The notes under the pieces: generated by a model
What the model saw: the letters and a program-made list of their open reading frames with translations, nothing else
Databases searched by the model: none
What the model was told of the DNA's origin: nothing
Part shown: in pieces, positions 1 through 64,000 of the stretch
Layout: every line of letters begins with the position of its first letter
Numbering within the stretch: the stretch's first letter is position 1
Program-made: the position numbers and the translations under genes
From: a virus
Taxonomy: Duplodnaviria; Heunggongvirae; Uroviricota; Caudoviricetes
Length of the DNA: 64,000 nt
IMG/VR virus record: IMGVR_UViG_2850796239_000011
Location: 1-64,000 of that record
Reading direction: 5' to 3' (one strand)

Positions 1-11576: not shown

Positions 11577-14500
11577 TACCGGTATGCTCCACTTAACCGG
11601 CCACCATCACGGGCCTGCTGTTGCATAAAGTCCGCGGCCGCTTTTTTCCCGAGGTCATAAACCACCTTCAGTGCTGCCGGACCTATCTGCCCGTTCGTGC
11701 CGTCGTTATTGATCCCGATGTTGTACTGCGGGGCAAACATCACCATGCCTGAACCACCAGTATCCGCCACAACCCCCAGCTTACCATCAGCACCGCGACG
11801 CAGTGGCAGAATGGCTTCAGGTCCCGCTTCCCCCATCACACCCGCGCCTTTTGCAAAAGCAAAAAACGTCGGACGGTTAACCACCGTGCCACTGTAGCGA
11901 CTCAAATCAGCAGACTGGTAAACACCGCCATCAGCATTAGTCGTGAAGCCGAATAAAGAACCGACGCCCTTTACCGCCTGCATCATGGCCATCTGTGCCA
12001 TAATTCTGGCCATATCTGACAACAGGGAAGAGGTGAAGGATTTAAAATTCAGCTTACCGGTGGTACAGAATGTCACCAGTGCATTACCGGCACTGCTGAA
12101 TGCCACTGTAAACATCTGTTCTGCCGTTCCCGCCGCATTATCCGCATCCGCCGTAAAATTCTGAAACGCCCGCATGGCACCGTTTTTCCAGTCGCCCTGC
12201 GCCACTTCCAGTTCCTGCCAGTAGCGTTTGTTTTCATTCAGTTGTCGCTTCAGGCTCCCCTTCAGCACCTCCTCAGCCCTCCGGTAGTCCTCCGTCCCGT
12301 AAGTGCCTTTCTGGCGACTGTCATTCTCAAGCTGTTGCAACTGTTGCCGGTATTCCTGCCGGATGCGCAACTGTGCCTGGTAGCGCTGCCGCTGCTTATC
12401 CCCCATACCTGCAGTGGCAATATCCAGATTGTGCTGCTCACGCAGTGCACGTTCTTTGTCTGCCAGCTGGCTGGTCAGCTGAACCGTTTTTTTTCTCAGG
12501 TCGTTAAGCGCTGTCTGTTTCTGCAGCTCCTGCTGTTTCACATCCAGCAGCGTCAGCGCCTGAATCAGCTCATTCTTACGGGCCAGCACACTCTTTTCAT
12601 CTGCCGTCAGCTTTTTCCCGTCCAGGTCGCTGATGCGCTGCTGCAGGGCCAGAAGCTGTTTATGCGCTTCAGTCATCCTTTCAGTGGCAATGCCTGCTGA
12701 CTGTCTGGCAGCAGCAATCTGCCCTTCCACCTGTGCCTGCTGCTGACTGTACTGCAGCAATAACCGGGTGGCCTCATCATTACGGGTTGCCCGTGTATTT
12801 TTCTTAATGGCTTTTTCGTAACGTTCATTTTCACGCTGTATCGCCGCATCCCTGACAGCCTGGTCGGCGTACTGCATGGCATTAATACGCGCAATTTCCC
12901 GCTGATGTCGTGCAGCTTCCGTTTCATTCATCCGGTTCAGCGCGGCATTTTCAGCATTCCGGCGTTTCTGTTGCTCCTGGTAATTCCGTTCTGCCTGCGC
13001 TTTTGCATCCTGCAAATCCTTCCGGCGTTTTTTCTCCTGAAGATCGTTAAGACGCTGCTGATCGTACTCCACCTGTGTGGAGGCGTTTGTCCACGGATAT
13101 TTTTTCGCGCGCTGAATTTTTTCCTGTAACGCATCAATCTGCGCATCCAGCGAGTCTTCACGACCAATATTCATGGCCGCATCCCAGAACTGCTTCCACC
13201 AGTCAGACAAGGTTTGCAGCGTACTACCCAGCGCATTGAGATTATTATCAATATCAGATGTGCGTTTACCGGTTTCCTCTGCCAGCGCAGACATGGCGAT
13301 CCGGGCCGCATCACTGGACCGCCCCTGCTCCCCAAGGACGCGTATCTGCTCAAGCTGAGTGGCAGTCAAAAAATGCAGCGCATTGTCCAGCGCCTTCGCG
13401 GCATTTACAGGATCATCCTTCAGCCGCTTAAACTGATTTATGGTATCGCTGACCGACTGGCCAACCGATCGCTCCATCTGTGCGGCAGCTTTCGCCACCA
13501 TACCAATATCGTTTCCATGAAATGCCCCACTGCCCACCACCTGTGCCAGCGCACCGGCTGCCGCATGTTGCGTGATACCATTCCCGGATATGGCCCGGCT
13601 GAGTTTCCACAACTGCCCGACAGTGACACCGGCATAATGTCCCGTCAGCGCCAGCTGACGGTTAAATTCCTCGCCCTCCTTCCGGCCGTCATGCCAGGCT
13701 TTACCCAGACCCAGGACCGCCGCGACAAGTCCGCCAATAACGCCGCCAGTCATCATGCCTTTCGGCGACATCAGTGCGCCTGTCCATCCGGCACGATTAG
13801 CCAGCGTTATCCCGGATCCCCTCAGCGCACCAAAATTGCCGCGCGCCATCTGACTGATTAACACCCCCAGCTCCCGCCGGGCTGCCGCACTTTTCAGCCC
13901 CAGCGAATGTGTGGCTTTTCCTGCCCGCTCCATTTTGCGGATATACACTTCTGCAGCACTGCTTACCCCCAGCTGAGCCGCCCTGGCGCGAAGCAACTCA
14001 GAAGACGACAGATTCTGGCGGGTTGCCTGCTCTTTAAGCTGGCGGATAAACGCCGCTTTCTGCCGGGTGGCCTGTTCCTCTGCCTGCGTCAGGGCACGGG
14101 TTTTCGCCGTGATCTCCGAAATCAGCGCCAGATAATCCTGCTGACCAACCCCGCCACTGTTTCTGGCCTGTCGGATCTGCTGCTGAATACGCTGTAATTC
14201 CTGAAGCCCCGCACCGGCCTGTTTCACACTGTCAATCTGGCGATAAAAGGCGGCAGCCGCTTTATCCTGCGCCTCCGTCAGTGCCCTGGCCTGCGCCTGT
14301 TCCTCGCGCATTTTCTGATTCAGGGCATCCACGCGCAGACGGGTTTGTTCCACCTCACGGGCCATGCGTTCATGAGCCCGTGCGTTCTTTTCCACCGTCT
14401 GCGCATGGGCTGATGCTGCTGTTGCAGCCGAAGAAGCCGCCTGCATTGTCTGCCGAGCCGCCTGAGTCTGACGCTCCATAAAACGCTGCATACGGGCAGA

Positions 14501-14647
14501 AGACCGTTCTGCATCGCTGGCTGCACCATTCAGAAGGTTTTTGATACGGGGAATTTCATTTTTAAACTCTGCCGCATCAATCCCCAAATCAATGACCAGG
14601 TTGGCTATCTGGTCCATAACGCACACCTCCGGAAATACCTTCCCCAA
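11576..14647 (-). CDS. H: Tail tape measure protein (H-like)
   Basis: 1023 aa, coiled-coil/Gln-Ala rich with Gly-rich membrane-like segment; start may be the internal Met at 14617. Confidence 0.9.
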   Translation of the reverse strand: MGKVFPEVCVMDQIANLVIDLGIDAAEFKNEIPRIKNLLNGAASDAERSSARMQRFMERQTQAARQTMQAASSAATAASAHAQTVEKNARAHERMAREVEQTRLRVDALNQKMREEQAQARALTEAQDKAAAAFYRQIDSVKQAGAGLQELQRIQQQIRQARNSGGVGQQDYLALISEITAKTRALTQAEEQATRQKAAFIRQLKEQATRQNLSSSELLRARAAQLGVSSAAEVYIRKMERAGKATHSLGLKSAAARRELGVLISQMARGNFGALRGSGITLANRAGWTGALMSPKGMMTGGVIGGLVAAVLGLGKAWHDGRKEGEEFNRQLALTGHYAGVTVGQLWKLSRAISGNGITQHAAAGALAQVVGSGAFHGNDIGMVAKAAAQMERSVGQSVSDTINQFKRLKDDPVNAAKALDNALHFLTATQLEQIRVLGEQGRSSDAARIAMSALAEETGKRTSDIDNNLNALGSTLQTLSDWWKQFWDAAMNIGREDSLDAQIDALQEKIQRAKKYPWTNASTQVEYDQQRLNDLQEKKRRKDLQDAKAQAERNYQEQQKRRNAENAALNRMNETEAARHQREIARINAMQYADQAVRDAAIQRENERYEKAIKKNTRATRNDEATRLLLQYSQQQAQVEGQIAAARQSAGIATERMTEAHKQLLALQQRISDLDGKKLTADEKSVLARKNELIQALTLLDVKQQELQKQTALNDLRKKTVQLTSQLADKERALREQHNLDIATAGMGDKQRQRYQAQLRIRQEYRQQLQQLENDSRQKGTYGTEDYRRAEEVLKGSLKRQLNENKRYWQELEVAQGDWKNGAMRAFQNFTADADNAAGTAEQMFTVAFSSAGNALVTFCTTGKLNFKSFTSSLLSDMARIMAQMAMMQAVKGVGSLFGFTTNADGGVYQSADLSRYSGTVVNRPTFFAFAKGAGVMGEAGPEAILPLRRGADGKLGVVADTGGSGMVMFAPQYNIGINNDGTNGQIGPAALKVVYDLGKKAAADFMQQQARDGGRLSGAYR

Positions 14648-14926
14648 GATGCATCAGTTCTTCGTCCGTTCGCTCCGGTATCCCGTTCTCTTCCGGTAAA
14701 AGGCTGAAATCAGCCACCGCAGCATCACTGCTGCCGGACACCATTCTCACGATCAATGCCTTCAGCGAGGCAAACTGCGCATCCATCCACACATCACTGA
14801 AGCTCTGCATCCGGAAATAATCGCCCCACTCACCAAGCTCAGTGGCCGACATTTCCGACAGCATCCGCCGCCAGTCTGCCCGCCGGAACTCCCGGGCAAG
14901 CCGCATGACAAACTGCATTTCCCGCG
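14589..14926 (-). CDS. T: T segment of tail assembly chaperone G-T (expressed by -1 frameshift from G)
   Basis: Open -1 frame overlapping the G 3' end; slippery 'GGAAAAG' at 14933-14939 just before the G stop. Confidence 0.6.
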
Positions 14927-15331
14927 TCAGGACTTTTCCGGCGTCAGCGCCTCATGATCATCATCCCCGGCATTCTCAATGGTCCCCATACCGCTCAGCG
15001 ACAGAACCCTCTCCGCCCCCGCGCCCAGCGCATCATACGACCATGTTGTCATAATGGATGCGCAAAGCGTCTCAACATCCTGAGACTGCTCAGCATTCCA
15101 CAGTGAGCGGGAAACCAGCCAGGCATTGATATCCATTCCCATACGCAGAAAAGCAATCTGTCGTTCAGCCTCCGGCAGTTCTCCCTCCTGTGCATCAAAC
15201 TTTGCCGTTCGCTGCTGAACAAACGTCAGATATTCAATTCTCTGCAGCCCGGACAGCTCACTGAGCACCACGGACTGTTTTTCATAATTAAACGTATCCT
15301 GTTTCAGAAACATCATGTTCTCCGGATGCAA
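14927..15331 (-). CDS. G: Tail assembly chaperone G
   Basis: 134 aa lambda G-like ('MFLKQDTF...LSELSGLQRIEYL'), between V and H. Confidence 0.8.
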   Translation of the reverse strand: MHPENMMFLKQDTFNYEKQSVVLSELSGLQRIEYLTFVQQRTAKFDAQEGELPEAERQIAFLRMGMDINAWLVSRSLWNAEQSQDVETLCASIMTTWSYDALGAGAERVLSLSGMGTIENAGDDDHEALTPEKS

Positions 15332-15371
15332 AAAGCCCCGGATAACCGGGGCAATGATGAGTATCGTCCTG

Positions 15372-16100
15372 TTATGGTGCGCTGACGGTCACCGCAGCCA
15401 CTGCCACAAACTCTCCGTCAGAGGTCATGCCCACGATGCTGACACTGCCCTGCTTCACGCCTTTCACCGTGGCCACAAGCCCGCTCAGGGTCACCGAAGC
15501 AGTCTGAGGATCTGACGAATGCACACTGATCTCTTTGTCACTGGCCCCGTCAGGTTTTACTGTAAAGGTCAGTGTGGTGGTTGCTCCCGCTTTGACACTG
15601 ACAGATGCCGGTGCCACCGTCAGTCCGGTAACACCCACGGTTTCAGCGCCCTCCTCTGCCAGATACGGACGCCCCACACCGCTGATTTTTACAGTACGGG
15701 TCATCACCTCTTTTGAGGTAATGGTTTTACCCAGTGAACTCAGCCAGCCACGGAAAACATCAACCGTACCGTTGGGGTATTTGATACGAAACGCGCAGAC
15801 TTCACCGGAATCGAACAACTGAACCAGTTTTTTCTGCCCGCTGTCCCCCGGACGCCAGGCCAGCGTCGCCGAAGTATCACCGACGGATTTCTGCCCCTGG
15901 GTTGTCGTTTTCCAGTCTGCATCTTCATCATCGAGATAAGTGTCATCTTCTGCATCAGCGGTCATCTCGCCAGGTTGCAGATCCTTCACCATCGCAAGAC
16001 GCAGCCAGTCAGGGTTCGCAAATGCGTCGCCGTTGCCGGTATACATCCATAACGTCGTTCCCGCACCTTTCGTTTTTGCCAGTGGATTTGGTGTGGTCAT
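15372..16100 (-). CDS. V: Major tail protein V with C-terminal Ig-like domain
   Basis: Lambda V-like ('GAGTTLWMYTGNGD...DEDADW...FRGW'); start trimmed to 'MTTPNPLAK'. Confidence 0.9.
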   Translation of the reverse strand: MTTPNPLAKTKGAGTTLWMYTGNGDAFANPDWLRLAMVKDLQPGEMTADAEDDTYLDDEDADWKTTTQGQKSVGDTSATLAWRPGDSGQKKLVQLFDSGEVCAFRIKYPNGTVDVFRGWLSSLGKTITSKEVMTRTVKISGVGRPYLAEEGAETVGVTGLTVAPASVSVKAGATTTLTFTVKPDGASDKEISVHSSDPQTASVTLSGLVATVKGVKQGSVSIVGMTSDGEFVAVAAVTVSAP

Positions 16101-16110
16101 TACCACCTCC

Positions 16111-16524
16111 TTAATTCGTGTACGTGATCTGGTACGTGATTTCCGCCATCGCCCAGGTGGCCATCTCATTATCACGTTGATAGTTAAAACCAAGTGGGAT
16201 CAGGGTGTCGATGAGTCCGAAAAGTGCCGGTACATCATTCAGGGCCGGGAAAATGGTGCTCTCCATCCACATATCCAGCTCTGAATCCGGTGCCTGTGCC
16301 CGGATGAAGACGGCAATATGCAGAACAGCCTGCCAGTCATCTTCATCCGTCATTTTTCCGGTGTACTGAGCATCACTCAGCCACACCGCCACGGCAGGCA
16401 GTTCCTGCGCATCAATAAATGCCGGAAGCCCGTCAAAAAACGTGGCGCTGTCTCCACACTGTTCCCGAAGGCGTGCCAGTACGACCTGGCGGATCTGTGT
16501 ATGTCGGTTCATCGGGTCAGCCAT
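16111..16524 (-). CDS. U: Tail terminator / minor tail protein U
   Basis: Lambda U-like ('ATFFDG...PAVAVWL...DSELDMWMES'). Confidence 0.85.
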   Translation of the reverse strand: MADPMNRHTQIRQVVLARLREQCGDSATFFDGLPAFIDAQELPAVAVWLSDAQYTGKMTDEDDWQAVLHIAVFIRAQAPDSELDMWMESTIFPALNDVPALFGLIDTLIPLGFNYQRDNEMATWAMAEITYQITYTN

Positions 16525-17093
16525 AACCTCAGTTGTTGTTTCAGTGCATACCCCAGCTGTTTCGGCATTTCCGCAGCAATGATGCGGTCGCGGGCATCTT
16601 CAAATGCCTGTGTCAGCGGTCCGGACATCGGGATTTTCACCACATCAATGGGGTAACGATTTTTGCCGTCAATACGCCGCATCACATGCCAGCGACCATT
16701 CGCCAGTTGCTGAATAAACGCATCCCGGAAAAGGTATTTCCCCACTTTCAGTACGCTGCCACGATGACGTGAGTTGCTGCCATGCCGGGAGCGGGCCAGT
16801 CTGACCTGTGCGGTACCCAGCTTAATGGCGGGCAGGTTACCCCGGTTAACACGCATGCGGGCATACATTTTTCCTGAGGGGCTGGCTTTAAGCAGCCTGA
16901 CACGCTCCCTGACCGTTTTCAGGGGAATACCTTTCACCTGGTTATCCCCGGCAACGGTATTCTGCGCAACCTGCCGTGTGGCGACAGAAACAATCTTTGC
17001 CGCCACACGGTTTACCGCCCATGCGCTGGCCTGTGGCACCATGCGGGTATCGAGGCTGTTCAGATTGCGGATGGCATTCTCAAGCCCCTTCAT
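16509..17093 (-). CDS. Z: Tail completion protein Z
   Basis: 194 aa lambda Z-like; position between the head-tail joining genes and U. Confidence 0.8.
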   Translation of the reverse strand: MKGLENAIRNLNSLDTRMVPQASAWAVNRVAAKIVSVATRQVAQNTVAGDNQVKGIPLKTVRERVRLLKASPSGKMYARMRVNRGNLPAIKLGTAQVRLARSRHGSNSRHRGSVLKVGKYLFRDAFIQQLANGRWHVMRRIDGKNRYPIDVVKIPMSGPLTQAFEDARDRIIAAEMPKQLGYALKQQLRLWLTR

Positions 17094-17104
17094 CCCACAC
17101 CTCT

Positions 17105-17380
17105 TTACTCAATAAAGATCATTGGCTTACCGTTAAAGCGTTCATGCCGTGTGACCGTCCATTGTTGTCCGTCATAAACAACGCGATCCCCGCGCCGTGG
17201 GCGGTATCCCGAAGAAAACACCACCAGAGAGACCGCAGGTCCGGACAGAGCATTCAGCTCTGCCAGTGTTTCTCCCGGGATCACAGTCATATAGACATCA
17301 TTAATCGAGGCTGTCTTTCCCATCTTTCTGACCGTGATCGCATCCATACGCGCTGCCAGCCGGGAAAAGGGATCAGACAT
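17105..17380 (-). CDS. Head-tail joining protein (FII-like, putative)
   Basis: 91-aa ORF between capsid module and Z; assignment by position. Confidence 0.45.
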   Translation of the reverse strand: MSDPFSRLAARMDAITVRKMGKTASINDVYMTVIPGETLAELNALSGPAVSLVVFSSGYRPRRGDRVVYDGQQWTVTRHERFNGKPMIFIE

Positions 17381-17696
17381 TGAGTTTTACCGGTACTTCT
17401 TCTGCACTGGTTCCGGCATCTGCCCAGACAACCCCGACCAGCGGATCAGAGCCGCTGTTAGTCAGCTGAACTTTTCCGGACTTCAGATAAACCTTCTTAC
17501 CCGTTTTCATGTCATCCGTTTTCAGCTTAGGCAGCATAAACACACCTTCGGTCATGCCGTCGCCTGTTTCACCCTGTGGAATATCGGTCAGCGCCACCGC
17601 AAAAACATCACCCACCTGCACCAGATCTCCGCTGCTGATGGCTGCACTGGCAACAATCGCCACCGTTTTTCCTTCTTCTACAAAATTCTTTGCCAT
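17373..17696 (-). CDS. Head-tail connector / DUF2190-like structural protein (putative)
   Basis: ORF trimmed to 'MAKNFVEEGK'; directly downstream of the capsid gene. Confidence 0.4.
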   Translation of the reverse strand: MAKNFVEEGKTVAIVASAAISSGDLVQVGDVFAVALTDIPQGETGDGMTEGVFMLPKLKTDDMKTGKKVYLKSGKVQLTNSGSDPLVGVVWADAGTSAEEVPVKLNV

Positions 17697-17782
17697 AACT
17701 GTCTCCGCACAGCCCCGTTCAGGGGCTGATTTCAGGTACAAAAAAAGCCCTTACGGGCCATCAGAGTTGTTATCTGCGACGT

Positions 17783-19773
17783 TTACGCCGTACATTTCAC
17801 CAGACCGCGGTGATCAACTGGCGCGACACCAGCGTCAATACGCACTTTCGTTGTCACGCCATCCACACTGAAGCCCTCCATCTGATCAATATATGGCGTA
17901 TCCACACCGTTGAGATAAGCCACTTCAATCGTATCGGAGCCTTTGGACGCAGCCAGGTAGAAGGTGGTCTGGCTGTTATCATCAAGACGAGGCTCTGCAA
18001 TAACGGTCGCAAAATCTTTCACCGGGTTAATAATACCGGCGTTAATGTCAGCCCCCTTGACACTTGAGGAGCGAATGACCTGGTTAGCAACAGACTCCAT
18101 CGCCGTCGGTACCAGTACGAACGCAGGACGAATATTCAGATGACGCTCACCCTCTTTCTGAACACGCATCAACTGGCGGGCTTTATCCAGCGATGCCACG
18201 TCCATTGCAGCGCTCTCCAGTACGTTTGCATGTTTCGCTTTATCGAACAGACTTACATTATCTGTGGAGATTTTCGGGTTAGACGTCAGAATGGCATAAA
18301 CCAGATCGGCAATAGTGGATTTTGCCGCACGGCCCAGTTTCATCGGGACATCGGTCAGCATATTCAGATCATCGTTGATAATGGCCTGACGGGTGATACT
18401 GAACAGTTCACCATAGGTCGCCAGTGCAATCGTGGCCTGTTTATCTCCGGTAGTAACGTATTTATATTCCGCTCCTTCACGCACCTGACGCAGAGCACTG
18501 AAGCCCCCATACCCACACGATGGGCAATTTTAAAATCAGACAGCTGACCTTTCCGCGTCCACTGTTCATAGGTTTCAGGGGCATCTTCCCAGCCCTGCAG
18601 AATGGCTTTGTTCGCAACATCCAGCAGAATATTACCGAAGTCAGACGTACTGTGTGTGAACGCTGCCCCGACCATCTGCATCGGGTTATAACCGGAAACC
18701 CCAATACCCCGTTCAGTCAGTGACATACGGGCATATTCACGCAGGGTCATCCCGTTGTAGACATTATCACGTTCAGTTTTTTCAAACCCGGCACGCGCCA
18801 TCAGCGCCTGGCGGATCCCGTCCCCCACAAAATTACCGTTTCCGACATAAATATGGGCCGGGGTATTTTTATTTGATGGTGAAAATTCCTTACCCATTTC
18901 GTTAAGTAATTTCTCACGGGCCTGCTCAAGCGAGCACTCCGGATCGGAAAGACAACTGGCCTGCAATGTCTGATAACGCCCGCCAAACATACCAAACAGT
19001 TCATTAATACCACTCACACGTGTTTTTTGCTCTGCCAGTACCTGCGCACGGATACTGCTTTCATCTGCGGAAGGTGCATTTGTGGTGGTCGCGGTTGTGG
19101 CAACCTGAGCCGTAGTCTGCTCCTGTGTCTGAGATGCAGTATTTTTGTTTTCAGGTTCACGCGTTGCACTGTTGCGTGGCGGAGTAATCATGTTTCGAAT
19201 GGATTCCGGCATCTTTTTAAATTCCTCTGTACGTTTTGACTGAATACATGCCATTGCCTTAACGGCTGGCGTCACCTGATCAGCAAATCCATGTGCCAGA
19301 CATTCGGCACCGGACATCCAGGTCTCATCCGCCAGCATGGCAGCAACTTCATCGGTGGTTTTCCCGGTTTTCTGTGCATAAGCGGGTAACAGAACCGCCT
19401 CAACTTTATCGAGCAGGTCGGCATAGGTGCGCATGTCCTCCGCATCACCGCCCGTAAAGCCAAATGGTTTATGAATCATCATGAAGGTGTTTTCCGGCAT
19501 AATGACCGGGGTTCCCACCATCGCAATGACCGACGCCATTGATGCCGCCACACCGTCGACATAAACGGTAATGGACGCACCATGTGTTTTCAGTGCATTA
19601 AAAATGGCGATGCCTTCAAAGACATCGCCACCCGGTGAATTGATATGGAGATTAATGTGGGTGATATCGCCCAGTGCATTCAGATCACTGATAAACTGCT
19701 TCGCCGTAACACCCCAGAAACCAATCTCGTCATAAATATAAATATCCGCGTCACTCTGGTGACCTGCCTGCAT
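17783..19773 (-). pseudogene. ClpP-like prohead protease fused to major capsid protein; reading frame broken by 1-nt deletion in a homopolymer
   Basis: 504-aa ORF (ClpP-like N-terminus 'ADIYIYDEIGFWG...INSPGGDVFEG', Thr/Gln-rich linker, capsid N-terminus) continues in the -1 frame as a 233-aa capsid C-terminus; frames join cleanly if the C5 run at 18504-18508 were C6. Confidence 0.7.
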
Positions 19774-19786
19774 CCTGAACCAGGAA

Positions 19787-21123
19787 TTATTCTTCGGACT
19801 GGCCGTCGGTGTGCTGCGGCTCCTGTCGTTTCGTTGCGACACTGCTGCCTCCTTTATCACTGGCCGGATCGGTATCAAATATCAGACCCAGCTTGCGGTT
19901 TTCATCAATTTCAGCCTTGCGCCGACGTTTGACATCATCCGGATTACGCCCACCTGCTCGCACCCAGTCTGATTCTGTCGCCGCTCCACCGCGAATCTGG
20001 ATTTTCCAGGCCTCAGCCTCCTTAACCGGATCAATCCACGGCATGACCGGACCGGAATATGTTGCGTTACACAACGGGTACCGTTGTAATTGCGCGCCGC
20101 ACTGGAAAAACTCATACGACTGCCTGCGGCCACCGCACGCAGCTGCCCGTTACGAAAAGTTTCAAGGTTAGGATTGGGCCGATCAGATTTGACCATGCCA
20201 ATATCTTCCCCCTTGCGCAAATCGTCATAAATAATGCCAGGGGTGATATGCAGTTCCCGGTCATTATCTTTATTTATCGTGGCGTCTTCATAATCCTGCC
20301 CATCTCCTTTACGGATATACAGCCCCAGAGCCGCAGCCGCTGTCAGCTCAGCATCTTCATATTCCTTAAGCGCACTGATCCGCATCAGCACACCTGACAA
20401 CATGGATGTACCACGCGTCTGATGCAGACGACGGGTAAATTTCAGATGCACCATATTTTCGGCAACGATCTCTTTGGTATCACTCAGCCGCCCGGTAGTC
20501 GGATGATTTTTATAAACCAGGTATTTTTTCGGTCTGCCCCAGTCATCCAGAAAAACACCCTGATTCAACCCCACAGATTCATCACTGAGCATGGGCACAA
20601 AATCCGGCTCCATTGCCTCGATCCAGAAAGGCACGCCAGCAGTCCGCACCAGCCCGCCGCCGGCACCACGAACCAGCTGGGCAAACACTTCACCATCACG
20701 TAACCAGGTACGCAGCAGCAGACGCTCGAGCATGGGGCGCGTATACTGCCCGGTCACATCCGGACTGACAGACCATTCCACCCACAAGCGACGGATAATC
20801 ATTGCCAGCTCTGTGGCTATATCACCGTTCTTCAGTAATGGCTGGGGTTCGGCAACGATCCCTTTTGCACCAATCACCCGTTCCTCAAGTTTGTCGAAAA
20901 CACCGATTACCAGATCATGATTGATGTCCAGAAAACGAGCCTGCTCCCGCAGGGAAACTGCACCGTACTTACTGAGCTGGTCGGCAGAACGATTTTCCCG
21001 CCGGGCTTTATGTGTACGAGTAGGCTTCACTGCCTCATAGGCACGAATTAATGCCCTTGAGCGCAATCTCGCAGCTTTCCAGCCAGGTGAAAAAACACCA
21101 ATCACATCATCAAGAATTGCCAT
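19787..21123 (-). pseudogene. Portal protein, apparently frameshifted near 20050-20080
   Basis: 413-aa ORF has an Arg/Cys-rich junk-like tail; a protein-like acidic C-terminus ('PWIDPVKEAEAWKIQIRGG...') continues in the -1 frame (95-aa ORF). Confidence 0.65.
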
Positions 21124-21359
21124 CAGAACCTCGCCAGTTTATAGCCCGGCGTCCCCCGTCGCCGCGCAGCCAGAGTCGCAAGGCGACGTTCCCACTCCTG
21201 CCGCCCCTGTCGGATCTCGGATAAGTTTTCCATGGTCATCTGCTGACCATTAAAAGTAATGGACTTTCCGTCCAGCACTGCCATTTCCGCATTGATATAA
21301 CGATGGATCATGGCTTCAATATCATTCTGGTTCACAACCATCCTCCGGAAGTCACCCAT
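21123..21359 (-). CDS. gpW-like head-tail joining protein
   Basis: 78 aa between terminase large subunit and portal; C-terminus 'RRRGTPGYKLARF' resembles lambda W. Confidence 0.55.
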   Translation of the reverse strand: MGDFRRMVVNQNDIEAMIHRYINAEMAVLDGKSITFNGQQMTMENLSEIRQGRQEWERRLATLAARRRGTPGYKLARF

Positions 21360-23434
21360 GGGTTTTCTTCATCAGGCACCACTTTTTTTCGTTTCTTTTT
21401 TTTAACGGACACGGATACCGGCTCCGGCGAGGCTGACAGTCCGGCATCATCCCTGACACGCTCCAGCCAGGTTTCCCTGCATGCCCATTCCGGTGCATCC
21501 GGCCACTGAATTTTCTCGTAACCATGCAGAATGACCAGAGCCTCGGCATACACCATCAGGTCAAAAGCTTCGTTGGCACCTCGACCCGGCTTACTCCATT
21601 TCCCGTCACTGCTCCGCTCTTCATACGTCAGTTCGTCGTAAAACCAGCTCCCCAGCCAGTCAGGGAAATGCACATAGCCGGGACCTGGCGAGTCACGCCA
21701 TAACGCGTTATTCACCCGGTCTTTCAGGGCATCCGTCTGAAGAAGCCAGAGCGGCACATCACCTGCGGCCTGCGCCCGTCGGCCCGTTCGTCCGGTGTTA
21801 TCAGGGAATGTACGGGTGATCAGTTTTGCGCGCCGGATGCTGTCGCCCTTAAACAGGTAAATACGTTTACCAAGGCCATCACGACGGCAACGACGCCAGA
21901 ATTTATAGGCATTATCAGTGACCCCGTCTTCACCGCCGGAGTCCACCGCCATTGCCATCAGTCGCATTTGTTGAGAAGGATCGGAGGCCAACGGCCAGCT
22001 TTTATGAAAAACATCCGTCAGCAGGACATCCCAGTCCTCAGGATAACCAGCAGGATCAATTCGCAGGCTTTCTCCGTTGTTGTCACAACGCAATGACTGC
22101 GTGATGTTGTAACGATCAATAATCCAGCGTTCGCCACGGCAACCATAACCCGTTACCTGAACCACAAAACGGCGATGACGTCCCGCCTGCACATCCACTG
22201 TCGCCGCCAGGAAATTAACACCATCCGGCACGCAGCGGGGAGGAACAGGCTCTGCCCGCTGCTCAAGCAGTTCACTTTTTCGTTGCTCCATGCTGGCGCG
22301 GGGAAGATAAGGTAATCCCCAGTCGGTGTTGATAACCGCCCTGAGTGTTTCTTCACTTCCGGTTGTCTCGTATTCCTGTTCTGCAGTAAGCAGTTTGTAA
22401 ACGAGTTGCGAGAGTGTCTGGTAAGCAGCTGCCGGACCCTCCATCCAGAATGACGCAATACGTGAACGCCTGGGATCACCATAACGACTGCCATCCGCAT
22501 TGATGGATTCACCATCCCGCAACCAGACCCCACGTCCGTTCAGCTCACGTTTTTGTTCAGGCATAATCCGTCCTGAACAGGAAGGACACTGAATATAAGC
22601 CGCCTCACTTGCCAGCACGGGATCGGCAATATCACGGAAACCAGCAACCACATCGCCGCAGGGCTGAAAATACTCACCACAGTGTGGACAGGGCCAGTAC
22701 CAGCGACGGCGATCGCCACGGTTATAGAGCGACAGTATCCCCGTGGTTGGTGGAGCCTCATGCGGTGAAGTCCGTCGCCATTTCACATCCTTCACATCCC
22801 TGCCGGGGGAACTCTCCACCAGCGTCATACCACTGGACATAAATGTTGTGGTACGTTTTGAGGCAAGAGAGAAAGCATCCCCCTCACCATCAATATCTTC
22901 CGGAAAACGGTCATAATCCGTCAGCGCGACGCATTTATAATCTGATGAGGACATGATATTGACTGACGGCCAGCCGATTTTCAGGTAGTTGCCAGCAAGG
23001 AATGTTCTGTCATAAACGTTGTTGTCATTTTTGTTCGGACTCAGGCGACTGACCACTTCCGGGCTGACGCGAAACGTTCTGGCGAGTCGTTTTTTGGAGT
23101 GTTCGCGGGCTTTTTCCTCCGTCATCTGAATGATCAGCATATCAGCAGGATCGCAAATCACGTTGTAAATCACCCAGCCGTCAATCAGGCCGATAGTCTT
23201 GCCGGTTCGTGCCGGGCCAACAAATATCACTGCGTCGTATTCACGCGAGGCCAGGCAGTTCATCGGCTCAATAACATACGGTGCCACCAGCGGATCCCAC
23301 GGGACTGAGTTCCCTGCCCCCATGGGCACCCGCATATACTGAGCAACGGCATCAGCAACCCGCATTCGTCTCGGTGCGCGAAGGATATAACCTGAATCGG
23401 TTCGTGCTGCCTTTGCGGTTTCCTGATTCAGCAT
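21332..23434 (-). CDS. Terminase large subunit (gpA-like)
   Basis: 700 aa with Walker A-like 'VGPARTGKT' and nuclease region; lambda A-like position. Confidence 0.92.
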   Translation of the reverse strand: MLNQETAKAARTDSGYILRAPRRMRVADAVAQYMRVPMGAGNSVPWDPLVAPYVIEPMNCLASREYDAVIFVGPARTGKTIGLIDGWVIYNVICDPADMLIIQMTEEKAREHSKKRLARTFRVSPEVVSRLSPNKNDNNVYDRTFLAGNYLKIGWPSVNIMSSSDYKCVALTDYDRFPEDIDGEGDAFSLASKRTTTFMSSGMTLVESSPGRDVKDVKWRRTSPHEAPPTTGILSLYNRGDRRRWYWPCPHCGEYFQPCGDVVAGFRDIADPVLASEAAYIQCPSCSGRIMPEQKRELNGRGVWLRDGESINADGSRYGDPRRSRIASFWMEGPAAAYQTLSQLVYKLLTAEQEYETTGSEETLRAVINTDWGLPYLPRASMEQRKSELLEQRAEPVPPRCVPDGVNFLAATVDVQAGRHRRFVVQVTGYGCRGERWIIDRYNITQSLRCDNNGESLRIDPAGYPEDWDVLLTDVFHKSWPLASDPSQQMRLMAMAVDSGGEDGVTDNAYKFWRRCRRDGLGKRIYLFKGDSIRRAKLITRTFPDNTGRTGRRAQAAGDVPLWLLQTDALKDRVNNALWRDSPGPGYVHFPDWLGSWFYDELTYEERSSDGKWSKPGRGANEAFDLMVYAEALVILHGYEKIQWPDAPEWACRETWLERVRDDAGLSASPEPVSVSVKKKKRKKVVPDEENPWVTSGGWL

Positions 23435-23927
23435 TACTCCTCCTGCTGTAATTCCTCCTCATCATCCGCACCTGCTTCAGTCACCCGCAGGGCTATCTGA
23501 TCGCGCAGATCATCAATAATGGACTGAACACGGCTCACAGCGGCAGGCTGCAGACCGCAGTCACGTTCAAGAATATCCGGTAATGTCTCCAGCACCTGCA
23601 CGACCGCTTTTGCCCAGATGGCAAACTCCCGTCTGACATCACTGGCCGGAATGAGTTGTGCCGTTTCCTGTTCGAACTTAAGACGCTCACGTTCAGACTG
23701 ATACCAGGCTTTGCGCTCATGCGCGTCCATTTCGCCTTCTGCAACCGGCGGTGGTAATGCCAGAAATGCCGACACAATATCAACCACCCGATAAAGCTTG
23801 AGGTTGCTTTCATGCCCCCTGCAACGGGTAGATTTTGCAGCCTTGCCGCAGCAGTCTGGCGATGTACACCTGACAGTGCCGCCAGTTGACTGATATTCAG
23901 CGTCAGATTTTTTAACTCTCGATCCAT
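23434..23927 (-). pseudogene. Terminase small subunit (Nu1-like), frame broken at a G/C homopolymer
   Basis: HTH N-terminus ('LNISQLAALSGVHRQTAAARL') in one frame, C-terminus ('YRVVDIVSAFLALPPP...DDEEELQQEE') in the -1 frame; restored if the C5 run at 23815-23819 were C6. Confidence 0.65.
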
Positions 23928-24084
23928 ACCCGCTCCAGAATGTTTTAAACATGCATCTTGCGAACAACTTTAGGCAAACGGTGTTAGTGATGAACAAAAA
24001 ACAATCAAAATCGACACCATAAAAATAAAACCACTGTAATATCAATCCATTACAGTAGTGGTGATGACGAATGAAATTTCAAAA

Positions 24085-24125
24085 ACTAGCCTTTTTCCGC
24101 GCCGCTCCCGCCCCGTGGCAGGCCA
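24085..24125. other. Candidate cos site (cosN region)
   Basis: Upstream of Nu1: 'GGGGCGGGAGCGGCGCGG' followed by an AT-rich 'TTTTTGAAATTT' segment, resembling the lambda cosN/cosB layout. Confidence 0.35.
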
Positions 24126-24537
24126 CCCCACCGGGAGGACCCGTCAGCCTGACAGCCATGACGAACGTCTGATACAGCGCCCTGCATGAATGACATCGGG
24201 ATAATCCAGAAAGGAATAGCATCGTACCCACAAGAATCAGTGTAAGTGTCCTGTTTCTTCCACCCCCGCACAGGACTGGCGAGCATGAGGGACAAACCCG
24301 CGAACCATAAACGCGGTAAAAACCCGGTGTGCATCGTTTTTGATTATTCCCGCACACTCGCGCAGAAGGAGTTCCCCGTCGGGCTACGGTCATGGTTAAT
24401 GCGGGAATACAGCGACGATACAGCGCATGATGTGTCAGGCCTGAATACCTTTATCCGTTAAAAGGGATATCAGTTAAGTTATCCCGTGTAGGGTATAAGC
24501 CATTATCAAGCCCACCCGTAGATGGGCTTTGTAATGG

Positions 24538-24795
24538 CTACTTCGCTTTTGCTTCCGCTCGCTTACGCCGGCGCTCTTCTTTCCTCTCGGCTTTTGCCAT
24601 GTCCATGAATGCCTGCATGATCGAGTTCCGCATCATGTAGCTAACAAAGTGATGATTGACACAGCCGTTGAGGCGCAGCTGCTCGCCAAACTCATCCACC
24701 GAGGCCAATGCTTCCATCATGCCCTTCTCGCCTTTCATGAACTCTGAGAAGTCGCGCCCCGCTCTGGAGGCGCATTCAATGACACGATCACTCAT
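24538..24795 (-). CDS. Hypothetical small basic protein
   Basis: 85-aa ORF, ATGA-coupled to the upstream KilA-N gene; Lys/Arg-rich C-terminus. Confidence 0.4.
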   Translation of the reverse strand: MSDRVIECASRAGRDFSEFMKGEKGMMEALASVDEFGEQLRLNGCVNHHFVSYMMRNSIMQAFMDMAKAERKEERRRKRAEAKAK

Positions 24796-25289
24796 CCCGG
24801 AAGCCCGGGGATCGTTATCTGCAGCTGGTTAGCCAGGGAGTTAATCTCAGCGACCAACACTGGCTTCGTATAGCGCCATGCCGCCAGCCCTTGTCCACAG
24901 AAGCTCGCCATATCTTTTTTCTGATCAAACTCATGACACTTCATATTGAGCTGCGCACTTAATCTGTTGCGATGCTGAAGTTCTCCGGTGAAGTAGTCAT
25001 CCAGGACTTTATAGGCTGCATATTTAAATCCGGGGTTTAGCCATGCTGCATAATCATAAGCAACAAACTTCCCGCCATATGTTCCACCGTGTACACCGCG
25101 CTCAGTAAAAACCACAGATTCGTGGTTTTTCTCCAGCTCGGCTAAGAACTCTTTGGTCTGCTTGTTTCGCAGGTAGTGGTACGGAGATTCAGATTCACTT
25201 TTACCACTGGCTTTCCACATATCAGTGAGGCAGATCATTCCTGATTCATCAACACGGATCGGTGTATTAAAAAGCGTGATTGCTTTCAT
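24792..25289 (-). CDS. KilA-N domain protein
   Basis: 165 aa with KilA-N-like N-terminus ('ICLTDMWKASGKSESESPYHYLRNKQTKEFL'). Confidence 0.7.
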   Translation of the reverse strand: MKAITLFNTPIRVDESGMICLTDMWKASGKSESESPYHYLRNKQTKEFLAELEKNHESVVFTERGVHGGTYGGKFVAYDYAAWLNPGFKYAAYKVLDDYFTGELQHRNRLSAQLNMKCHEFDQKKDMASFCGQGLAAWRYTKPVLVAEINSLANQLQITIPGLPG

Positions 25290-25494
25290 GGCGTCTTTAC
25301 CTTTTAGAAAGATGAGCCTGTTCGCACAGAAAAGCCGTCCCCGAGATGGTCGCCACCATATACGGCAATTCTCAGGCTCAGCTTTCTGAAAGACTCGGGG
25401 TTTATATGCGCTGCGATGCGCGGTTTACTGCGGACATATAAAAGCCCCGCAAGTGCGAGGCTCATTAAATGGACTTTGTGATTTGCAAAAAAAT

Positions 25495-25962
25495 TTATTT
25501 CAGGCACTGAGTCCTGATGTACTCCTGAAGCATTCTCAATGCTGTCTGGTCGCTGATGATTCCGTCCCGGATACCGAGAACGTTTCGTCCAGCAACTGGA
25601 GAGAGTTCGACGGTGGCATCATTGCCCATGCCGGAGGCGCTGGAGGTTTCGGCTGAGGATGGCACAGGGCATTTTCCTTTGACGAGCACCCGACCACCAT
25701 TATCAAGCTTGCGCCGAAGAGCATCATTTTCAGCTTTCGCATCAGCTAACTCCTTCGTGTATTTAGCATCGAGTGCATCAGCAGAACGCTGGCGCTGCTG
25801 CATGTCAGTAATGGTTGCGTTCGCCAGCTTCAGTTCTCTTGCGTTTTTGTCGCGCTGCTCTTTGTAGGTAATGGCGTTATCACGGTAATGATTAACAGCC
25901 CATGACAGGCAGACGATGATGCAGATAACCAGAGCGGAGATAATCGCGGTGACTCTGCTCAT
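25495..25962 (-). CDS. Rz: Spanin inner-membrane subunit Rz
   Basis: '[34 protein letters not shown]' nearly identical to the lambda Rz N-terminus; ATGA overlap with the endolysin stop. Confidence 0.85.
25536..25742 (-). CDS. Rz1: Spanin outer-membrane lipoprotein Rz1, embedded in Rz in the +1 frame
   Basis: '[21 protein letters not shown]' lipobox followed by a Pro-rich segment, entirely within Rz. Confidence 0.7.
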
Positions 25963-26492
25963 TGATCTATCCCCCAACAGGCTAATGCGCTTTCCTGGTC
26001 ACGACGAATAACCTGTCCATAGCAGTTATTTGAACGTATGCGGCAATCGCGCCCAACATCTTTTATCCACCAGCGAATCGCCTCGCATGCGCCCTTACGA
26101 TCACCGGCATTCAGCCGCTTATAAAACGTCGACGGGAAACACTTACCGGGGCCAATGTTATAGGGGCAAAATGACGCTATACCCGCTTTTTGTGGTTCGG
26201 TCAGTGGTACTTTAATATTGCGCTCCACCCATGCCAGCGCCTTATCACGTTCAATGGCGTTAACCTGGTCGCATTTTTCCTTCGACAGTTTCATACCGGG
26301 AAAAACGGGTTTACCATCCACCATCGTGGCACCCCGACAGATGGTCCAGATGCCGGAACCATCGCGGTATGCCGTAGTGTGGTTACCTTCTTTTTCATCC
26401 AGAAACTGGTCGAGAATATCAGGCGCAGGCGCACCGATAGCAATCAGTGCCAGAACGGCAGCCGACAGGCCATATCTGATTTTTACGTTCAT
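25959..26492 (-). CDS. R: SAR endolysin (phage lysozyme)
   Basis: 177 aa; N-terminal signal-anchor-release segment ('[18 protein letters not shown]') and lysozyme core. Confidence 0.85.
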
Positions 26493-26605
26493 GGATATTT
26501 ATCAGGATTTATCGGCTTCAAATCCCCGGATATGTTAAATCTTACCTCGCCAGTGATGGGCACTGGCGGGAGGAGGATGTCAATCTGATAAACACAGAGG
26601 TGACT

Positions 26606-26866
26606 ATGGATTACACAAATCTACCAAAACAAACTTTTGCTGATTTAATCGCACTCAGGCAAGCAGTCGTAGCTCTAATCAACTTGTTGCCGGAGAAGGA
26701 AAAGGAATTAGTTAAAGCGCTTCTTAACAGAACTGCCGCCGATTTTTCATCATATCCACTGACAGATGACCTTGCGGACCTTCCTGAATTAATTGCAGCG
26801 TCCGCCATTAAGCTTACTGAAGAGATTTACCCTCCTCAAAAATCTTCACAAAATTCCTGCGAGTAA
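26606..26866 (+). CDS. Hypothetical protein (within lysis-cassette insertion)
   Basis: ATG at 26606 with AGAGG 6 nt upstream; 86 aa; hairpin plus T8 run downstream (~26886-26920). Confidence 0.35.
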   Translation: MDYTNLPKQTFADLIALRQAVVALINLLPEKEKELVKALLNRTAADFSSYPLTDDLADLPELIAASAIKLTEEIYPPQKSSQNSCE

Positions 26867-27344
26867 CTTCAATGCAATAATCGTAAAACGCCGCAAACTG
26901 CTCATCGCGGCGTTTTTTTTCATCTTCAGAAGGAATCAGCACCGACAATTTTTTCTCCAGTTTTTCAATGGGCGATTCAATATCATCTTTTTCTGACCGC
27001 AATGCCGTCGGTGGCGTCTTCAGAGAACCAGTAATTCTTCCCGGTAGCTTTCCTTTGTAGGTTATCCACACATTCTGCGCCTCTAAAATTATGGGGCGCT
27101 TTTCCGGCGACTGCTCATCCCCTTCACATAACCCGGCAGCAACATCCAGGAATACCTGTCTGATTCTCATTCTGGCCGCTGCCTCATAAAACTCCAGCGC
27201 GGCACCTTCAACACGGTCCAGCGAGATGTCCAGGTCAAAAATTTCACCGTCAAAGCGTTTTTTGTCCCGTAACGCTAAAGTTACCGCAACTTTATTCTCA
27301 AAATTGCGGATCCCTTTCACAATCAGTTCATAGTTTTGTGTCAT
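26814..27344 (-). CDS. Hypothetical protein inserted between holin and endolysin
   Basis: 176-aa ORF co-oriented with the lysis genes; no family recognised. Confidence 0.5.
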   Translation of the reverse strand: MTQNYELIVKGIRNFENKVAVTLALRDKKRFDGEIFDLDISLDRVEGAALEFYEAAARMRIRQVFLDVAAGLCEGDEQSPEKRPIILEAQNVWITYKGKLPGRITGSLKTPPTALRSEKDDIESPIEKLEKKLSVLIPSEDEKKRRDEQFAAFYDYCIEVTRRNFVKIFEEGKSLQ

Positions 27345-27348
27345 TGAA

Positions 27349-27564
27349 TTACTCTCCCCGCGCAGCCTTACGCTTGTCTTCTCTTATTTTGAAATACAGG
27401 TTAGTCAGATATGTCAGCAGCCCAAACAGCAGACTCCCCAGCACGCCTATTGCCGCCCACTGAGACGGGGAAACCCTGTCCAGCAACTGCAGGAACCAGT
27501 AGCCCGTTCCCACCGCTGACGTGGTGTATGACACACCTGTTGTGATTTTTTCCATCTGGTCCAT
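27349..27564 (-). CDS. S: Class II holin (S21/EssD-like pinholin) with dual-start motif
   Basis: '[71 protein letters not shown]', close match to DLP12 EssD; Met1 and Met4 ('MDQM') give the antiholin/holin dual start. Confidence 0.8.
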
Positions 27565-27871
27565 ACCCCGTCTCCCGTTATCCGGAAGCTGACAACAATA
27601 AAAAAGCCACCAGTTAACTACTGATGGCTCTGATAACTCATGCAAGCGTCTCAGACGATCCACTGACACTACCGGTGAGTTTAACGATACCTTCCATTTG
27701 ACTGGCTCACTTTTTATGATGATGCCGGTGCATTTATCTCCAGCACCAGACTTTCTATCTCAACGCCATACGTTGCATTTTTGGTAATATCCGTCAGCGT
27801 CAGTGCATTTAGTCCCACTGCCAGACTGTCTTTTATGGCCTGGAATGCCGGGCCAGTACGATGACGTAGTA

Positions 27872-28075
27872 TCACTCCGGCTCAGTTGCACCACTGACCA
27901 CCACATCACCTTCTGCTGCAATCGCCTGCATCAGGGTATAAGGGGTTATGGCCACCGGACTACCAAACGGCTGCCAGCCCTCTTTCAGTTTATGTGTCAG
28001 CTTTTCCGCAAGATCTGACGGCGGCGCCGCCCTGACAACATCATAGTGTTTAAATGCCATGGTTCTTTCCACCAT
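27872..28075 (-). CDS. Small conserved lambdoid protein (DUF1737-like)
   Basis: 67 aa ('MAFKHYDVVRA...LKEGWQPFGSPVAITPY'), upstream of the holin. Confidence 0.4.
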   Translation of the reverse strand: MVERTMAFKHYDVVRAAPPSDLAEKLTHKLKEGWQPFGSPVAITPYTLMQAIAAEGDVVVSGATEPE

Positions 28076-28320
28076 CTAAAAAATAATTCTTTAAAATACC
28101 TGACATGTAATACAGAAAAAGCACAAAACCATACATTAAATAAAAACCTGATTATCAAGCAGATATGCATGGATAAACTACAAGACGAGATATAAACCAC
28201 CCTGCATTTAAATAAACAATAAACAACATCAGAAAAATAATTCTGCTCTATGGTTTACATTCAAAAATATCATTTATACTTTTCAGAACATCACCAGCAA
28301 GGCATAAACAAGGAAACTAA

Positions 28321-28656
28321 ATGAAGTGGATTGTGATTGATACAGTTATCCAGCCATCATGCGGAATATCTTTTTCAGTCATATGGAGTAAAATAAAATT
28401 AATAATCTGGTATCAATCGGATGCTTTCTTACCTCCTGAAAGTATATTTACACTGACTCACACAGGCATCATGCTCAATAACAAAGTGCTACCTGTAACC
28501 ATTTACAACGTAGTACCATTCAATAAAACATTCTGGAATTTAATCAAAAACAGCCAGGAATGCCCTACAAATACAGATAACGTATTGAATGAATGCTTTA
28601 ATAACCGTTGCACTCTGCAAATATGTCCTTATGGACTAAAACAACAAAGTCCATAA
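28321..28656 (+). CDS. Hypothetical Cys-containing protein in AT-rich cargo locus
   Basis: 111-aa ORF, RBS AAGGA 7 nt upstream, AT-rich context; antisense to late transcription. Confidence 0.3.
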
Positions 28657-28693
28657 GGAGTTTACTCACATCTGACAAAATCAATATAAACAG

Positions 28694-28713
28694 CCCCTCC
28701 GGAGAGGGGCTGG
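28694..28713. terminator. GC-rich hairpin (candidate terminator)
   Basis: 'AGCCCCTCCGGAGAGGGGCT' palindrome after the 28321 ORF; T-rich stretch follows on the minus strand. Confidence 0.3.
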
Positions 28714-29031
28714 AGAGTGGCGCTATGTGCCATTGCATGGTGCCGGGTGCCTCCCGGTGAATTCAGTACCAGCACCTGAATCCGCGATTATCCCATATAC
28801 CTACTCGCTGATTGCCCCTCCGCACAGGGGGATTCACCATGCCAGTTTCTTTTAACAAACTCCCCGCAAACCAGACAACAGTCAACCGCCTGAATTGTGA
28901 AGTATTTAAAAATTTCTCCCGCTAACTGATACCCGGCTAACAGTCTGGCGTTTTCTTTTTCAGCAACGGGAAAGCAACAACCCTGTTATCGTGTCGTCTG
29001 CTCTTCCTGATAAGCTAATGGCGGTTTGTGA

Positions 29032-29107
29032 TGGTGGCCCTTGCTGGATTTGAACCAGCGACCTGGCGATTATGAGTCGCTCGCTCTCACCACTGAGCTA
29101 AAGGGCC
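29032..29107 (-). tRNA. tRNA with CAU anticodon, ileX-like (tRNA-Ile2)
   Basis: 76-nt cloverleaf: 7-bp acceptor stem, 'TAGCTCAGTGG' D-arm, 'CTCATAA' anticodon loop, 'GGTTCAAATCC' T-arm, CCA end; close to E. coli ileX. Confidence 0.9.
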
Positions 29108-29140
29108 GGGAGCAGAATAATAACGGTCCGTAATTAATTC

Positions 29141-29170
29141 CGCAATAAAAAACCCGCTCGGCGGCGGGTT
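29141..29170 (-). terminator. Rho-independent terminator (tR'-like) downstream of the late promoter
   Basis: Stem 'AACCCGC/GCGGGTT' with 6-nt loop followed by a T-run on the minus strand. Confidence 0.55.
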
Positions 29171-29217
29171 GTAGAAACTCTTCTAACGTCAGGCATAAAA
29201 CGCCCATAGTTATGACG

Positions 29218-29245
29218 AATTTACCACAGATTCCGGAAAAATCAA
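29218..29245 (-). promoter_or_regulatory. Candidate late promoter PR'
   Basis: Minus strand TTGATT-N16-TAAATT just downstream of Q. Confidence 0.3.
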
Positions 29246-29250
29246 CCTTG

Positions 29251-30072
29251 TTACCTAGTTACCTTTTTTAACTGCCGCTCAGCCCATGCTTCTTCAATAT
29301 CAAACCGGGTCACCAGCGCATCATAGAATTTCTTAACTGTTTTTTCCCATGACGCGCGTGTTATCTGGTTTGTCACCTCGCATATAGCATTAAATGCCTC
29401 CGTTGATGGTAGTCTTTCATAGCCACGACCACCACAACGCTGGCAGTCTCTGATAACAGGCATACCACGTTTTACCGACTCTTCACGATGAATGGCGACA
29501 CCACGCCCACGGCAATCCTTACAGGCGGTGGAAACCTCACCCTTTCCGCCACACTCCGGACAGGCAACTTTTACCACCTCCCTGACTTTTTTCCATTCTT
29601 CCCAGTAAGACGGATACACACCTTTCGTACACTTTGCCCATACCGGCGGCTTACCATCCGGATACTGGACCTTGTTTGTAAAAACTACGCTTTCAATAAA
29701 TTTTTCCCCATAGCAACAAGGGCACTGCTTTTTACTCGCTGCGCTGCGGGCATAATCCTCAAAAGCGTACGAAGCCATAATGCGCATCACTACCGGTTTT
29801 ATTTCTGCCGGAAGTTTTCTCAACGCCGCCACACGATCGCACCGACTGAGTGCATAATCAGCCAGTAATTCTGTTGCCCGCGCCCTGTCATTCATACTGA
29901 TGCCCATTTTCCCCAGGAACGCAGAAAACCCCATCTCAGCCCGATTCTGTGTCATGCCCTGCGCGGCCATCACATCAGTGATACTCAGCGCATCTTTTGA
30001 CGTTGAGGCCGATGCATCGGTCAGGCAAGGGGATTTTGGGGAGTAGTATTTCGGTAAATCTTCCAGTTTCAT
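29251..30072 (-). CDS. Q: Late antiterminator Q (Cys-rich, zinc-binding type)
   Basis: 273 aa with several CxxC motifs; located between RusA and the lysis region. Confidence 0.8.
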   Translation of the reverse strand: MKLEDLPKYYSPKSPCLTDASASTSKDALSITDVMAAQGMTQNRAEMGFSAFLGKMGISMNDRARATELLADYALSRCDRVAALRKLPAEIKPVVMRIMASYAFEDYARSAASKKQCPCCYGEKFIESVVFTNKVQYPDGKPPVWAKCTKGVYPSYWEEWKKVREVVKVACPECGGKGEVSTACKDCRGRGVAIHREESVKRGMPVIRDCQRCGGRGYERLPSTEAFNAICEVTNQITRASWEKTVKKFYDALVTRFDIEEAWAERQLKKVTR

Positions 30073-30443
30073 TTTTTGACCTGCTCTTCATGCATTATGG
30101 GGTAAATCTTCACCCCCAGACGTCCTCCAGATACTGGCTGACCACGAACGATATTGATTTCATCAAACTGCTCATCGTCCATTAACACTCCCGCATGTGT
30201 CAGTGCATCCAGTGGTGCTTTCAGGATATTGTCCAGGTCACGACGGCGCTTATCCGGTGGCTCTGCAATAATCTTTATCGCCAGTCTTCCGGACAGGCTT
30301 AATTTCAGTCGCTGCTGACGGAAAATAAGCGCCACATCCCGGCGATAACGCTCACCGGCTTTTGATACAAAATATGTGTTGTCACGACGTCGCCAGTAAG
30401 TATTCACCGTCGGCGGATAAGGTAAAATAAACTCATGGCGCAT
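30069..30443 (-). CDS. rusA: Holliday junction resolvase RusA
   Basis: 124 aa RusA-like ('PPTVNTYW...DLDNILKAPLDALTHAGVLMDDEQ'). Confidence 0.9.
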   Translation of the reverse strand: MRHEFILPYPPTVNTYWRRRDNTYFVSKAGERYRRDVALIFRQQRLKLSLSGRLAIKIIAEPPDKRRRDLDNILKAPLDALTHAGVLMDDEQFDEINIVRGQPVSGGRLGVKIYPIMHEEQVKK

Positions 30444-30700
30444 CAGCGCAGCACCTCCTGCACCAGTTTTTCAAACTTTCCGACTCTGGTTTCCAGCTCT
30501 GCCACACAGTCCACCAGCTCATCTACTGCTTTCTGTGCGCGATGCTTCGCCTGCATCAGTTCCCGAAGCGCGGGTACCATATCTTTACGGATAGCATCTT
30601 TTGTTATGCCCGTTTTTTCGAGTTGTTCAGCATGACGCAGCATTTCCTGCGCGTGTTTACGCAATTGTTCAGGGGTAAAAGTCATTGTCTGGTTGTTCAA
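30443..30700 (-). CDS. Small nin-region protein (hypothetical)
   Basis: 85-aa helical ORF coupled between the helicase and RusA genes. Confidence 0.5.
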   Translation of the reverse strand: MNNQTMTFTPEQLRKHAQEMLRHAEQLEKTGITKDAIRKDMVPALRELMQAKHRAQKAVDELVDCVAELETRVGKFEKLVQEVLR

Positions 30701-32088
30701 AAGAAACGCTCCATCTTACTGCTGTCAGTTCGTTTATTACTGTATCTGCGCGGATTGCCGGGCTTCATGGGAGTGGAAAGCACCCGTGCACTTTCCTGGT
30801 CCACAGGCAGAAAATGTCCGTTATAAAAACGCCGGTAAATCGTTCCCAGAGAACCGTTACGTTGTTTCGTGATATTGATTTCTGCGATGCCCCTGGCCTG
30901 CGTATCCGGGTTGTACACTTCATCCCTGTAAAGCATCAGAATGATGTCTGCATCCGCCTCTATTTCTCCGGAATTTTTCAGGTCTGAGTTCATGGGACGT
31001 TTATTGGGTCTGGACTCCACACCGCGGGAGAGCTGGCTCAGCGCAATCAACGGAAAACCACCGGATTTTGCCAGGCCTTTAAGCCCCTTTGAGATTTCAC
31101 CCACGGCAAGGTCATGACGCCCCGTGGTTCGGGTTTTTATCAGCCCGAGATAATCAACCACCACCAGCGCCGTTTCCGGATGTTTAATCAGATGGTGTTT
31201 CGTTGTTGCGCATATCTCATCAATGGTCAGGTTCGCCTGGTCCACCATCCAGATATTGCGCCCGGTCATCCGCCCCACCCCTTGTGAGAAACGCGCCCAG
31301 TCTTCATCTTCAAAGTGAGCCACAGATTTCAGGCGTGATACTGGCATCCCTCCAGCCGCAGACACCATACGTTCACCAATCTGGATGTTCGCCATCTCCA
31401 TGGTGAACAGAAGCACACCATGCCCCTGCTCAGTCACCTTGTCGATGATGTCCAGCGCAAGTTCGGTTTTCCCCATCGAAGGACGAGCCGCAATAAATAC
31501 CAGGTCGCCGGGCTCCATGCCGCCTGTTTTTGCGTCCAGTTCATCAATACCGGTCATCAACGTCCTGGATTTCTCCAGTCCCTGATTCCGGCATTCAACA
31601 CGCTCAACCACCTCCGGAAGCACATCATCAATATGTACCGACTGAATAACGCCCTTTTCCGTCGACAATGAGGCCATCATGTTCTGTGCATCCTTAAGAG
31701 CATCTTCAGCTGCTTCACAGGTATGCGCATCGCGTAATTTCTGTAATGCCTCGTTCAGTGTTTTTTCTGCATCGCGCAGTGCGGCATTGCGCCGCAACGC
31801 TGCAACATAGTGCTCCAGTGAAGACTTCACCCAGGTTTTACGCCCGGTATCAGTAATCACCGGGGCAAGTTCTGGCATCTCATTGCACAACAGCACAGGA
31901 TCAATCACGCCGGACACACGGGCCTGTCTGCAGATGCCTGTGTAGATATCCCGGTACGGTCGTACAGAAAAAACGTCCGCCGGTAGTGTGGCCAGAATAT
32001 CCATCACTTCAGGATCTGCTCCGCGCAGAAAGAACGCGCCGATGACAGCGCCTTCAAGGTCATCGTTACGCCATACTGGAGTTGTCAT
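30697..32088 (-). CDS. Replicative DNA helicase (DnaB-like)
   Basis: 463 aa; Walker A 'ARPSMGKTELAL' and DnaB C-terminal motifs. Confidence 0.9.
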   Translation of the reverse strand: MTTPVWRNDDLEGAVIGAFFLRGADPEVMDILATLPADVFSVRPYRDIYTGICRQARVSGVIDPVLLCNEMPELAPVITDTGRKTWVKSSLEHYVAALRRNAALRDAEKTLNEALQKLRDAHTCEAAEDALKDAQNMMASLSTEKGVIQSVHIDDVLPEVVERVECRNQGLEKSRTLMTGIDELDAKTGGMEPGDLVFIAARPSMGKTELALDIIDKVTEQGHGVLLFTMEMANIQIGERMVSAAGGMPVSRLKSVAHFEDEDWARFSQGVGRMTGRNIWMVDQANLTIDEICATTKHHLIKHPETALVVVDYLGLIKTRTTGRHDLAVGEISKGLKGLAKSGGFPLIALSQLSRGVESRPNKRPMNSDLKNSGEIEADADIILMLYRDEVYNPDTQARGIAEINITKQRNGSLGTIYRRFYNGHFLPVDQESARVLSTPMKPGNPRRYSNKRTDSSKMERFF

Positions 32089-32972
32089 GCAGCCACACCT
32101 CTGATACGAGAACGGTAACTGGGCCAGTTAAACGACAACCAGTTGCGTCCCCCGTCTGTGATCCTGTCGGCAATTCGGGGACTGATGAACGCCCACAACT
32201 CTTCCGGTGAGAGGTTACTGATCAGAATGGTGGGCAAGATACTTTCGTACCTGGCGTTGATAATTTCCTGCAAAATAGCCATTTCAGCCGCGCTGCCAAA
32301 CTGAACGCCAACTTCGTCGATGATCAGCAAATCCATTGACGCATAACGCTCAATAACTTCATCCGCTGTTTTTTCGCTGTCATTCCGCCAGCAATTTTTC
32401 ACAGCACGGGTAAGGCGCATCACGTCGGTGATCTCCACACTGGCCAGATAGTTACGGATGATGTGTTTTGCCATAGCCACAGCCAGATGATTTTTTCCGG
32501 TACCACAACTGCCGGTCATAACAAGACTGGTACCGTTCTCCAGCATATCTGGCCAGTTCTCCGCATAGCGGCGACAGGCCGCAAGATTTCTGGCTGCGTC
32601 AGGATTAACCTCCAGATAATTATCAAACTCGCAGTCCCGAAAACGCAGGGCAATTCCGGCGTTATCAGTCAGCTCTTCCGCCTTGATGGACGACAGCTCC
32701 ATGGTCAAATCGTTGGCCTCAGCGATTAAGCAGTCAGGGCAGCATGAAATTTTTTCTCTGTCCTCGCCATTACGATCGCTCCACACCAGTATATGCGTGT
32801 GATATTCGCCATGTTTTTCGCAATATCCGCGACCTTCACGCATCAGGCAGGAACGATAAGGCCATGGCTTTTCGCCCTTCTGAGCAAATGCAATCTCTGC
32901 CCGTAACTCATCCATTCGCGCCTGTAGTCTTTTTTGTTGTTCACGCAGGTTAAACGTCATCATCGCTGTCAC
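32085..32972 (-). CDS. Helicase loader / replication protein (DnaC/IstB-like ATPase)
   Basis: 295 aa; Walker A 'GSCGTGKNHLAVAMA'; upstream of the helicase gene. Confidence 0.8.
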   Translation of the reverse strand: MTAMMTFNLREQQKRLQARMDELRAEIAFAQKGEKPWPYRSCLMREGRGYCEKHGEYHTHILVWSDRNGEDREKISCCPDCLIAEANDLTMELSSIKAEELTDNAGIALRFRDCEFDNYLEVNPDAARNLAACRRYAENWPDMLENGTSLVMTGSCGTGKNHLAVAMAKHIIRNYLASVEITDVMRLTRAVKNCWRNDSEKTADEVIERYASMDLLIIDEVGVQFGSAAEMAILQEIINARYESILPTILISNLSPEELWAFISPRIADRITDGGRNWLSFNWPSYRSRIRGVAA

Positions 32973-32973
32973 C

Positions 32974-33888
32974 TCAGAATGTCAGTTTGTCACTGGATTT
33001 ACCGAATTTGTCAGACATGGCTCCCAGGCCAGCCAGGACATCGACCTGTCGCTGTCGCCCACCTCCGGGAGCGGCTGGCTGTTGCCAGAAGTCTTCGAAG
33101 TGACGATCGGGTCCAAAGAACGTCGCTGCCTGCTTCACGAACTGTGTGCCGTTATTTCCTGTGGCACGTATCCAGGCGGCATACCGCTTCACGCCATCAA
33201 GCATGGTCTCCGGTTTTATTCCCTCCCTGATACGGGCTTTCCAGGCTTTGAAGGCTGCGGATTTTGAGTTACCACCAGCACGTTTTGGATATTCCTGCCA
33301 GGCCTGTTCAAATTCCGGTGAATATTCCTGTCGGGCAGAACGCGCTGGTGCAGACGCGTCAGCGGATGCGCCAATAGTGTTTTTACTCTCTGTAGTATTC
33401 TCTGAAGTAATCTCTGTTGTATTCTCTGTAAGATCGAAATTGGTTTTCCCTTCTCCGCGGCGAGGGGTTTCCCGTGTCCGCGGTGAAGGCTTTCCCTCCT
33501 CCGCGAAATTGGGTTTTACAGTTTCCCGAAAACGGGTTTCCCCATTTCGGGAAAACTGATTGTTTTCATTGATAATTTCATTAAGGCGCTCACAATCTAT
33601 ACGGTAGAACATTTTGTGCTCAAGACGCTTGTTGGTTTCAACCAAAATGCCTCTGGACACAAGATGCTTACGCGCTACAGCCTGTTGTTCAAATGTAAGT
33701 CCGGTTTCGTGTTGTATCTCTTCACGCGTTTTATGTACGCCTTCCGCTGCATGTGCTTTATCCTGCCAGTAAAAAATCTGACCAAAGAAAATAACAGCGT
33801 GCGGACTTCCCATGTATTTAACGAGCCCAGGGTAATAAGCAACCGGATGTCCAAAATCGAGCAGAAGATCAGACGGACGCATAGCCAC
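32974..33888 (-). CDS. Replication initiator (O-like) containing the origin iterons
   Basis: 304 aa; position before the loader and helicase; central region encoded by direct repeats. Confidence 0.75.
   Translation of the reverse strand: MAMRPSDLLLDFGHPVAYYPGLVKYMGSPHAVIFFGQIFYWQDKAHAAEGVHKTREEIQHETGLTFEQQAVARKHLVSRGILVETNKRLEHKMFYRIDCERLNEIINENNQFSRNGETRFRETVKPNFAEEGKPSPRTRETPRRGEGKTNFDLTENTTEITSENTTESKNTIGASADASAPARSARQEYSPEFEQAWQEYPKRAGGNSKSAAFKAWKARIREGIKPETMLDGVKRYAAWIRATGNNGTQFVKQAATFFGPDRHFEDFWQQPAAPGGGRQRQVDVLAGLGAMSDKFGKSSDKLTF
33386..33550. repeat. Origin-like iterons inside the initiator gene
   Basis: Four copies of 'T(A/C/T)TCTCTG' spaced 11 bp (33386-33426), then five copies of 'GG(G/C)TTTCCC'-type repeats (33440-33550). 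Confidence 0.55.
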
Positions 33889-34102
33889 CTCCCAGGCGTT
33901 TAAACATTTTTCCGGACTGAAACGCCACCAGCGGATAACTCAGGGTATGAGTACGTCCCTGAACCTGGCAGACAACCTTCTGGCTTTCTGTATTGACCAG
34001 GCAAACCCGCAGAACGTGGCCGTTGCTGGTGGTGAACCACTGCCCCACTCGGGGGCAACGGTTGTATCGGTGATACAGGGAATTAACGATGCGGCGAATC
34101 AT
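33869..34102 (-). CDS. Hypothetical small protein
   Basis: 77-aa ORF between the Rha and initiator genes. Confidence 0.35.
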   Translation of the reverse strand: MIRRIVNSLYHRYNRCPRVGQWFTTSNGHVLRVCLVNTESQKVVCQVQGRTHTLSYPLVAFQSGKMFKRLGGGYASV

Positions 34103-34662
34103 GGACGCACCTCCTTGTCAGAACCATTCAGCCTGGAATCAACAAGTGCAGCACCAAAAACAGCATCACCTACACGGTCGTACAGTTTGCTGGCCAGCGG
34201 AGATTCAACAGCCTTAAGCATTGGGTAAAGCTGGCTTGTCCAGATTTGATGGATTTCACGCAAATGCAGGTATACGCCTCTGGCGTTTTGTGCGACAGAT
34301 GACATGTCAGCCGCACCAGCTCCTGATAAGCTCCTCTCCATCTGGTTAAAGGCATTGATGTATGCCTCTTTGAACCGGGCGGCACGTTTACCAGTGAAGC
34401 CCATAGCAAGGAAGGCGAAGCCGTCGCGGGTGATTTGGTAGCAGGGAAGTTTGCGAGTACCGCCGTTGGGCTGGCGTACCAAAATTGATGTCTCCGCAAA
34501 ATTGCGGGCACAAAACTCTGGAGAACAATCCAAAATGCGGATCTTTTTCAGAACATCGTCATGACGTTTAGAGAAGAAGTTGGCAACAGCCAGGGATGAA
34601 GTAACAGCCTGACCATCAACGATGGCAATTTCAGGTTGAGTGAGGGTTGGGATCGTAGCCAT
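34099..34662 (-). CDS. Rha-family phage regulatory protein
   Basis: Only the C-terminal 187 codons of the 620-aa ORF look genuine ('MATIPTL...LAVANFFSKRHDDVLKKIRIL'); ATG at 34660-34662. Confidence 0.65.
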   Translation of the reverse strand: MATIPTLTQPEIAIVDGQAVTSSLAVANFFSKRHDDVLKKIRILDCSPEFCARNFAETSILVRQPNGGTRKLPCYQITRDGFAFLAMGFTGKRAARFKEAYINAFNQMERSLSGAGAADMSSVAQNARGVYLHLREIHQIWTSQLYPMLKAVESPLASKLYDRVGDAVFGAALVDSRLNGSDKEVRP

Positions 34663-35016
34663 GATGGCAGCCTCTTTGGTGATTTTTAATAACTCACCAC
34701 CAAAGCTTCTCACGGCAATAGGTGGTGAGACGTACAGGGGTGAGAAACCGGTCACCAAAGAACCCGGCCCAACCGAAGTTGGCCCTGCACGCCCCACCAT
34801 AATTTGGGCGTAATGCTGCTCATGACACAAAAAAACCGCAAGAGCGCGGTTGTGCGCTTTGGTGAATTCCGGGTTCTCACGCCCGGCACCCGCTTTATAA
34901 GGTGCGGAGACAGTGTAACGTCCCGAAATTGCAGAATCAATATCAAAATGTTGTAGCTGTGGACAACGCGAAGCCTTGTTGTTATTGTTTACAACAAGAA
35001 CCAGAGGAAGCTTTAA

Positions 35017-35304
35017 ATGCCATCCAGACTGTATAAACAGTTCATCCGTCATCTCGGTGAATCTGAATACATACGAATCCGCATATGGGAAGTGGAGCCT
35101 GCTGTATTGGGTAGCCAGCACAACTACAAATACAGCATGGCTTATGTCGTTGATGGCATGTGTGTGATGCGTTACGACAACGAACGGGGTAAAGGCGATC
35201 ACAAACACATTGGTAGTCAGGAAGTCAGCACCAGCTTTGTCACCATTGAACAACTGCTCGCTGATTTTCTGGCTGACGTTGAATCCATCCGCAGAGGTAT
35301 CTGA
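35017..35304 (+). CDS. Putative toxin-like protein (DUF6516/TumE-like motif)
   Basis: 95 aa; RBS GAGGA 8 nt upstream; motif 'MRYDNERGKGDHKHIG'; stop 1 nt before the next start. Confidence 0.55.
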   Translation: MPSRLYKQFIRHLGESEYIRIRIWEVEPAVLGSQHNYKYSMAYVVDGMCVMRYDNERGKGDHKHIGSQEVSTSFVTIEQLLADFLADVESIRRGI

Positions 35305-35305
35305 C

Positions 35306-35665
35306 ATGAGAACCGTAACAATCCGAATCGAGTCAATGGATAATTTCACGGCTGATGTGCTGTCTGCGTTCCAGGAAGCAGCTACCGGAGCAAAAGCAAC
35401 CAGAGAAAACGTTATTTCATTTCCTGACTGGCAAATGATGCATAAGGTACTGACACCAAAACGCATGGACATTCTGATGGCAATGACTGGTGCCGGAGAA
35501 ATGTCCATCCGAAAAATTGCAGCCCTGGTTGGACGTGATGTAAAAAGCGTGCATACTGACGTGACCGCACTCATCAGCAACGGTTTACTGGAAAAAAGCG
35601 AGCGCGGAACGTCATTCCCGTATGACGACATCCACTTTGATTTTACGCTGGGCAAGGCGGCGTAA
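35306..35665 (+). CDS. Putative winged-HTH DNA-binding partner (antitoxin-like)
   Basis: 119 aa from ATG at 35306; MarR-like wHTH segment 'LTPKRMDILMAMTGAGEMSIRKIAALVGRDVKSVHTDVTALISNGLLEKSE'. Confidence 0.55.
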   Translation: MRTVTIRIESMDNFTADVLSAFQEAATGAKATRENVISFPDWQMMHKVLTPKRMDILMAMTGAGEMSIRKIAALVGRDVKSVHTDVTALISNGLLEKSERGTSFPYDDIHFDFTLGKAA

Positions 35666-35882
35666 TTTTTCGTATATACCGTGCCGTCATTCCGGCGGCG
35701 CTTCACACTCCACAAAATCACGCCTGAACAACCACAACGGGCTGAAACATTCATATGGATAACCATCACGCAGATAAATAACCCGCTGTGTTTCAGGCTC
35801 CCAGCGTATAACGTGGACGCGGCGCCCTCTGCCATCACGGAACCAGCGATTGAGGACTTGCATAAATTACCCGTAAACATCG

Positions 35883-36596
35883 TCACACCTGCCAGCCAGT
35901 AGCCTGAAACAGGCCCATTCTCGGGTGATACCAGCGGGTACCACGCTGAACGGCACCACACATCATGTGATGAAACGCCTTCAGAAACGGTTCCACAGCA
36001 ACAATTTCACGACGTGCCAGTAATCCATCTGGCGTCAAAAATTCATGAGTGTCTGTCGGGATGTTGTATGCATTTACAAGCGTGCGACATTTCGCATCTG
36101 ACATACCGGTTTTTGCTTTCAGCTGGCGATATCCGGCATAGCCCTCACGAATGGTACCCTTTTTGATTTGCTCAACTGTTTCGGCAACATGGCTGACTTT
36201 TTCTTCCACCTGAGTGATCCGTTTCTGCTGGCGAACGGCTTCAAGAGCCATCGCGGCAACCATTTCGATTTCGCTCATTGGCTTACGGATCTGTTCTTCC
36301 AGTTCGCGCCAGCGATCTACCAGGCGAGCAGTGAATTCAGGACAGAGCTGTGCGACGACAATGATACTGTCGCGCTTACCTTGTTCTCCTTCAAACAGGT
36401 AATGCTCATATTGAACTTTAAAACCTAAGTTATTGATTCTTTCGGAAACCTCAATTTGAGGAGACCGGACAACGCCACCTTTGGCTAATGTTTCAATAGT
36501 GCGTTTCACATTGTCATGACGCTTACCCACCAGTTCTGCGATCTCAACGCTGGTCATGGATGCTTTGTCGTTAAAAATTGCGGTGTTCACTGCCAT
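35883..36596 (-). CDS. Rha-family phage regulatory protein
   Basis: N-terminus 'MAVNTAIF...MTSVEIAELVGKRHDNVKRTIETL'; ORF trimmed to this Met. Confidence 0.75.
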   Translation of the reverse strand: MAVNTAIFNDKASMTSVEIAELVGKRHDNVKRTIETLAKGGVVRSPQIEVSERINNLGFKVQYEHYLFEGEQGKRDSIIVVAQLCPEFTARLVDRWRELEEQIRKPMSEIEMVAAMALEAVRQQKRITQVEEKVSHVAETVEQIKKGTIREGYAGYRQLKAKTGMSDAKCRTLVNAYNIPTDTHEFLTPDGLLARREIVAVEPFLKAFHHMMCGAVQRGTRWYHPRMGLFQATGWQV

Positions 36597-36709
36597 CTCC
36601 TTACGGATAAATTCTTTTAAGATTCCGCACATTCGTACTTGTTGGTGCCGAACCTTCCTTCAGTTATCCTTTTGATCCCTATAAACAAAAGAACCAAAGG
36701 AGGTTCGAC

Positions 36710-37003
36710 ATGAAAGTTCAGGCCGTTGGTTTATTCTGGTTTCGCGATGCTATTCAGTATCATGAGTTCAAAAAGATTTTTACTGATGCAGATGTGCTCT
36801 CCGACAGTTACACCTAGTGGAAACACGACGCTGAAAAATTGATTAAGCGTGTCGAAAGAAGCGGGCAACGAGTTATTAAAGTTGAAGCGGATACAACCGA
36901 GTTCATCACCTGGTGTACAAGCGAAGGCATTGGACTCAATGCCAAAGGTAGAATGCAGTTCGCATCCTTTAAGGCTTACCAACAACTTCTCAGCGAACGC
37001 TAA
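36710..37003 (+). pseudogene. Small ORF with strong SD interrupted by an in-frame TAG at codon 36
   Basis: AAGGAGG 6 nt before ATG at 36710; 35 codons, TAG at 36815-36817, then 61 more in-frame codons to TAA at 37001; Lys/Glu-rich protein-like composition. Confidence 0.35.
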
Positions 37004-37073
37004 TGTGATTGGGGCAATCGAAATGGTTGCCCCATCGTATTTAATAGTTATTTTTTCGCTCATATCACCACCA

Positions 37074-37283
37074 TCACTTCTCATCCTCTGTGTGCGCTAA
37101 GCTTGGATGTGTATATGGAATGTTCGGATCCAGATGGCAGAGAATGGCAACATCCTCCGGAACGCCCCGCGTTTTCCACTTTCCAACTCCCTGACTACCA
37201 CGAGGCTTTCCTTTCTTTGGAAACCTGCGGCCAATAGCGGCATTGGTTTTAAATTGAGTTTTTAATATTTCATAAAGGGTCAT
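37074..37283 (-). CDS. Cro-like early regulator (putative)
   Basis: 69-aa ORF divergent from cI with ~110-bp operator-like intergenic region; assignment by position. Confidence 0.45.
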   Translation of the reverse strand: MTLYEILKTQFKTNAAIGRRFPKKGKPRGSQGVGKWKTRGVPEDVAILCHLDPNIPYTHPSLAHTEDEK

Positions 37284-37394
37284 TCTTTAGCCTCACACCG
37301 GATACTCTGTTATCCAAGAATGTTAAACATGAGAATCCAAAGTATCAAGATATTCTGTTACTTTAGTATCAGCAGCCATGAAAGGAGAAGAAAA
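37284..37394. promoter_or_regulatory. Immunity-region operator/promoter region (PR/PRM-like)
   Basis: Minus strand TTGATA-N17-TAACAT toward cro; repeated 'AGTATCA'/'ACTTTAGT' motifs; plus-strand RBS AAAGGAG before cI. Confidence 0.4.
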
Positions 37395-38051
37395 ATGAAA
37401 TCTTTAGGTGAACGCCTAATCAACGCACGACAAAAAGCTGGGTTAACGCAAGATGCGTTGGCTAAAAAAGCAGGGGTCACCAGAGTTGCAATCAGTAAAG
37501 CCGAGCAAGGCCTTACAAAAAGTTTCAACGGTGACACCCTTTTTAAAGTCGCAGCTGCACTGCAGTGTTCACCGCAGTGGCTTCAGAACGGAGATGAGAA
37601 AGGTAAGCATTGGGAAAATAATGTTAAGAGTTGCCCCCAGAGGGACACAGCACACTCTTACCCTGTAATTAACTGGGTTCAGGCAGGATTATTCACAACT
37701 GCAGGTGATGACTACAACATGTATGATCAGGATAACTGGAGGCATTCTGTAAAATACGCTGGTGAGAGGGGGTTCTGGCTGGAAGTGCACGGAGACTCAA
37801 TGACTTCGCCTATAGGAATAACATTTCCTGAAGGAATGTCGATCCTTGTCAACCCAGATAAAGAAGTTTTTTCAGGGTGTTACGTCATTGCCAGAAAAAA
37901 ATCCACCAATGAAGCAACATTCAAAAAATATATTTCTGAAATGGGAAAGGCGTTTCTAAAGCCCCTTAATCCACAATACCCAATCATAGAAATGGACAAT
38001 GATTGCGAAATAGTAGGCGTTGTGGTTGATGCCAGATGGGATATTTTCTGA
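37395..38051 (+). CDS. cI: CI-like repressor (HTH-XRE + S24 LexA-like peptidase domain)
   Basis: N-terminal HTH ('LTQDALAKKAGVTRVAISKAEQG'), C-terminal S24-like domain with 'HGDSM'. Confidence 0.85.
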   Translation: MKSLGERLINARQKAGLTQDALAKKAGVTRVAISKAEQGLTKSFNGDTLFKVAAALQCSPQWLQNGDEKGKHWENNVKSCPQRDTAHSYPVINWVQAGLFTTAGDDYNMYDQDNWRHSVKYAGERGFWLEVHGDSMTSPIGITFPEGMSILVNPDKEVFSGCYVIARKKSTNEATFKKYISEMGKAFLKPLNPQYPIIEMDNDCEIVGVVVDARWDIF

Positions 38052-38078
38052 CCAGATACAAAATACAAAAAGAAACCT

Positions 38079-38122
38079 AAGTATCAAAAACACTTGCAAC
38101 ACCTTGATACTTTAGTTACCAT
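38079..38122 (+). promoter_or_regulatory. Candidate PL/OL: inverted repeat overlapping a sigma70-like promoter
   Basis: 'AAGTATCAA'-N16-'TTGATACTT' inverted repeat (38079-38112); TTGCAA-N17-TACCAT oriented toward the 38154 gene. Confidence 0.35.
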
Positions 38123-38153
38123 AAAACAAAGTTCGTAACTGAGGTATCATCTC

Positions 38154-38603
38154 ATGATCAATAAAGCTACAACTCTTGACTGTCTCGAAGAACTGAAAAA
38201 CCTCGGCAGCCTCATTACACTAATAGCAAAAGCAACGGCAGATGCTACGCTCTCTAGCGATATAGAGTCATGCGCAGGACTGGCATGGGATATGACAAAT
38301 AGCATATCCAGAAAGCTATCGTCAGCAATGCTTTTACAGAACAAAAATTCTGCAATCAACAACCGCCTTCGCACCCAACGCGAAGCCTGCGGCTTAACAA
38401 CAGCCGAACTCGCCAGGCTGCTCGATCTCGATGAAGAAATTATCATCCAGTGGGAGAGCGGAGAGTATGAACCAACTATCAGTATGCTTATCCCACTGGC
38501 AAATATTCTTGGCTGCGATCCGATGTGGCTGTTAACTGGTGAGGTTACTCCTCCGGAGCAACCAAAAAGTGAGGAGCAGCAACACCATGACGCATCTCAA
38601 TAA
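38154..38603 (+). CDS. HTH-XRE domain protein, first gene of early-left operon
   Basis: 149 aa; C-terminal HTH 'LTTAELARLLDLDEEIIIQWESGEYEPT'. Confidence 0.55.
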   Translation: MINKATTLDCLEELKNLGSLITLIAKATADATLSSDIESCAGLAWDMTNSISRKLSSAMLLQNKNSAINNRLRTQREACGLTTAELARLLDLDEEIIIQWESGEYEPTISMLIPLANILGCDPMWLLTGEVTPPEQPKSEEQQHHDASQ

Positions 38604-38785
38604 GTTTGCCCCTTATCTCGCGAAGCTCTTCTACGGAAGAACCAATACCAATGGTGACATAATCGCCGCTTCGGCCCTCAAGGTACATGCGAACATTTTT
38701 ATCAATCATTGCGGAAACAGTCTCAATATGAAAACACTTCTGAGACTCGCTATATAGCAGAACATATAAGTCAGCTGAGGAAGCC

Positions 38786-39151
38786 ATGAAAAAGTTCGAA
38801 AACATAACTGTTCTCCATGTTGATGACTTTGATTATACAAACCCGGAACTTCTCCCGGAGGTTGTAAAGGCAATAGATGTTGCCGATATAGTGATTAGAG
38901 GAAAGAGAATTGTCAAAAACAGGCTCGCATGCACTTCAGGAGCAATGACAGAAACAACCTCACAGCAAGATAATTACGAAGGCATTTGTCTGGAGCCTGA
39001 TTCATTTGCGGTAAATGTTTATCATTTATTGCATGCAACACAGGTATTACATATGTCCAGTAACCTCGTAACGAAAGCACTTGGCAGCGATATTCTGGAC
39101 TTTGCATGTGAGTATTCAAAAGCTGCTGCCGAAAAAGAATTAGCGCAATAA
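38786..39151 (+). CDS. Hypothetical protein
   Basis: 121-aa ORF with RBS GAGGAAG upstream of ATG 38786. Confidence 0.4.
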   Translation: MKKFENITVLHVDDFDYTNPELLPEVVKAIDVADIVIRGKRIVKNRLACTSGAMTETTSQQDNYEGICLEPDSFAVNVYHLLHATQVLHMSSNLVTKALGSDILDFACEYSKAAAEKELAQ

Positions 39152-39346
39152 CAACAAATATGCCCTGAACGTTTATTGCGGTTTTATCACCGGGGATTGT
39201 TACAACCTTAATCCACAGGAGGCTTTATTATGACTTTTATAAAGAATATGGCATCACACAAGACCGCCAGCCTTATTGCACAATACGGTGAAAATTACAT
39301 GCATATTGCCTGCTTATTTCTGCGTAAAGCATACGGGAAATAACAA

Positions 39347-39706
39347 ATGACACATGAACCCATTAATACATATCGTCGCCGTATAGCTGTTGCGGCACTC
39401 CATCGAATAAAACGTAAAACAGGTGGTGATCTGCTTATTGTTGACCTTCTGGATGGGAACATTACGACCATAGAAATAACAGAACAGTTTATAAACCAGT
39501 TGCTGTTGCGCTTTGAAGGTATTACCCGTGGTGAATTGGGTCGAGTGGAGGGTGAAACAGAAATCCGAACTGCATACCAGAATGCTATCGGGATTAATCA
39601 ACATACTGAATACCAGGCTGAAACCGGAAAGTTAATTATAGACAACCTTTTACAAGAGGTTATTGATTACGCGAAAGAAAAATATATCAGAGGAGGAATT
39701 AACTGA
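39347..39706 (+). CDS. Hypothetical protein
   Basis: 119-aa ORF; no family recognised. Confidence 0.35.
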   Translation: MTHEPINTYRRRIAVAALHRIKRKTGGDLLIVDLLDGNITTIEITEQFINQLLLRFEGITRGELGRVEGETEIRTAYQNAIGINQHTEYQAETGKLIIDNLLQEVIDYAKEKYIRGGIN

Positions 39707-39793
39707 TGGCTAATTTATCCCCTGTATCTGTTGTGCACGAAAAAGTGCAGTGAGGTGTACTGGCAATAGCGGACACTACCATTTGTTCTTTTT

Positions 39794-40612
39794 TTAAGCA
39801 GCCATCTGATGATATTTTTCCCTGAAGGCTGCCGGGGAGATATTCCCCAGACGAGAGTGACGACGCTGACGATTGTAGAAAATCTCAATGTATTCCCGTA
39901 TTACTGAGATGGCTTCATCCCGGTTATTAAAACGATAGTGGCTCAGGCTCTCATTTTTCAGCGTTCCCCAGAAGCTTTCCATCGGAGCGTTGTCGTAACA
40001 GTTACCTTTACGCGACATTGATGTTTTCAGACCAGACTGCTCCTGTATGACCCGGTAATCGTATGCGCAGTACTGTGAACCTCGATCAGAGTGGTGGATT
40101 AGCCCGGCAGGTGGGCGCTGGCTCCTGAGCGCCATAAACAGGGCTTTACCTGTCAGCTCTTTTGTCATGCGCTCTCCCATGGCGTAGCCGACAATTTCGC
40201 ACGTATAAACATCTTTGATGCCAGCGAGGTACAACCATCCCTCCTGTGTGGCAACATACGTCAGGTCCGCCACCCAGACCTGATTTGGTGCTGTAGGAGC
40301 GAACGTCTGGTTCAGCAGATTTGGCGCAACTGGCAGATTGTGGTTCGGGTTCGTAGTCGCTCTGAACTTGCGTTTCTGCTTACAGCGTAGCCTTAGCTCC
40401 TTACGAAGACGTGCCAGTCGGTCACGACCAACGATGATGCCATTCTCTGCCAGCTCCGTCTGGAGCCGCCGGGTTCCATATGTTTCGCGAGTGCGGATAT
40501 GTGCCACCTTAATCTCCAGTTTTAGCCGCTCATCACTTTGTTTTCTGTCTGAGGGTTCATGCTGTACCCAGTTGTAATAACCGCTCCTGGATACACCAAA
40601 TACCTGACACAT
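39794..40612 (-). CDS. IS600 transposase OrfB (DDE integrase domain)
   Basis: 272 aa IS3-family OrfB. Confidence 0.9.
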   Translation of the reverse strand: MCQVFGVSRSGYYNWVQHEPSDRKQSDERLKLEIKVAHIRTRETYGTRRLQTELAENGIIVGRDRLARLRKELRLRCKQKRKFRATTNPNHNLPVAPNLLNQTFAPTAPNQVWVADLTYVATQEGWLYLAGIKDVYTCEIVGYAMGERMTKELTGKALFMALRSQRPPAGLIHHSDRGSQYCAYDYRVIQEQSGLKTSMSRKGNCYDNAPMESFWGTLKNESLSHYRFNNRDEAISVIREYIEIFYNRQRRHSRLGNISPAAFREKYHQMAA

Positions 40613-40647
40613 CGCTTCAATGGGAAATTGTTGTCGCCATTGTTCGA

Positions 40648-40950
40648 TTAACGCGTATTTTTCAGCGACTCCTGTGCAAAATACGCTGTTGCTTTTTTTA
40701 ATATATCTCGCTCAAGGCGAGCTTCATTTAACGCCTTACGCAGTTGCAGAATTTCAGATTCCAGTTCAGCCACCGTGCGGGAACCAGGAGTACCGAGCCC
40801 TTTTCTGGCGGCGGTAACCCATTGTCCTAAAGTGCCTTCAGGAAGGGATAATCGGGAAGCGCCTTCACTGATCGAAAGTTGATTTTCAAGAACCGTTCTG
40901 ACAGCTTCGGCTTTGAACTCTTTAGAGTAACGTTGGGTTTTTCTGCTCAT
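40648..40950 (-). CDS. IS600 OrfA (HTH)
   Basis: 100 aa 'MSRKTQRYSKEFKAEAVRTVLENQLSISEGASRLSLPEG'. Confidence 0.9.
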   Translation of the reverse strand: MSRKTQRYSKEFKAEAVRTVLENQLSISEGASRLSLPEGTLGQWVTAARKGLGTPGSRTVAELESEILQLRKALNEARLERDILKKATAYFAQESLKNTR

Positions 40951-41159
40951 TATTAGCTCCTTCTGATGCCATTCTATTTCAGGAAGGAGTGTCCGTTAAA
41001 CTCAGGCTACCTCACAGATCGTTATGACAATTGAAAATGGCCAGGTAACAGATGTCTGCAAAGTCCGCGATGGAGAGCTGATTGCCAGCATGGATACATT
41101 CATACGGCTGGCAGAAAGAGCGGGGTATCAGATAACAGCACCTGCTCAGGAGGAAACCA

Positions 41160-41378
41160 GTGACATTAACAGCAACACGAATTCCTGAGTGGGTCCACCA
41201 GCAGGCGTTGCTGGTCCTGCGGCGGTACAGATGCCGACGTATATTCCCGCATCGGATACAGCGCAACGGATATCTCAGTCTGAAGGTTAACCGTCGCTGG
41301 CGGCTGTTATCGAAAGACGACGGCCGGAACTGGGAAGTAATGAGTCATGAACGTTATTCGGGGGAAATAAAGAAATGA
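41160..41378 (+). CDS. Hypothetical small basic protein
   Basis: 72-aa ORF in early-left cargo region. Confidence 0.3.
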   Translation: MTLTATRIPEWVHQQALLVLRRYRCRRIFPHRIQRNGYLSLKVNRRWRLLSKDDGRNWEVMSHERYSGEIKK

Positions 41379-41522
41379 TCGACAACCGCACCGCCAGCGC
41401 CATTGACCAGGCATTACAGAAACATGATACACCCGTCGGCCCGTTATTTTTTGTAACACGCCACGGAAGAACAAAAAAAATGCCTCACCCGAAAAACGGC
41501 AATTCGTTACCTGGCATTCTTT

Positions 41523-41768
41523 ATGACCACCCGCGCTTTTGAACGTTCAGGATTCCGACAACGCCATCCTGACAAGCGTTTTATCTTCAACGGGAATGAG
41601 ATATGGAAACGTGGAGAATCAACCACAGAGTATACCCGCGCACACCAGCGAACAATCAGACGACTGCGCAGACTCATCGCCAGGAAACAGTATACAGAAA
41701 AATGGTTCAGAAAATATGACACATGGAGCGCCGGATATTACGAACTGATGGCAACAAAACCATTCTGA
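41523..41768 (+). CDS. Hypothetical small basic protein
   Basis: 81-aa ORF; overlaps another frame. Confidence 0.3.
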   Translation: MTTRAFERSGFRQRHPDKRFIFNGNEIWKRGESTTEYTRAHQRTIRRLRRLIARKQYTEKWFRKYDTWSAGYYELMATKPF

Positions 41769-41828
41769 CGTAAACGAAATTAACCATGACGCAATTAAAT
41801 AAGGCAAGCCGAATACATCAGGAGGACC

Positions 41829-42017
41829 ATGAACATTTATTTCAGAATAGTTATATCACTGGCAATTATCGCATGTATTTACGGATTAATCGTTCCGGCC
41901 CTCATATCAATGAAGGATACGGTAGCAGTGATTTCTGGCTTTGCTCTGGCGTGTCTGACCCCGCCCTGCATTTATGCCATTTATAAGGGTCTTTCTTTCC
42001 CCGGGAGGGAAAAATGA
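41829..42017 (+). CDS. Small membrane protein (two predicted TM helices)
   Basis: 62 aa, hydrophobic; ATGA-coupled to the SPFH lipoprotein gene. Confidence 0.35.
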   Translation: MNIYFRIVISLAIIACIYGLIVPALISMKDTVAVISGFALACLTPPCIYAIYKGLSFPGREK

Positions 42018-42242
42018 AAAAAACAATTGCGCTTGTTTTCGCGGTCAGTCTGGCTGTCTTCGGACTTGTAGGTTGCGATCGCGTTGAACCAGGTAATGTG
42101 GGTATCAAAGTCAACAAACTGGGCGACGACAAAGGTGTCGGTGAAGTGGTCGGTGTTGGTCGCTACTGGACTGGCTGGAATACTGAAGTGAACCGCCCCG
42201 GGAATCCTGGAGACTAAACTTCCTGAGAAAGAGGTAAACAGG

Positions 42243-42568
42243 ATGACTAAAAATACTCGTTTTTCCCCGAAGTCCGTCAGAGGGCGATTCGTATGGTTCT
42301 GGAAAGTCAGGGCGAATATGACTCACAGTGGGCGGCAATTTGTTCCATTGCCCCAAAGATTGGCTGTACACCGGAGACTCTGCGTGTCCGGGTACGCCAG
42401 CATGAGCGGGATACCGGAGGCGGTGATGGCGGGCTCACCACCGCTGAACGTCAGCGTCTGAAAGAGCTGGAACGTGAAAATCGTGAACTGCGCCGCAGTA
42501 ACGATATCCTTCGCCAGGCTTCCGCTTATTTTGCGAAGGCGGAGTTCGACCGCCTCTGGAAAAAATAA
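42243..42568 (+). pseudogene. IS629 orfA with 1-nt deletion
   Basis: Starts 'MTKNTRFSP' then shifts frame; the in-frame remainder is the 42293-42568 ORF; 'CCGAAG' where 'CCGGAAG' is expected. Confidence 0.7.
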
Positions 42569-43455
42569 TGCCACTGCTGGATAAGCTGCGTGAGCAGTAC
42601 GGGGTCGGACCGCTATGCAGCGAACTGCATATTGCCCCGTCAACGTATTACCACTGTCAGCAACAGCGACATCATCCGGATAAACGCAGTGCCCGTGCGC
42701 AGCGCGATGAGTGGCTGAAGAAAGAGATACAGCGCGTATACGATGAAAATCACAAGGTATACGGTGTGCGTAAAGTCTGGCGTCAGTTGTTACGGGAAGG
42801 TATCAGAGTGGCCAGATGCACTGTGGCACGTCTCATGGCGGTTATGGGACTTGCCGGTGTTCTCCGGGGTAAAAAGGTCCGTACGACCATCAGCCGGAAA
42901 GCCGTTGCCGCAGGCGACCGCGTAAACCGTCAGTTCGTGGCAGAACGACCTGACCAGCTGTGGGTGGCTGATTTTACTTACGTCAGCACATGGCAGGGCT
43001 TCGTCTATGTGGCGTTCATCATTGATGTGTTTGCCGGATACATCGTGGGGTGGCGGGTCTCATCGTCCATGGACACGACATTCGTGCTGGATGCACTGGA
43101 GCAGGCGTTATGGGCCCGTCGACCGTCCGGCACGGTCCATCACAGTGATAAAGGTTCTCAGTATGTATCGCTGGGCTACACACAGCGGCTTAAGGAAGCC
43201 GGATTACTGGCATCAACAGGAAGTACAGGCGACTCGTATGACAACGCGATGGCGGAGAGCATCAATGGTCTTTACAAAGCGGAGGTAATACACCGTAAGA
43301 GCTGGAAAAACCGTGCAGAAGTGGAACTGGCCACACTCACGTGGGTGGACTGGTATAACAATCGACGATTGCTGGAAAGGCTGGGCCATACTCCTCCGGC
43401 AGAAGCAGAAAAAGCTTATTATGCTTCCATCGGAAACGATGATCTGGCAGCCTGA
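42568..43455 (+). CDS. IS629 transposase OrfB
   Basis: 295 aa IS3-family DDE transposase. Confidence 0.85.
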   Translation: MPLLDKLREQYGVGPLCSELHIAPSTYYHCQQQRHHPDKRSARAQRDEWLKKEIQRVYDENHKVYGVRKVWRQLLREGIRVARCTVARLMAVMGLAGVLRGKKVRTTISRKAVAAGDRVNRQFVAERPDQLWVADFTYVSTWQGFVYVAFIIDVFAGYIVGWRVSSSMDTTFVLDALEQALWARRPSGTVHHSDKGSQYVSLGYTQRLKEAGLLASTGSTGDSYDNAMAESINGLYKAEVIHRKSWKNRAEVELATLTWVDWYNNRRLLERLGHTPPAEAEKAYYASIGNDDLAA

Positions 43456-44191
43456 GTTCACAGATAAAACACTCTCCAGGAAAACCGGGGCGGTTCAGAA
43501 GTTTACATTTTCCCGACCTTCAAGCAAATGAAGACCTACGATGAACCGTTCAGTTTCCAGATGAGTGACGGCACAACCATCGGCTATCACATCGGCGTGG
43601 CCTACAAAGTTGATCCATCCAAAGTTACCACAGTCTTTCAGACTTACCGCAAAGGCGTGGATGACATTACCGACACTGACCTGCGCCAGAAAATTGCCGA
43701 CGCACTCAATCGGCTGGCCAGCAAAATGACCACTGACAAATTTATCGACGGCGGCAAGTCTGAACTACTGGATGCCGCACTTAAAGACATTCAGGAAGAG
43801 ATGACACCCATCGGCATTCAGGTAATGAGCCTCTCTTATGTAGGTAAACCGGAATACCCTCCAACCGTTATCGACAGCATTAACGCCAAAGTCACGGCAA
43901 ACCAGAAAACCCTGCAGCGCGAACAGGAAGTCAAGCAACGTGAAGCGGAGGCCAACATGCTACGTGCGGAAGCTGCCGGACAGGCTGATGCCATTCGAAC
44001 AAAAGCCCAGGCAGAAGCCGATGCCATTCGTTTACGCGGCGAAGCTCTACGCCAGAACCCAGGCGTCATGGAGCTGGAAGCCATCAACAAGTGGAACGGT
44101 ACACTGCCGCAATACATGACCAGTGGTGCCAATACACCATTTATCCAGATTAAATAACTTATATGCCCGGCAGGCCGCCGGGCTAAGGGAA

Positions 44192-44518
44192 ATGCAGATG
44201 AACACCCAGAATACTCAACCGCAAATAATGAACTATGACCCGAATCTGACGTCATGCGGACGCATGGCAAAACAAACCGTTCGATTAACTTTCGGACTAT
44301 GGGAATACCGCGAAACATTCGAAGTTACTGTCGGCGGCAATCTGACCGGACTGGATGTTATCAGTTGCGCTATTGAAAGCCTGTACGCAACGCTGCCTTA
44401 TGAAGAAGTCGAGGATGAGCGCACAGGGGAAACAGATATCATGGCCACCATTAATATTGGCGAACTGATATGTCAGGATGAAGACCTGTCCGGAGAGCTC
44501 TGGCTTGCCGGGATGCTT
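44192..44518 (+). pseudogene. Hypothetical gene whose 3' end is interrupted by IS600 copy 2
   Basis: ORF stop is supplied by the first bases of the IS; the original reading frame resumes after the IS at 45786 and ends at 45836. Confidence 0.4.
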
Positions 44519-44581
44519 TGAGGTAGCCTGAGTTTAACGGACACTCCTTCCTGAAATAGAATGGCATCAGAAGGAGCTAAT

Positions 44582-44884
44582 AATGAGCAGAAAAACCCAA
44601 CGTTACTCTAAAGAGTTCAAAGCCGAAGCTGTCAGAACGGTTCTTGAAAATTAACTTTCGATCAGTGAAGGCGCTTCCCGATTATCCCTTCCTGAAGGCA
44701 CTTTAGGACAATGGGTTACCGCCGCCAGAAAAGGGCTCGGTACTCCTGGTTCCCGCACGGTGGCTGAACTGGAATCTGAAATTCTGCAACTGCGTAAGGC
44801 GTTAAATGAAGCTCGCCTTGAGCGAGATATATTAAAAAAAGCAACAGCGTATTTTGCACAGGAGTCGCTGAAAAATACGCGTTA
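44582..44884 (+). pseudogene. IS600 orfA with premature stop (Gln24 to stop)
   Basis: Identical to copy 1 orfA except CAA to TAA at 44651-44653. Confidence 0.7.
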
Positions 44885-44920
44885 ATCGAACAATGGCGAC
44901 AACAATTTCCCATTGAAGCG

Positions 44921-45739
44921 ATGTGTCAGGTATTTGGTGTATCCAGGAGCGGTTATTACAACTGGGTACAGCATGAACCCTCAGACAGAAAACAAAGTGA
45001 TGAGCGGCTAAAACTGGAGATTAAGGTGGCACATATCCGCACTCGCGAAACATATGGAACCCGGCGGCTCCAGACGGAGCTGGCAGAGAATGGCATCATC
45101 GTTGGTCGTGACCGACTGGCACGTCTTCGTAAGGAGCTAAGGCTACGCTGTAAGCAGAAACGCAAGTTCAGAGCGACTACGAACTCGAACCACAATCTGC
45201 CAGTTGCGCCAAATCTGCTGAACCAGACGTTCGCTCCTACAGCACCAAATCAGGTCTGGGTGGCGGACCTGACGTATGTTGCCACACAGGAGGGATGGTT
45301 GTACCTCGCTGGCATCAAAGATGTTTATACGTGCGAAATTGTCGGCTACGCCATGGGAGAGCGCATGACAAAAGAGCTGACAGGTAAAGCCCTGTTTATG
45401 GCGCTCAGGAGCCAGCGCCCACCTGCCGGGCTAATCCACCACTCTGATCGAGGTTCACAGTACTGCGCATACGATTACCGGGTCATACAGGAGCAGTTTG
45501 GTCTGAAAACATCAATGTCGCGTAAAGGTAACTGTTACGACAACGCTCCGATGGAAAGCTTCTGGGGAACGCTGAAAAATGAGAGCCTGAGCCACTATCG
45601 TTTTAATAACCGGGATGAAGCCATCTCAGTAATACGGGAATACATTGAGATTTTCTACAATCGTCAGCGTCGTCACTCTCGTCTGGGGAATATCTCCCCG
45701 GCAGCCTTCAGGGAAAAATATCATCAGATGGCTGCTTAA
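44921..45739 (+). CDS. IS600 transposase OrfB
   Basis: 272 aa, two substitutions relative to copy 1. Confidence 0.9.
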   Translation: MCQVFGVSRSGYYNWVQHEPSDRKQSDERLKLEIKVAHIRTRETYGTRRLQTELAENGIIVGRDRLARLRKELRLRCKQKRKFRATTNSNHNLPVAPNLLNQTFAPTAPNQVWVADLTYVATQEGWLYLAGIKDVYTCEIVGYAMGERMTKELTGKALFMALRSQRPPAGLIHHSDRGSQYCAYDYRVIQEQFGLKTSMSRKGNCYDNAPMESFWGTLKNESLSHYRFNNRDEAISVIREYIEIFYNRQRRHSRLGNISPAAFREKYHQMAA

Positions 45740-45867
45740 AAAAAGAACAAATGGTAGTGTCCGCTATTGCCAGTACACCTCACTTATCTCAGCAGAAATT
45801 ATCAGTATTGAACCCGCTACAAACATACGGCTCTGAAGTTCTCACTATTCAGAGAGCAGGAGAAAAA

Positions 45868-46110
45868 ATGTTCGCTTTGATTAATCAGGGACAACTGTAT
45901 ACCGACAGTGCCGGTTACCCGGTAAAAATTATTCGCTGCATAAACAACACTGTGTTGTACAGAAGAATGGATGGGCGAACACAGTCAGTAAAAATAAACG
46001 ATTTCAATGAACTGTTTGAACGGATCGATCACCAGGAATACCGACAAATTCTGGCAGAAACAGAGCAGGAAGCTCATCTGAAAAAATTACGGGCCATGAA
46101 AAGGAAGTAA
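45868..46110 (+). CDS. Hypothetical protein upstream of xis
   Basis: 80 aa from 'MFALINQGQLY'; RBS GGAGA upstream. Confidence 0.4.
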   Translation: MFALINQGQLYTDSAGYPVKIIRCINNTVLYRRMDGRTQSVKINDFNELFERIDHQEYRQILAETEQEAHLKKLRAMKRK

Positions 46111-46268
46111 AGAATGAATAAAGCGTTTGAGCTATGGGTACGCCAGCGTTACGGCAATCGCTATGACCTGACGCGAGATGTTGACGGTTTCTACTGTCGT
46201 GAAATTGTGAAACGAATGTTTGAAGTGTGGTGCCACTGCCGTGGGCTGAGTGTTGTGTGAGGTAATGC

Positions 46269-46505
46269 ATGGGCAATGTGATTCAACTGGCTCCCAATGA
46301 ATGGGTTTGTGAAAGCGTTCTTATCGCAATTACCGGGCTCAAACCAGGCACAATTCTCCGAGCCCGGAAAGAATGCTGGATGGTAGGAAGAGAGTATATT
46401 CACGTATCACCAGACGGTAATCCAAAGCCATCCAGCGAATGTATGTATAACAGAAAAGCAATAGATGCCTGGGTCTCTTCAATGAAAAACAAACAACCTG
46501 GGTGA
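46269..46505 (+). CDS. xis: Excisionase-like protein (putative)
   Basis: 78-aa ORF immediately upstream of the integrase gene. Confidence 0.5.
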   Translation: MGNVIQLAPNEWVCESVLIAITGLKPGTILRARKECWMVGREYIHVSPDGNPKPSSECMYNRKAIDAWVSSMKNKQPG

Positions 46506-46560
46506 TTTAATGCCATGAAGTATGTAAGCTCGTATCGCTCTTGGGCGTCTGGAGGTATCA

Positions 46561-47874
46561 ATGGATAAAGTCAAATATCCAACAGGCGTCGAAAACCACG
46601 GTGGCACATTACGCATCTGGTTTAATTTTAAAGGTAAACGTGTCAGGGAAAATCTTGGTGTCCCTGACACTGCCAAGAACAGGAAGATCGCCGGAGAGCT
46701 GCGGACATCTGTATGTTTTGCCATTCGTACAGGAAATTTTGATTATGCTGCGCAGTTCCCTGACTCTCCTAACCTCAAGGCTTTTGGGGTAAATAAAAAA
46801 GAAATTACGGTGAAAGAACTTGAAGAAAAATGGCTGGATCTGAAACGAATGGAAATCTCTGCAAATGCATTCAATCGCTATGAATCCATTGCAAGGATGA
46901 TGGTTCCGAAGATTGGTGGCAACCGACTGGTATCAGCAGTGACCAAAGAGGAATTGCTGTATATCAGGAAAGATTTGCTGACCGGATACCAAAATCCAAC
47001 AAAAGGTAAAGCTCCAGTAAAAGGACGAAGCGTTGTCACAGTAAATTATTACATGACAACAATCGCTGGAATGTTTCAGTTTGCTGCAGATCACGGTTAC
47101 ATAGAAGCAAATCCCTTCGAGGGAATTAAGCCTCTTAAAAGAGCCAGGGCAGAACCAGATCCGCTAACTCGTGACGAATTTATTCGCCTGATAGATGCTT
47201 GCCGGCATCAGCAGACAAAAAACCTGTGGTCATTGGCTGTGTACACAGGAATGCGTCATGGTGAACTGGTCTCCCTGGCCTGGGAAGATATCGATCTGAA
47301 AGCAGGAACAATTACTATCAGGCGCAATTATACGAAACTCGGTGAGTTCACTCTACCTAAAACTGAAGCAAGTACAAACAGGGTTGTGCATCTTATCCAG
47401 CCCGCTATCAGTGTCCTGAAAAATCAGGCTGAAATGACAAGACTGGGTAAGCAGCACAACATCAAGGTTCAACTACGTGAATATGGACGTTCAGTAAATC
47501 ATGAATGTACTTTCGTATTTAACCCCCAGGTGGTTAGAAAAAGCAAACAGGTAGGTTTTATCTACAAGGTAGATTCCATTGGCGACTCATGGGAAACAGC
47601 CATTAAACGTGCAGGCATCAGGCATCGAAAGGCATACCAGTCACGACACACTTATGCGTGCTGGTCATTATCTGCCGGAGCAAATCCAAGCTTCATTGCC
47701 AGCCAGATGGGGCATGCAAGTGCCCAGATGGTGTTCAATGTATACGGAGCATGGATGACTGACAGCAATGCAGAACAGATCGCAATGCTGAATCAGAAGC
47801 TGGCAGATTATGTCCCAATGATGTCCCATGGTCACCAAAGTGACACAAGAGGCTTATTAAAATCAGTGAGTTAG
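46561..47874 (+). CDS. int: Tyrosine integrase
   Basis: 437 aa; catalytic region with conserved Arg...His-x-x-Arg...Tyr pattern ('HTYACW...AQMVFNVYGAW'). Confidence 0.9.
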   Translation: MDKVKYPTGVENHGGTLRIWFNFKGKRVRENLGVPDTAKNRKIAGELRTSVCFAIRTGNFDYAAQFPDSPNLKAFGVNKKEITVKELEEKWLDLKRMEISANAFNRYESIARMMVPKIGGNRLVSAVTKEELLYIRKDLLTGYQNPTKGKAPVKGRSVVTVNYYMTTIAGMFQFAADHGYIEANPFEGIKPLKRARAEPDPLTRDEFIRLIDACRHQQTKNLWSLAVYTGMRHGELVSLAWEDIDLKAGTITIRRNYTKLGEFTLPKTEASTNRVVHLIQPAISVLKNQAEMTRLGKQHNIKVQLREYGRSVNHECTFVFNPQVVRKSKQVGFIYKVDSIGDSWETAIKRAGIRHRKAYQSRHTYACWSLSAGANPSFIASQMGHASAQMVFNVYGAWMTDSNAEQIAMLNQKLADYVPMMSHGHQSDTRGLLKSVS

Positions 47875-47977
47875 CTTTTAATACCCGTCATGTTAACTGT
47901 TAATGAGGGCATTGAGTCGGGGGCTGGCAGCATACTGCGCAAGCACAGTGGCAGCCACATTCTGCACGTTATGCCTC

Positions 47978-49210
47978 CTAGAGTTTCACACTGATATCCG
48001 ACACATCCAGAACCGGAATCTCATCTATCCCGAAAGTGACAGCCGTTGTCCATGACGAACCGTCACGGCTCACAGTAAGGCCCAGAATATCAATATGTTC
48101 CGGATCGGTTTTGTAAATGCCGGCATAGTAGCGCCCGGCAGAGACAACAGAGGCAACCCTTGCCCGCAGACCACCATCTGTACCATTAAATGCGTCCAGC
48201 ACGGATTGCTGTACCTGTCGGGTAATATCTGAAGGCAGGTAGTCACTTTTTTTCAGCGTCACACTGACATGCAGACTGACGGGTTTGAGTGTCTGCCAGC
48301 TGATCACGTATTCAGGATACGGCGGATCGTACTCCTTATCTGCAACAGTGAACGTTGTGTTGCCATTCATATCAATACCCGGCGGAGCCTTACGCCAGAT
48401 GGCCGCCGCGATATCTGCCGGGCTGCCGCCGTACACGCCAACATAAAGCGAACCGGGTGTTAATGGATACTGACTGACTCCGGCTTTTTGTTCTGTTTTT
48501 TTCGGATTATGGGTGACGTAAACATCCACCACGTTTTCTACCGTGGAGAGTATTTCACCCCGGATGGCTTCCAGAATATTCCGGGCATTACGGGCAACTG
48601 AATTACGTCGGCGGTTTTCAAAGTCCGCACGGGTTTCCTCATCGCTGCCCGGCACACCGGCACTGGCGTTAGTGACACCTGACCAGCCAGGTATTGCCTT
48701 ATAAATTTTATTCAGCGTCCCCACAGGACAGCCGACGGGGCCGGTGGACAAATTCAGAAATACCGCATCAACCTGCCCTGATGCGCCGATAGTGACGTCT
48801 GACTGACTGACATACTTATAACCGGCCTCATCCTGCGCCATACTGCCCGCCGGGATCAGCGTGCCAACCAGCCCGGTACAGGTCGCTGTTACTGTCGTAC
48901 CTGTGGCCCCGCGGCGCTCCAGGAAATAAATCCTGCCTATTGCATCCTGAAAGCGACCACTGGAAAAGTCAGGGTTGATCTGGTTAACGATATACAGCAA
49001 CTGGTCGTTTTTATCCGCAATAATGGCGCTTTCGCTGGATGCAAGTTGTCCCTGCGGACTGCTCAGACTGGTACTCATGGCCCCGCCCAGCGCCGCCGAA
49101 AAATCAGCAAGCCTGCCGCTCAGAATATCCGCTTCATCCGGCACATTCAGCCCGCGATCCGAAATCTGTACAGCGGGCACTGCGGTAGAAAAAGATTTAT
49201 TTTCACTCAT
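47978..49210 (-). CDS. Baseplate J-like protein (myovirus-type prophage remnant)
   Basis: 410-aa ORF following GP46-like and spike genes; last gene before the lambdoid int end. Confidence 0.65.
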   Translation of the reverse strand: MSENKSFSTAVPAVQISDRGLNVPDEADILSGRLADFSAALGGAMSTSLSSPQGQLASSESAIIADKNDQLLYIVNQINPDFSSGRFQDAIGRIYFLERRGATGTTVTATCTGLVGTLIPAGSMAQDEAGYKYVSQSDVTIGASGQVDAVFLNLSTGPVGCPVGTLNKIYKAIPGWSGVTNASAGVPGSDEETRADFENRRRNSVARNARNILEAIRGEILSTVENVVDVYVTHNPKKTEQKAGVSQYPLTPGSLYVGVYGGSPADIAAAIWRKAPPGIDMNGNTTFTVADKEYDPPYPEYVISWQTLKPVSLHVSVTLKKSDYLPSDITRQVQQSVLDAFNGTDGGLRARVASVVSAGRYYAGIYKTDPEHIDILGLTVSRDGSSWTTAVTFGIDEIPVLDVSDISVKL

Positions 49211-49563
49211 AGCAATACCGTAAAAATGTCATTATTGGTATCTGTAATACGCAGCACACCTGTTACTGTCCGGGTTTGATCAGCTGTGACCTGGCAGACA
49301 GCGGCGCTCACGGTCGGCAGTTTAAGTGCTTCCTGTTGCAGAGTGGCATTCACCAGTTGTGTGCCGGGCCAGTGTCCGAGGATGCGTGGCCAGTAAGGTA
49401 TGCCAGCCGTTGAGTCGTACCAGCACTCCCCCAGAAAAGTACTGCACGCACACGCCACATCCTGAGCTACCGCATGGGGATTATCAGTAATGGCAAGATT
49501 TCCGGTATCATCAAGCAGGATATCCCATGTCCCGGTGTCAAGAAGAAGTGATCGTGACTGCAT
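49207..49563 (-). CDS. GP46/gpW-like baseplate protein
   Basis: 118 aa, coupled between spike and J-like genes. Confidence 0.55.
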   Translation of the reverse strand: MQSRSLLLDTGTWDILLDDTGNLAITDNPHAVAQDVACACSTFLGECWYDSTAGIPYWPRILGHWPGTQLVNATLQQEALKLPTVSAAVCQVTADQTRTVTGVLRITDTNNDIFTVLL

Positions 49564-49575
49564 GTTTTCTCCTGT

Positions 49576-50253
49576 TTACCGGGGTCCCTGCGTGGTTGAG
49601 CCGCCGGACTCAACGCCGCCGTGAACGTGGTTTCCAAAATCAATACCCCCGATGTTCGAACCGCCGGAAAGCCTGGACTGCCCGGTAACGTCAAGCCCCT
49701 TACTGACGGCGGTATCGCCGTTCAGCGCAATTTGTGGTGAATTAACGGTGAAGCTTTTCGGCGCATTAATCACACCCTCAGGCGCGGATATCTCCACTTT
49801 CCAGGGAGATACAATCCGTATCTGGTTGTCATCAAATACCACAAACTGGACGGGATCACCGTTGAGCACGCCACCCAGCCAGATGGCATCAGCATAATTA
49901 TGGGTACGCTTTGATCCCGGCATCGCAGCCTGACGCGTGGCTTTTACCGCACTGATATCCCGATCGCAGATGGCAAGAAAACCGATATCCCCCACATGTG
50001 GCGGCATAATCACCGCATTACCGCCCCCCTGTAGTCGCCATACGGGAATGTTATAAATCACCTCATGTTCAACCGGGGAACCGTCTGCTGCAACGCCCAT
50101 TACCATCGGTCGGGCCTCAATAAATCCCTCTTCCACGGCTACCACCCGTCCCAGAGTGATAAACGCATGACGTCCGAGAAACTGCCGCAGCATAAAGTCC
50201 TGTGCATTGATTTCGCTGTTCACGTCTGTCGGGTTACTGAGTGGTTGTGCCAT
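49576..50253 (-). CDS. Baseplate spike / assembly protein V-like
   Basis: 225 aa; Gly-rich C-terminus ('NHVHGGVESGGSTTQGP'). Confidence 0.6.
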   Translation of the reverse strand: MAQPLSNPTDVNSEINAQDFMLRQFLGRHAFITLGRVVAVEEGFIEARPMVMGVAADGSPVEHEVIYNIPVWRLQGGGNAVIMPPHVGDIGFLAICDRDISAVKATRQAAMPGSKRTHNYADAIWLGGVLNGDPVQFVVFDDNQIRIVSPWKVEISAPEGVINAPKSFTVNSPQIALNGDTAVSKGLDVTGQSRLSGGSNIGGIDFGNHVHGGVESGGSTTQGPR

Positions 50254-51103
50254 TTTCTTCAGCCCTCATCATGGTACAGTTGGAACTCCACGGACCGCCC
50301 ACGGTTCGCGAAGTAATGGTGTGTATCACCCCTGTGATCGTATAATCGCCCGTCATATCAGGCAGTGACGATTCCAGATGCGCTGGCCTGCCAGTAAAGA
50401 GATCGGGGCAGAATATCGTGGTGGCGCTGAGTCCGGTCATGGTGTAAACCGGATAGCCAGTCAGTCCGTGATCCGGCGAAATCAGTACCGGCGGAATATT
50501 CCGGTTCTGCCCTTTCGGCCAGATGGTGACTTTCTCCACATTCCCCAGATCAATGTTAATATCGGCGGCTGAAGCGACATCCAGCATTTGTTGTACAACA
50601 TTACCGGAAAAATGCGGGTCAGACAGACTGCGGCTGACCCCCTGGTTTTCAAATCCAAGCCCGACAGTTGACGCCAGCGCACGGATAATATCTGCAACCG
50701 CAACATCGCCCTTTGCGCTGAAATCTGCCGCCGGCTGATTACGCAGATTAAAATGAATCTGTCCTGTCAGAATGAGCGGAATATCCGGCGCCTGGTTGTA
50801 GTCGGCGTATGCATCAGTAATATCACCTTCAAAAATAAGCCGCCCGTCGGCCCACAGCCGCATTTTATTTGCGGTACTCTGCTCCTGTCGCCACACACCG
50901 CGCCAGCTTAAATTCGTCATATGCGCCGGTGACATTCCCCAGATATACAGCGTGATTTGTGTACCAGCCACCCCTCCATATACGCCAATACTGGCAAAAC
51001 AGCTTGCGTCGGTAATGGTCAGCATATTGCCCTGGCCATTACCAAACGTTCGTCCGTCTGAAAGAGTGAACTCCACCGTTATTTTACGTTGTCTGTAGCT
51101 CAT
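50234..51103 (-). CDS. Tail/baseplate protein (hub-like, putative)
   Basis: 289-aa ORF in baseplate module. Confidence 0.45.
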
Positions 51104-51402
51104 ATCAGTTCCTCAGGTAACAGCCAGTAGAGCCGGTACCGGGATCCGAGCCCCCGCCAGTCAGGGTCACTATTCCCCTCCGTGTCGGTAAAAAACAGGT
51201 CCCCCTGAAACGGCAGGTATCCGTACCGGACAATCCGGTTATTATTCAGACACAGCACGCCATACAGGCACGGTTCACCATTAACAATGATATCGATATA
51301 CATCCCCGTAGTACGCTGATTCAGGCGAATGGTGCAGACCTGAGCGCCCAGTGTCACCGTAAACTGCTGGGCTTTAACGGGAGATAAAACAATTTCCAGC
51401 AT
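51100..51402 (-). CDS. Tail protein (putative)
   Basis: 100-aa coupled ORF. Confidence 0.4.
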
Positions 51403-52112
51403 CAGGTGATCCCCCTGTTCGTGGCGCTTCGTCTGTCAGCGTCTGACGGTTGTGTCACCGACGCCGTAACTGACTGCGTTTTAACCGATGCGGCCCCTTT
51501 TGCTTTATCGTTGTCCGTGGGAGACGACTTATCCGTACTTCCCACTGACACCTCTCCTGTATTCATTACGGTCTGAAATACCGCAGTAACCGTCAGTAAG
51601 GTCGGACCATTATTACTTCGCATTCGGTAGTCATATTTCACAAGGTCGCAGGATGTCCATGTCTTGTCCGGCGTCTCAATATCGTAGAGTCCTGCCGTGG
51701 TACGCATCCTTTCAAGCGTTTCCAGCACATTCGTCCGCGAGGTGGTGGAAAAATTTGTCAGGTTCGGGACGGATCCGGAAAAGGCCGTCCACCCCTCTAC
51801 AGTGAAAGTCACATGCAGTTCCGGCGATCTCTGGATTTTATTAAAGGTGGTATAAGCCCCCTGCTCCACGGGGACGGTGGAAACAGAAGCCTCCGCGCCC
51901 ACCTCAACGACAACAAAAGAATCCGGGGAGAAAGGTTTGCCACCCTTCTGATGGGCACCTGCCGGATCATTCCGTGCGTAATAAATACCGAATGACGGTG
52001 CCAGTACACTGTTAATGAGTCCCAGGACACCGCCGCCACGAACTGCACTCAGTACGTTACTTTCACTGAGCGAAAAGTTATTCAGGGAAATATTATCGAA
52101 AGAAAAACTCAT
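51402..52112 (-). CDS. Tail protein downstream of tape measure (putative)
   Basis: 236-aa ORF. Confidence 0.45.
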
Positions 52113-53599
52113 CCTGTTACCCCGCTGGAATAAACCGACACAAGCGCCGAATTCGTGATACGCCGACGTGCGTCATCGGTAATACCCTTCACATTGTCCG
52201 ACGTTGTGGTGACATTCAGTGTCCCGATATGCGTGGTTTCCGTTACGGTGGACTGCGATACAGGCGCAGGATGGCGCGACCGTATGGCCATTGCCGCACC
52301 CGGATAAGGCAGGTTCGCCAGCACCCGCGGAATATAGTTGCGGGTCTCCTCCGGAGCAGCAGCCAGTCCCTTACGCTGAACATTTCCCTCTCCCCAGTTA
52401 TATGCCGCCAGAGCCTTAGCCAGATCGCCATGAAAAAAACGTATCAGGCCACCAAGTTTTCTCGCGGCGGCATCAGCGGCTTTTTCGGGATCAAAGGCAT
52501 CGTTCCCCTCAGACCAAATTCACTGGCCGTCTTCGGCATGAACTGAAACAGTCCCATCGCACCAGCAGGTGAGACGGCAAACTGATTACCACGGGATTCG
52601 GTGATCGCAACGCTGCGCAGCAGTCCGGGCGGCAGGTTATATTTTTCCTCCAGTTGAGACAGTTTCGGTTGCAGCCAGCCTAACAGGGCTTCCCCGGTCT
52701 TCGTCGGTCGCTGGCGGTTTTGCATGGCATTACCGAGTTTTTCCTGCGTCGCACGCATACCCTGTAGCCAGGATTCACCGAAGGCTGCTTCCCTCCCGGT
52801 TGCCTGAGAAGCCTGAGTATCCAGCATGCCCTGCTGCCATACTGTGGGTGATTGTGCCCGGGTGATGTTGCCAGGCTTTTCTCCGGCATCCAGTTTTGTC
52901 TGATACGTCTCCATCTCTTTCTTATTGAAAAAGAAAGTCCCGTCTGAAGCCCAGAAAAAACCATGTGAATCCAGCCAGTCCTTATTTTCCCTGCCAACAA
53001 TGGATGTCAGTAATCCGTCAACAACCGGGTAAAGCGCCGTTATCGCAAAAAGAAGGCCTCCGGGGCCACTGAGGGCTTTTGTCAGCCCCCCGCACCCATG
53101 ACGCCACTTTCAGCCCGATCAGCGTAATAATGGCATTCTGCCAGCCCCCCAGTTCTCCGGCAGCCTTATTCGCCAGGGAGGCCACTGACTCAACGTCATT
53201 CAGAAATGTGGTGATAAACCTGTTCACTTCCTCCGGATGTTGCTGCATCCAGTCACCGAGTGTCTCCAGCCAGTGGCTGAGCTTCAGCGCGTACGGCATC
53301 AACGCGGTGCTAATCGTCATCCCGATGCCGGACCAGGTCTGATCGAGCTCAACAAGCTCTTTTCGTAGCTTACGGGCCAGCGCTATACGCCCCGGCGTAA
53401 CCTGCGAACGGGAAGTAAATTCGTCCACATCTTTCAGCGCATGACCGGAGCCAAGAAACTGCTGTCCGGCATAACTGAAGCCCAGCGCGTTGCCGTAGGC
53501 AGTTTGTTCGGACTTTGTCAGTCGCGGAAAAATAACCGCCAGCTTGCGCATGATGGCTTCAGTGCTGTCAGTATTTAAATCAACACTAGGCTGTGTCCC

Positions 53600-54115
53600 T
53601 TAATTACGTAAGCGTTGATAAAAGAGTCGGATGCAGCCCAGTTTCACCATCGCCAGGTAATTTCTCGCCGTTTTGTCGTAACGCGTGGCGATGCGGCGAT
53701 ATTCTTTCAGCCGCCCAAAGCACCGTTCAACGACATTACGATTGCGGTACGCATCACGATCAAGCTGTGCACGTCCATCCGATGCCATTTTCTCATTTGA
53801 CTTTCGGGGGATTACTGCCTTTATACCGTTATTTTTCAGCTCGTTGCGCAATGCGCGCCCTGAATACGCTTTATCAGCCAGTACCGCATGTCCACGGCGT
53901 TTCATGCTGCCGTTCTGACGCTGAACGCCAATCCCGTCCAGAAGTCGTTGCGCGAACTGGCTTTCATGAGCTTGTCCGGGGCTTAGCACGATATTTAACG
54001 GGAGGCCACTTCCGTCTGTTGCCAGATGGATTTTGGTGCCAAAACCGCCGCGAGAGCGACCCAGCCCATTATCTCCGTCGATATCGGGATGTTTTTTTGA
54101 GCACCGGCGGCACAT
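53600..54115 (-). CDS. IS5-family transposase OrfB (DDE domain), -1 frame relative to OrfA
   Basis: 171-aa ORF 'GLGRSRGGFGTKIHLATDGSGLP'; overlaps orfA across 'CAAAAAAAC' (54092-54098). Confidence 0.7.
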   Translation of the reverse strand: MCRRCSKKHPDIDGDNGLGRSRGGFGTKIHLATDGSGLPLNIVLSPGQAHESQFAQRLLDGIGVQRQNGSMKRRGHAVLADKAYSGRALRNELKNNGIKAVIPRKSNEKMASDGRAQLDRDAYRNRNVVERCFGRLKEYRRIATRYDKTARNYLAMVKLGCIRLFYQRLRN

Positions 54116-54444
54116 TTCAGCGCCCGGATATTACTGCCATCCAGCGCGGTGGCAGACCAGTCAATAAAGCCGTTTGCATCAAGTAGCGAAAGCAACCTGT
54201 TGAAAATAATATTAATCACGCCTGACTTTGACCATCGGTTAAAGCGGTTATAAACAGTTTTCCATGACCCATATCGTTCGGGTAAATCGCGCCATGGTGC
54301 ACCGGAACATAACACCCAGAACATGCCATTGATGATTTTACGGTGCTCAGCCCATGGGCGTCCGGCCCGTGGTGTGGCGGGTTCAGGAGGTAACAGGGGC
54401 TTGATGATGGTCCATGCCTCATCGGGAAGGTCGTAGCGAGCCAT
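53995..54444 (-). CDS. IS5-family transposase OrfA (N-terminal domain)
   Basis: 149 aa 'MARYDLPDEAWTIIKPLLPP...GAPWRDLPERYGSWKTVYNRFNRW'. Confidence 0.7.
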   Translation of the reverse strand: MARYDLPDEAWTIIKPLLPPEPATPRAGRPWAEHRKIINGMFWVLCSGAPWRDLPERYGSWKTVYNRFNRWSKSGVINIIFNRLLSLLDANGFIDWSATALDGSNIRALKCAAGAQKNIPISTEIMGWVALAAVLAPKSIWQQTEVASR

Positions 54445-55031
54445 AGTTCAATATGTTGTGTAAACAGACAGTTACTATAGCTCAGATGATTAAGGGACAC
54501 AGCCTAATGCCCGCCCTGGCTGCAACCTGAAACAAATCCTGTAACACAGGATCAAAGGACCTTCCGGCTCTGAAGGCCGCTTTTGCATTTGCAAGCCGGG
54601 AAAATGCCCCAGACATTTCCCCTTCATCAACATTATTTGCCCGCGCAGCCCGTAACCATCCGTCCAGATTTCTGGCCTTCATGCCAAAAGCATCAGATTC
54701 CACGGACAGACGGTTCAGATCACGGGCAAAACCTGTTACCAGGTTCTTCAGCCCCCCCAGCGTCAGACTGACACCCGCAAGAGCCAGAATCTCGCTACGG
54801 ATCCCTGAAAAAAAACGGGACGCCCGTTTCCCGGCATCTTCCATTCGACGGGCCGTTTTATCAGCATCTTTTCCGGTTTTTTCCAGTGATTCACTGGTTT
54901 TCTTCTGTCCCTGACTGAATGTGTCAGCGACACCTTCCATCACCGTCGTGAGCCGGTTAAGGGCAGCATGTACTGCCTGTTCCCCGGCAGTAAAGTCCCT
55001 GTCATCAATCCCGAGGGACAGAACAAGCTCA

Positions 55032-55273
55032 TCAAGTACCTGCGCCATTTCTGTTCTCCTGTATCACCTGTTCGTTATGGGCATCCACATGAATTATTTC
55101 CAGCAGATCCCATAAGTCCTGCACACCAAGGACAGAATCCAGTTCAGCTTTTGAAGCCTTACCGGAGGAGATAACGGTCGCAATGGTACGGGGAACATTA
55201 ACGTAATCCACCACCCCGAACGGTCTGTCGGGGTCGAGATAACGCGGGGGGATATCTAGCTGACGACGGTAGC
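55032..55273 (-). CDS. -1 frameshift extension of the tail assembly chaperone (GT-like)
   Basis: Heptamer T_TTT_TTC at 55274-55280 (minus strand) near the 3' end of the 134-aa ORF; -1 frame open from there to the stop at 55032. Confidence 0.5.
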
Positions 55274-55660
55274 GAAAAAATCCACATGCAGCTTAAAGAC
55301 CTCCGCACGCAGATTAAGACGGGTAATGATTTCTTCAATATCCTCTTCAACAAGCGGTCTCCGGATGCTGCGTTTTTTCGGATCGGGAACAAACTGCACA
55401 CAGTCCATCATTTCATCCATCAACGGACGCGCCTCATCAGGCGGAATTTTCGATAATGCTTTCAGCCCTTCAAGGGCAAGCGCAGCCATCCCCAGACTAC
55501 GAACATCATCCGGTAACTCCACGCCACCACGCCCCATTGCCATAATGGCACGCATCGCCCACCATTCCGCCTGTAAGGCAGACATTTCGGTAAGATGAAA
55601 TACCTTGCCCTTATCCCGTCCCTGACCTTCAATAGTGATAAATTTCTCTTTACGGGCCAT
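55256..55660 (-). CDS. Tail assembly chaperone (G-like)
   Basis: 134-aa ORF between tube and tape measure. Confidence 0.55.
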   Translation of the reverse strand: MARKEKFITIEGQGRDKGKVFHLTEMSALQAEWWAMRAIMAMGRGGVELPDDVRSLGMAALALEGLKALSKIPPDEARPLMDEMMDCVQFVPDPKKRSIRRPLVEEDIEEIITRLNLRAEVFKLHVDFFATVVS

Positions 55661-56106
55661 CAGTTAAAAACCTCCGGAGTAATGGTTTCCCACTCAATAA
55701 CCGCCTGCCCTGGCTGCAACGTACGAGCTGCATCAGGCAGCGCTTTCCATTGTTTGAGTACGCCATTCACGCAGGTATATTTACGGCCAATCGCCGGAAG
55801 CAGGACGACAGCGTTACAACGGAATACAGCCCGACTGGCCCGGGATGTGGTTGACCAGGTATCAAAAATATCCCGGCTGGGGGAATCCGGCATGATATGA
55901 AACGTCTGGATAATGTTGCTGTACACAAATCCCGCGGACAGTTTACCGTCAATACCGCGGGCAGTTTCCGCCAGTACCAGTGGATCGGTGCCATAAACGT
56001 TATCTGTTGCAAATCCCTGAAGTCGTACGCCGGAGGGATACAGATTATTCACTGTCAGCGTGATAATGGCATCCGCCGCAGTGATGGTGTTGTTGTTACC
56101 CGACAT
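55660..56106 (-). CDS. Tail tube protein (putative)
   Basis: 148-aa ORF directly downstream of the sheath gene. Confidence 0.6.
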   Translation of the reverse strand: MSGNNNTITAADAIITLTVNNLYPSGVRLQGFATDNVYGTDPLVLAETARGIDGKLSAGFVYSNIIQTFHIMPDSPSRDIFDTWSTTSRASRAVFRCNAVVLLPAIGRKYTCVNGVLKQWKALPDAARTLQPGQAVIEWETITPEVFN

Positions 56107-57591
56107 TTACTGGACCTCCGTGGATGCAATAACAAGTTTCTGGATACTACCGCCGTCACAGTACCAGAGCGTACAGGACGGACTGCTACGGGTTGCCCGC
56201 AAAGAGGGAAGCATATCGCCGATATACAGGTAATAGCCGGTGGCAAACAACGTTGAAGAAACATCTGCCCCCACAACATTGTTAATCTGTTTCTTCTGCG
56301 CCTCCGTCAGTGTCACCCCTTCACGGATCCCTCCCCAGCGTTTGTACTGCTGGATAACGTCACTCATTGACGCTGCAACCAGCGCCCGCCCTTCATTGTT
56401 GTAGGGGATCGTCTGGTTTGACTTGAATAACGCGATCACCGCCCCCTGCAAACTGGCATTCAGCCAGATTTGCCCGCAGAAACTGTCCAGCCATTTAAAA
56501 TCACCGGTAATAGTGCCATCCGCCCAGTAATCTTCCACCACACTGTTTTCCGCATATTTTCCGTAGAAATTGTAACCTGCGGCGATCAGCGCATCATAAT
56601 CGCTGCCACTGGTAACATCAGCGGCCAGCCCCTCATACTCGCGGAACTTGAATGATACACGCCCCTCTGGTCGGACAAAATCAAGGCACGCTGCATACCC
56701 CAGTACCGCTGCAGCCCGGTTACCATCAGTCGCGAAAACAGGTACAACAGAGCTGTAGTTATTGACAGCAATTATCTGGTAAGCGATGTGTTTAGTACTG
56801 CCTTTTACTCTGGCGTTGCCGCTGGTTGTCCATGCCACATAAAAGTAACGCTTGCCCTGCCCGTTTGCCCATGCAGAAAACGCCAGGTGTTGCTCGTCAG
56901 TGACCTCAGATACCGTGGAAAAACCCGCCCATTGCTGGGAAGCGGCCTTAATGGCTGCCATTGTGTCAGGGACATCAGATACAGGCGCGCCCCGGGATAT
57001 CACCGCACCGGTGTTACTGGTCATCTTCAGGAGTTCTGCTGCCGATCCACTGCCGAACGTTATCGTGGTACTCCCGGGTTTCGCACCGGCGACAGTAATG
57101 ACAAAAGCATTCTGTGTGGTATCGAATACCACTGTAGCCACTGCTGCGGTCAGCGCTGTCTGTAGTGCCGTTGCAGCAGCGGCGAAGCTGGCGACACCGT
57201 TAAAATTCACTTCAATGCTGACGCTTTTCCCGTTAATACTCAGCATCAGCGTGCCGGAAAGTTTTTGTAGCTGTTCAACAGTCGCGCCCTTAAACGAACC
57301 GCTACGTAACCAGGCCGCCGATGGGGCAGGACTGAAACGGGAAAACAACAATTGCCCCGGCGTCCTGGTGGCATTTTTGAAGCCCTGGAAATAAAGCTGA
57401 GCGCGTGCGTACTCATCGGATAATGCACCAAAATACGCGGCCACATCATCCGGAGAGGAAAACGGAACCACAGTGCCGACCGGAAGTAACGGATTACTGG
57501 TCAACAGCAGGCCGTTAAGATCAACGGCATTACCCGCCACAGCCAGCACACCGGGATTTATCTGTACATCTTTACTGAGTGGAATTGGCAT
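56107..57591 (-). CDS. Tail sheath protein
   Basis: 494-aa ORF with sheath-like composition, upstream of the tube gene. Confidence 0.75.
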
Positions 57592-58117
57592 TATCAGCCT
57601 CCGTTGTCCGGGTGATCACGTTGTCAAAAAACATCAGGGAAGTTGTGACCACAGGGTTAATCTGCATCTGAATATCAAGCGTCCAGCGCGGTTCATACTG
57701 TTGCTGACCGTTGGGGAATGTGGTGTTAAAGGGCTCTGAGCAATACAGCGGGGAAATCAGCCCACCGCCCTGCCGGAAAAGCCGTACGGAAAATTCAGAC
57801 CGGAAAAGCGTTGCCAGCACCTGCGCGTTATCTGCCGCGTGAGGGCCGTAGAAATCAAGCTGGCAACGCCATTTTGTGGTACGGGTGATATGCTGAGAGC
57901 CCTCACCAGCCTGCGCTGGCGCAGAATATGCCACTACCGCAGTGGATAATCCGGTAACATCAATGCCCGTCATGGTGATGAAATTCCCCTGAGGCATCGG
58001 GACCTGGTTCTGCTGCGTTCGTTCAATCCCGGCATCAGAAAAAAGCCCCCGGAGATAATCACCGAGGGCCTGATAAAGAGCGCTTTCCGTAACGGAGAGG
58101 GTCACACCTGAAGGCAT
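57572..58117 (-). CDS. Virion structural protein (putative)
   Basis: 181-aa coupled ORF. Confidence 0.4.
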
Positions 58118-58467
58118 ACAATAACCCTCGTCCAGTCAGGCCAGATTTCCGGTACCTCAATCACCAGCCACGTTTCATCGCCAATAACAAATTTATCGCC
58201 TCCCTGTTGCCGGGCACGGTTAAGCCCGCACCAGTTACCATCGGTATACAATGTGGCGAAAACTCCCTGCTGGTTAAGATTATCAAGATGACGTAAATCA
58301 GCCTGGGTGACAGCCTGCTTTTGCACCCTGACGGAAACCGGATCTTCATACTCAGGTACGCGGGAATAATCTGCCTGCTGTGTACTCCCGCGGGAACGAT
58401 AAACCAGCGCGTCTGTAAAGGGATTTACCCGACGTACTGCGCCGGAAACAATACCGTGAAAGTTCAT
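58102..58467 (-). CDS. Virion structural protein (putative)
   Basis: 121-aa coupled ORF. Confidence 0.4.
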   Translation of the reverse strand: MNFHGIVSGAVRRVNPFTDALVYRSRGSTQQADYSRVPEYEDPVSVRVQKQAVTQADLRHLDNLNQQGVFATLYTDGNWCGLNRARQQGGDKFVIGDETWLVIEVPEIWPDWTRVIVCLQV

Positions 58468-59048
58468 TTTTTGCCCCCGTCTACAGAATAATCAACGCTG
58501 TCCATCATATGTCCGGTTTCAATAAGCGGGTTGTTAAAACCCTTTTGCCGGGCAGTGGATGCAGCGTTGGGCGGACTTTCCCAGTCGCGAACAGACATCT
58601 GCAACTGCCCTTTGATATGTTCTCCCATACACACCAGAGCGGTCGCAGTATCAAAATCATTCGCCCGTAATAAGGTCGCCATTTTTTCGCCCCATTCGGG
58701 ACTTTTATGTTCGATCATCTTACGGAAGAACGGACGGGGGGGAATGGTGACCGTGTGCTCAGGAATAACCACATCCTGAACAAAATTCCCTTTACCGGCT
58801 TTGACAAAGCGGTGCCCGGTTTCTCCCGTTTTTTCGTTATAGCGAAAGTGGAGCGTCTGCTCACGGGCGGGTATGACCGCTCTTCCACCAAACTCCTGAA
58901 CTGCGGCAATATAAGCCACTGACGTACCGTCAGGGTAAGTTGCTCCCTCAAGAAAACCCACTTTGAGTTTTTTACCCAATGAAAGGTTCGCGGCAACCTG
59001 TTTCAGCTTCTGCCGGAACTGTTTGCCACCTGTGACTTTATTTACCAT
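58464..59048 (-). CDS. Virion morphogenesis protein (Mu G-like)
   Basis: ORF trimmed to 'MVNKVTGG' (ATG 59046-59048); 194 aa. Confidence 0.6.
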
Positions 59049-59496
59049 CGACGCCCCTCCCGTATCCCCGGTAATAATGCCCCGGATATCGCGAAGGTGA
59101 CCCCCCGGAATGATACTGCATTGAGCGGTATGGCGCTGTCGCCTGCCAGTAGTCAGCACCCCAGGGGGTCTGGAGATACCACCACGACGCATCATTACTG
59201 CCGCTATTATCCACCGATACCGATACAGAACCTTCCGACGCACTGGTGATACGCCCCACCAGACCAGCCTGCCCGTCTCTCCCGTTTCCCAGCCCCCGCA
59301 ATGCGCACAGATGCGCAACCAGCAGGAACAGAAGCTGTTCCCGCTCCTTCAGGTCGGTAACCGGACTGTCGTCCGTGTTATCCAGGTACAACGCGGTCGC
59401 CTGGTTAAACACCGCCGTCAGTAGCTCCGGTGTCACCGTGGAAAACTCCGGGTACAGACTGACAAACATCCGACAGTCAAACGTCACCGTACCCAT
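59038..59496 (-). CDS. Head-associated protein (DUF1320/gp36-like, putative)
   Basis: 152-aa ORF. Confidence 0.4.
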
Positions 59497-59501
59497 AGCG
59501 T

Positions 59502-59840
59502 TTACTCCTGAGGTTTACCCATCACTTCATCATTGCGGTTAACGCCCGGAGCCGGATTTTTCTGCGGCAGCGGTTCAAGGCCGGATTTAACGGCTTTCTG
59601 CTCCGTAGCCTGCGAGACTGCACTGTTCGCCTTATCCTGCGCAAAAATAACGCCATTTTTCACATAAGGTTGCTGTCCGTGCTCCGCCAGCCAGGCGTCA
59701 AAAAACACCTTATCGACCTGCGTCAGACCATAGCCCCCACAATTTTAACCGCGTTATTCCGCCAGCCTGCCACCTGAACCCGTTTCTGACCCACTTCCAG
59801 CACCAGACCGTTCGGCAGTTTGCAGCCCACTGTTACCATT
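59502..59840 (-). pseudogene. Small head-module gene, frame broken at a homopolymer
   Basis: ATG 59838-59840 overlaps the capsid stop (ATGGCTGA); runs 41 codons then continues as the 68-aa ORF in the -1 frame; restored if the C5 run at 59734-59738 were C6. Confidence 0.45.
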
Positions 59841-60878
59841 TCAGCCATAACTCACACCCCAGCATTTGTGCATACGCCAGCGGCTGGCGAATAATCGCCC
59901 CCAGGTACCAGCGGATTTTTTCTGTTTCCAGGAAGACGTATCTGCCACTACCGCATGGGCGCGCATTTTTTCAGTGAAAGCGCAATAGACTGTATCCTGT
60001 TCACCCAGACGCTCCGCGATAAGCTGTACCAGCTCGCCAGCGTCAGAGGTGTATTCCACCGCCGTTTCAATGGTCATCGCCGGGAAATTTTTCGCCAGCA
60101 GATCGGACACGTTAACCCTGTACTGGTTTGTTTTGGTGAGGTTCACCTCTGCCAGCGGCGACATGCACAGTTTCATTTTGTCGGTACGCTCAATATGACC
60201 GTTAGTCTGTTTCACCAGTTGCTTAAAGAGTTTCACGATATCGTCATACACGCCCTGTCCGTCCTTGTCGTCCCACTTCAGTTTACCGTCAACGGTATCC
60301 GGGGTGATTGGTGCAGATAACGACGGATCATTCAGCAAACCGTAGTTCGTCAGTCCGGCAATACCGTAGAAATAGGACTTATTCTGGAACTTATTCAGCG
60401 TCAGTGCTGACGCCACGTTCAGCTCTGCCGCCCAGCCAATACGGGCTGCGCCGTACATCTCCAGCTCACGTTCGCCCCATACGGTGAAGGTCTGGAAGTG
60501 ATAGCTCTGGCGCGGTACCCAGTTGACGTTTGCGCTTACCACCCCGTTGTTGCTGTAATCCCCGTAGGAACTCACCTCCCCGTCAGATTCTGCAATCGGG
60601 AATTGTGCCGACAGTGTCGTCCAGTCACCTTTTTTGGTTTCGCCCAGAATCTGAGCGGCTTTCATCGGCGTCACCAGCACGCGGATCAGTTCTGGCTCAA
60701 CGTAATTGGTGAAATACGCAGGGATACCGCTGTTAGCCGCTGTGACCAGCGCAGGCTGCGCGTCCATCGCCAGTCCGTAATCGGCGGCGTACTCCTTCGG
60801 CAAATAAGCCTGTGCTCCGGGAAGAATAATCCCGTAGTCGCGACTTGCCGTCGCATAATGCTGTTTAAATTTATTCAT
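59841..60878 (-). CDS. Major capsid protein (lambda gpE-like family)
   Basis: 345 aa; follows the decoration-like and protease/scaffold genes. Confidence 0.65.
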
Positions 60879-61360
60879 TATTTACTCCAGGTACTGATCT
60901 TAATGACTTCTTTTGCCGCCGCAGCGCTGGCAACGGAAAACCAGGTTTCGACAAACCCCGCCATCGAGGTGCCAGCCGCCCCCGTGGCTATCTCCCCGGT
61001 GGCCAGTGAGGCAAATACTTTCTGCCCGATCGTCGCAGTAGTGGTGGTCAGCGCCCAGAAATCCCCCGACACCATCAGGGTGCATTCACGCCCCGGATAA
61101 ATGGTGTTCGAGTCCCCGGCCAGCCATTCCACAATGGAAGCCTGCCCGTCACGAGGAACAAAACCCGCCGGTGCGCCGACCCCCTTATTAGCGGCAACAC
61201 CTTTGGTTACCCAGGCAAACCGGGCAATTACCAGCCCGTCAGGGCCGGTAATCAGCCCGCCATCTCCCGCCACATACGAGGCATGAGGGTTAGCACTGGC
61301 AAACGCCCCCGGAATACCCGGTGCCGGGTACTGGTTCATGTGTGTCTGAAAAGTATTCAT
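60878..61360 (-). CDS. Capsid decoration-like / structural protein (putative)
   Basis: 160-aa Gly/Ala-rich ORF upstream of the capsid gene. Confidence 0.4.
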
Positions 61361-61361
61361 A

Positions 61362-64000: not shown

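Follow-up and report, generated by a model that had tools for sequence, protein, structure and literature searches.

IS629 is a member of the IS3 family, with isoforms IS1203 and IS3411, and is catalogued in Shigella sonnei and Escherichia coli O157. Its target duplications are 3-4 bp long, and 62% of the O157 copies are located in prophages (PMC3271280). Shigella is rich in pseudogenes produced by insertion sequences (PMC7373316). Among phage genes, L05 of phage phiP27 belongs to a family of proteins with an SPFH domain. In the MbpV-MbpS pair of Kayvirus a small transmembrane (TM) protein is followed, in overlapping genes, by an SPFH protein (PMC7150955), and PM0222, encoded by a prophage island of Pasteurella multocida, is an HflK/C-like SPFH protein that is reported to occur in outer-membrane vesicles and to be a virulence factor (PMC9872710).

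The window analysed here, a stretch of 64,000 nucleotides identical to chromosome CP026875.1, carries a lambdoid prophage in which an IS629-type element lies within an SPFH gene. In its left arm (int, xis, ..., SPFH, ..., cI) this prophage is similar to phiP27. The features of the locus are:

41829-42017, + strand: small membrane protein ORF with two TM segments, 62 aa, intact (phrog_1130, PHROG E 1.9e-23)
42014-42188, + strand: 5' part of the SPFH lipoprotein gene; signal peptide, LVGC, Cys21, native codons 1-58 and base 1 of codon 59
42185-42188, no strand: left copy of the target-site duplication GAAG, which occurs only once at the empty site of the related locus L002
42189-43497, + strand: 1309-bp IS629-type element of the IS3 family, reading in the direction of the gene that it interrupts
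42243-42568, + strand: IS629 orfA (HTH_Tnp_1), out of frame past codon 9
42523-42639, + strand: ALIL pseudoknot (Rfam RF01497), intact; it stimulates the programmed -1 frameshift in this IS3 subgroup
42568-43455, + strand: IS629 orfB (DDE/rve transposase domain), open and intact
43498-43501, no strand: right copy of the target-site duplication GAAG
43502-44157, + strand: 3' part of the SPFH gene; remainder of codon 59 through codon 276 and the stop

Structure of the insertion

A sequence-only reading of the window had proposed that IS629 splits a single SPFH-domain lipoprotein gene with a 4-bp duplication, and that the two halves join in frame once 1309 bp and one GAAG are taken out. When we deleted the element and one GAAG in silico, an open frame of 831 nt was indeed restored, encoding 276 aa without an internal stop. 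Most of the other deletion registers that we tried contained 8-13 stops; one further register, in which the element and 1 nt are removed, is also open and adds a Glu that is absent from the intact alleles. The empty site itself is found in E. coli FDAARGOS_944, where the sequence reads ...AATACTGAAGTTTACATT..., with GAAG present once, and the protein runs ...WNTEVYIFP... over the predicted junction. No coding sequence was lost at the insertion, native codons 59-67 being located at 43502-43527. The terminal inverted repeats of the element (42189-42213 and 43473-43497) are 25 nt long and 88% complementary. A 1310-bp element that begins one base earlier and is flanked by a 3-bp GAA duplication is formally possible, but is less likely because the canonical copies start with TGAACCG.

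The fragments also align to single contiguous homologues. The 5' part is 100% identical to positions 8515-8690 of L002, and the 3' part shows 98.7-99.0% nucleotide identity to the intact alleles, with seven synonymous differences and one non-synonymous difference. A search with the restored protein gave Pfam Band_7 (PF01145) at 108.3 bits, against a gathering score of 23.6 (E 6e-31). The match covers residues 23-209 and profile positions 2-176 of 176, and so spans the junction; the same protein belongs to phrog_200 (E 7e-115). The intact alleles that the first reading had suggested looking for in related prophages were found in FDAARGOS_944 and in CP026836.1, which holds the same prophage in another strain with an uninterrupted allele identical at 275 of 276 positions. 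An exact database look-up of the restored 276-aa sequence returned no match, because the nearest intact allele differs by D116N. The related IMG/VR loci include intact alleles at 100% identity.

Insertion sequences in general make assembly harder, and this is all that speaks for the idea that the two fragments are unrelated and lie in frame by chance, or that the element was misplaced through mis-assembly of a repeat. We regard that idea as exceedingly improbable, since intact alleles cross the junction end to end at 99-100% identity, 14 contigs drawn from independent short-read and long-read assemblies encode the same peptide across the junction, and the element is flanked by a perfect 4-bp duplication. 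We found nothing that speaks against the insertion itself, and are almost certain that a Shigella-type IS629 landed at codon 58/59 of the SPFH gene, an accessory gene of the prophage, duplicating its GAAG target and inactivating the gene. The locus is a case of ordinary IS-mediated pseudogenisation.

Each half still contains an open frame. The N-terminal ORF (42014-42217) consists of 58 native residues followed by 9 residues (VNRPGNPGD) from the left end of the element, and the lipobox LVGC that had been noticed in it is present at residues 18-21. This stub may still be produced, in its mature form a lipopeptide of 46 residues. The 3' part encodes the larger share of the SPFH domain, along with the long coiled-coil helix and a conserved C-terminal KWNG..LP motif; its 209-aa ORF (43528-44157) begins at native Met68 and has neither a signal peptide nor a visible ribosome-binding site. 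Both fragments are already present in public records.

The IS629 copy and its lineage

The element shows 99.5% identity to 1310-bp copies from E. coli and 96.6% identity to the copies of E. coli O103:H2 12009, which carry the label 'IS3 family'. The orfB product gave a Pfam rve match (E 4.6e-28) together with HTH_21 and rve_3, and differs from that of the closest copy by two amino acids. The ALIL pseudoknot scores 119 bits against Rfam RF01497 (E 2.8e-31). The closest 1310-bp copies differ from the window element by one indel, C5 to C4 at 42265-42268, so that the 1-nt deletion in orfA that had been reported from the letters alone is present in the window sequence. Downstream of it, an internal ATG at 42293 opens a truncated ORF of 91 aa, which matches HTH_Tnp_1 at 21.5 bits, below the gathering score of 24.1. 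With orfA frameshifted, this copy would be left without OrfA or OrfAB transposase and would be movable only with help in trans.

The deletion is private to the window's own assembly, so that it arose recently or else is an assembly error in a homopolymer. If the consensus of this long-read-style complete assembly is wrong at the run, the copy is intact and autonomous, and we give this explanation a substantial chance, somewhat short of even. All six other assemblies that carry the insertion and cover the site have C5, S. boydii ATCC 9905 among them despite showing otherwise zero mismatches over the 2144-nt region, and all of the closest database copies are 1310 bp long. On the other hand, differences in homopolymer length nearby (an A-run near 41473 and T near 41597) are common to the window and to the independent ATCC 9905 draft, so the assembly is not obviously error-prone here, and single-base slippage in homopolymer runs is a frequent genuine mutation. 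Before the orfA frameshift serves as a marker, it ought to be verified in the reads.

The insertion itself is real and inherited, as its junction is common to at least eight assemblies, with S. boydii ATCC 9905 among them. An exact match to the 67-aa hybrid product turns up in 14 contigs, and in the related loci L004-L006 the alignment is unbroken through both junctions. The source names of the sister assemblies are Shigella boydii or E. coli. One of these relatives, L005, has IS629 and lacks both of the nearby IS600 copies. Relatives without the two IS600 copies already have IS629, so that in the assemblies compared IS629 was the first of the three elements to insert. Together with the later IS600 insertions, the shared junction yields lineage markers whose order is known.

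The gene has been damaged elsewhere too. In FDAARGOS_944 its last codons are clipped by IS600, and in O103:H2 12009 only a frameshifted remnant is present; this independent damage argues against strong selection for the gene in lysogens. Both the IS element and the SPFH gene family are already known in public records, and the window adds another IS-made pseudogene in an IS-rich prophage of the Shigella lineage, which is of little significance in itself. At most, the dead copy could be used as a naturally occurring knockout, to be set beside sister strains in which the gene is intact.

The SPFH lipoprotein and its upstream partner

We infer that the intact gene encoded a predicted lipoprotein of 276 aa. 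Its signal peptide and lipobox, MKKTIALVFAVSLAVFGLVG-C, fit the pattern [LVI][ASTVI][GAS]C, and the lipobox Cys is conserved in all of 10 diverse phage homologues and in 17 of 19 close ones. The AF2 monomer model (pLDDT 77.5) shows an SPFH fold followed by a long helix at residues 179-243, and Foldseek returned prohibitin, erlin, HflK/C, stomatin, flotillin and QmcA with probability 1.0. The family goes by several names: PHROG 200 is labelled 'lipoprotein' and RefSeq uses 'SPFH domain-containing protein'. GenBank entries for phiP27 L05, Stx2a phages, RCS47 and the 67-aa fragment call it a serine protease, and this inherited annotation is all that favours such an activity. Since Pfam finds Band_7 and nothing else over the entire restored protein, all the fold matches are SPFH scaffolds and NCBIfam returns no protease family, we give a protease virtually no credence; the label is unsupported and the family should be named SPFH lipoprotein.

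The position assigned to the gene in the early-left region is borne out, as it lies between a CI-like repressor and xis-int on the same strand, a location equivalent to the leftward operon of lambda. The accompanying remark that such phage proteins are uncommon does not survive a count: members of PHROG 200 are present in 689 of 50,697 phage genomes, in 388 of 5,426 complete E. coli genomes and in at least 452 IMG/VR contigs. The family is common in strictly virulent phages (N4-like, Vequintavirinae, Kayvirus).

Directly upstream, the stop of the 62-aa ORF overlaps the SPFH start codon (ATGA). This small protein has two hydrophobic segments on the Kyte-Doolittle scale. An NfeD-like identity for it was considered and rejected, as Pfam finds no family in the ORF. 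The matches to phrog_1130 (E 1.9e-23) and phrog_200 (E 7e-115) are adjacent and on the same strand. We examined the synteny of the pair in 10 diverse and 80 close loci, using tblastn with the small proteins for the IMG/VR loci. In phiP27, RCS47, Cyrano, VEc25, Paxi and others a homologue of the ORF immediately precedes the SPFH gene, as it does in 77 of the 80 IMG/VR loci, although the search for related loci with the diverse alignment gave close relatives only (91-100%), which do not count as independent evidence of linkage. This arrangement suggests that the SPFH gene and the coupled small ORF form a conserved two-gene cassette. A scan for promoters and terminators over 36500-48000 gave counts at or below the shuffle expectation and no signal beside the cassette, so a self-contained 'moron' transcription unit cannot be argued for.

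The LVGC lipobox with Asp at +2, together with the coupling to a helical partner with two TM segments, argue for a location on the periplasmic side of the inner membrane, even if inner-membrane retention by Asp at +2 can be weakened by the residue at +3, here Arg. Because an SPFH domain followed by a 65-residue helix is the fold of ring and cage formers (HflK/C, prohibitin, stomatin, erlin, QmcA), the protein may have assembled into an oligomeric dome over a patch of inner membrane that holds the small partner. It is conceivable, if less than likely, that phrog_1130 and phrog_200 constitute a conserved, translationally coupled cassette that builds such a dome against the outer surface of the cytoplasmic membrane and has a specific role in infection, the cassette being spread among temperate as well as virulent phages whose hosts are Gram-negative or, for more distant members, Gram-positive. 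If so, that role might be, for example, to block DNA entry by superinfecting phages or to capture a host membrane protease.

The literature that we searched contains no functional experiments on phage members of the family, only annotation-level remarks and speculation, and a scan of the restored protein against PADLOC-DB 2.0 matched no defence family at E <= 0.01. Our best guess, a tentative one, is that the protein protected the envelope of the infected or lysogenic cell from incoming phage, that is, superinfection exclusion. Modulation of FtsH ranks second, and we consider it rather improbable. According to that proposal the protein mimics HflK/C, caging or binding FtsH on its periplasmic side, and so tunes the stability of CII/CIII-type proteins and the choice between lysis and lysogeny, as a positional analogue of lambda cIII. 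HflK is the closest solved relative by sequence (E 2e-4), the weak NCBIfam matches are to HflC and HflK, the predicted topology faces the periplasm as in HflK/C, the gene sits in the leftward operon, and the same HflK/C-FtsH speculation has been published for Pseudomonas phages (PMC8540360). However, the scores fall far under the equivalog cut-offs, there is one SPFH gene instead of a K/C pair, a predicted lipid anchor replaces the TM helix, and the fold is equally near to prohibitin, erlin and stomatin. What is more, the virulent phages in which the family is common face no lysogeny decision.

Comparison with known systems

The window element shares with IS629 the 1310-bp length class, the TGAACCG... 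termini, the imperfect 25-nt inverted repeats, orfA (HTH) and orfB (rve/DDE), as well as the ALIL frameshift pseudoknot, the 3-4 bp target duplication and the preference for prophage targets. It differs in being 1309 bp long with a frameshifted orfA, and among the E. coli copies used for the comparison its sequence diverges by about 3.4% from the O103/O157-type copies.

With the HflK/HflC-FtsH complex of E. coli (PDB 7VHP, 7WI3, 9CZ2) the restored protein shares the SPFH domain and long helix, a predicted location on the periplasmic side and an N-terminal anchor (Foldseek probability 1.0, E ~1e-13, identity 16-18%). It differs in its predicted lipid anchor, its single gene and a family-specific C-terminal AIxKW(N/D)GxLP motif. 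Membership of HflK/C was considered and rejected: the NCBIfam scores are 25.4 against a cut-off of 134.4 bits for HflC and 23.3 against 159.4 bits for HflK, and the architecture is that of one SPFH gene with a lipobox whose neighbour encodes a 62-aa protein with two TM segments. The SPFH-NfeD operons (QmcA-YbbJ, PDB 8Z5G) have the same two-gene layout of a small membrane protein and an SPFH protein. Here, however, the partner is 62 aa long, without an NfeD/OB-fold domain or Pfam match, and whereas QmcA faces the cytoplasm the restored lipoprotein would have to face the periplasm.

By its published description, PM0222 resembles it in being a prophage-encoded SPFH protein. MbpS of Kayvirus is a distant homologue (24.6% identity by tblastn against phage A3R; 23% in alignment A3), and its pair has the same order, small TM protein first. 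That pair differs in its Gram-positive host, in the single TM segment and charged tail of MbpV, and in its location near lysis genes. The L05 product of phiP27 is 95% identical to the restored protein, and its gene has the same position between repressor and xis-int and the same small membrane ORF upstream. The phiP27 record leaves that ORF unannotated and labels L05 a serine protease, and it is in the window that the gene is interrupted.

The split gene and its uninterrupted alleles

We read positions 41700-44500 of the window together with the ORF list. The IS element spans 42189-43497 (1309 bp), ends in 25-nt imperfect inverted repeats (TGAACCGCCCCGG...) and has GAAG directly outside both its left and right ends. 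When the element and one GAAG were deleted, an 831-nt ORF of 276 codons resulted. The other deletion registers tested mostly contained 8-13 stops; one further open register, removal of the IS plus 1 nt, gives an extra Glu absent from intact alleles. The 67-aa ORF preceding the IS is a hybrid of 58 native residues and 9 from the IS end. Native codons 59-67 follow the IS, ahead of the ATG that opens the 209-aa ORF, and the coding sequence is complete.

Features of the region (window coordinates; IS3-family-type and 209-aa ORFs from the ORF list and sequence reading)
37395-38051, plus: CI-like repressor
39751-41014, minus: IS600 copy 1, duplication CAG; splits a 71-aa Rem-like ORF
41829-42017: intact 62-aa ORF with two hydrophobic segments; phrog_1130 ("membrane protein", E 1.9e-23)
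42014-42217: 67-aa ORF, starts MKKTIALVFAVSLAVFGLVGC
42243-42568 region: IS3-family-type ORF 1
42568-43455: IS3-family-type ORF 2
43528-44157: 209-aa ORF
44519-45782, plus: IS600 copy 2, duplication CTT; splits the DUF5406 gene at codon 107/123
46269-46505, plus: xis
46561-47874, plus: int

The sequence-only reading held that the IS splits one gene whose fragments join in frame, and uninterrupted alleles do run across the junction. In E. coli FDAARGOS_944, whose prophage is 99% identical to the window across the region, the gene crosses the site as ...AATACTGAAGTTTACATT..., with GAAG once (protein ...WNTEVYIFP...), and loses its last eight codons to IS600 (L002, NZ_CP065613.1 9316-10584). CP026836.1 carries, in the same prophage and adjoining yecE/DUF72, a full 276-aa allele identical at 275/276 residues (D116N); IMG/VR contigs hold alleles 100% identical to it. 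Both the FDAARGOS_944 and CP026836.1 genes are single, contiguous homologues of the two fragments. The window gene differs from the CP026836.1 allele at 8 nucleotides, and since seven of these are synonymous (one is non-synonymous) and all cluster within codons 102-140, they look like allelic variation rather than decay following insertion. Directly after the SPFH stop lies a GC-rich hairpin (GCCCGGC AGGCC GCCGGGC, 44158-44197) with no T-run, on which the terminator scan made no call.

Age of the insertion and its prophage setting

Window positions 36014-48217 match CP026875.1 4228855-4241058 exactly. The exact 67-aa hybrid product occurs on 14 contigs, including those of Shigella boydii ATCC 9905 (AERN01000089) and an NCTC assembly (UGFN01000001), and alignment is contiguous through the left and right junctions in loci L004-L006 from other assemblies. 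This junction on 14 contigs, together with the contiguous intact alleles, bears out the earlier observation and its main interpretation. The two IS600 copies are 1264 bp each, 3 mismatches apart, with 3-bp duplications. Because the ATCC 9905 contig has IS629 without either flanking IS600 copy, the comparison indicates that IS629 inserted first and the IS600 insertions came later in the window's lineage. Together with IS629, this brings the number of IS elements within 6 kb to three.

Compared with 1310-bp copies on E. coli plasmids, the IS copy shows 99.5% identity, and with those of O103:H2 strain 12009 96.6%, in keeping with the 4-5% divergence of IS629 subtypes; IS629 generates 3-4 bp duplications, and 62% of the O157 copies are in prophages (PMC3271280). 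Its orfB is intact, as are the two inverted repeats and the ALIL frameshift pseudoknot (RF01497, 119 bits). The 1-nt deletion previously noticed in orfA is present in the window: C5 has become C4 at 42265-42268, the sole length difference from the closest IS copies, so that the OrfA reading frame is lost beyond codon 9. All six other assemblies with the insertion and coverage of the site have C5, so the lesion is private to the window's assembly. A true recent mutation is its probable origin, and a homopolymer consensus error is a serious possibility.

The structural genes of the prophage are lambda-like (mEp460/PhiR40-type), and its left arm has the gene order of phiP27: CI-like repressor, CII-like HTH protein, several small ORFs, the 62-aa ORF and SPFH gene, DUF5406, DUF4222, xis and int. 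Given this order, the plus strand of all these genes and their divergence from the cro/Rha/replication genes, the term "early-left region" is fair as a statement of position only; the promoter scan identified no promoter for the region. Upstream, a 72-aa ORF (41160-41378, phrog_1525), flagged ParE_like (PF24732) in the Pfam hits of sister loci, may be a toxin-like gene of the leftward operon. Two overlapping ORFs at 41375-41768 correspond to a single 123-130 aa ORF in CP026836.1 and a draft relative. Against that intact version, the A-run near 41473 differs in length and one T is added near 41597; the ATCC 9905 draft has both changes too, so they are probably real. Right after int, at about 47899 (47897-47900), the lambdoid prophage adjoins a second prophage of a different, myovirus-like type (Baseplate_J, DUF3383, DUF2213, lytic transglycosylase), which runs on to 64000 and takes the place of the yecE/DUF72 gene of relatives; tandem prophages or an attachment-site rearrangement are possible.

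The SPFH lipoprotein and its probable membrane partner

In the restored protein, residues 23-209, which span the junction, match Pfam Band_7 (SPFH) at 108 bits, and residues 1-275 match phrog_200 ("lipoprotein") at E 7e-115. The small PHROGs 21428 and 38808 cover no more of it than the N- and C-terminal ends and, for that reason, probably derive from separately clustered truncated copies. HflK/HflC models match weakly (25 bits vs cut-offs of 134-159), and a PADLOC search gave zero matches. In the AF2 model (mean pLDDT 77.5) an SPFH alpha/beta domain is followed by a single 65-residue helix, and Foldseek matched prohibitin, erlin, HflK/C, stomatin, flotillin and QmcA with probability 1.0 at 14-18% identity; the predicted fold is a generic dome-forming SPFH scaffold of no particular subfamily. 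GenBank and PHROG annotation often gives products of the family the label "serine protease" (phiP27 L05, Stx2a phages LC5678xx, RCS47, EFW53324.1), and for some phages "transposase" or "transferase"; a protease domain could not be detected.

The 62-aa ORF and the SPFH start overlap in the sequence ATGA. At the same position, and usually overlapping the SPFH start, a small membrane ORF is found in phiP27, RCS47 (P1-like), Cyrano, VEc25 (N4-like), Paxi (Schitoviridae), phiBt-TXDOH (Burkholderia), SA22 (Pseudomonas) and Kayvirus A3R (MbpV-MbpS); the records of phiP27 and RCS47 leave it unannotated. Among ten diverse loci only NINP13076 is without such an ORF, and it is present in 77 of 80 IMG/VR loci, all close relatives. 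Since phages of many unrelated types have a comparable small membrane ORF ahead of the SPFH gene, the pair looks like a conserved two-gene cassette, hitherto unrecognised.

Ten phage homologues, with identity down to 23%, all keep the lipobox Cys, which is followed by Asp in most enterobacterial members. In Lol sorting, an Asp at +2 favours retention in the inner membrane, a signal that the Arg at +3 of the restored protein might weaken. Because a helical 2-TM protein such as the partner has to reside in the inner membrane, placement of the lipoprotein there, facing the periplasm, gains support. In proteins P0128 and P0134, which come from P1-like phage-plasmid contigs (~110-250 kb), Tyr replaces the lipobox Cys (IIGYDRVEP), so these copies cannot be lipid-modified; the allele is widespread (175 and 23 contigs, respectively) and otherwise well conserved.

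Abundance, possible role and decay

The gene had been called uncommon, a claim contradicted by its counts. Homologues were found by tblastn in 689 of 50,697 phage records (hosts include Staphylococcus, Pseudomonas, Enterococcus, Erwinia, Klebsiella and Escherichia), alleles of at least 80% nucleotide identity in 388 of 5,426 complete E. coli genomes (in 363 of the 388, 80% or more of the gene is contiguous), and relatives on at least 452 IMG/VR contigs.

The literature searched gave no experimental function for phage SPFH members. Why the gene occurs in phage genomes "remains unclear" (PMC13239085); an HflK/C-like role in lysogeny has been speculated, strictly lytic phages also carrying the gene (PMC8540360), as has an aid to Sec-dependent export (PMC7150955). 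PMC9872710 describes an HflK/C-like protein from a Pasteurella prophage as a virulence factor carried in vesicles. From its structure, the intact protein would form a lipid-anchored, periplasm-facing SPFH oligomer above the 2-TM partner. We tentatively propose superinfection exclusion as a possible role and rank it above the improbable FtsH modulation, because the family is common to virulent and temperate phages and because the VEc25 SPFH gene adjoins an annotated exclusion gene.

O103:H2 12009 (L001, NC_013353.1 6515-8571) retains only a frameshifted SPFH remnant; IS629 lies within its neighbouring DUF5406 gene. At least three independent events have damaged the SPFH gene: IS629 in the window, IS600 in FDAARGOS_944 and the frameshift in 12009. 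This argues against a strong benefit to lysogens. The significance of the window locus is low, as it adds little beyond what is ordinary in Shigella, where 22-50% of the several hundred pseudogenes are due to IS insertions (PMC7373316); the IS629-split SPFH gene is one more such IS-made pseudogene.

Follow-up and report, generated by a model that had tools for sequence, protein, structure and literature searches.

The window analysed here (64,000 nucleotides, corresponding to CP026875.1:4192842-4256841; locus L007 is 100% identical to it over 21 kb) contains an abrupt junction between an integrase gene and a contractile-tail module. This junction is the true end of a phiP27-like lambdoid prophage, and it lies in a baseplate gene of an older prophage, not in yecE. 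We propose that the phage integrase (Int) inserted the lambdoid genome at a pseudo-attachment site in the wedge gene of a prophage resident at the lambda attachment site (att-lambda), and that a homologous deletion followed. This is our best model, and we give it a probability of about 0.6.

The integrase and baseplate J reading frames converge, with 103 bp between them in both the ORF list and the raw sequence, and an earlier note on this DNA had placed their ends correctly (47874 and 47978). That note treated 47875-47977 as a plain spacer; most of it is instead the 5' stub of a baseplate wedge gene (PF11041 or DUF2612, now named Phage_Wedge1 in Pfam) that is cut after codon 24. Read from the integrase outwards, the junction is CCCGTCATG-TTAACTG-TTAATGAGGGC, or phage arm, seven core bases, and wedge gene. 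In L001 and L006, which carry intact wedge genes of 201 amino acids, the target reads GCGTTAAAG-CTG-TTAATGAGGGC (also given as GCGCTGCGTTAAAG-CTG-TTAATGAGGGC). The sequence switches from phage to target after core base 7, inside the CTG at 47897-47899, which is the only stretch that is certainly common to the phage core and the target. The stub begins with GTG, runs for 24 codons (47967 down to 47896; peptide VQNVAATVLAQYAASPRLNALINS), and takes its stop codon (TAA, 47895-47893) from the phage core. The raw sequence has no insertion sequence (IS) or other repeat at the junction. Overlapping BLAST alignments seemed to give an 8-bp microhomology, GTTAACTG, but this needs a 2-bp gap: the intact target is GTTAAAGCTG, of which only CTG is certain.

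Table 1. Features of the window, with positions counted from its first nucleotide.
Feature	Position	Strand	Evidence
ybhB, chromosomal flank of lambda attachment site	1..477	+	annotated ybhB in 5424/5426 E. coli genomes matched
lambda-type att core GCTTTTTTATACTAA, outer att of resident prophage	568..582	-	exact minus-strand match
lambda/434-like phage arm next to core	583..873		87-91% identity to lambdoid phages (query 1-345 of window 540-1060)
ipaH-family type III effector E3 ligase, ipaHa-like, 587 aa	1060..2823	+	Pfam NEL and LRR_TTSS; ipaHa in relatives
zone of seamless homologous left joint, resident ipaH module/lambdoid	1825..4445		collinearity with L005 and L004
DUF4376 tail-fibre-assembly-type gene, shared ipaH/fibre module	3002..3625	-	PF14301
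lambdoid side tail fibre (phage_tail_N)	3576..5033	-	PF08400
lambdoid prophage body: Lom, J, tail, head, terminase, lysis, Q, replication, immunity, xis, int	4446..47892		collinear (97-100%) with intact yecE prophage of FDAARGOS_944
IS600 copy 1, lambdoid early region	39750..41014	-	99.8% identity to annotated IS600 in L002 and L004
IS3-family insertion, 1,308 bp, in Band_7/SPFH gene	42190..43497	+	absent from L004; transposase with rve domains
IS600 copy 2, later insertion	44519..45783	+	absent from L013 and L014
excisionase gene	46269..46505	+	78-aa ORF, PF06806; "excisionase family protein" in relatives
phiP27-type tyrosine integrase, intact	46561..47874	+	437-aa ORF; PF12167 and PF00589
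rest of int-proximal phage arm, 18 bp	47875..47892	+	100% identical in 8/8 yecE-resident copies with same Int
hybrid att core TTAACTG	47893..47899	+	first 7 bp of 11-bp phiP27/yecE core TTAACTGCGTG; junction strings compared
DUF2612/PF11041 baseplate wedge gene stub	47893..47967	-	comparison of its translation with the complete genes of L001 and L006
baseplate J, resident contractile-tail prophage	47978..49210	-	410-aa ORF; PF04865 (Baseplate_J)
rest of resident structural module	49207..64000	-	Pfam matches; collinear with L001 and L006; runs past window
915-bp insertion with DDE_Tnp_1 transposase, splitting SLT/tape-measure gene	53589..54503		extra relative to L001 and L006; transposase Pfam match

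To define the att core, we compared both junctions (attL and attR) of the intact lambdoid prophage in yecE of FDAARGOS_944 with the empty yecE site (attB) of K-12; a check of this kind, against genomes that lack the insertion, had been suggested in the earlier note, and it identifies the core, as the comparison with L001 and L006 identifies the wedge gene as the target. In FDAARGOS_944 the gene order is yecD, yecE', DinI, ipaHd, DUF4376, tail fibre, and so on to xis, int, and 'yecE. The int-side junction reads CCCGTCATG-TTAACTGCGTG-GAGGGC, the distal junction reads CACT-TTAACTGCGTG-ATACGGGATTTTTAAAAATC, and attB reads GCCCGCCAC-T-TTAACTG-C-GTGGAGGGC, so that the three sites have the 11-bp TTAACTGCGTG in common. 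In yecE, imperfect 9-bp inverted repeats (GCCCGCCAC and GTGGAGGGC) surround TTTAACTGC. Judging by sequence, this appears to be the core layout of a tyrosine recombinase, with the TTAACTG that is retained in the window at its centre.

The integration module is of the type found in the Stx2e phage phiP27 (NC_003356.1 / AJ298298), which integrates in yecE. The integrase has an excisionase gene beside it, in the same xis-int arrangement, and is identical to the phiP27 integrase at 422 of 437 residues (96.6%). The 13 bp of phage arm adjoining the core (47880-47892) are identical as well, with three differences in the first 5 bp of the arm, and in the phiP27 record (NC_003356.1) the annotated attL and attR coincide exactly with this 11-bp core. 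Positions 47893-47899 correspond to the int-proximal end, which is "attL" in that record. However, the flank here is the wedge gene instead of yecE, and just 7 of the 11 core bases remain at the single junction. The att core was expected within 47875-47977, and it does lie there, in this shortened form. We also looked for a simple attL/attR pair by searching the window for the 11-bp core (allowing one mismatch), for the second phage arm, and for the 7-mer. Apart from TTAACTG at the int end, neither the core nor the distal arm was found in the window, and no second copy lies at any plausible end, which bears out the earlier statement that there is no matching repeat near 2824-3001. The lambdoid prophage's own distal att is lost.

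Misassembly had been named as the finding that would overturn the junction. The same junction string is present in CP026875.1, in a Logan assembly (SRR3793777), and in GCA_012668945.1 and GCA_000193915.2; one of these is a complete genome, two are drafts, and the Logan assembly comes from a different sequencing run. These four assemblies are independent and all belong to one ipaH-positive lineage. The junction is abrupt, and it is absent from all 5,426 RefSeq complete genomes of E. coli (megablast with window 46500-49300 as the query), which is what an artefact joining two unrelated prophages might look like; the junction string is absent from the GTDB species representatives as well. But because an identical junction is read through in all four assemblies, misassembly is excluded, and we consider this explanation refuted.

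Each half of the junction region has its own relatives. In the megablast comparison, the sequence to the left, as far as 47899, aligns with prophages that have their integrase next to yecE, with 100% identity in the EIEC strains VL40 and FDAARGOS_944. The sequence to the right, from 47892/47897, aligns with EIEC prophages over the baseplate J gene and the beginning of DUF2612 (99.4-99.8% nucleotide identity). The canonical yecE junction is found in 8 of 8 other retrieved loci that encode an identical Int protein, and in all 20 int-side matches among the 30 listed of 330 matching E. coli records.

The resident prophage sits in att-lambda. Its distal end, consisting of the ipaH gene, a lambda-type phage arm, and the att core at 568-582, lies beside ybhB at the far left of the window, and the corresponding locus of VL40 (L005) has the order bioA-ybhB-ipaHa. 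Beside this core the sequence matches attP of lambda-like phages, among them phage 434, for which one record has the annotation "O core of attP" at the matched stretch. Since the resident's distal end is on the far side of the lambdoid prophage, the lambdoid prophage is nested inside the resident. One option in the earlier note was that the lambdoid phage had integrated into or beside an older prophage. The insertion into a contractile-tail prophage holds up, but the outermost att belongs to the resident and not to the lambdoid phage.

To the right of the junction, baseplate J is followed by genes for sheath initiator, spike, hub, plug, Dit-like protein, SLT/tape measure, tube, sheath, and neck, and further on by capsid, cement, DUF2213, Mu-F-like, and the start of the portal gene. 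The sheath, tube, baseplate J, wedge, hub, spike, and cement proteins are of the types found in the contractile-tail phages E217, Pam3, and BcepNY3 (PF11863, PF22764, PF04865, PF11041 in the stub, PF22759, PF18352, PF22758, and PF13262). We found no sequenced phage that is nearly identical to the resident prophage. The second prophage had been described as having no downstream fibre or lysis genes in the window. Complete wedge, fibre, and fibre-assembly genes, which directly follow baseplate J in L001 and L006, are indeed missing to the right of the junction in the window, where the lambdoid prophage has replaced them; the lysis genes, however, are present beyond the right edge of the window, where we found portal, terminase, IS600, small terminase, KilA-N, Rz, lysozyme, and holin.

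The other end of the lambdoid prophage had been placed at 2824-3001. We rejected this stretch as a phage end: it is the spacer between ipaH and the fibre-assembly gene, and it is conserved in every ipaH module that we compared. Instead, the left joint lies within 1825-4445. Positions 1-4445 are collinear with the att-lambda locus of VL40 at 99.3% identity, and from 1825 onwards the window is collinear with the lambdoid prophage in yecE (L004). The mismatch profile changes from that of the VL40 locus to that of the lambdoid relative at about 4250-4445. The left joint is therefore seamless homology within a shared ipaH/DUF4376/fibre module and not an att site, and it is most likely inside the side tail fibre gene.

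The same module is found in related prophages. Contractile-tail prophages that end in ipaH are present near yfaT in CFSAN029787, in att-lambda (beside ybhB) in VL40, and near pphA in FDAARGOS_943. The gene order in the relatives is ipaH, DUF4376, (fibre), fibre assembly, tail protein, DUF2612, and baseplate J, and in the window the two ends of this series (the ipaH module at one end; the DUF2612 stub and baseplate J at the other) are parted by the lambdoid prophage. Relative to L001, in which only the last 39 codons of the DUF4376 gene survive, 2.5 kb (L001 5484-8000) is replaced by 44.8 kb (3119-47891). The intact yecE prophage of FDAARGOS_944 also has an ipaH-DUF4376-fibre module, oriented the same way, so direct repeats for a deletion were available.

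Under our preferred model, attP of the phage recombined with a pseudo-attachment site in the DUF2612 wedge gene instead of with yecE. Use of this site by Int would yield the junction CATGTTAACTGTTAATG. The insertion would leave two ipaH/DUF4376/tail-fibre modules in direct orientation a few kb apart, and RecA-type homologous recombination between them would delete the intervening 8-9 kb. The deleted DNA would include the 3' part of the wedge gene, the tail protein gene, and the resident's fibre and fibre-assembly genes, as well as the second hybrid att and the lambdoid prophage's own DinI-ipaH end (DinI and ipaHd). The end product would be a nested composite that is locked in place, and an insertion and a deletion of this kind would reproduce the window exactly. 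The reciprocal hybrid junction that the insertion predicts is absent from the window, the 5,426 E. coli genomes, the GTDB representatives, and the JGI metagenomes. This absence counts against the model, which attributes it to the later deletion. What the sequences show directly are the anatomy of the junction, its core, and its target gene, and that the junction is real and confined to one lineage; the action of Int, the sequence of events, and the deletion are inferences.

The phage-side breakpoint is in the inferred overlap region of the core, at the centre of the inverted-repeat layout, which suggests that Int acted on its own core. On the target side, the likeness to attB is weak, which counts against the model: four of seven overlap positions match, and an arm-like motif, GAGGGCA, is 1 bp out of register. 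Among 13,846 background CTG sites in comparable sequence, 0.9% score at least as well as the target. Mismatched overlaps normally inhibit tyrosine recombinases. In-register pairing of the GAGGGCA in the target with the yecE arm can be discarded, as it predicts CTGTAATG and we observed CTGTTAATG.

The insertion sequences give some information about the order of events. The early region of the lambdoid prophage contains three of them. The IS3-family insertion is at the same site in the window, in another junction-bearing copy (L014), and in a prophage that resides in yecE (L013, from GCA_900450175.1). Because it is common to yecE-resident and junction-bearing copies, one prophage lineage seems to have changed its site once. 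The order would then be the IS3-family insertion, a single change of site, and the second IS600. This history could reflect excision followed by re-insertion, or a transfer from one close relative to another, and an intrachromosomal swap would account for it equally well; the presence of an IS in the prophage at the time it moved is equally compatible with such a rearrangement.

The main alternative, which we take to be unlikely, is an intrachromosomal rearrangement in which the int end of a yecE-resident prophage was linked to the wedge gene in the att-lambda resident. The joint might have formed by exchange between attL and the pseudo-site, or by abortive cleavage by Int and microhomology joining at CTG; in a second step, homologous exchange via the ipaH modules would complete a segment swap, which is formally two inversions. 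That close relatives (VL40 and FDAARGOS_944) hold the prophage in yecE with an int region that is 100% identical favours a swap, as does the IS3-family insertion in L013, which implies that an established, IS-bearing prophage moved. Furthermore, just 3 bp of homology is certain at the junction, the target resembles attB at chance level only, and the ipaH modules, which are present at five or more loci, are obvious substrates for inversion. Yet a swap needs two rare long-range events that both have their endpoints inside these two prophages. Recombination of attL with attB-like sites is inefficient for lambda Int, and by analogy it may be inefficient here. The swap would put the displaced fibre genes beside the 3' part of yecE, and an exchange between attL and the pseudo-site would give a reciprocal product in which the fibre genes and the 3' part of the DUF2612 gene are joined to 'yecE through GCGTTAAAGCTGCGTGGAGGGC. 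This reciprocal junction was not found in the E. coli, GTDB, or JGI collections, which exclude the source lineage.

Two further explanations involve the site in the wedge gene itself. An illegitimate deletion or rearrangement that did not involve Int, and that ended at the att core by coincidence, might leave a 3-bp microhomology, which is typical of such joints; but a random break would fall within an 11-bp element of a 45-kb prophage only about 2 times in 10,000 (2e-4), and here the breakpoint is in the core at the inferred overlap, with no IS or repeat at the joint to account for it. We consider this explanation very improbable. One observation in its favour is an unrelated deletion from another sample (P0010), whose endpoint in the wedge gene is no more than two codons away. 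This also hints that the 5' end of the wedge gene is a recurrent pseudo-att site or hotspot, where phiP27-type phages disable the resident prophage and fuse with it through the shared ipaH/DUF4376/fibre module, and the Logan contig L010 stops exactly at the breakpoint. We doubt the hotspot, which is improbable on this evidence; if true, it would mean that the effector end and chromosomal site of another prophage are captured systematically in Shigella and EIEC. P0010, a wedge protein with a foreign N-terminus, was also considered as the reciprocal product of the insertion, but it proved to be unrelated: a deletion had fused the sheath initiator to the wedge protein.

Both prophages are now defective. 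The resident has lost its wedge and fibre genes and its SLT/tape-measure gene is split, and the lambdoid prophage, having a single att junction, can no longer be excised by Int and Xis. This fixes the ipaH effector and the lambdoid cargo in the chromosome. The prophage boundaries can also be corrected: the composite extends from the lambda-type core at 568-582 rightwards past the window, and the nested lambdoid prophage spans about 4.4 kb to 47,899. This explains, at nucleotide resolution, how two prophages can abut without a recognisable att pair. If Int was the catalyst, then the junction records a non-canonical insertion, in nature, by an integrase of the phiP27 type, a type that includes those of Stx-converting yecE phages, and it is an example of how shared ipaH/tail-fibre modules may let Shigella and EIEC prophages fuse and lock in.

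The event is of a known kind and is a well-resolved example of it; it refines the annotation and does not open a new question. Lysogeny at secondary sites is classical for phage lambda, and such secondary (pseudo) attachment sites were reportedly described by Shimada, Weisberg and Gottesman in the 1970s. As in those lysogens, the junction here is in the crossover region, the target has little similarity to attB, the core is hybrid, and the target gene is inactivated. In contrast to the lambda case, this is a natural isolate and not an attB-deleted laboratory host, the reciprocal junction is lost, and Int is the putative catalyst.

Integration into resident prophages has been described for yecE-type phages (Nakamura et al. 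2021, PLoS Pathog, PMC8112680). There, the target was a chromosome-derived copy of the yecE attB, in which a 21-bp att lies within some 100 bp of sequence with 87% identity to yecE, and the inner prophage was flanked by attL as well as attR. Here too a yecE-type lambdoid prophage interrupts a defective resident with type III effector genes and forms a composite prophage cluster. But the target here, GCGTTAAAGCTGTTAATGAGGGC, is in the coding sequence of a structural gene and has no extended homology to yecE, and there is one hybrid junction, the left joint being homologous instead of an att.

The comparison with the phiP27 genome covered the early region: identity is about 93% over about 47% of window 27000-47899, and 93% for window 28975-47899. 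Unlike phiP27, the prophage lies outside yecE and carries ipaH-module sequence instead of stx. Its structural genes are lambda-like (gpJ and an HK97-type ClpP-capsid fusion) and are not matched to phiP27 in this early-region comparison. The proteins they encode share 95-100% identity with their counterparts in FDAARGOS_943, relative to which the portal and ClpP-capsid genes are frameshifted. Finally, effector genes located after the fibre genes and beside att are typical of lambdoid prophages (PMC3530523). The ipaH genes follow this pattern, both at the resident's end (568-2823) and in the yecE prophage of L004, with the difference that the module here also appears to have been the homology that fused two prophages.

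In the window, GCTTTTTTATACTAA is the exact lambda att core; it is accompanied by a lambda/434-like phage arm and immediately adjoins ybhB. Therefore, the resident ipaH-carrying, contractile-tail prophage sits at the classical att-lambda site. In the lambdoid (phiP27-like) prophage that is nested inside it, a Band_7/SPFH gene is interrupted by an IS3-family insertion, and the same insertion is present in a yecE-resident lambdoid copy (L013) and in relocated copies (the junction-bearing copy L014 and the window). This insertion is a marker that gives the order of events.

Coordinates of the features discussed
Feature	Sequence	Positions
Lambda att core and lambda/434-like arm	window	568-873
Changes of reading frame in the ClpP-major-capsid fusion and portal genes	window	18472-18514, 20041-20074
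IS3-family insertion in the Band_7/SPFH gene	window	42190-43497
Hybrid att core at the wedge-gene breakpoint	window	47893-47899
Region corresponding to the Logan contig L010	window	47897-51999
Resident prophage, as compared by megablast	window	47900-64000
Insertion in the SLT/tape-measure gene	window	53589-54503
Second interruption of yecE	L013	5726-7340

At least five chromosomal loci (att-lambda, yecE, btsS/yehU, pphA, and yfaT) hold near-identical ipaH / DUF4376 / tail-fibre modules (loci compared: L001, L004, L005, L006, L012, and L023-L032), and these modules are linked to lambdoid and to contractile-tail prophages alike. They are plentiful substrates for recombination between prophages.

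Compared to the intact genes of FDAARGOS_943, the ClpP-major-capsid fusion and the portal gene of the lambdoid prophage have changes of reading frame. Either the genes are genuinely frameshifted, or the assembly contains homopolymer errors.

A megablast search of 50,697 records of sequenced phages gave no match to the resident prophage, yet its baseplate J cluster is widespread in Salmonella enterica. The prophage's SLT/tape-measure gene is split by a 915-bp insertion with a DDE_Tnp_1 transposase, and two short-read contigs from sister isolates terminate at this element.

The Logan contig SRR8186612_187 (L010) encodes the exact baseplate J protein, and it ends at exactly the last base that is common to the intact and interrupted wedge alleles. 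This suggests a branch in the assembly graph, possibly because both alleles are present within the sample. In another Logan contig (L035, from SRR26490739), residues 1-28 of the sheath initiator are joined to the wedge protein at ...ITDN/AALSPDSF (P0010). The deletion behind this fusion takes out baseplate J and is unrelated to the junction studied here; its endpoint lies at most two codons from the wedge-gene breakpoint.

A second break in yecE, at nt 479, is seen in some genomes (L013 and L017). The element inserted in L013 starts with a large serine recombinase of 507 amino acids; in L017, there is no called gene immediately after the break. Truncated YecE proteins of 165 amino acids also occur among sequences, presumably of other genera, that share 81-87% identity with E. 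coli YecE. Together with the breaks at nt 479, these truncated proteins may indicate that yecE has a second conserved site of integration.
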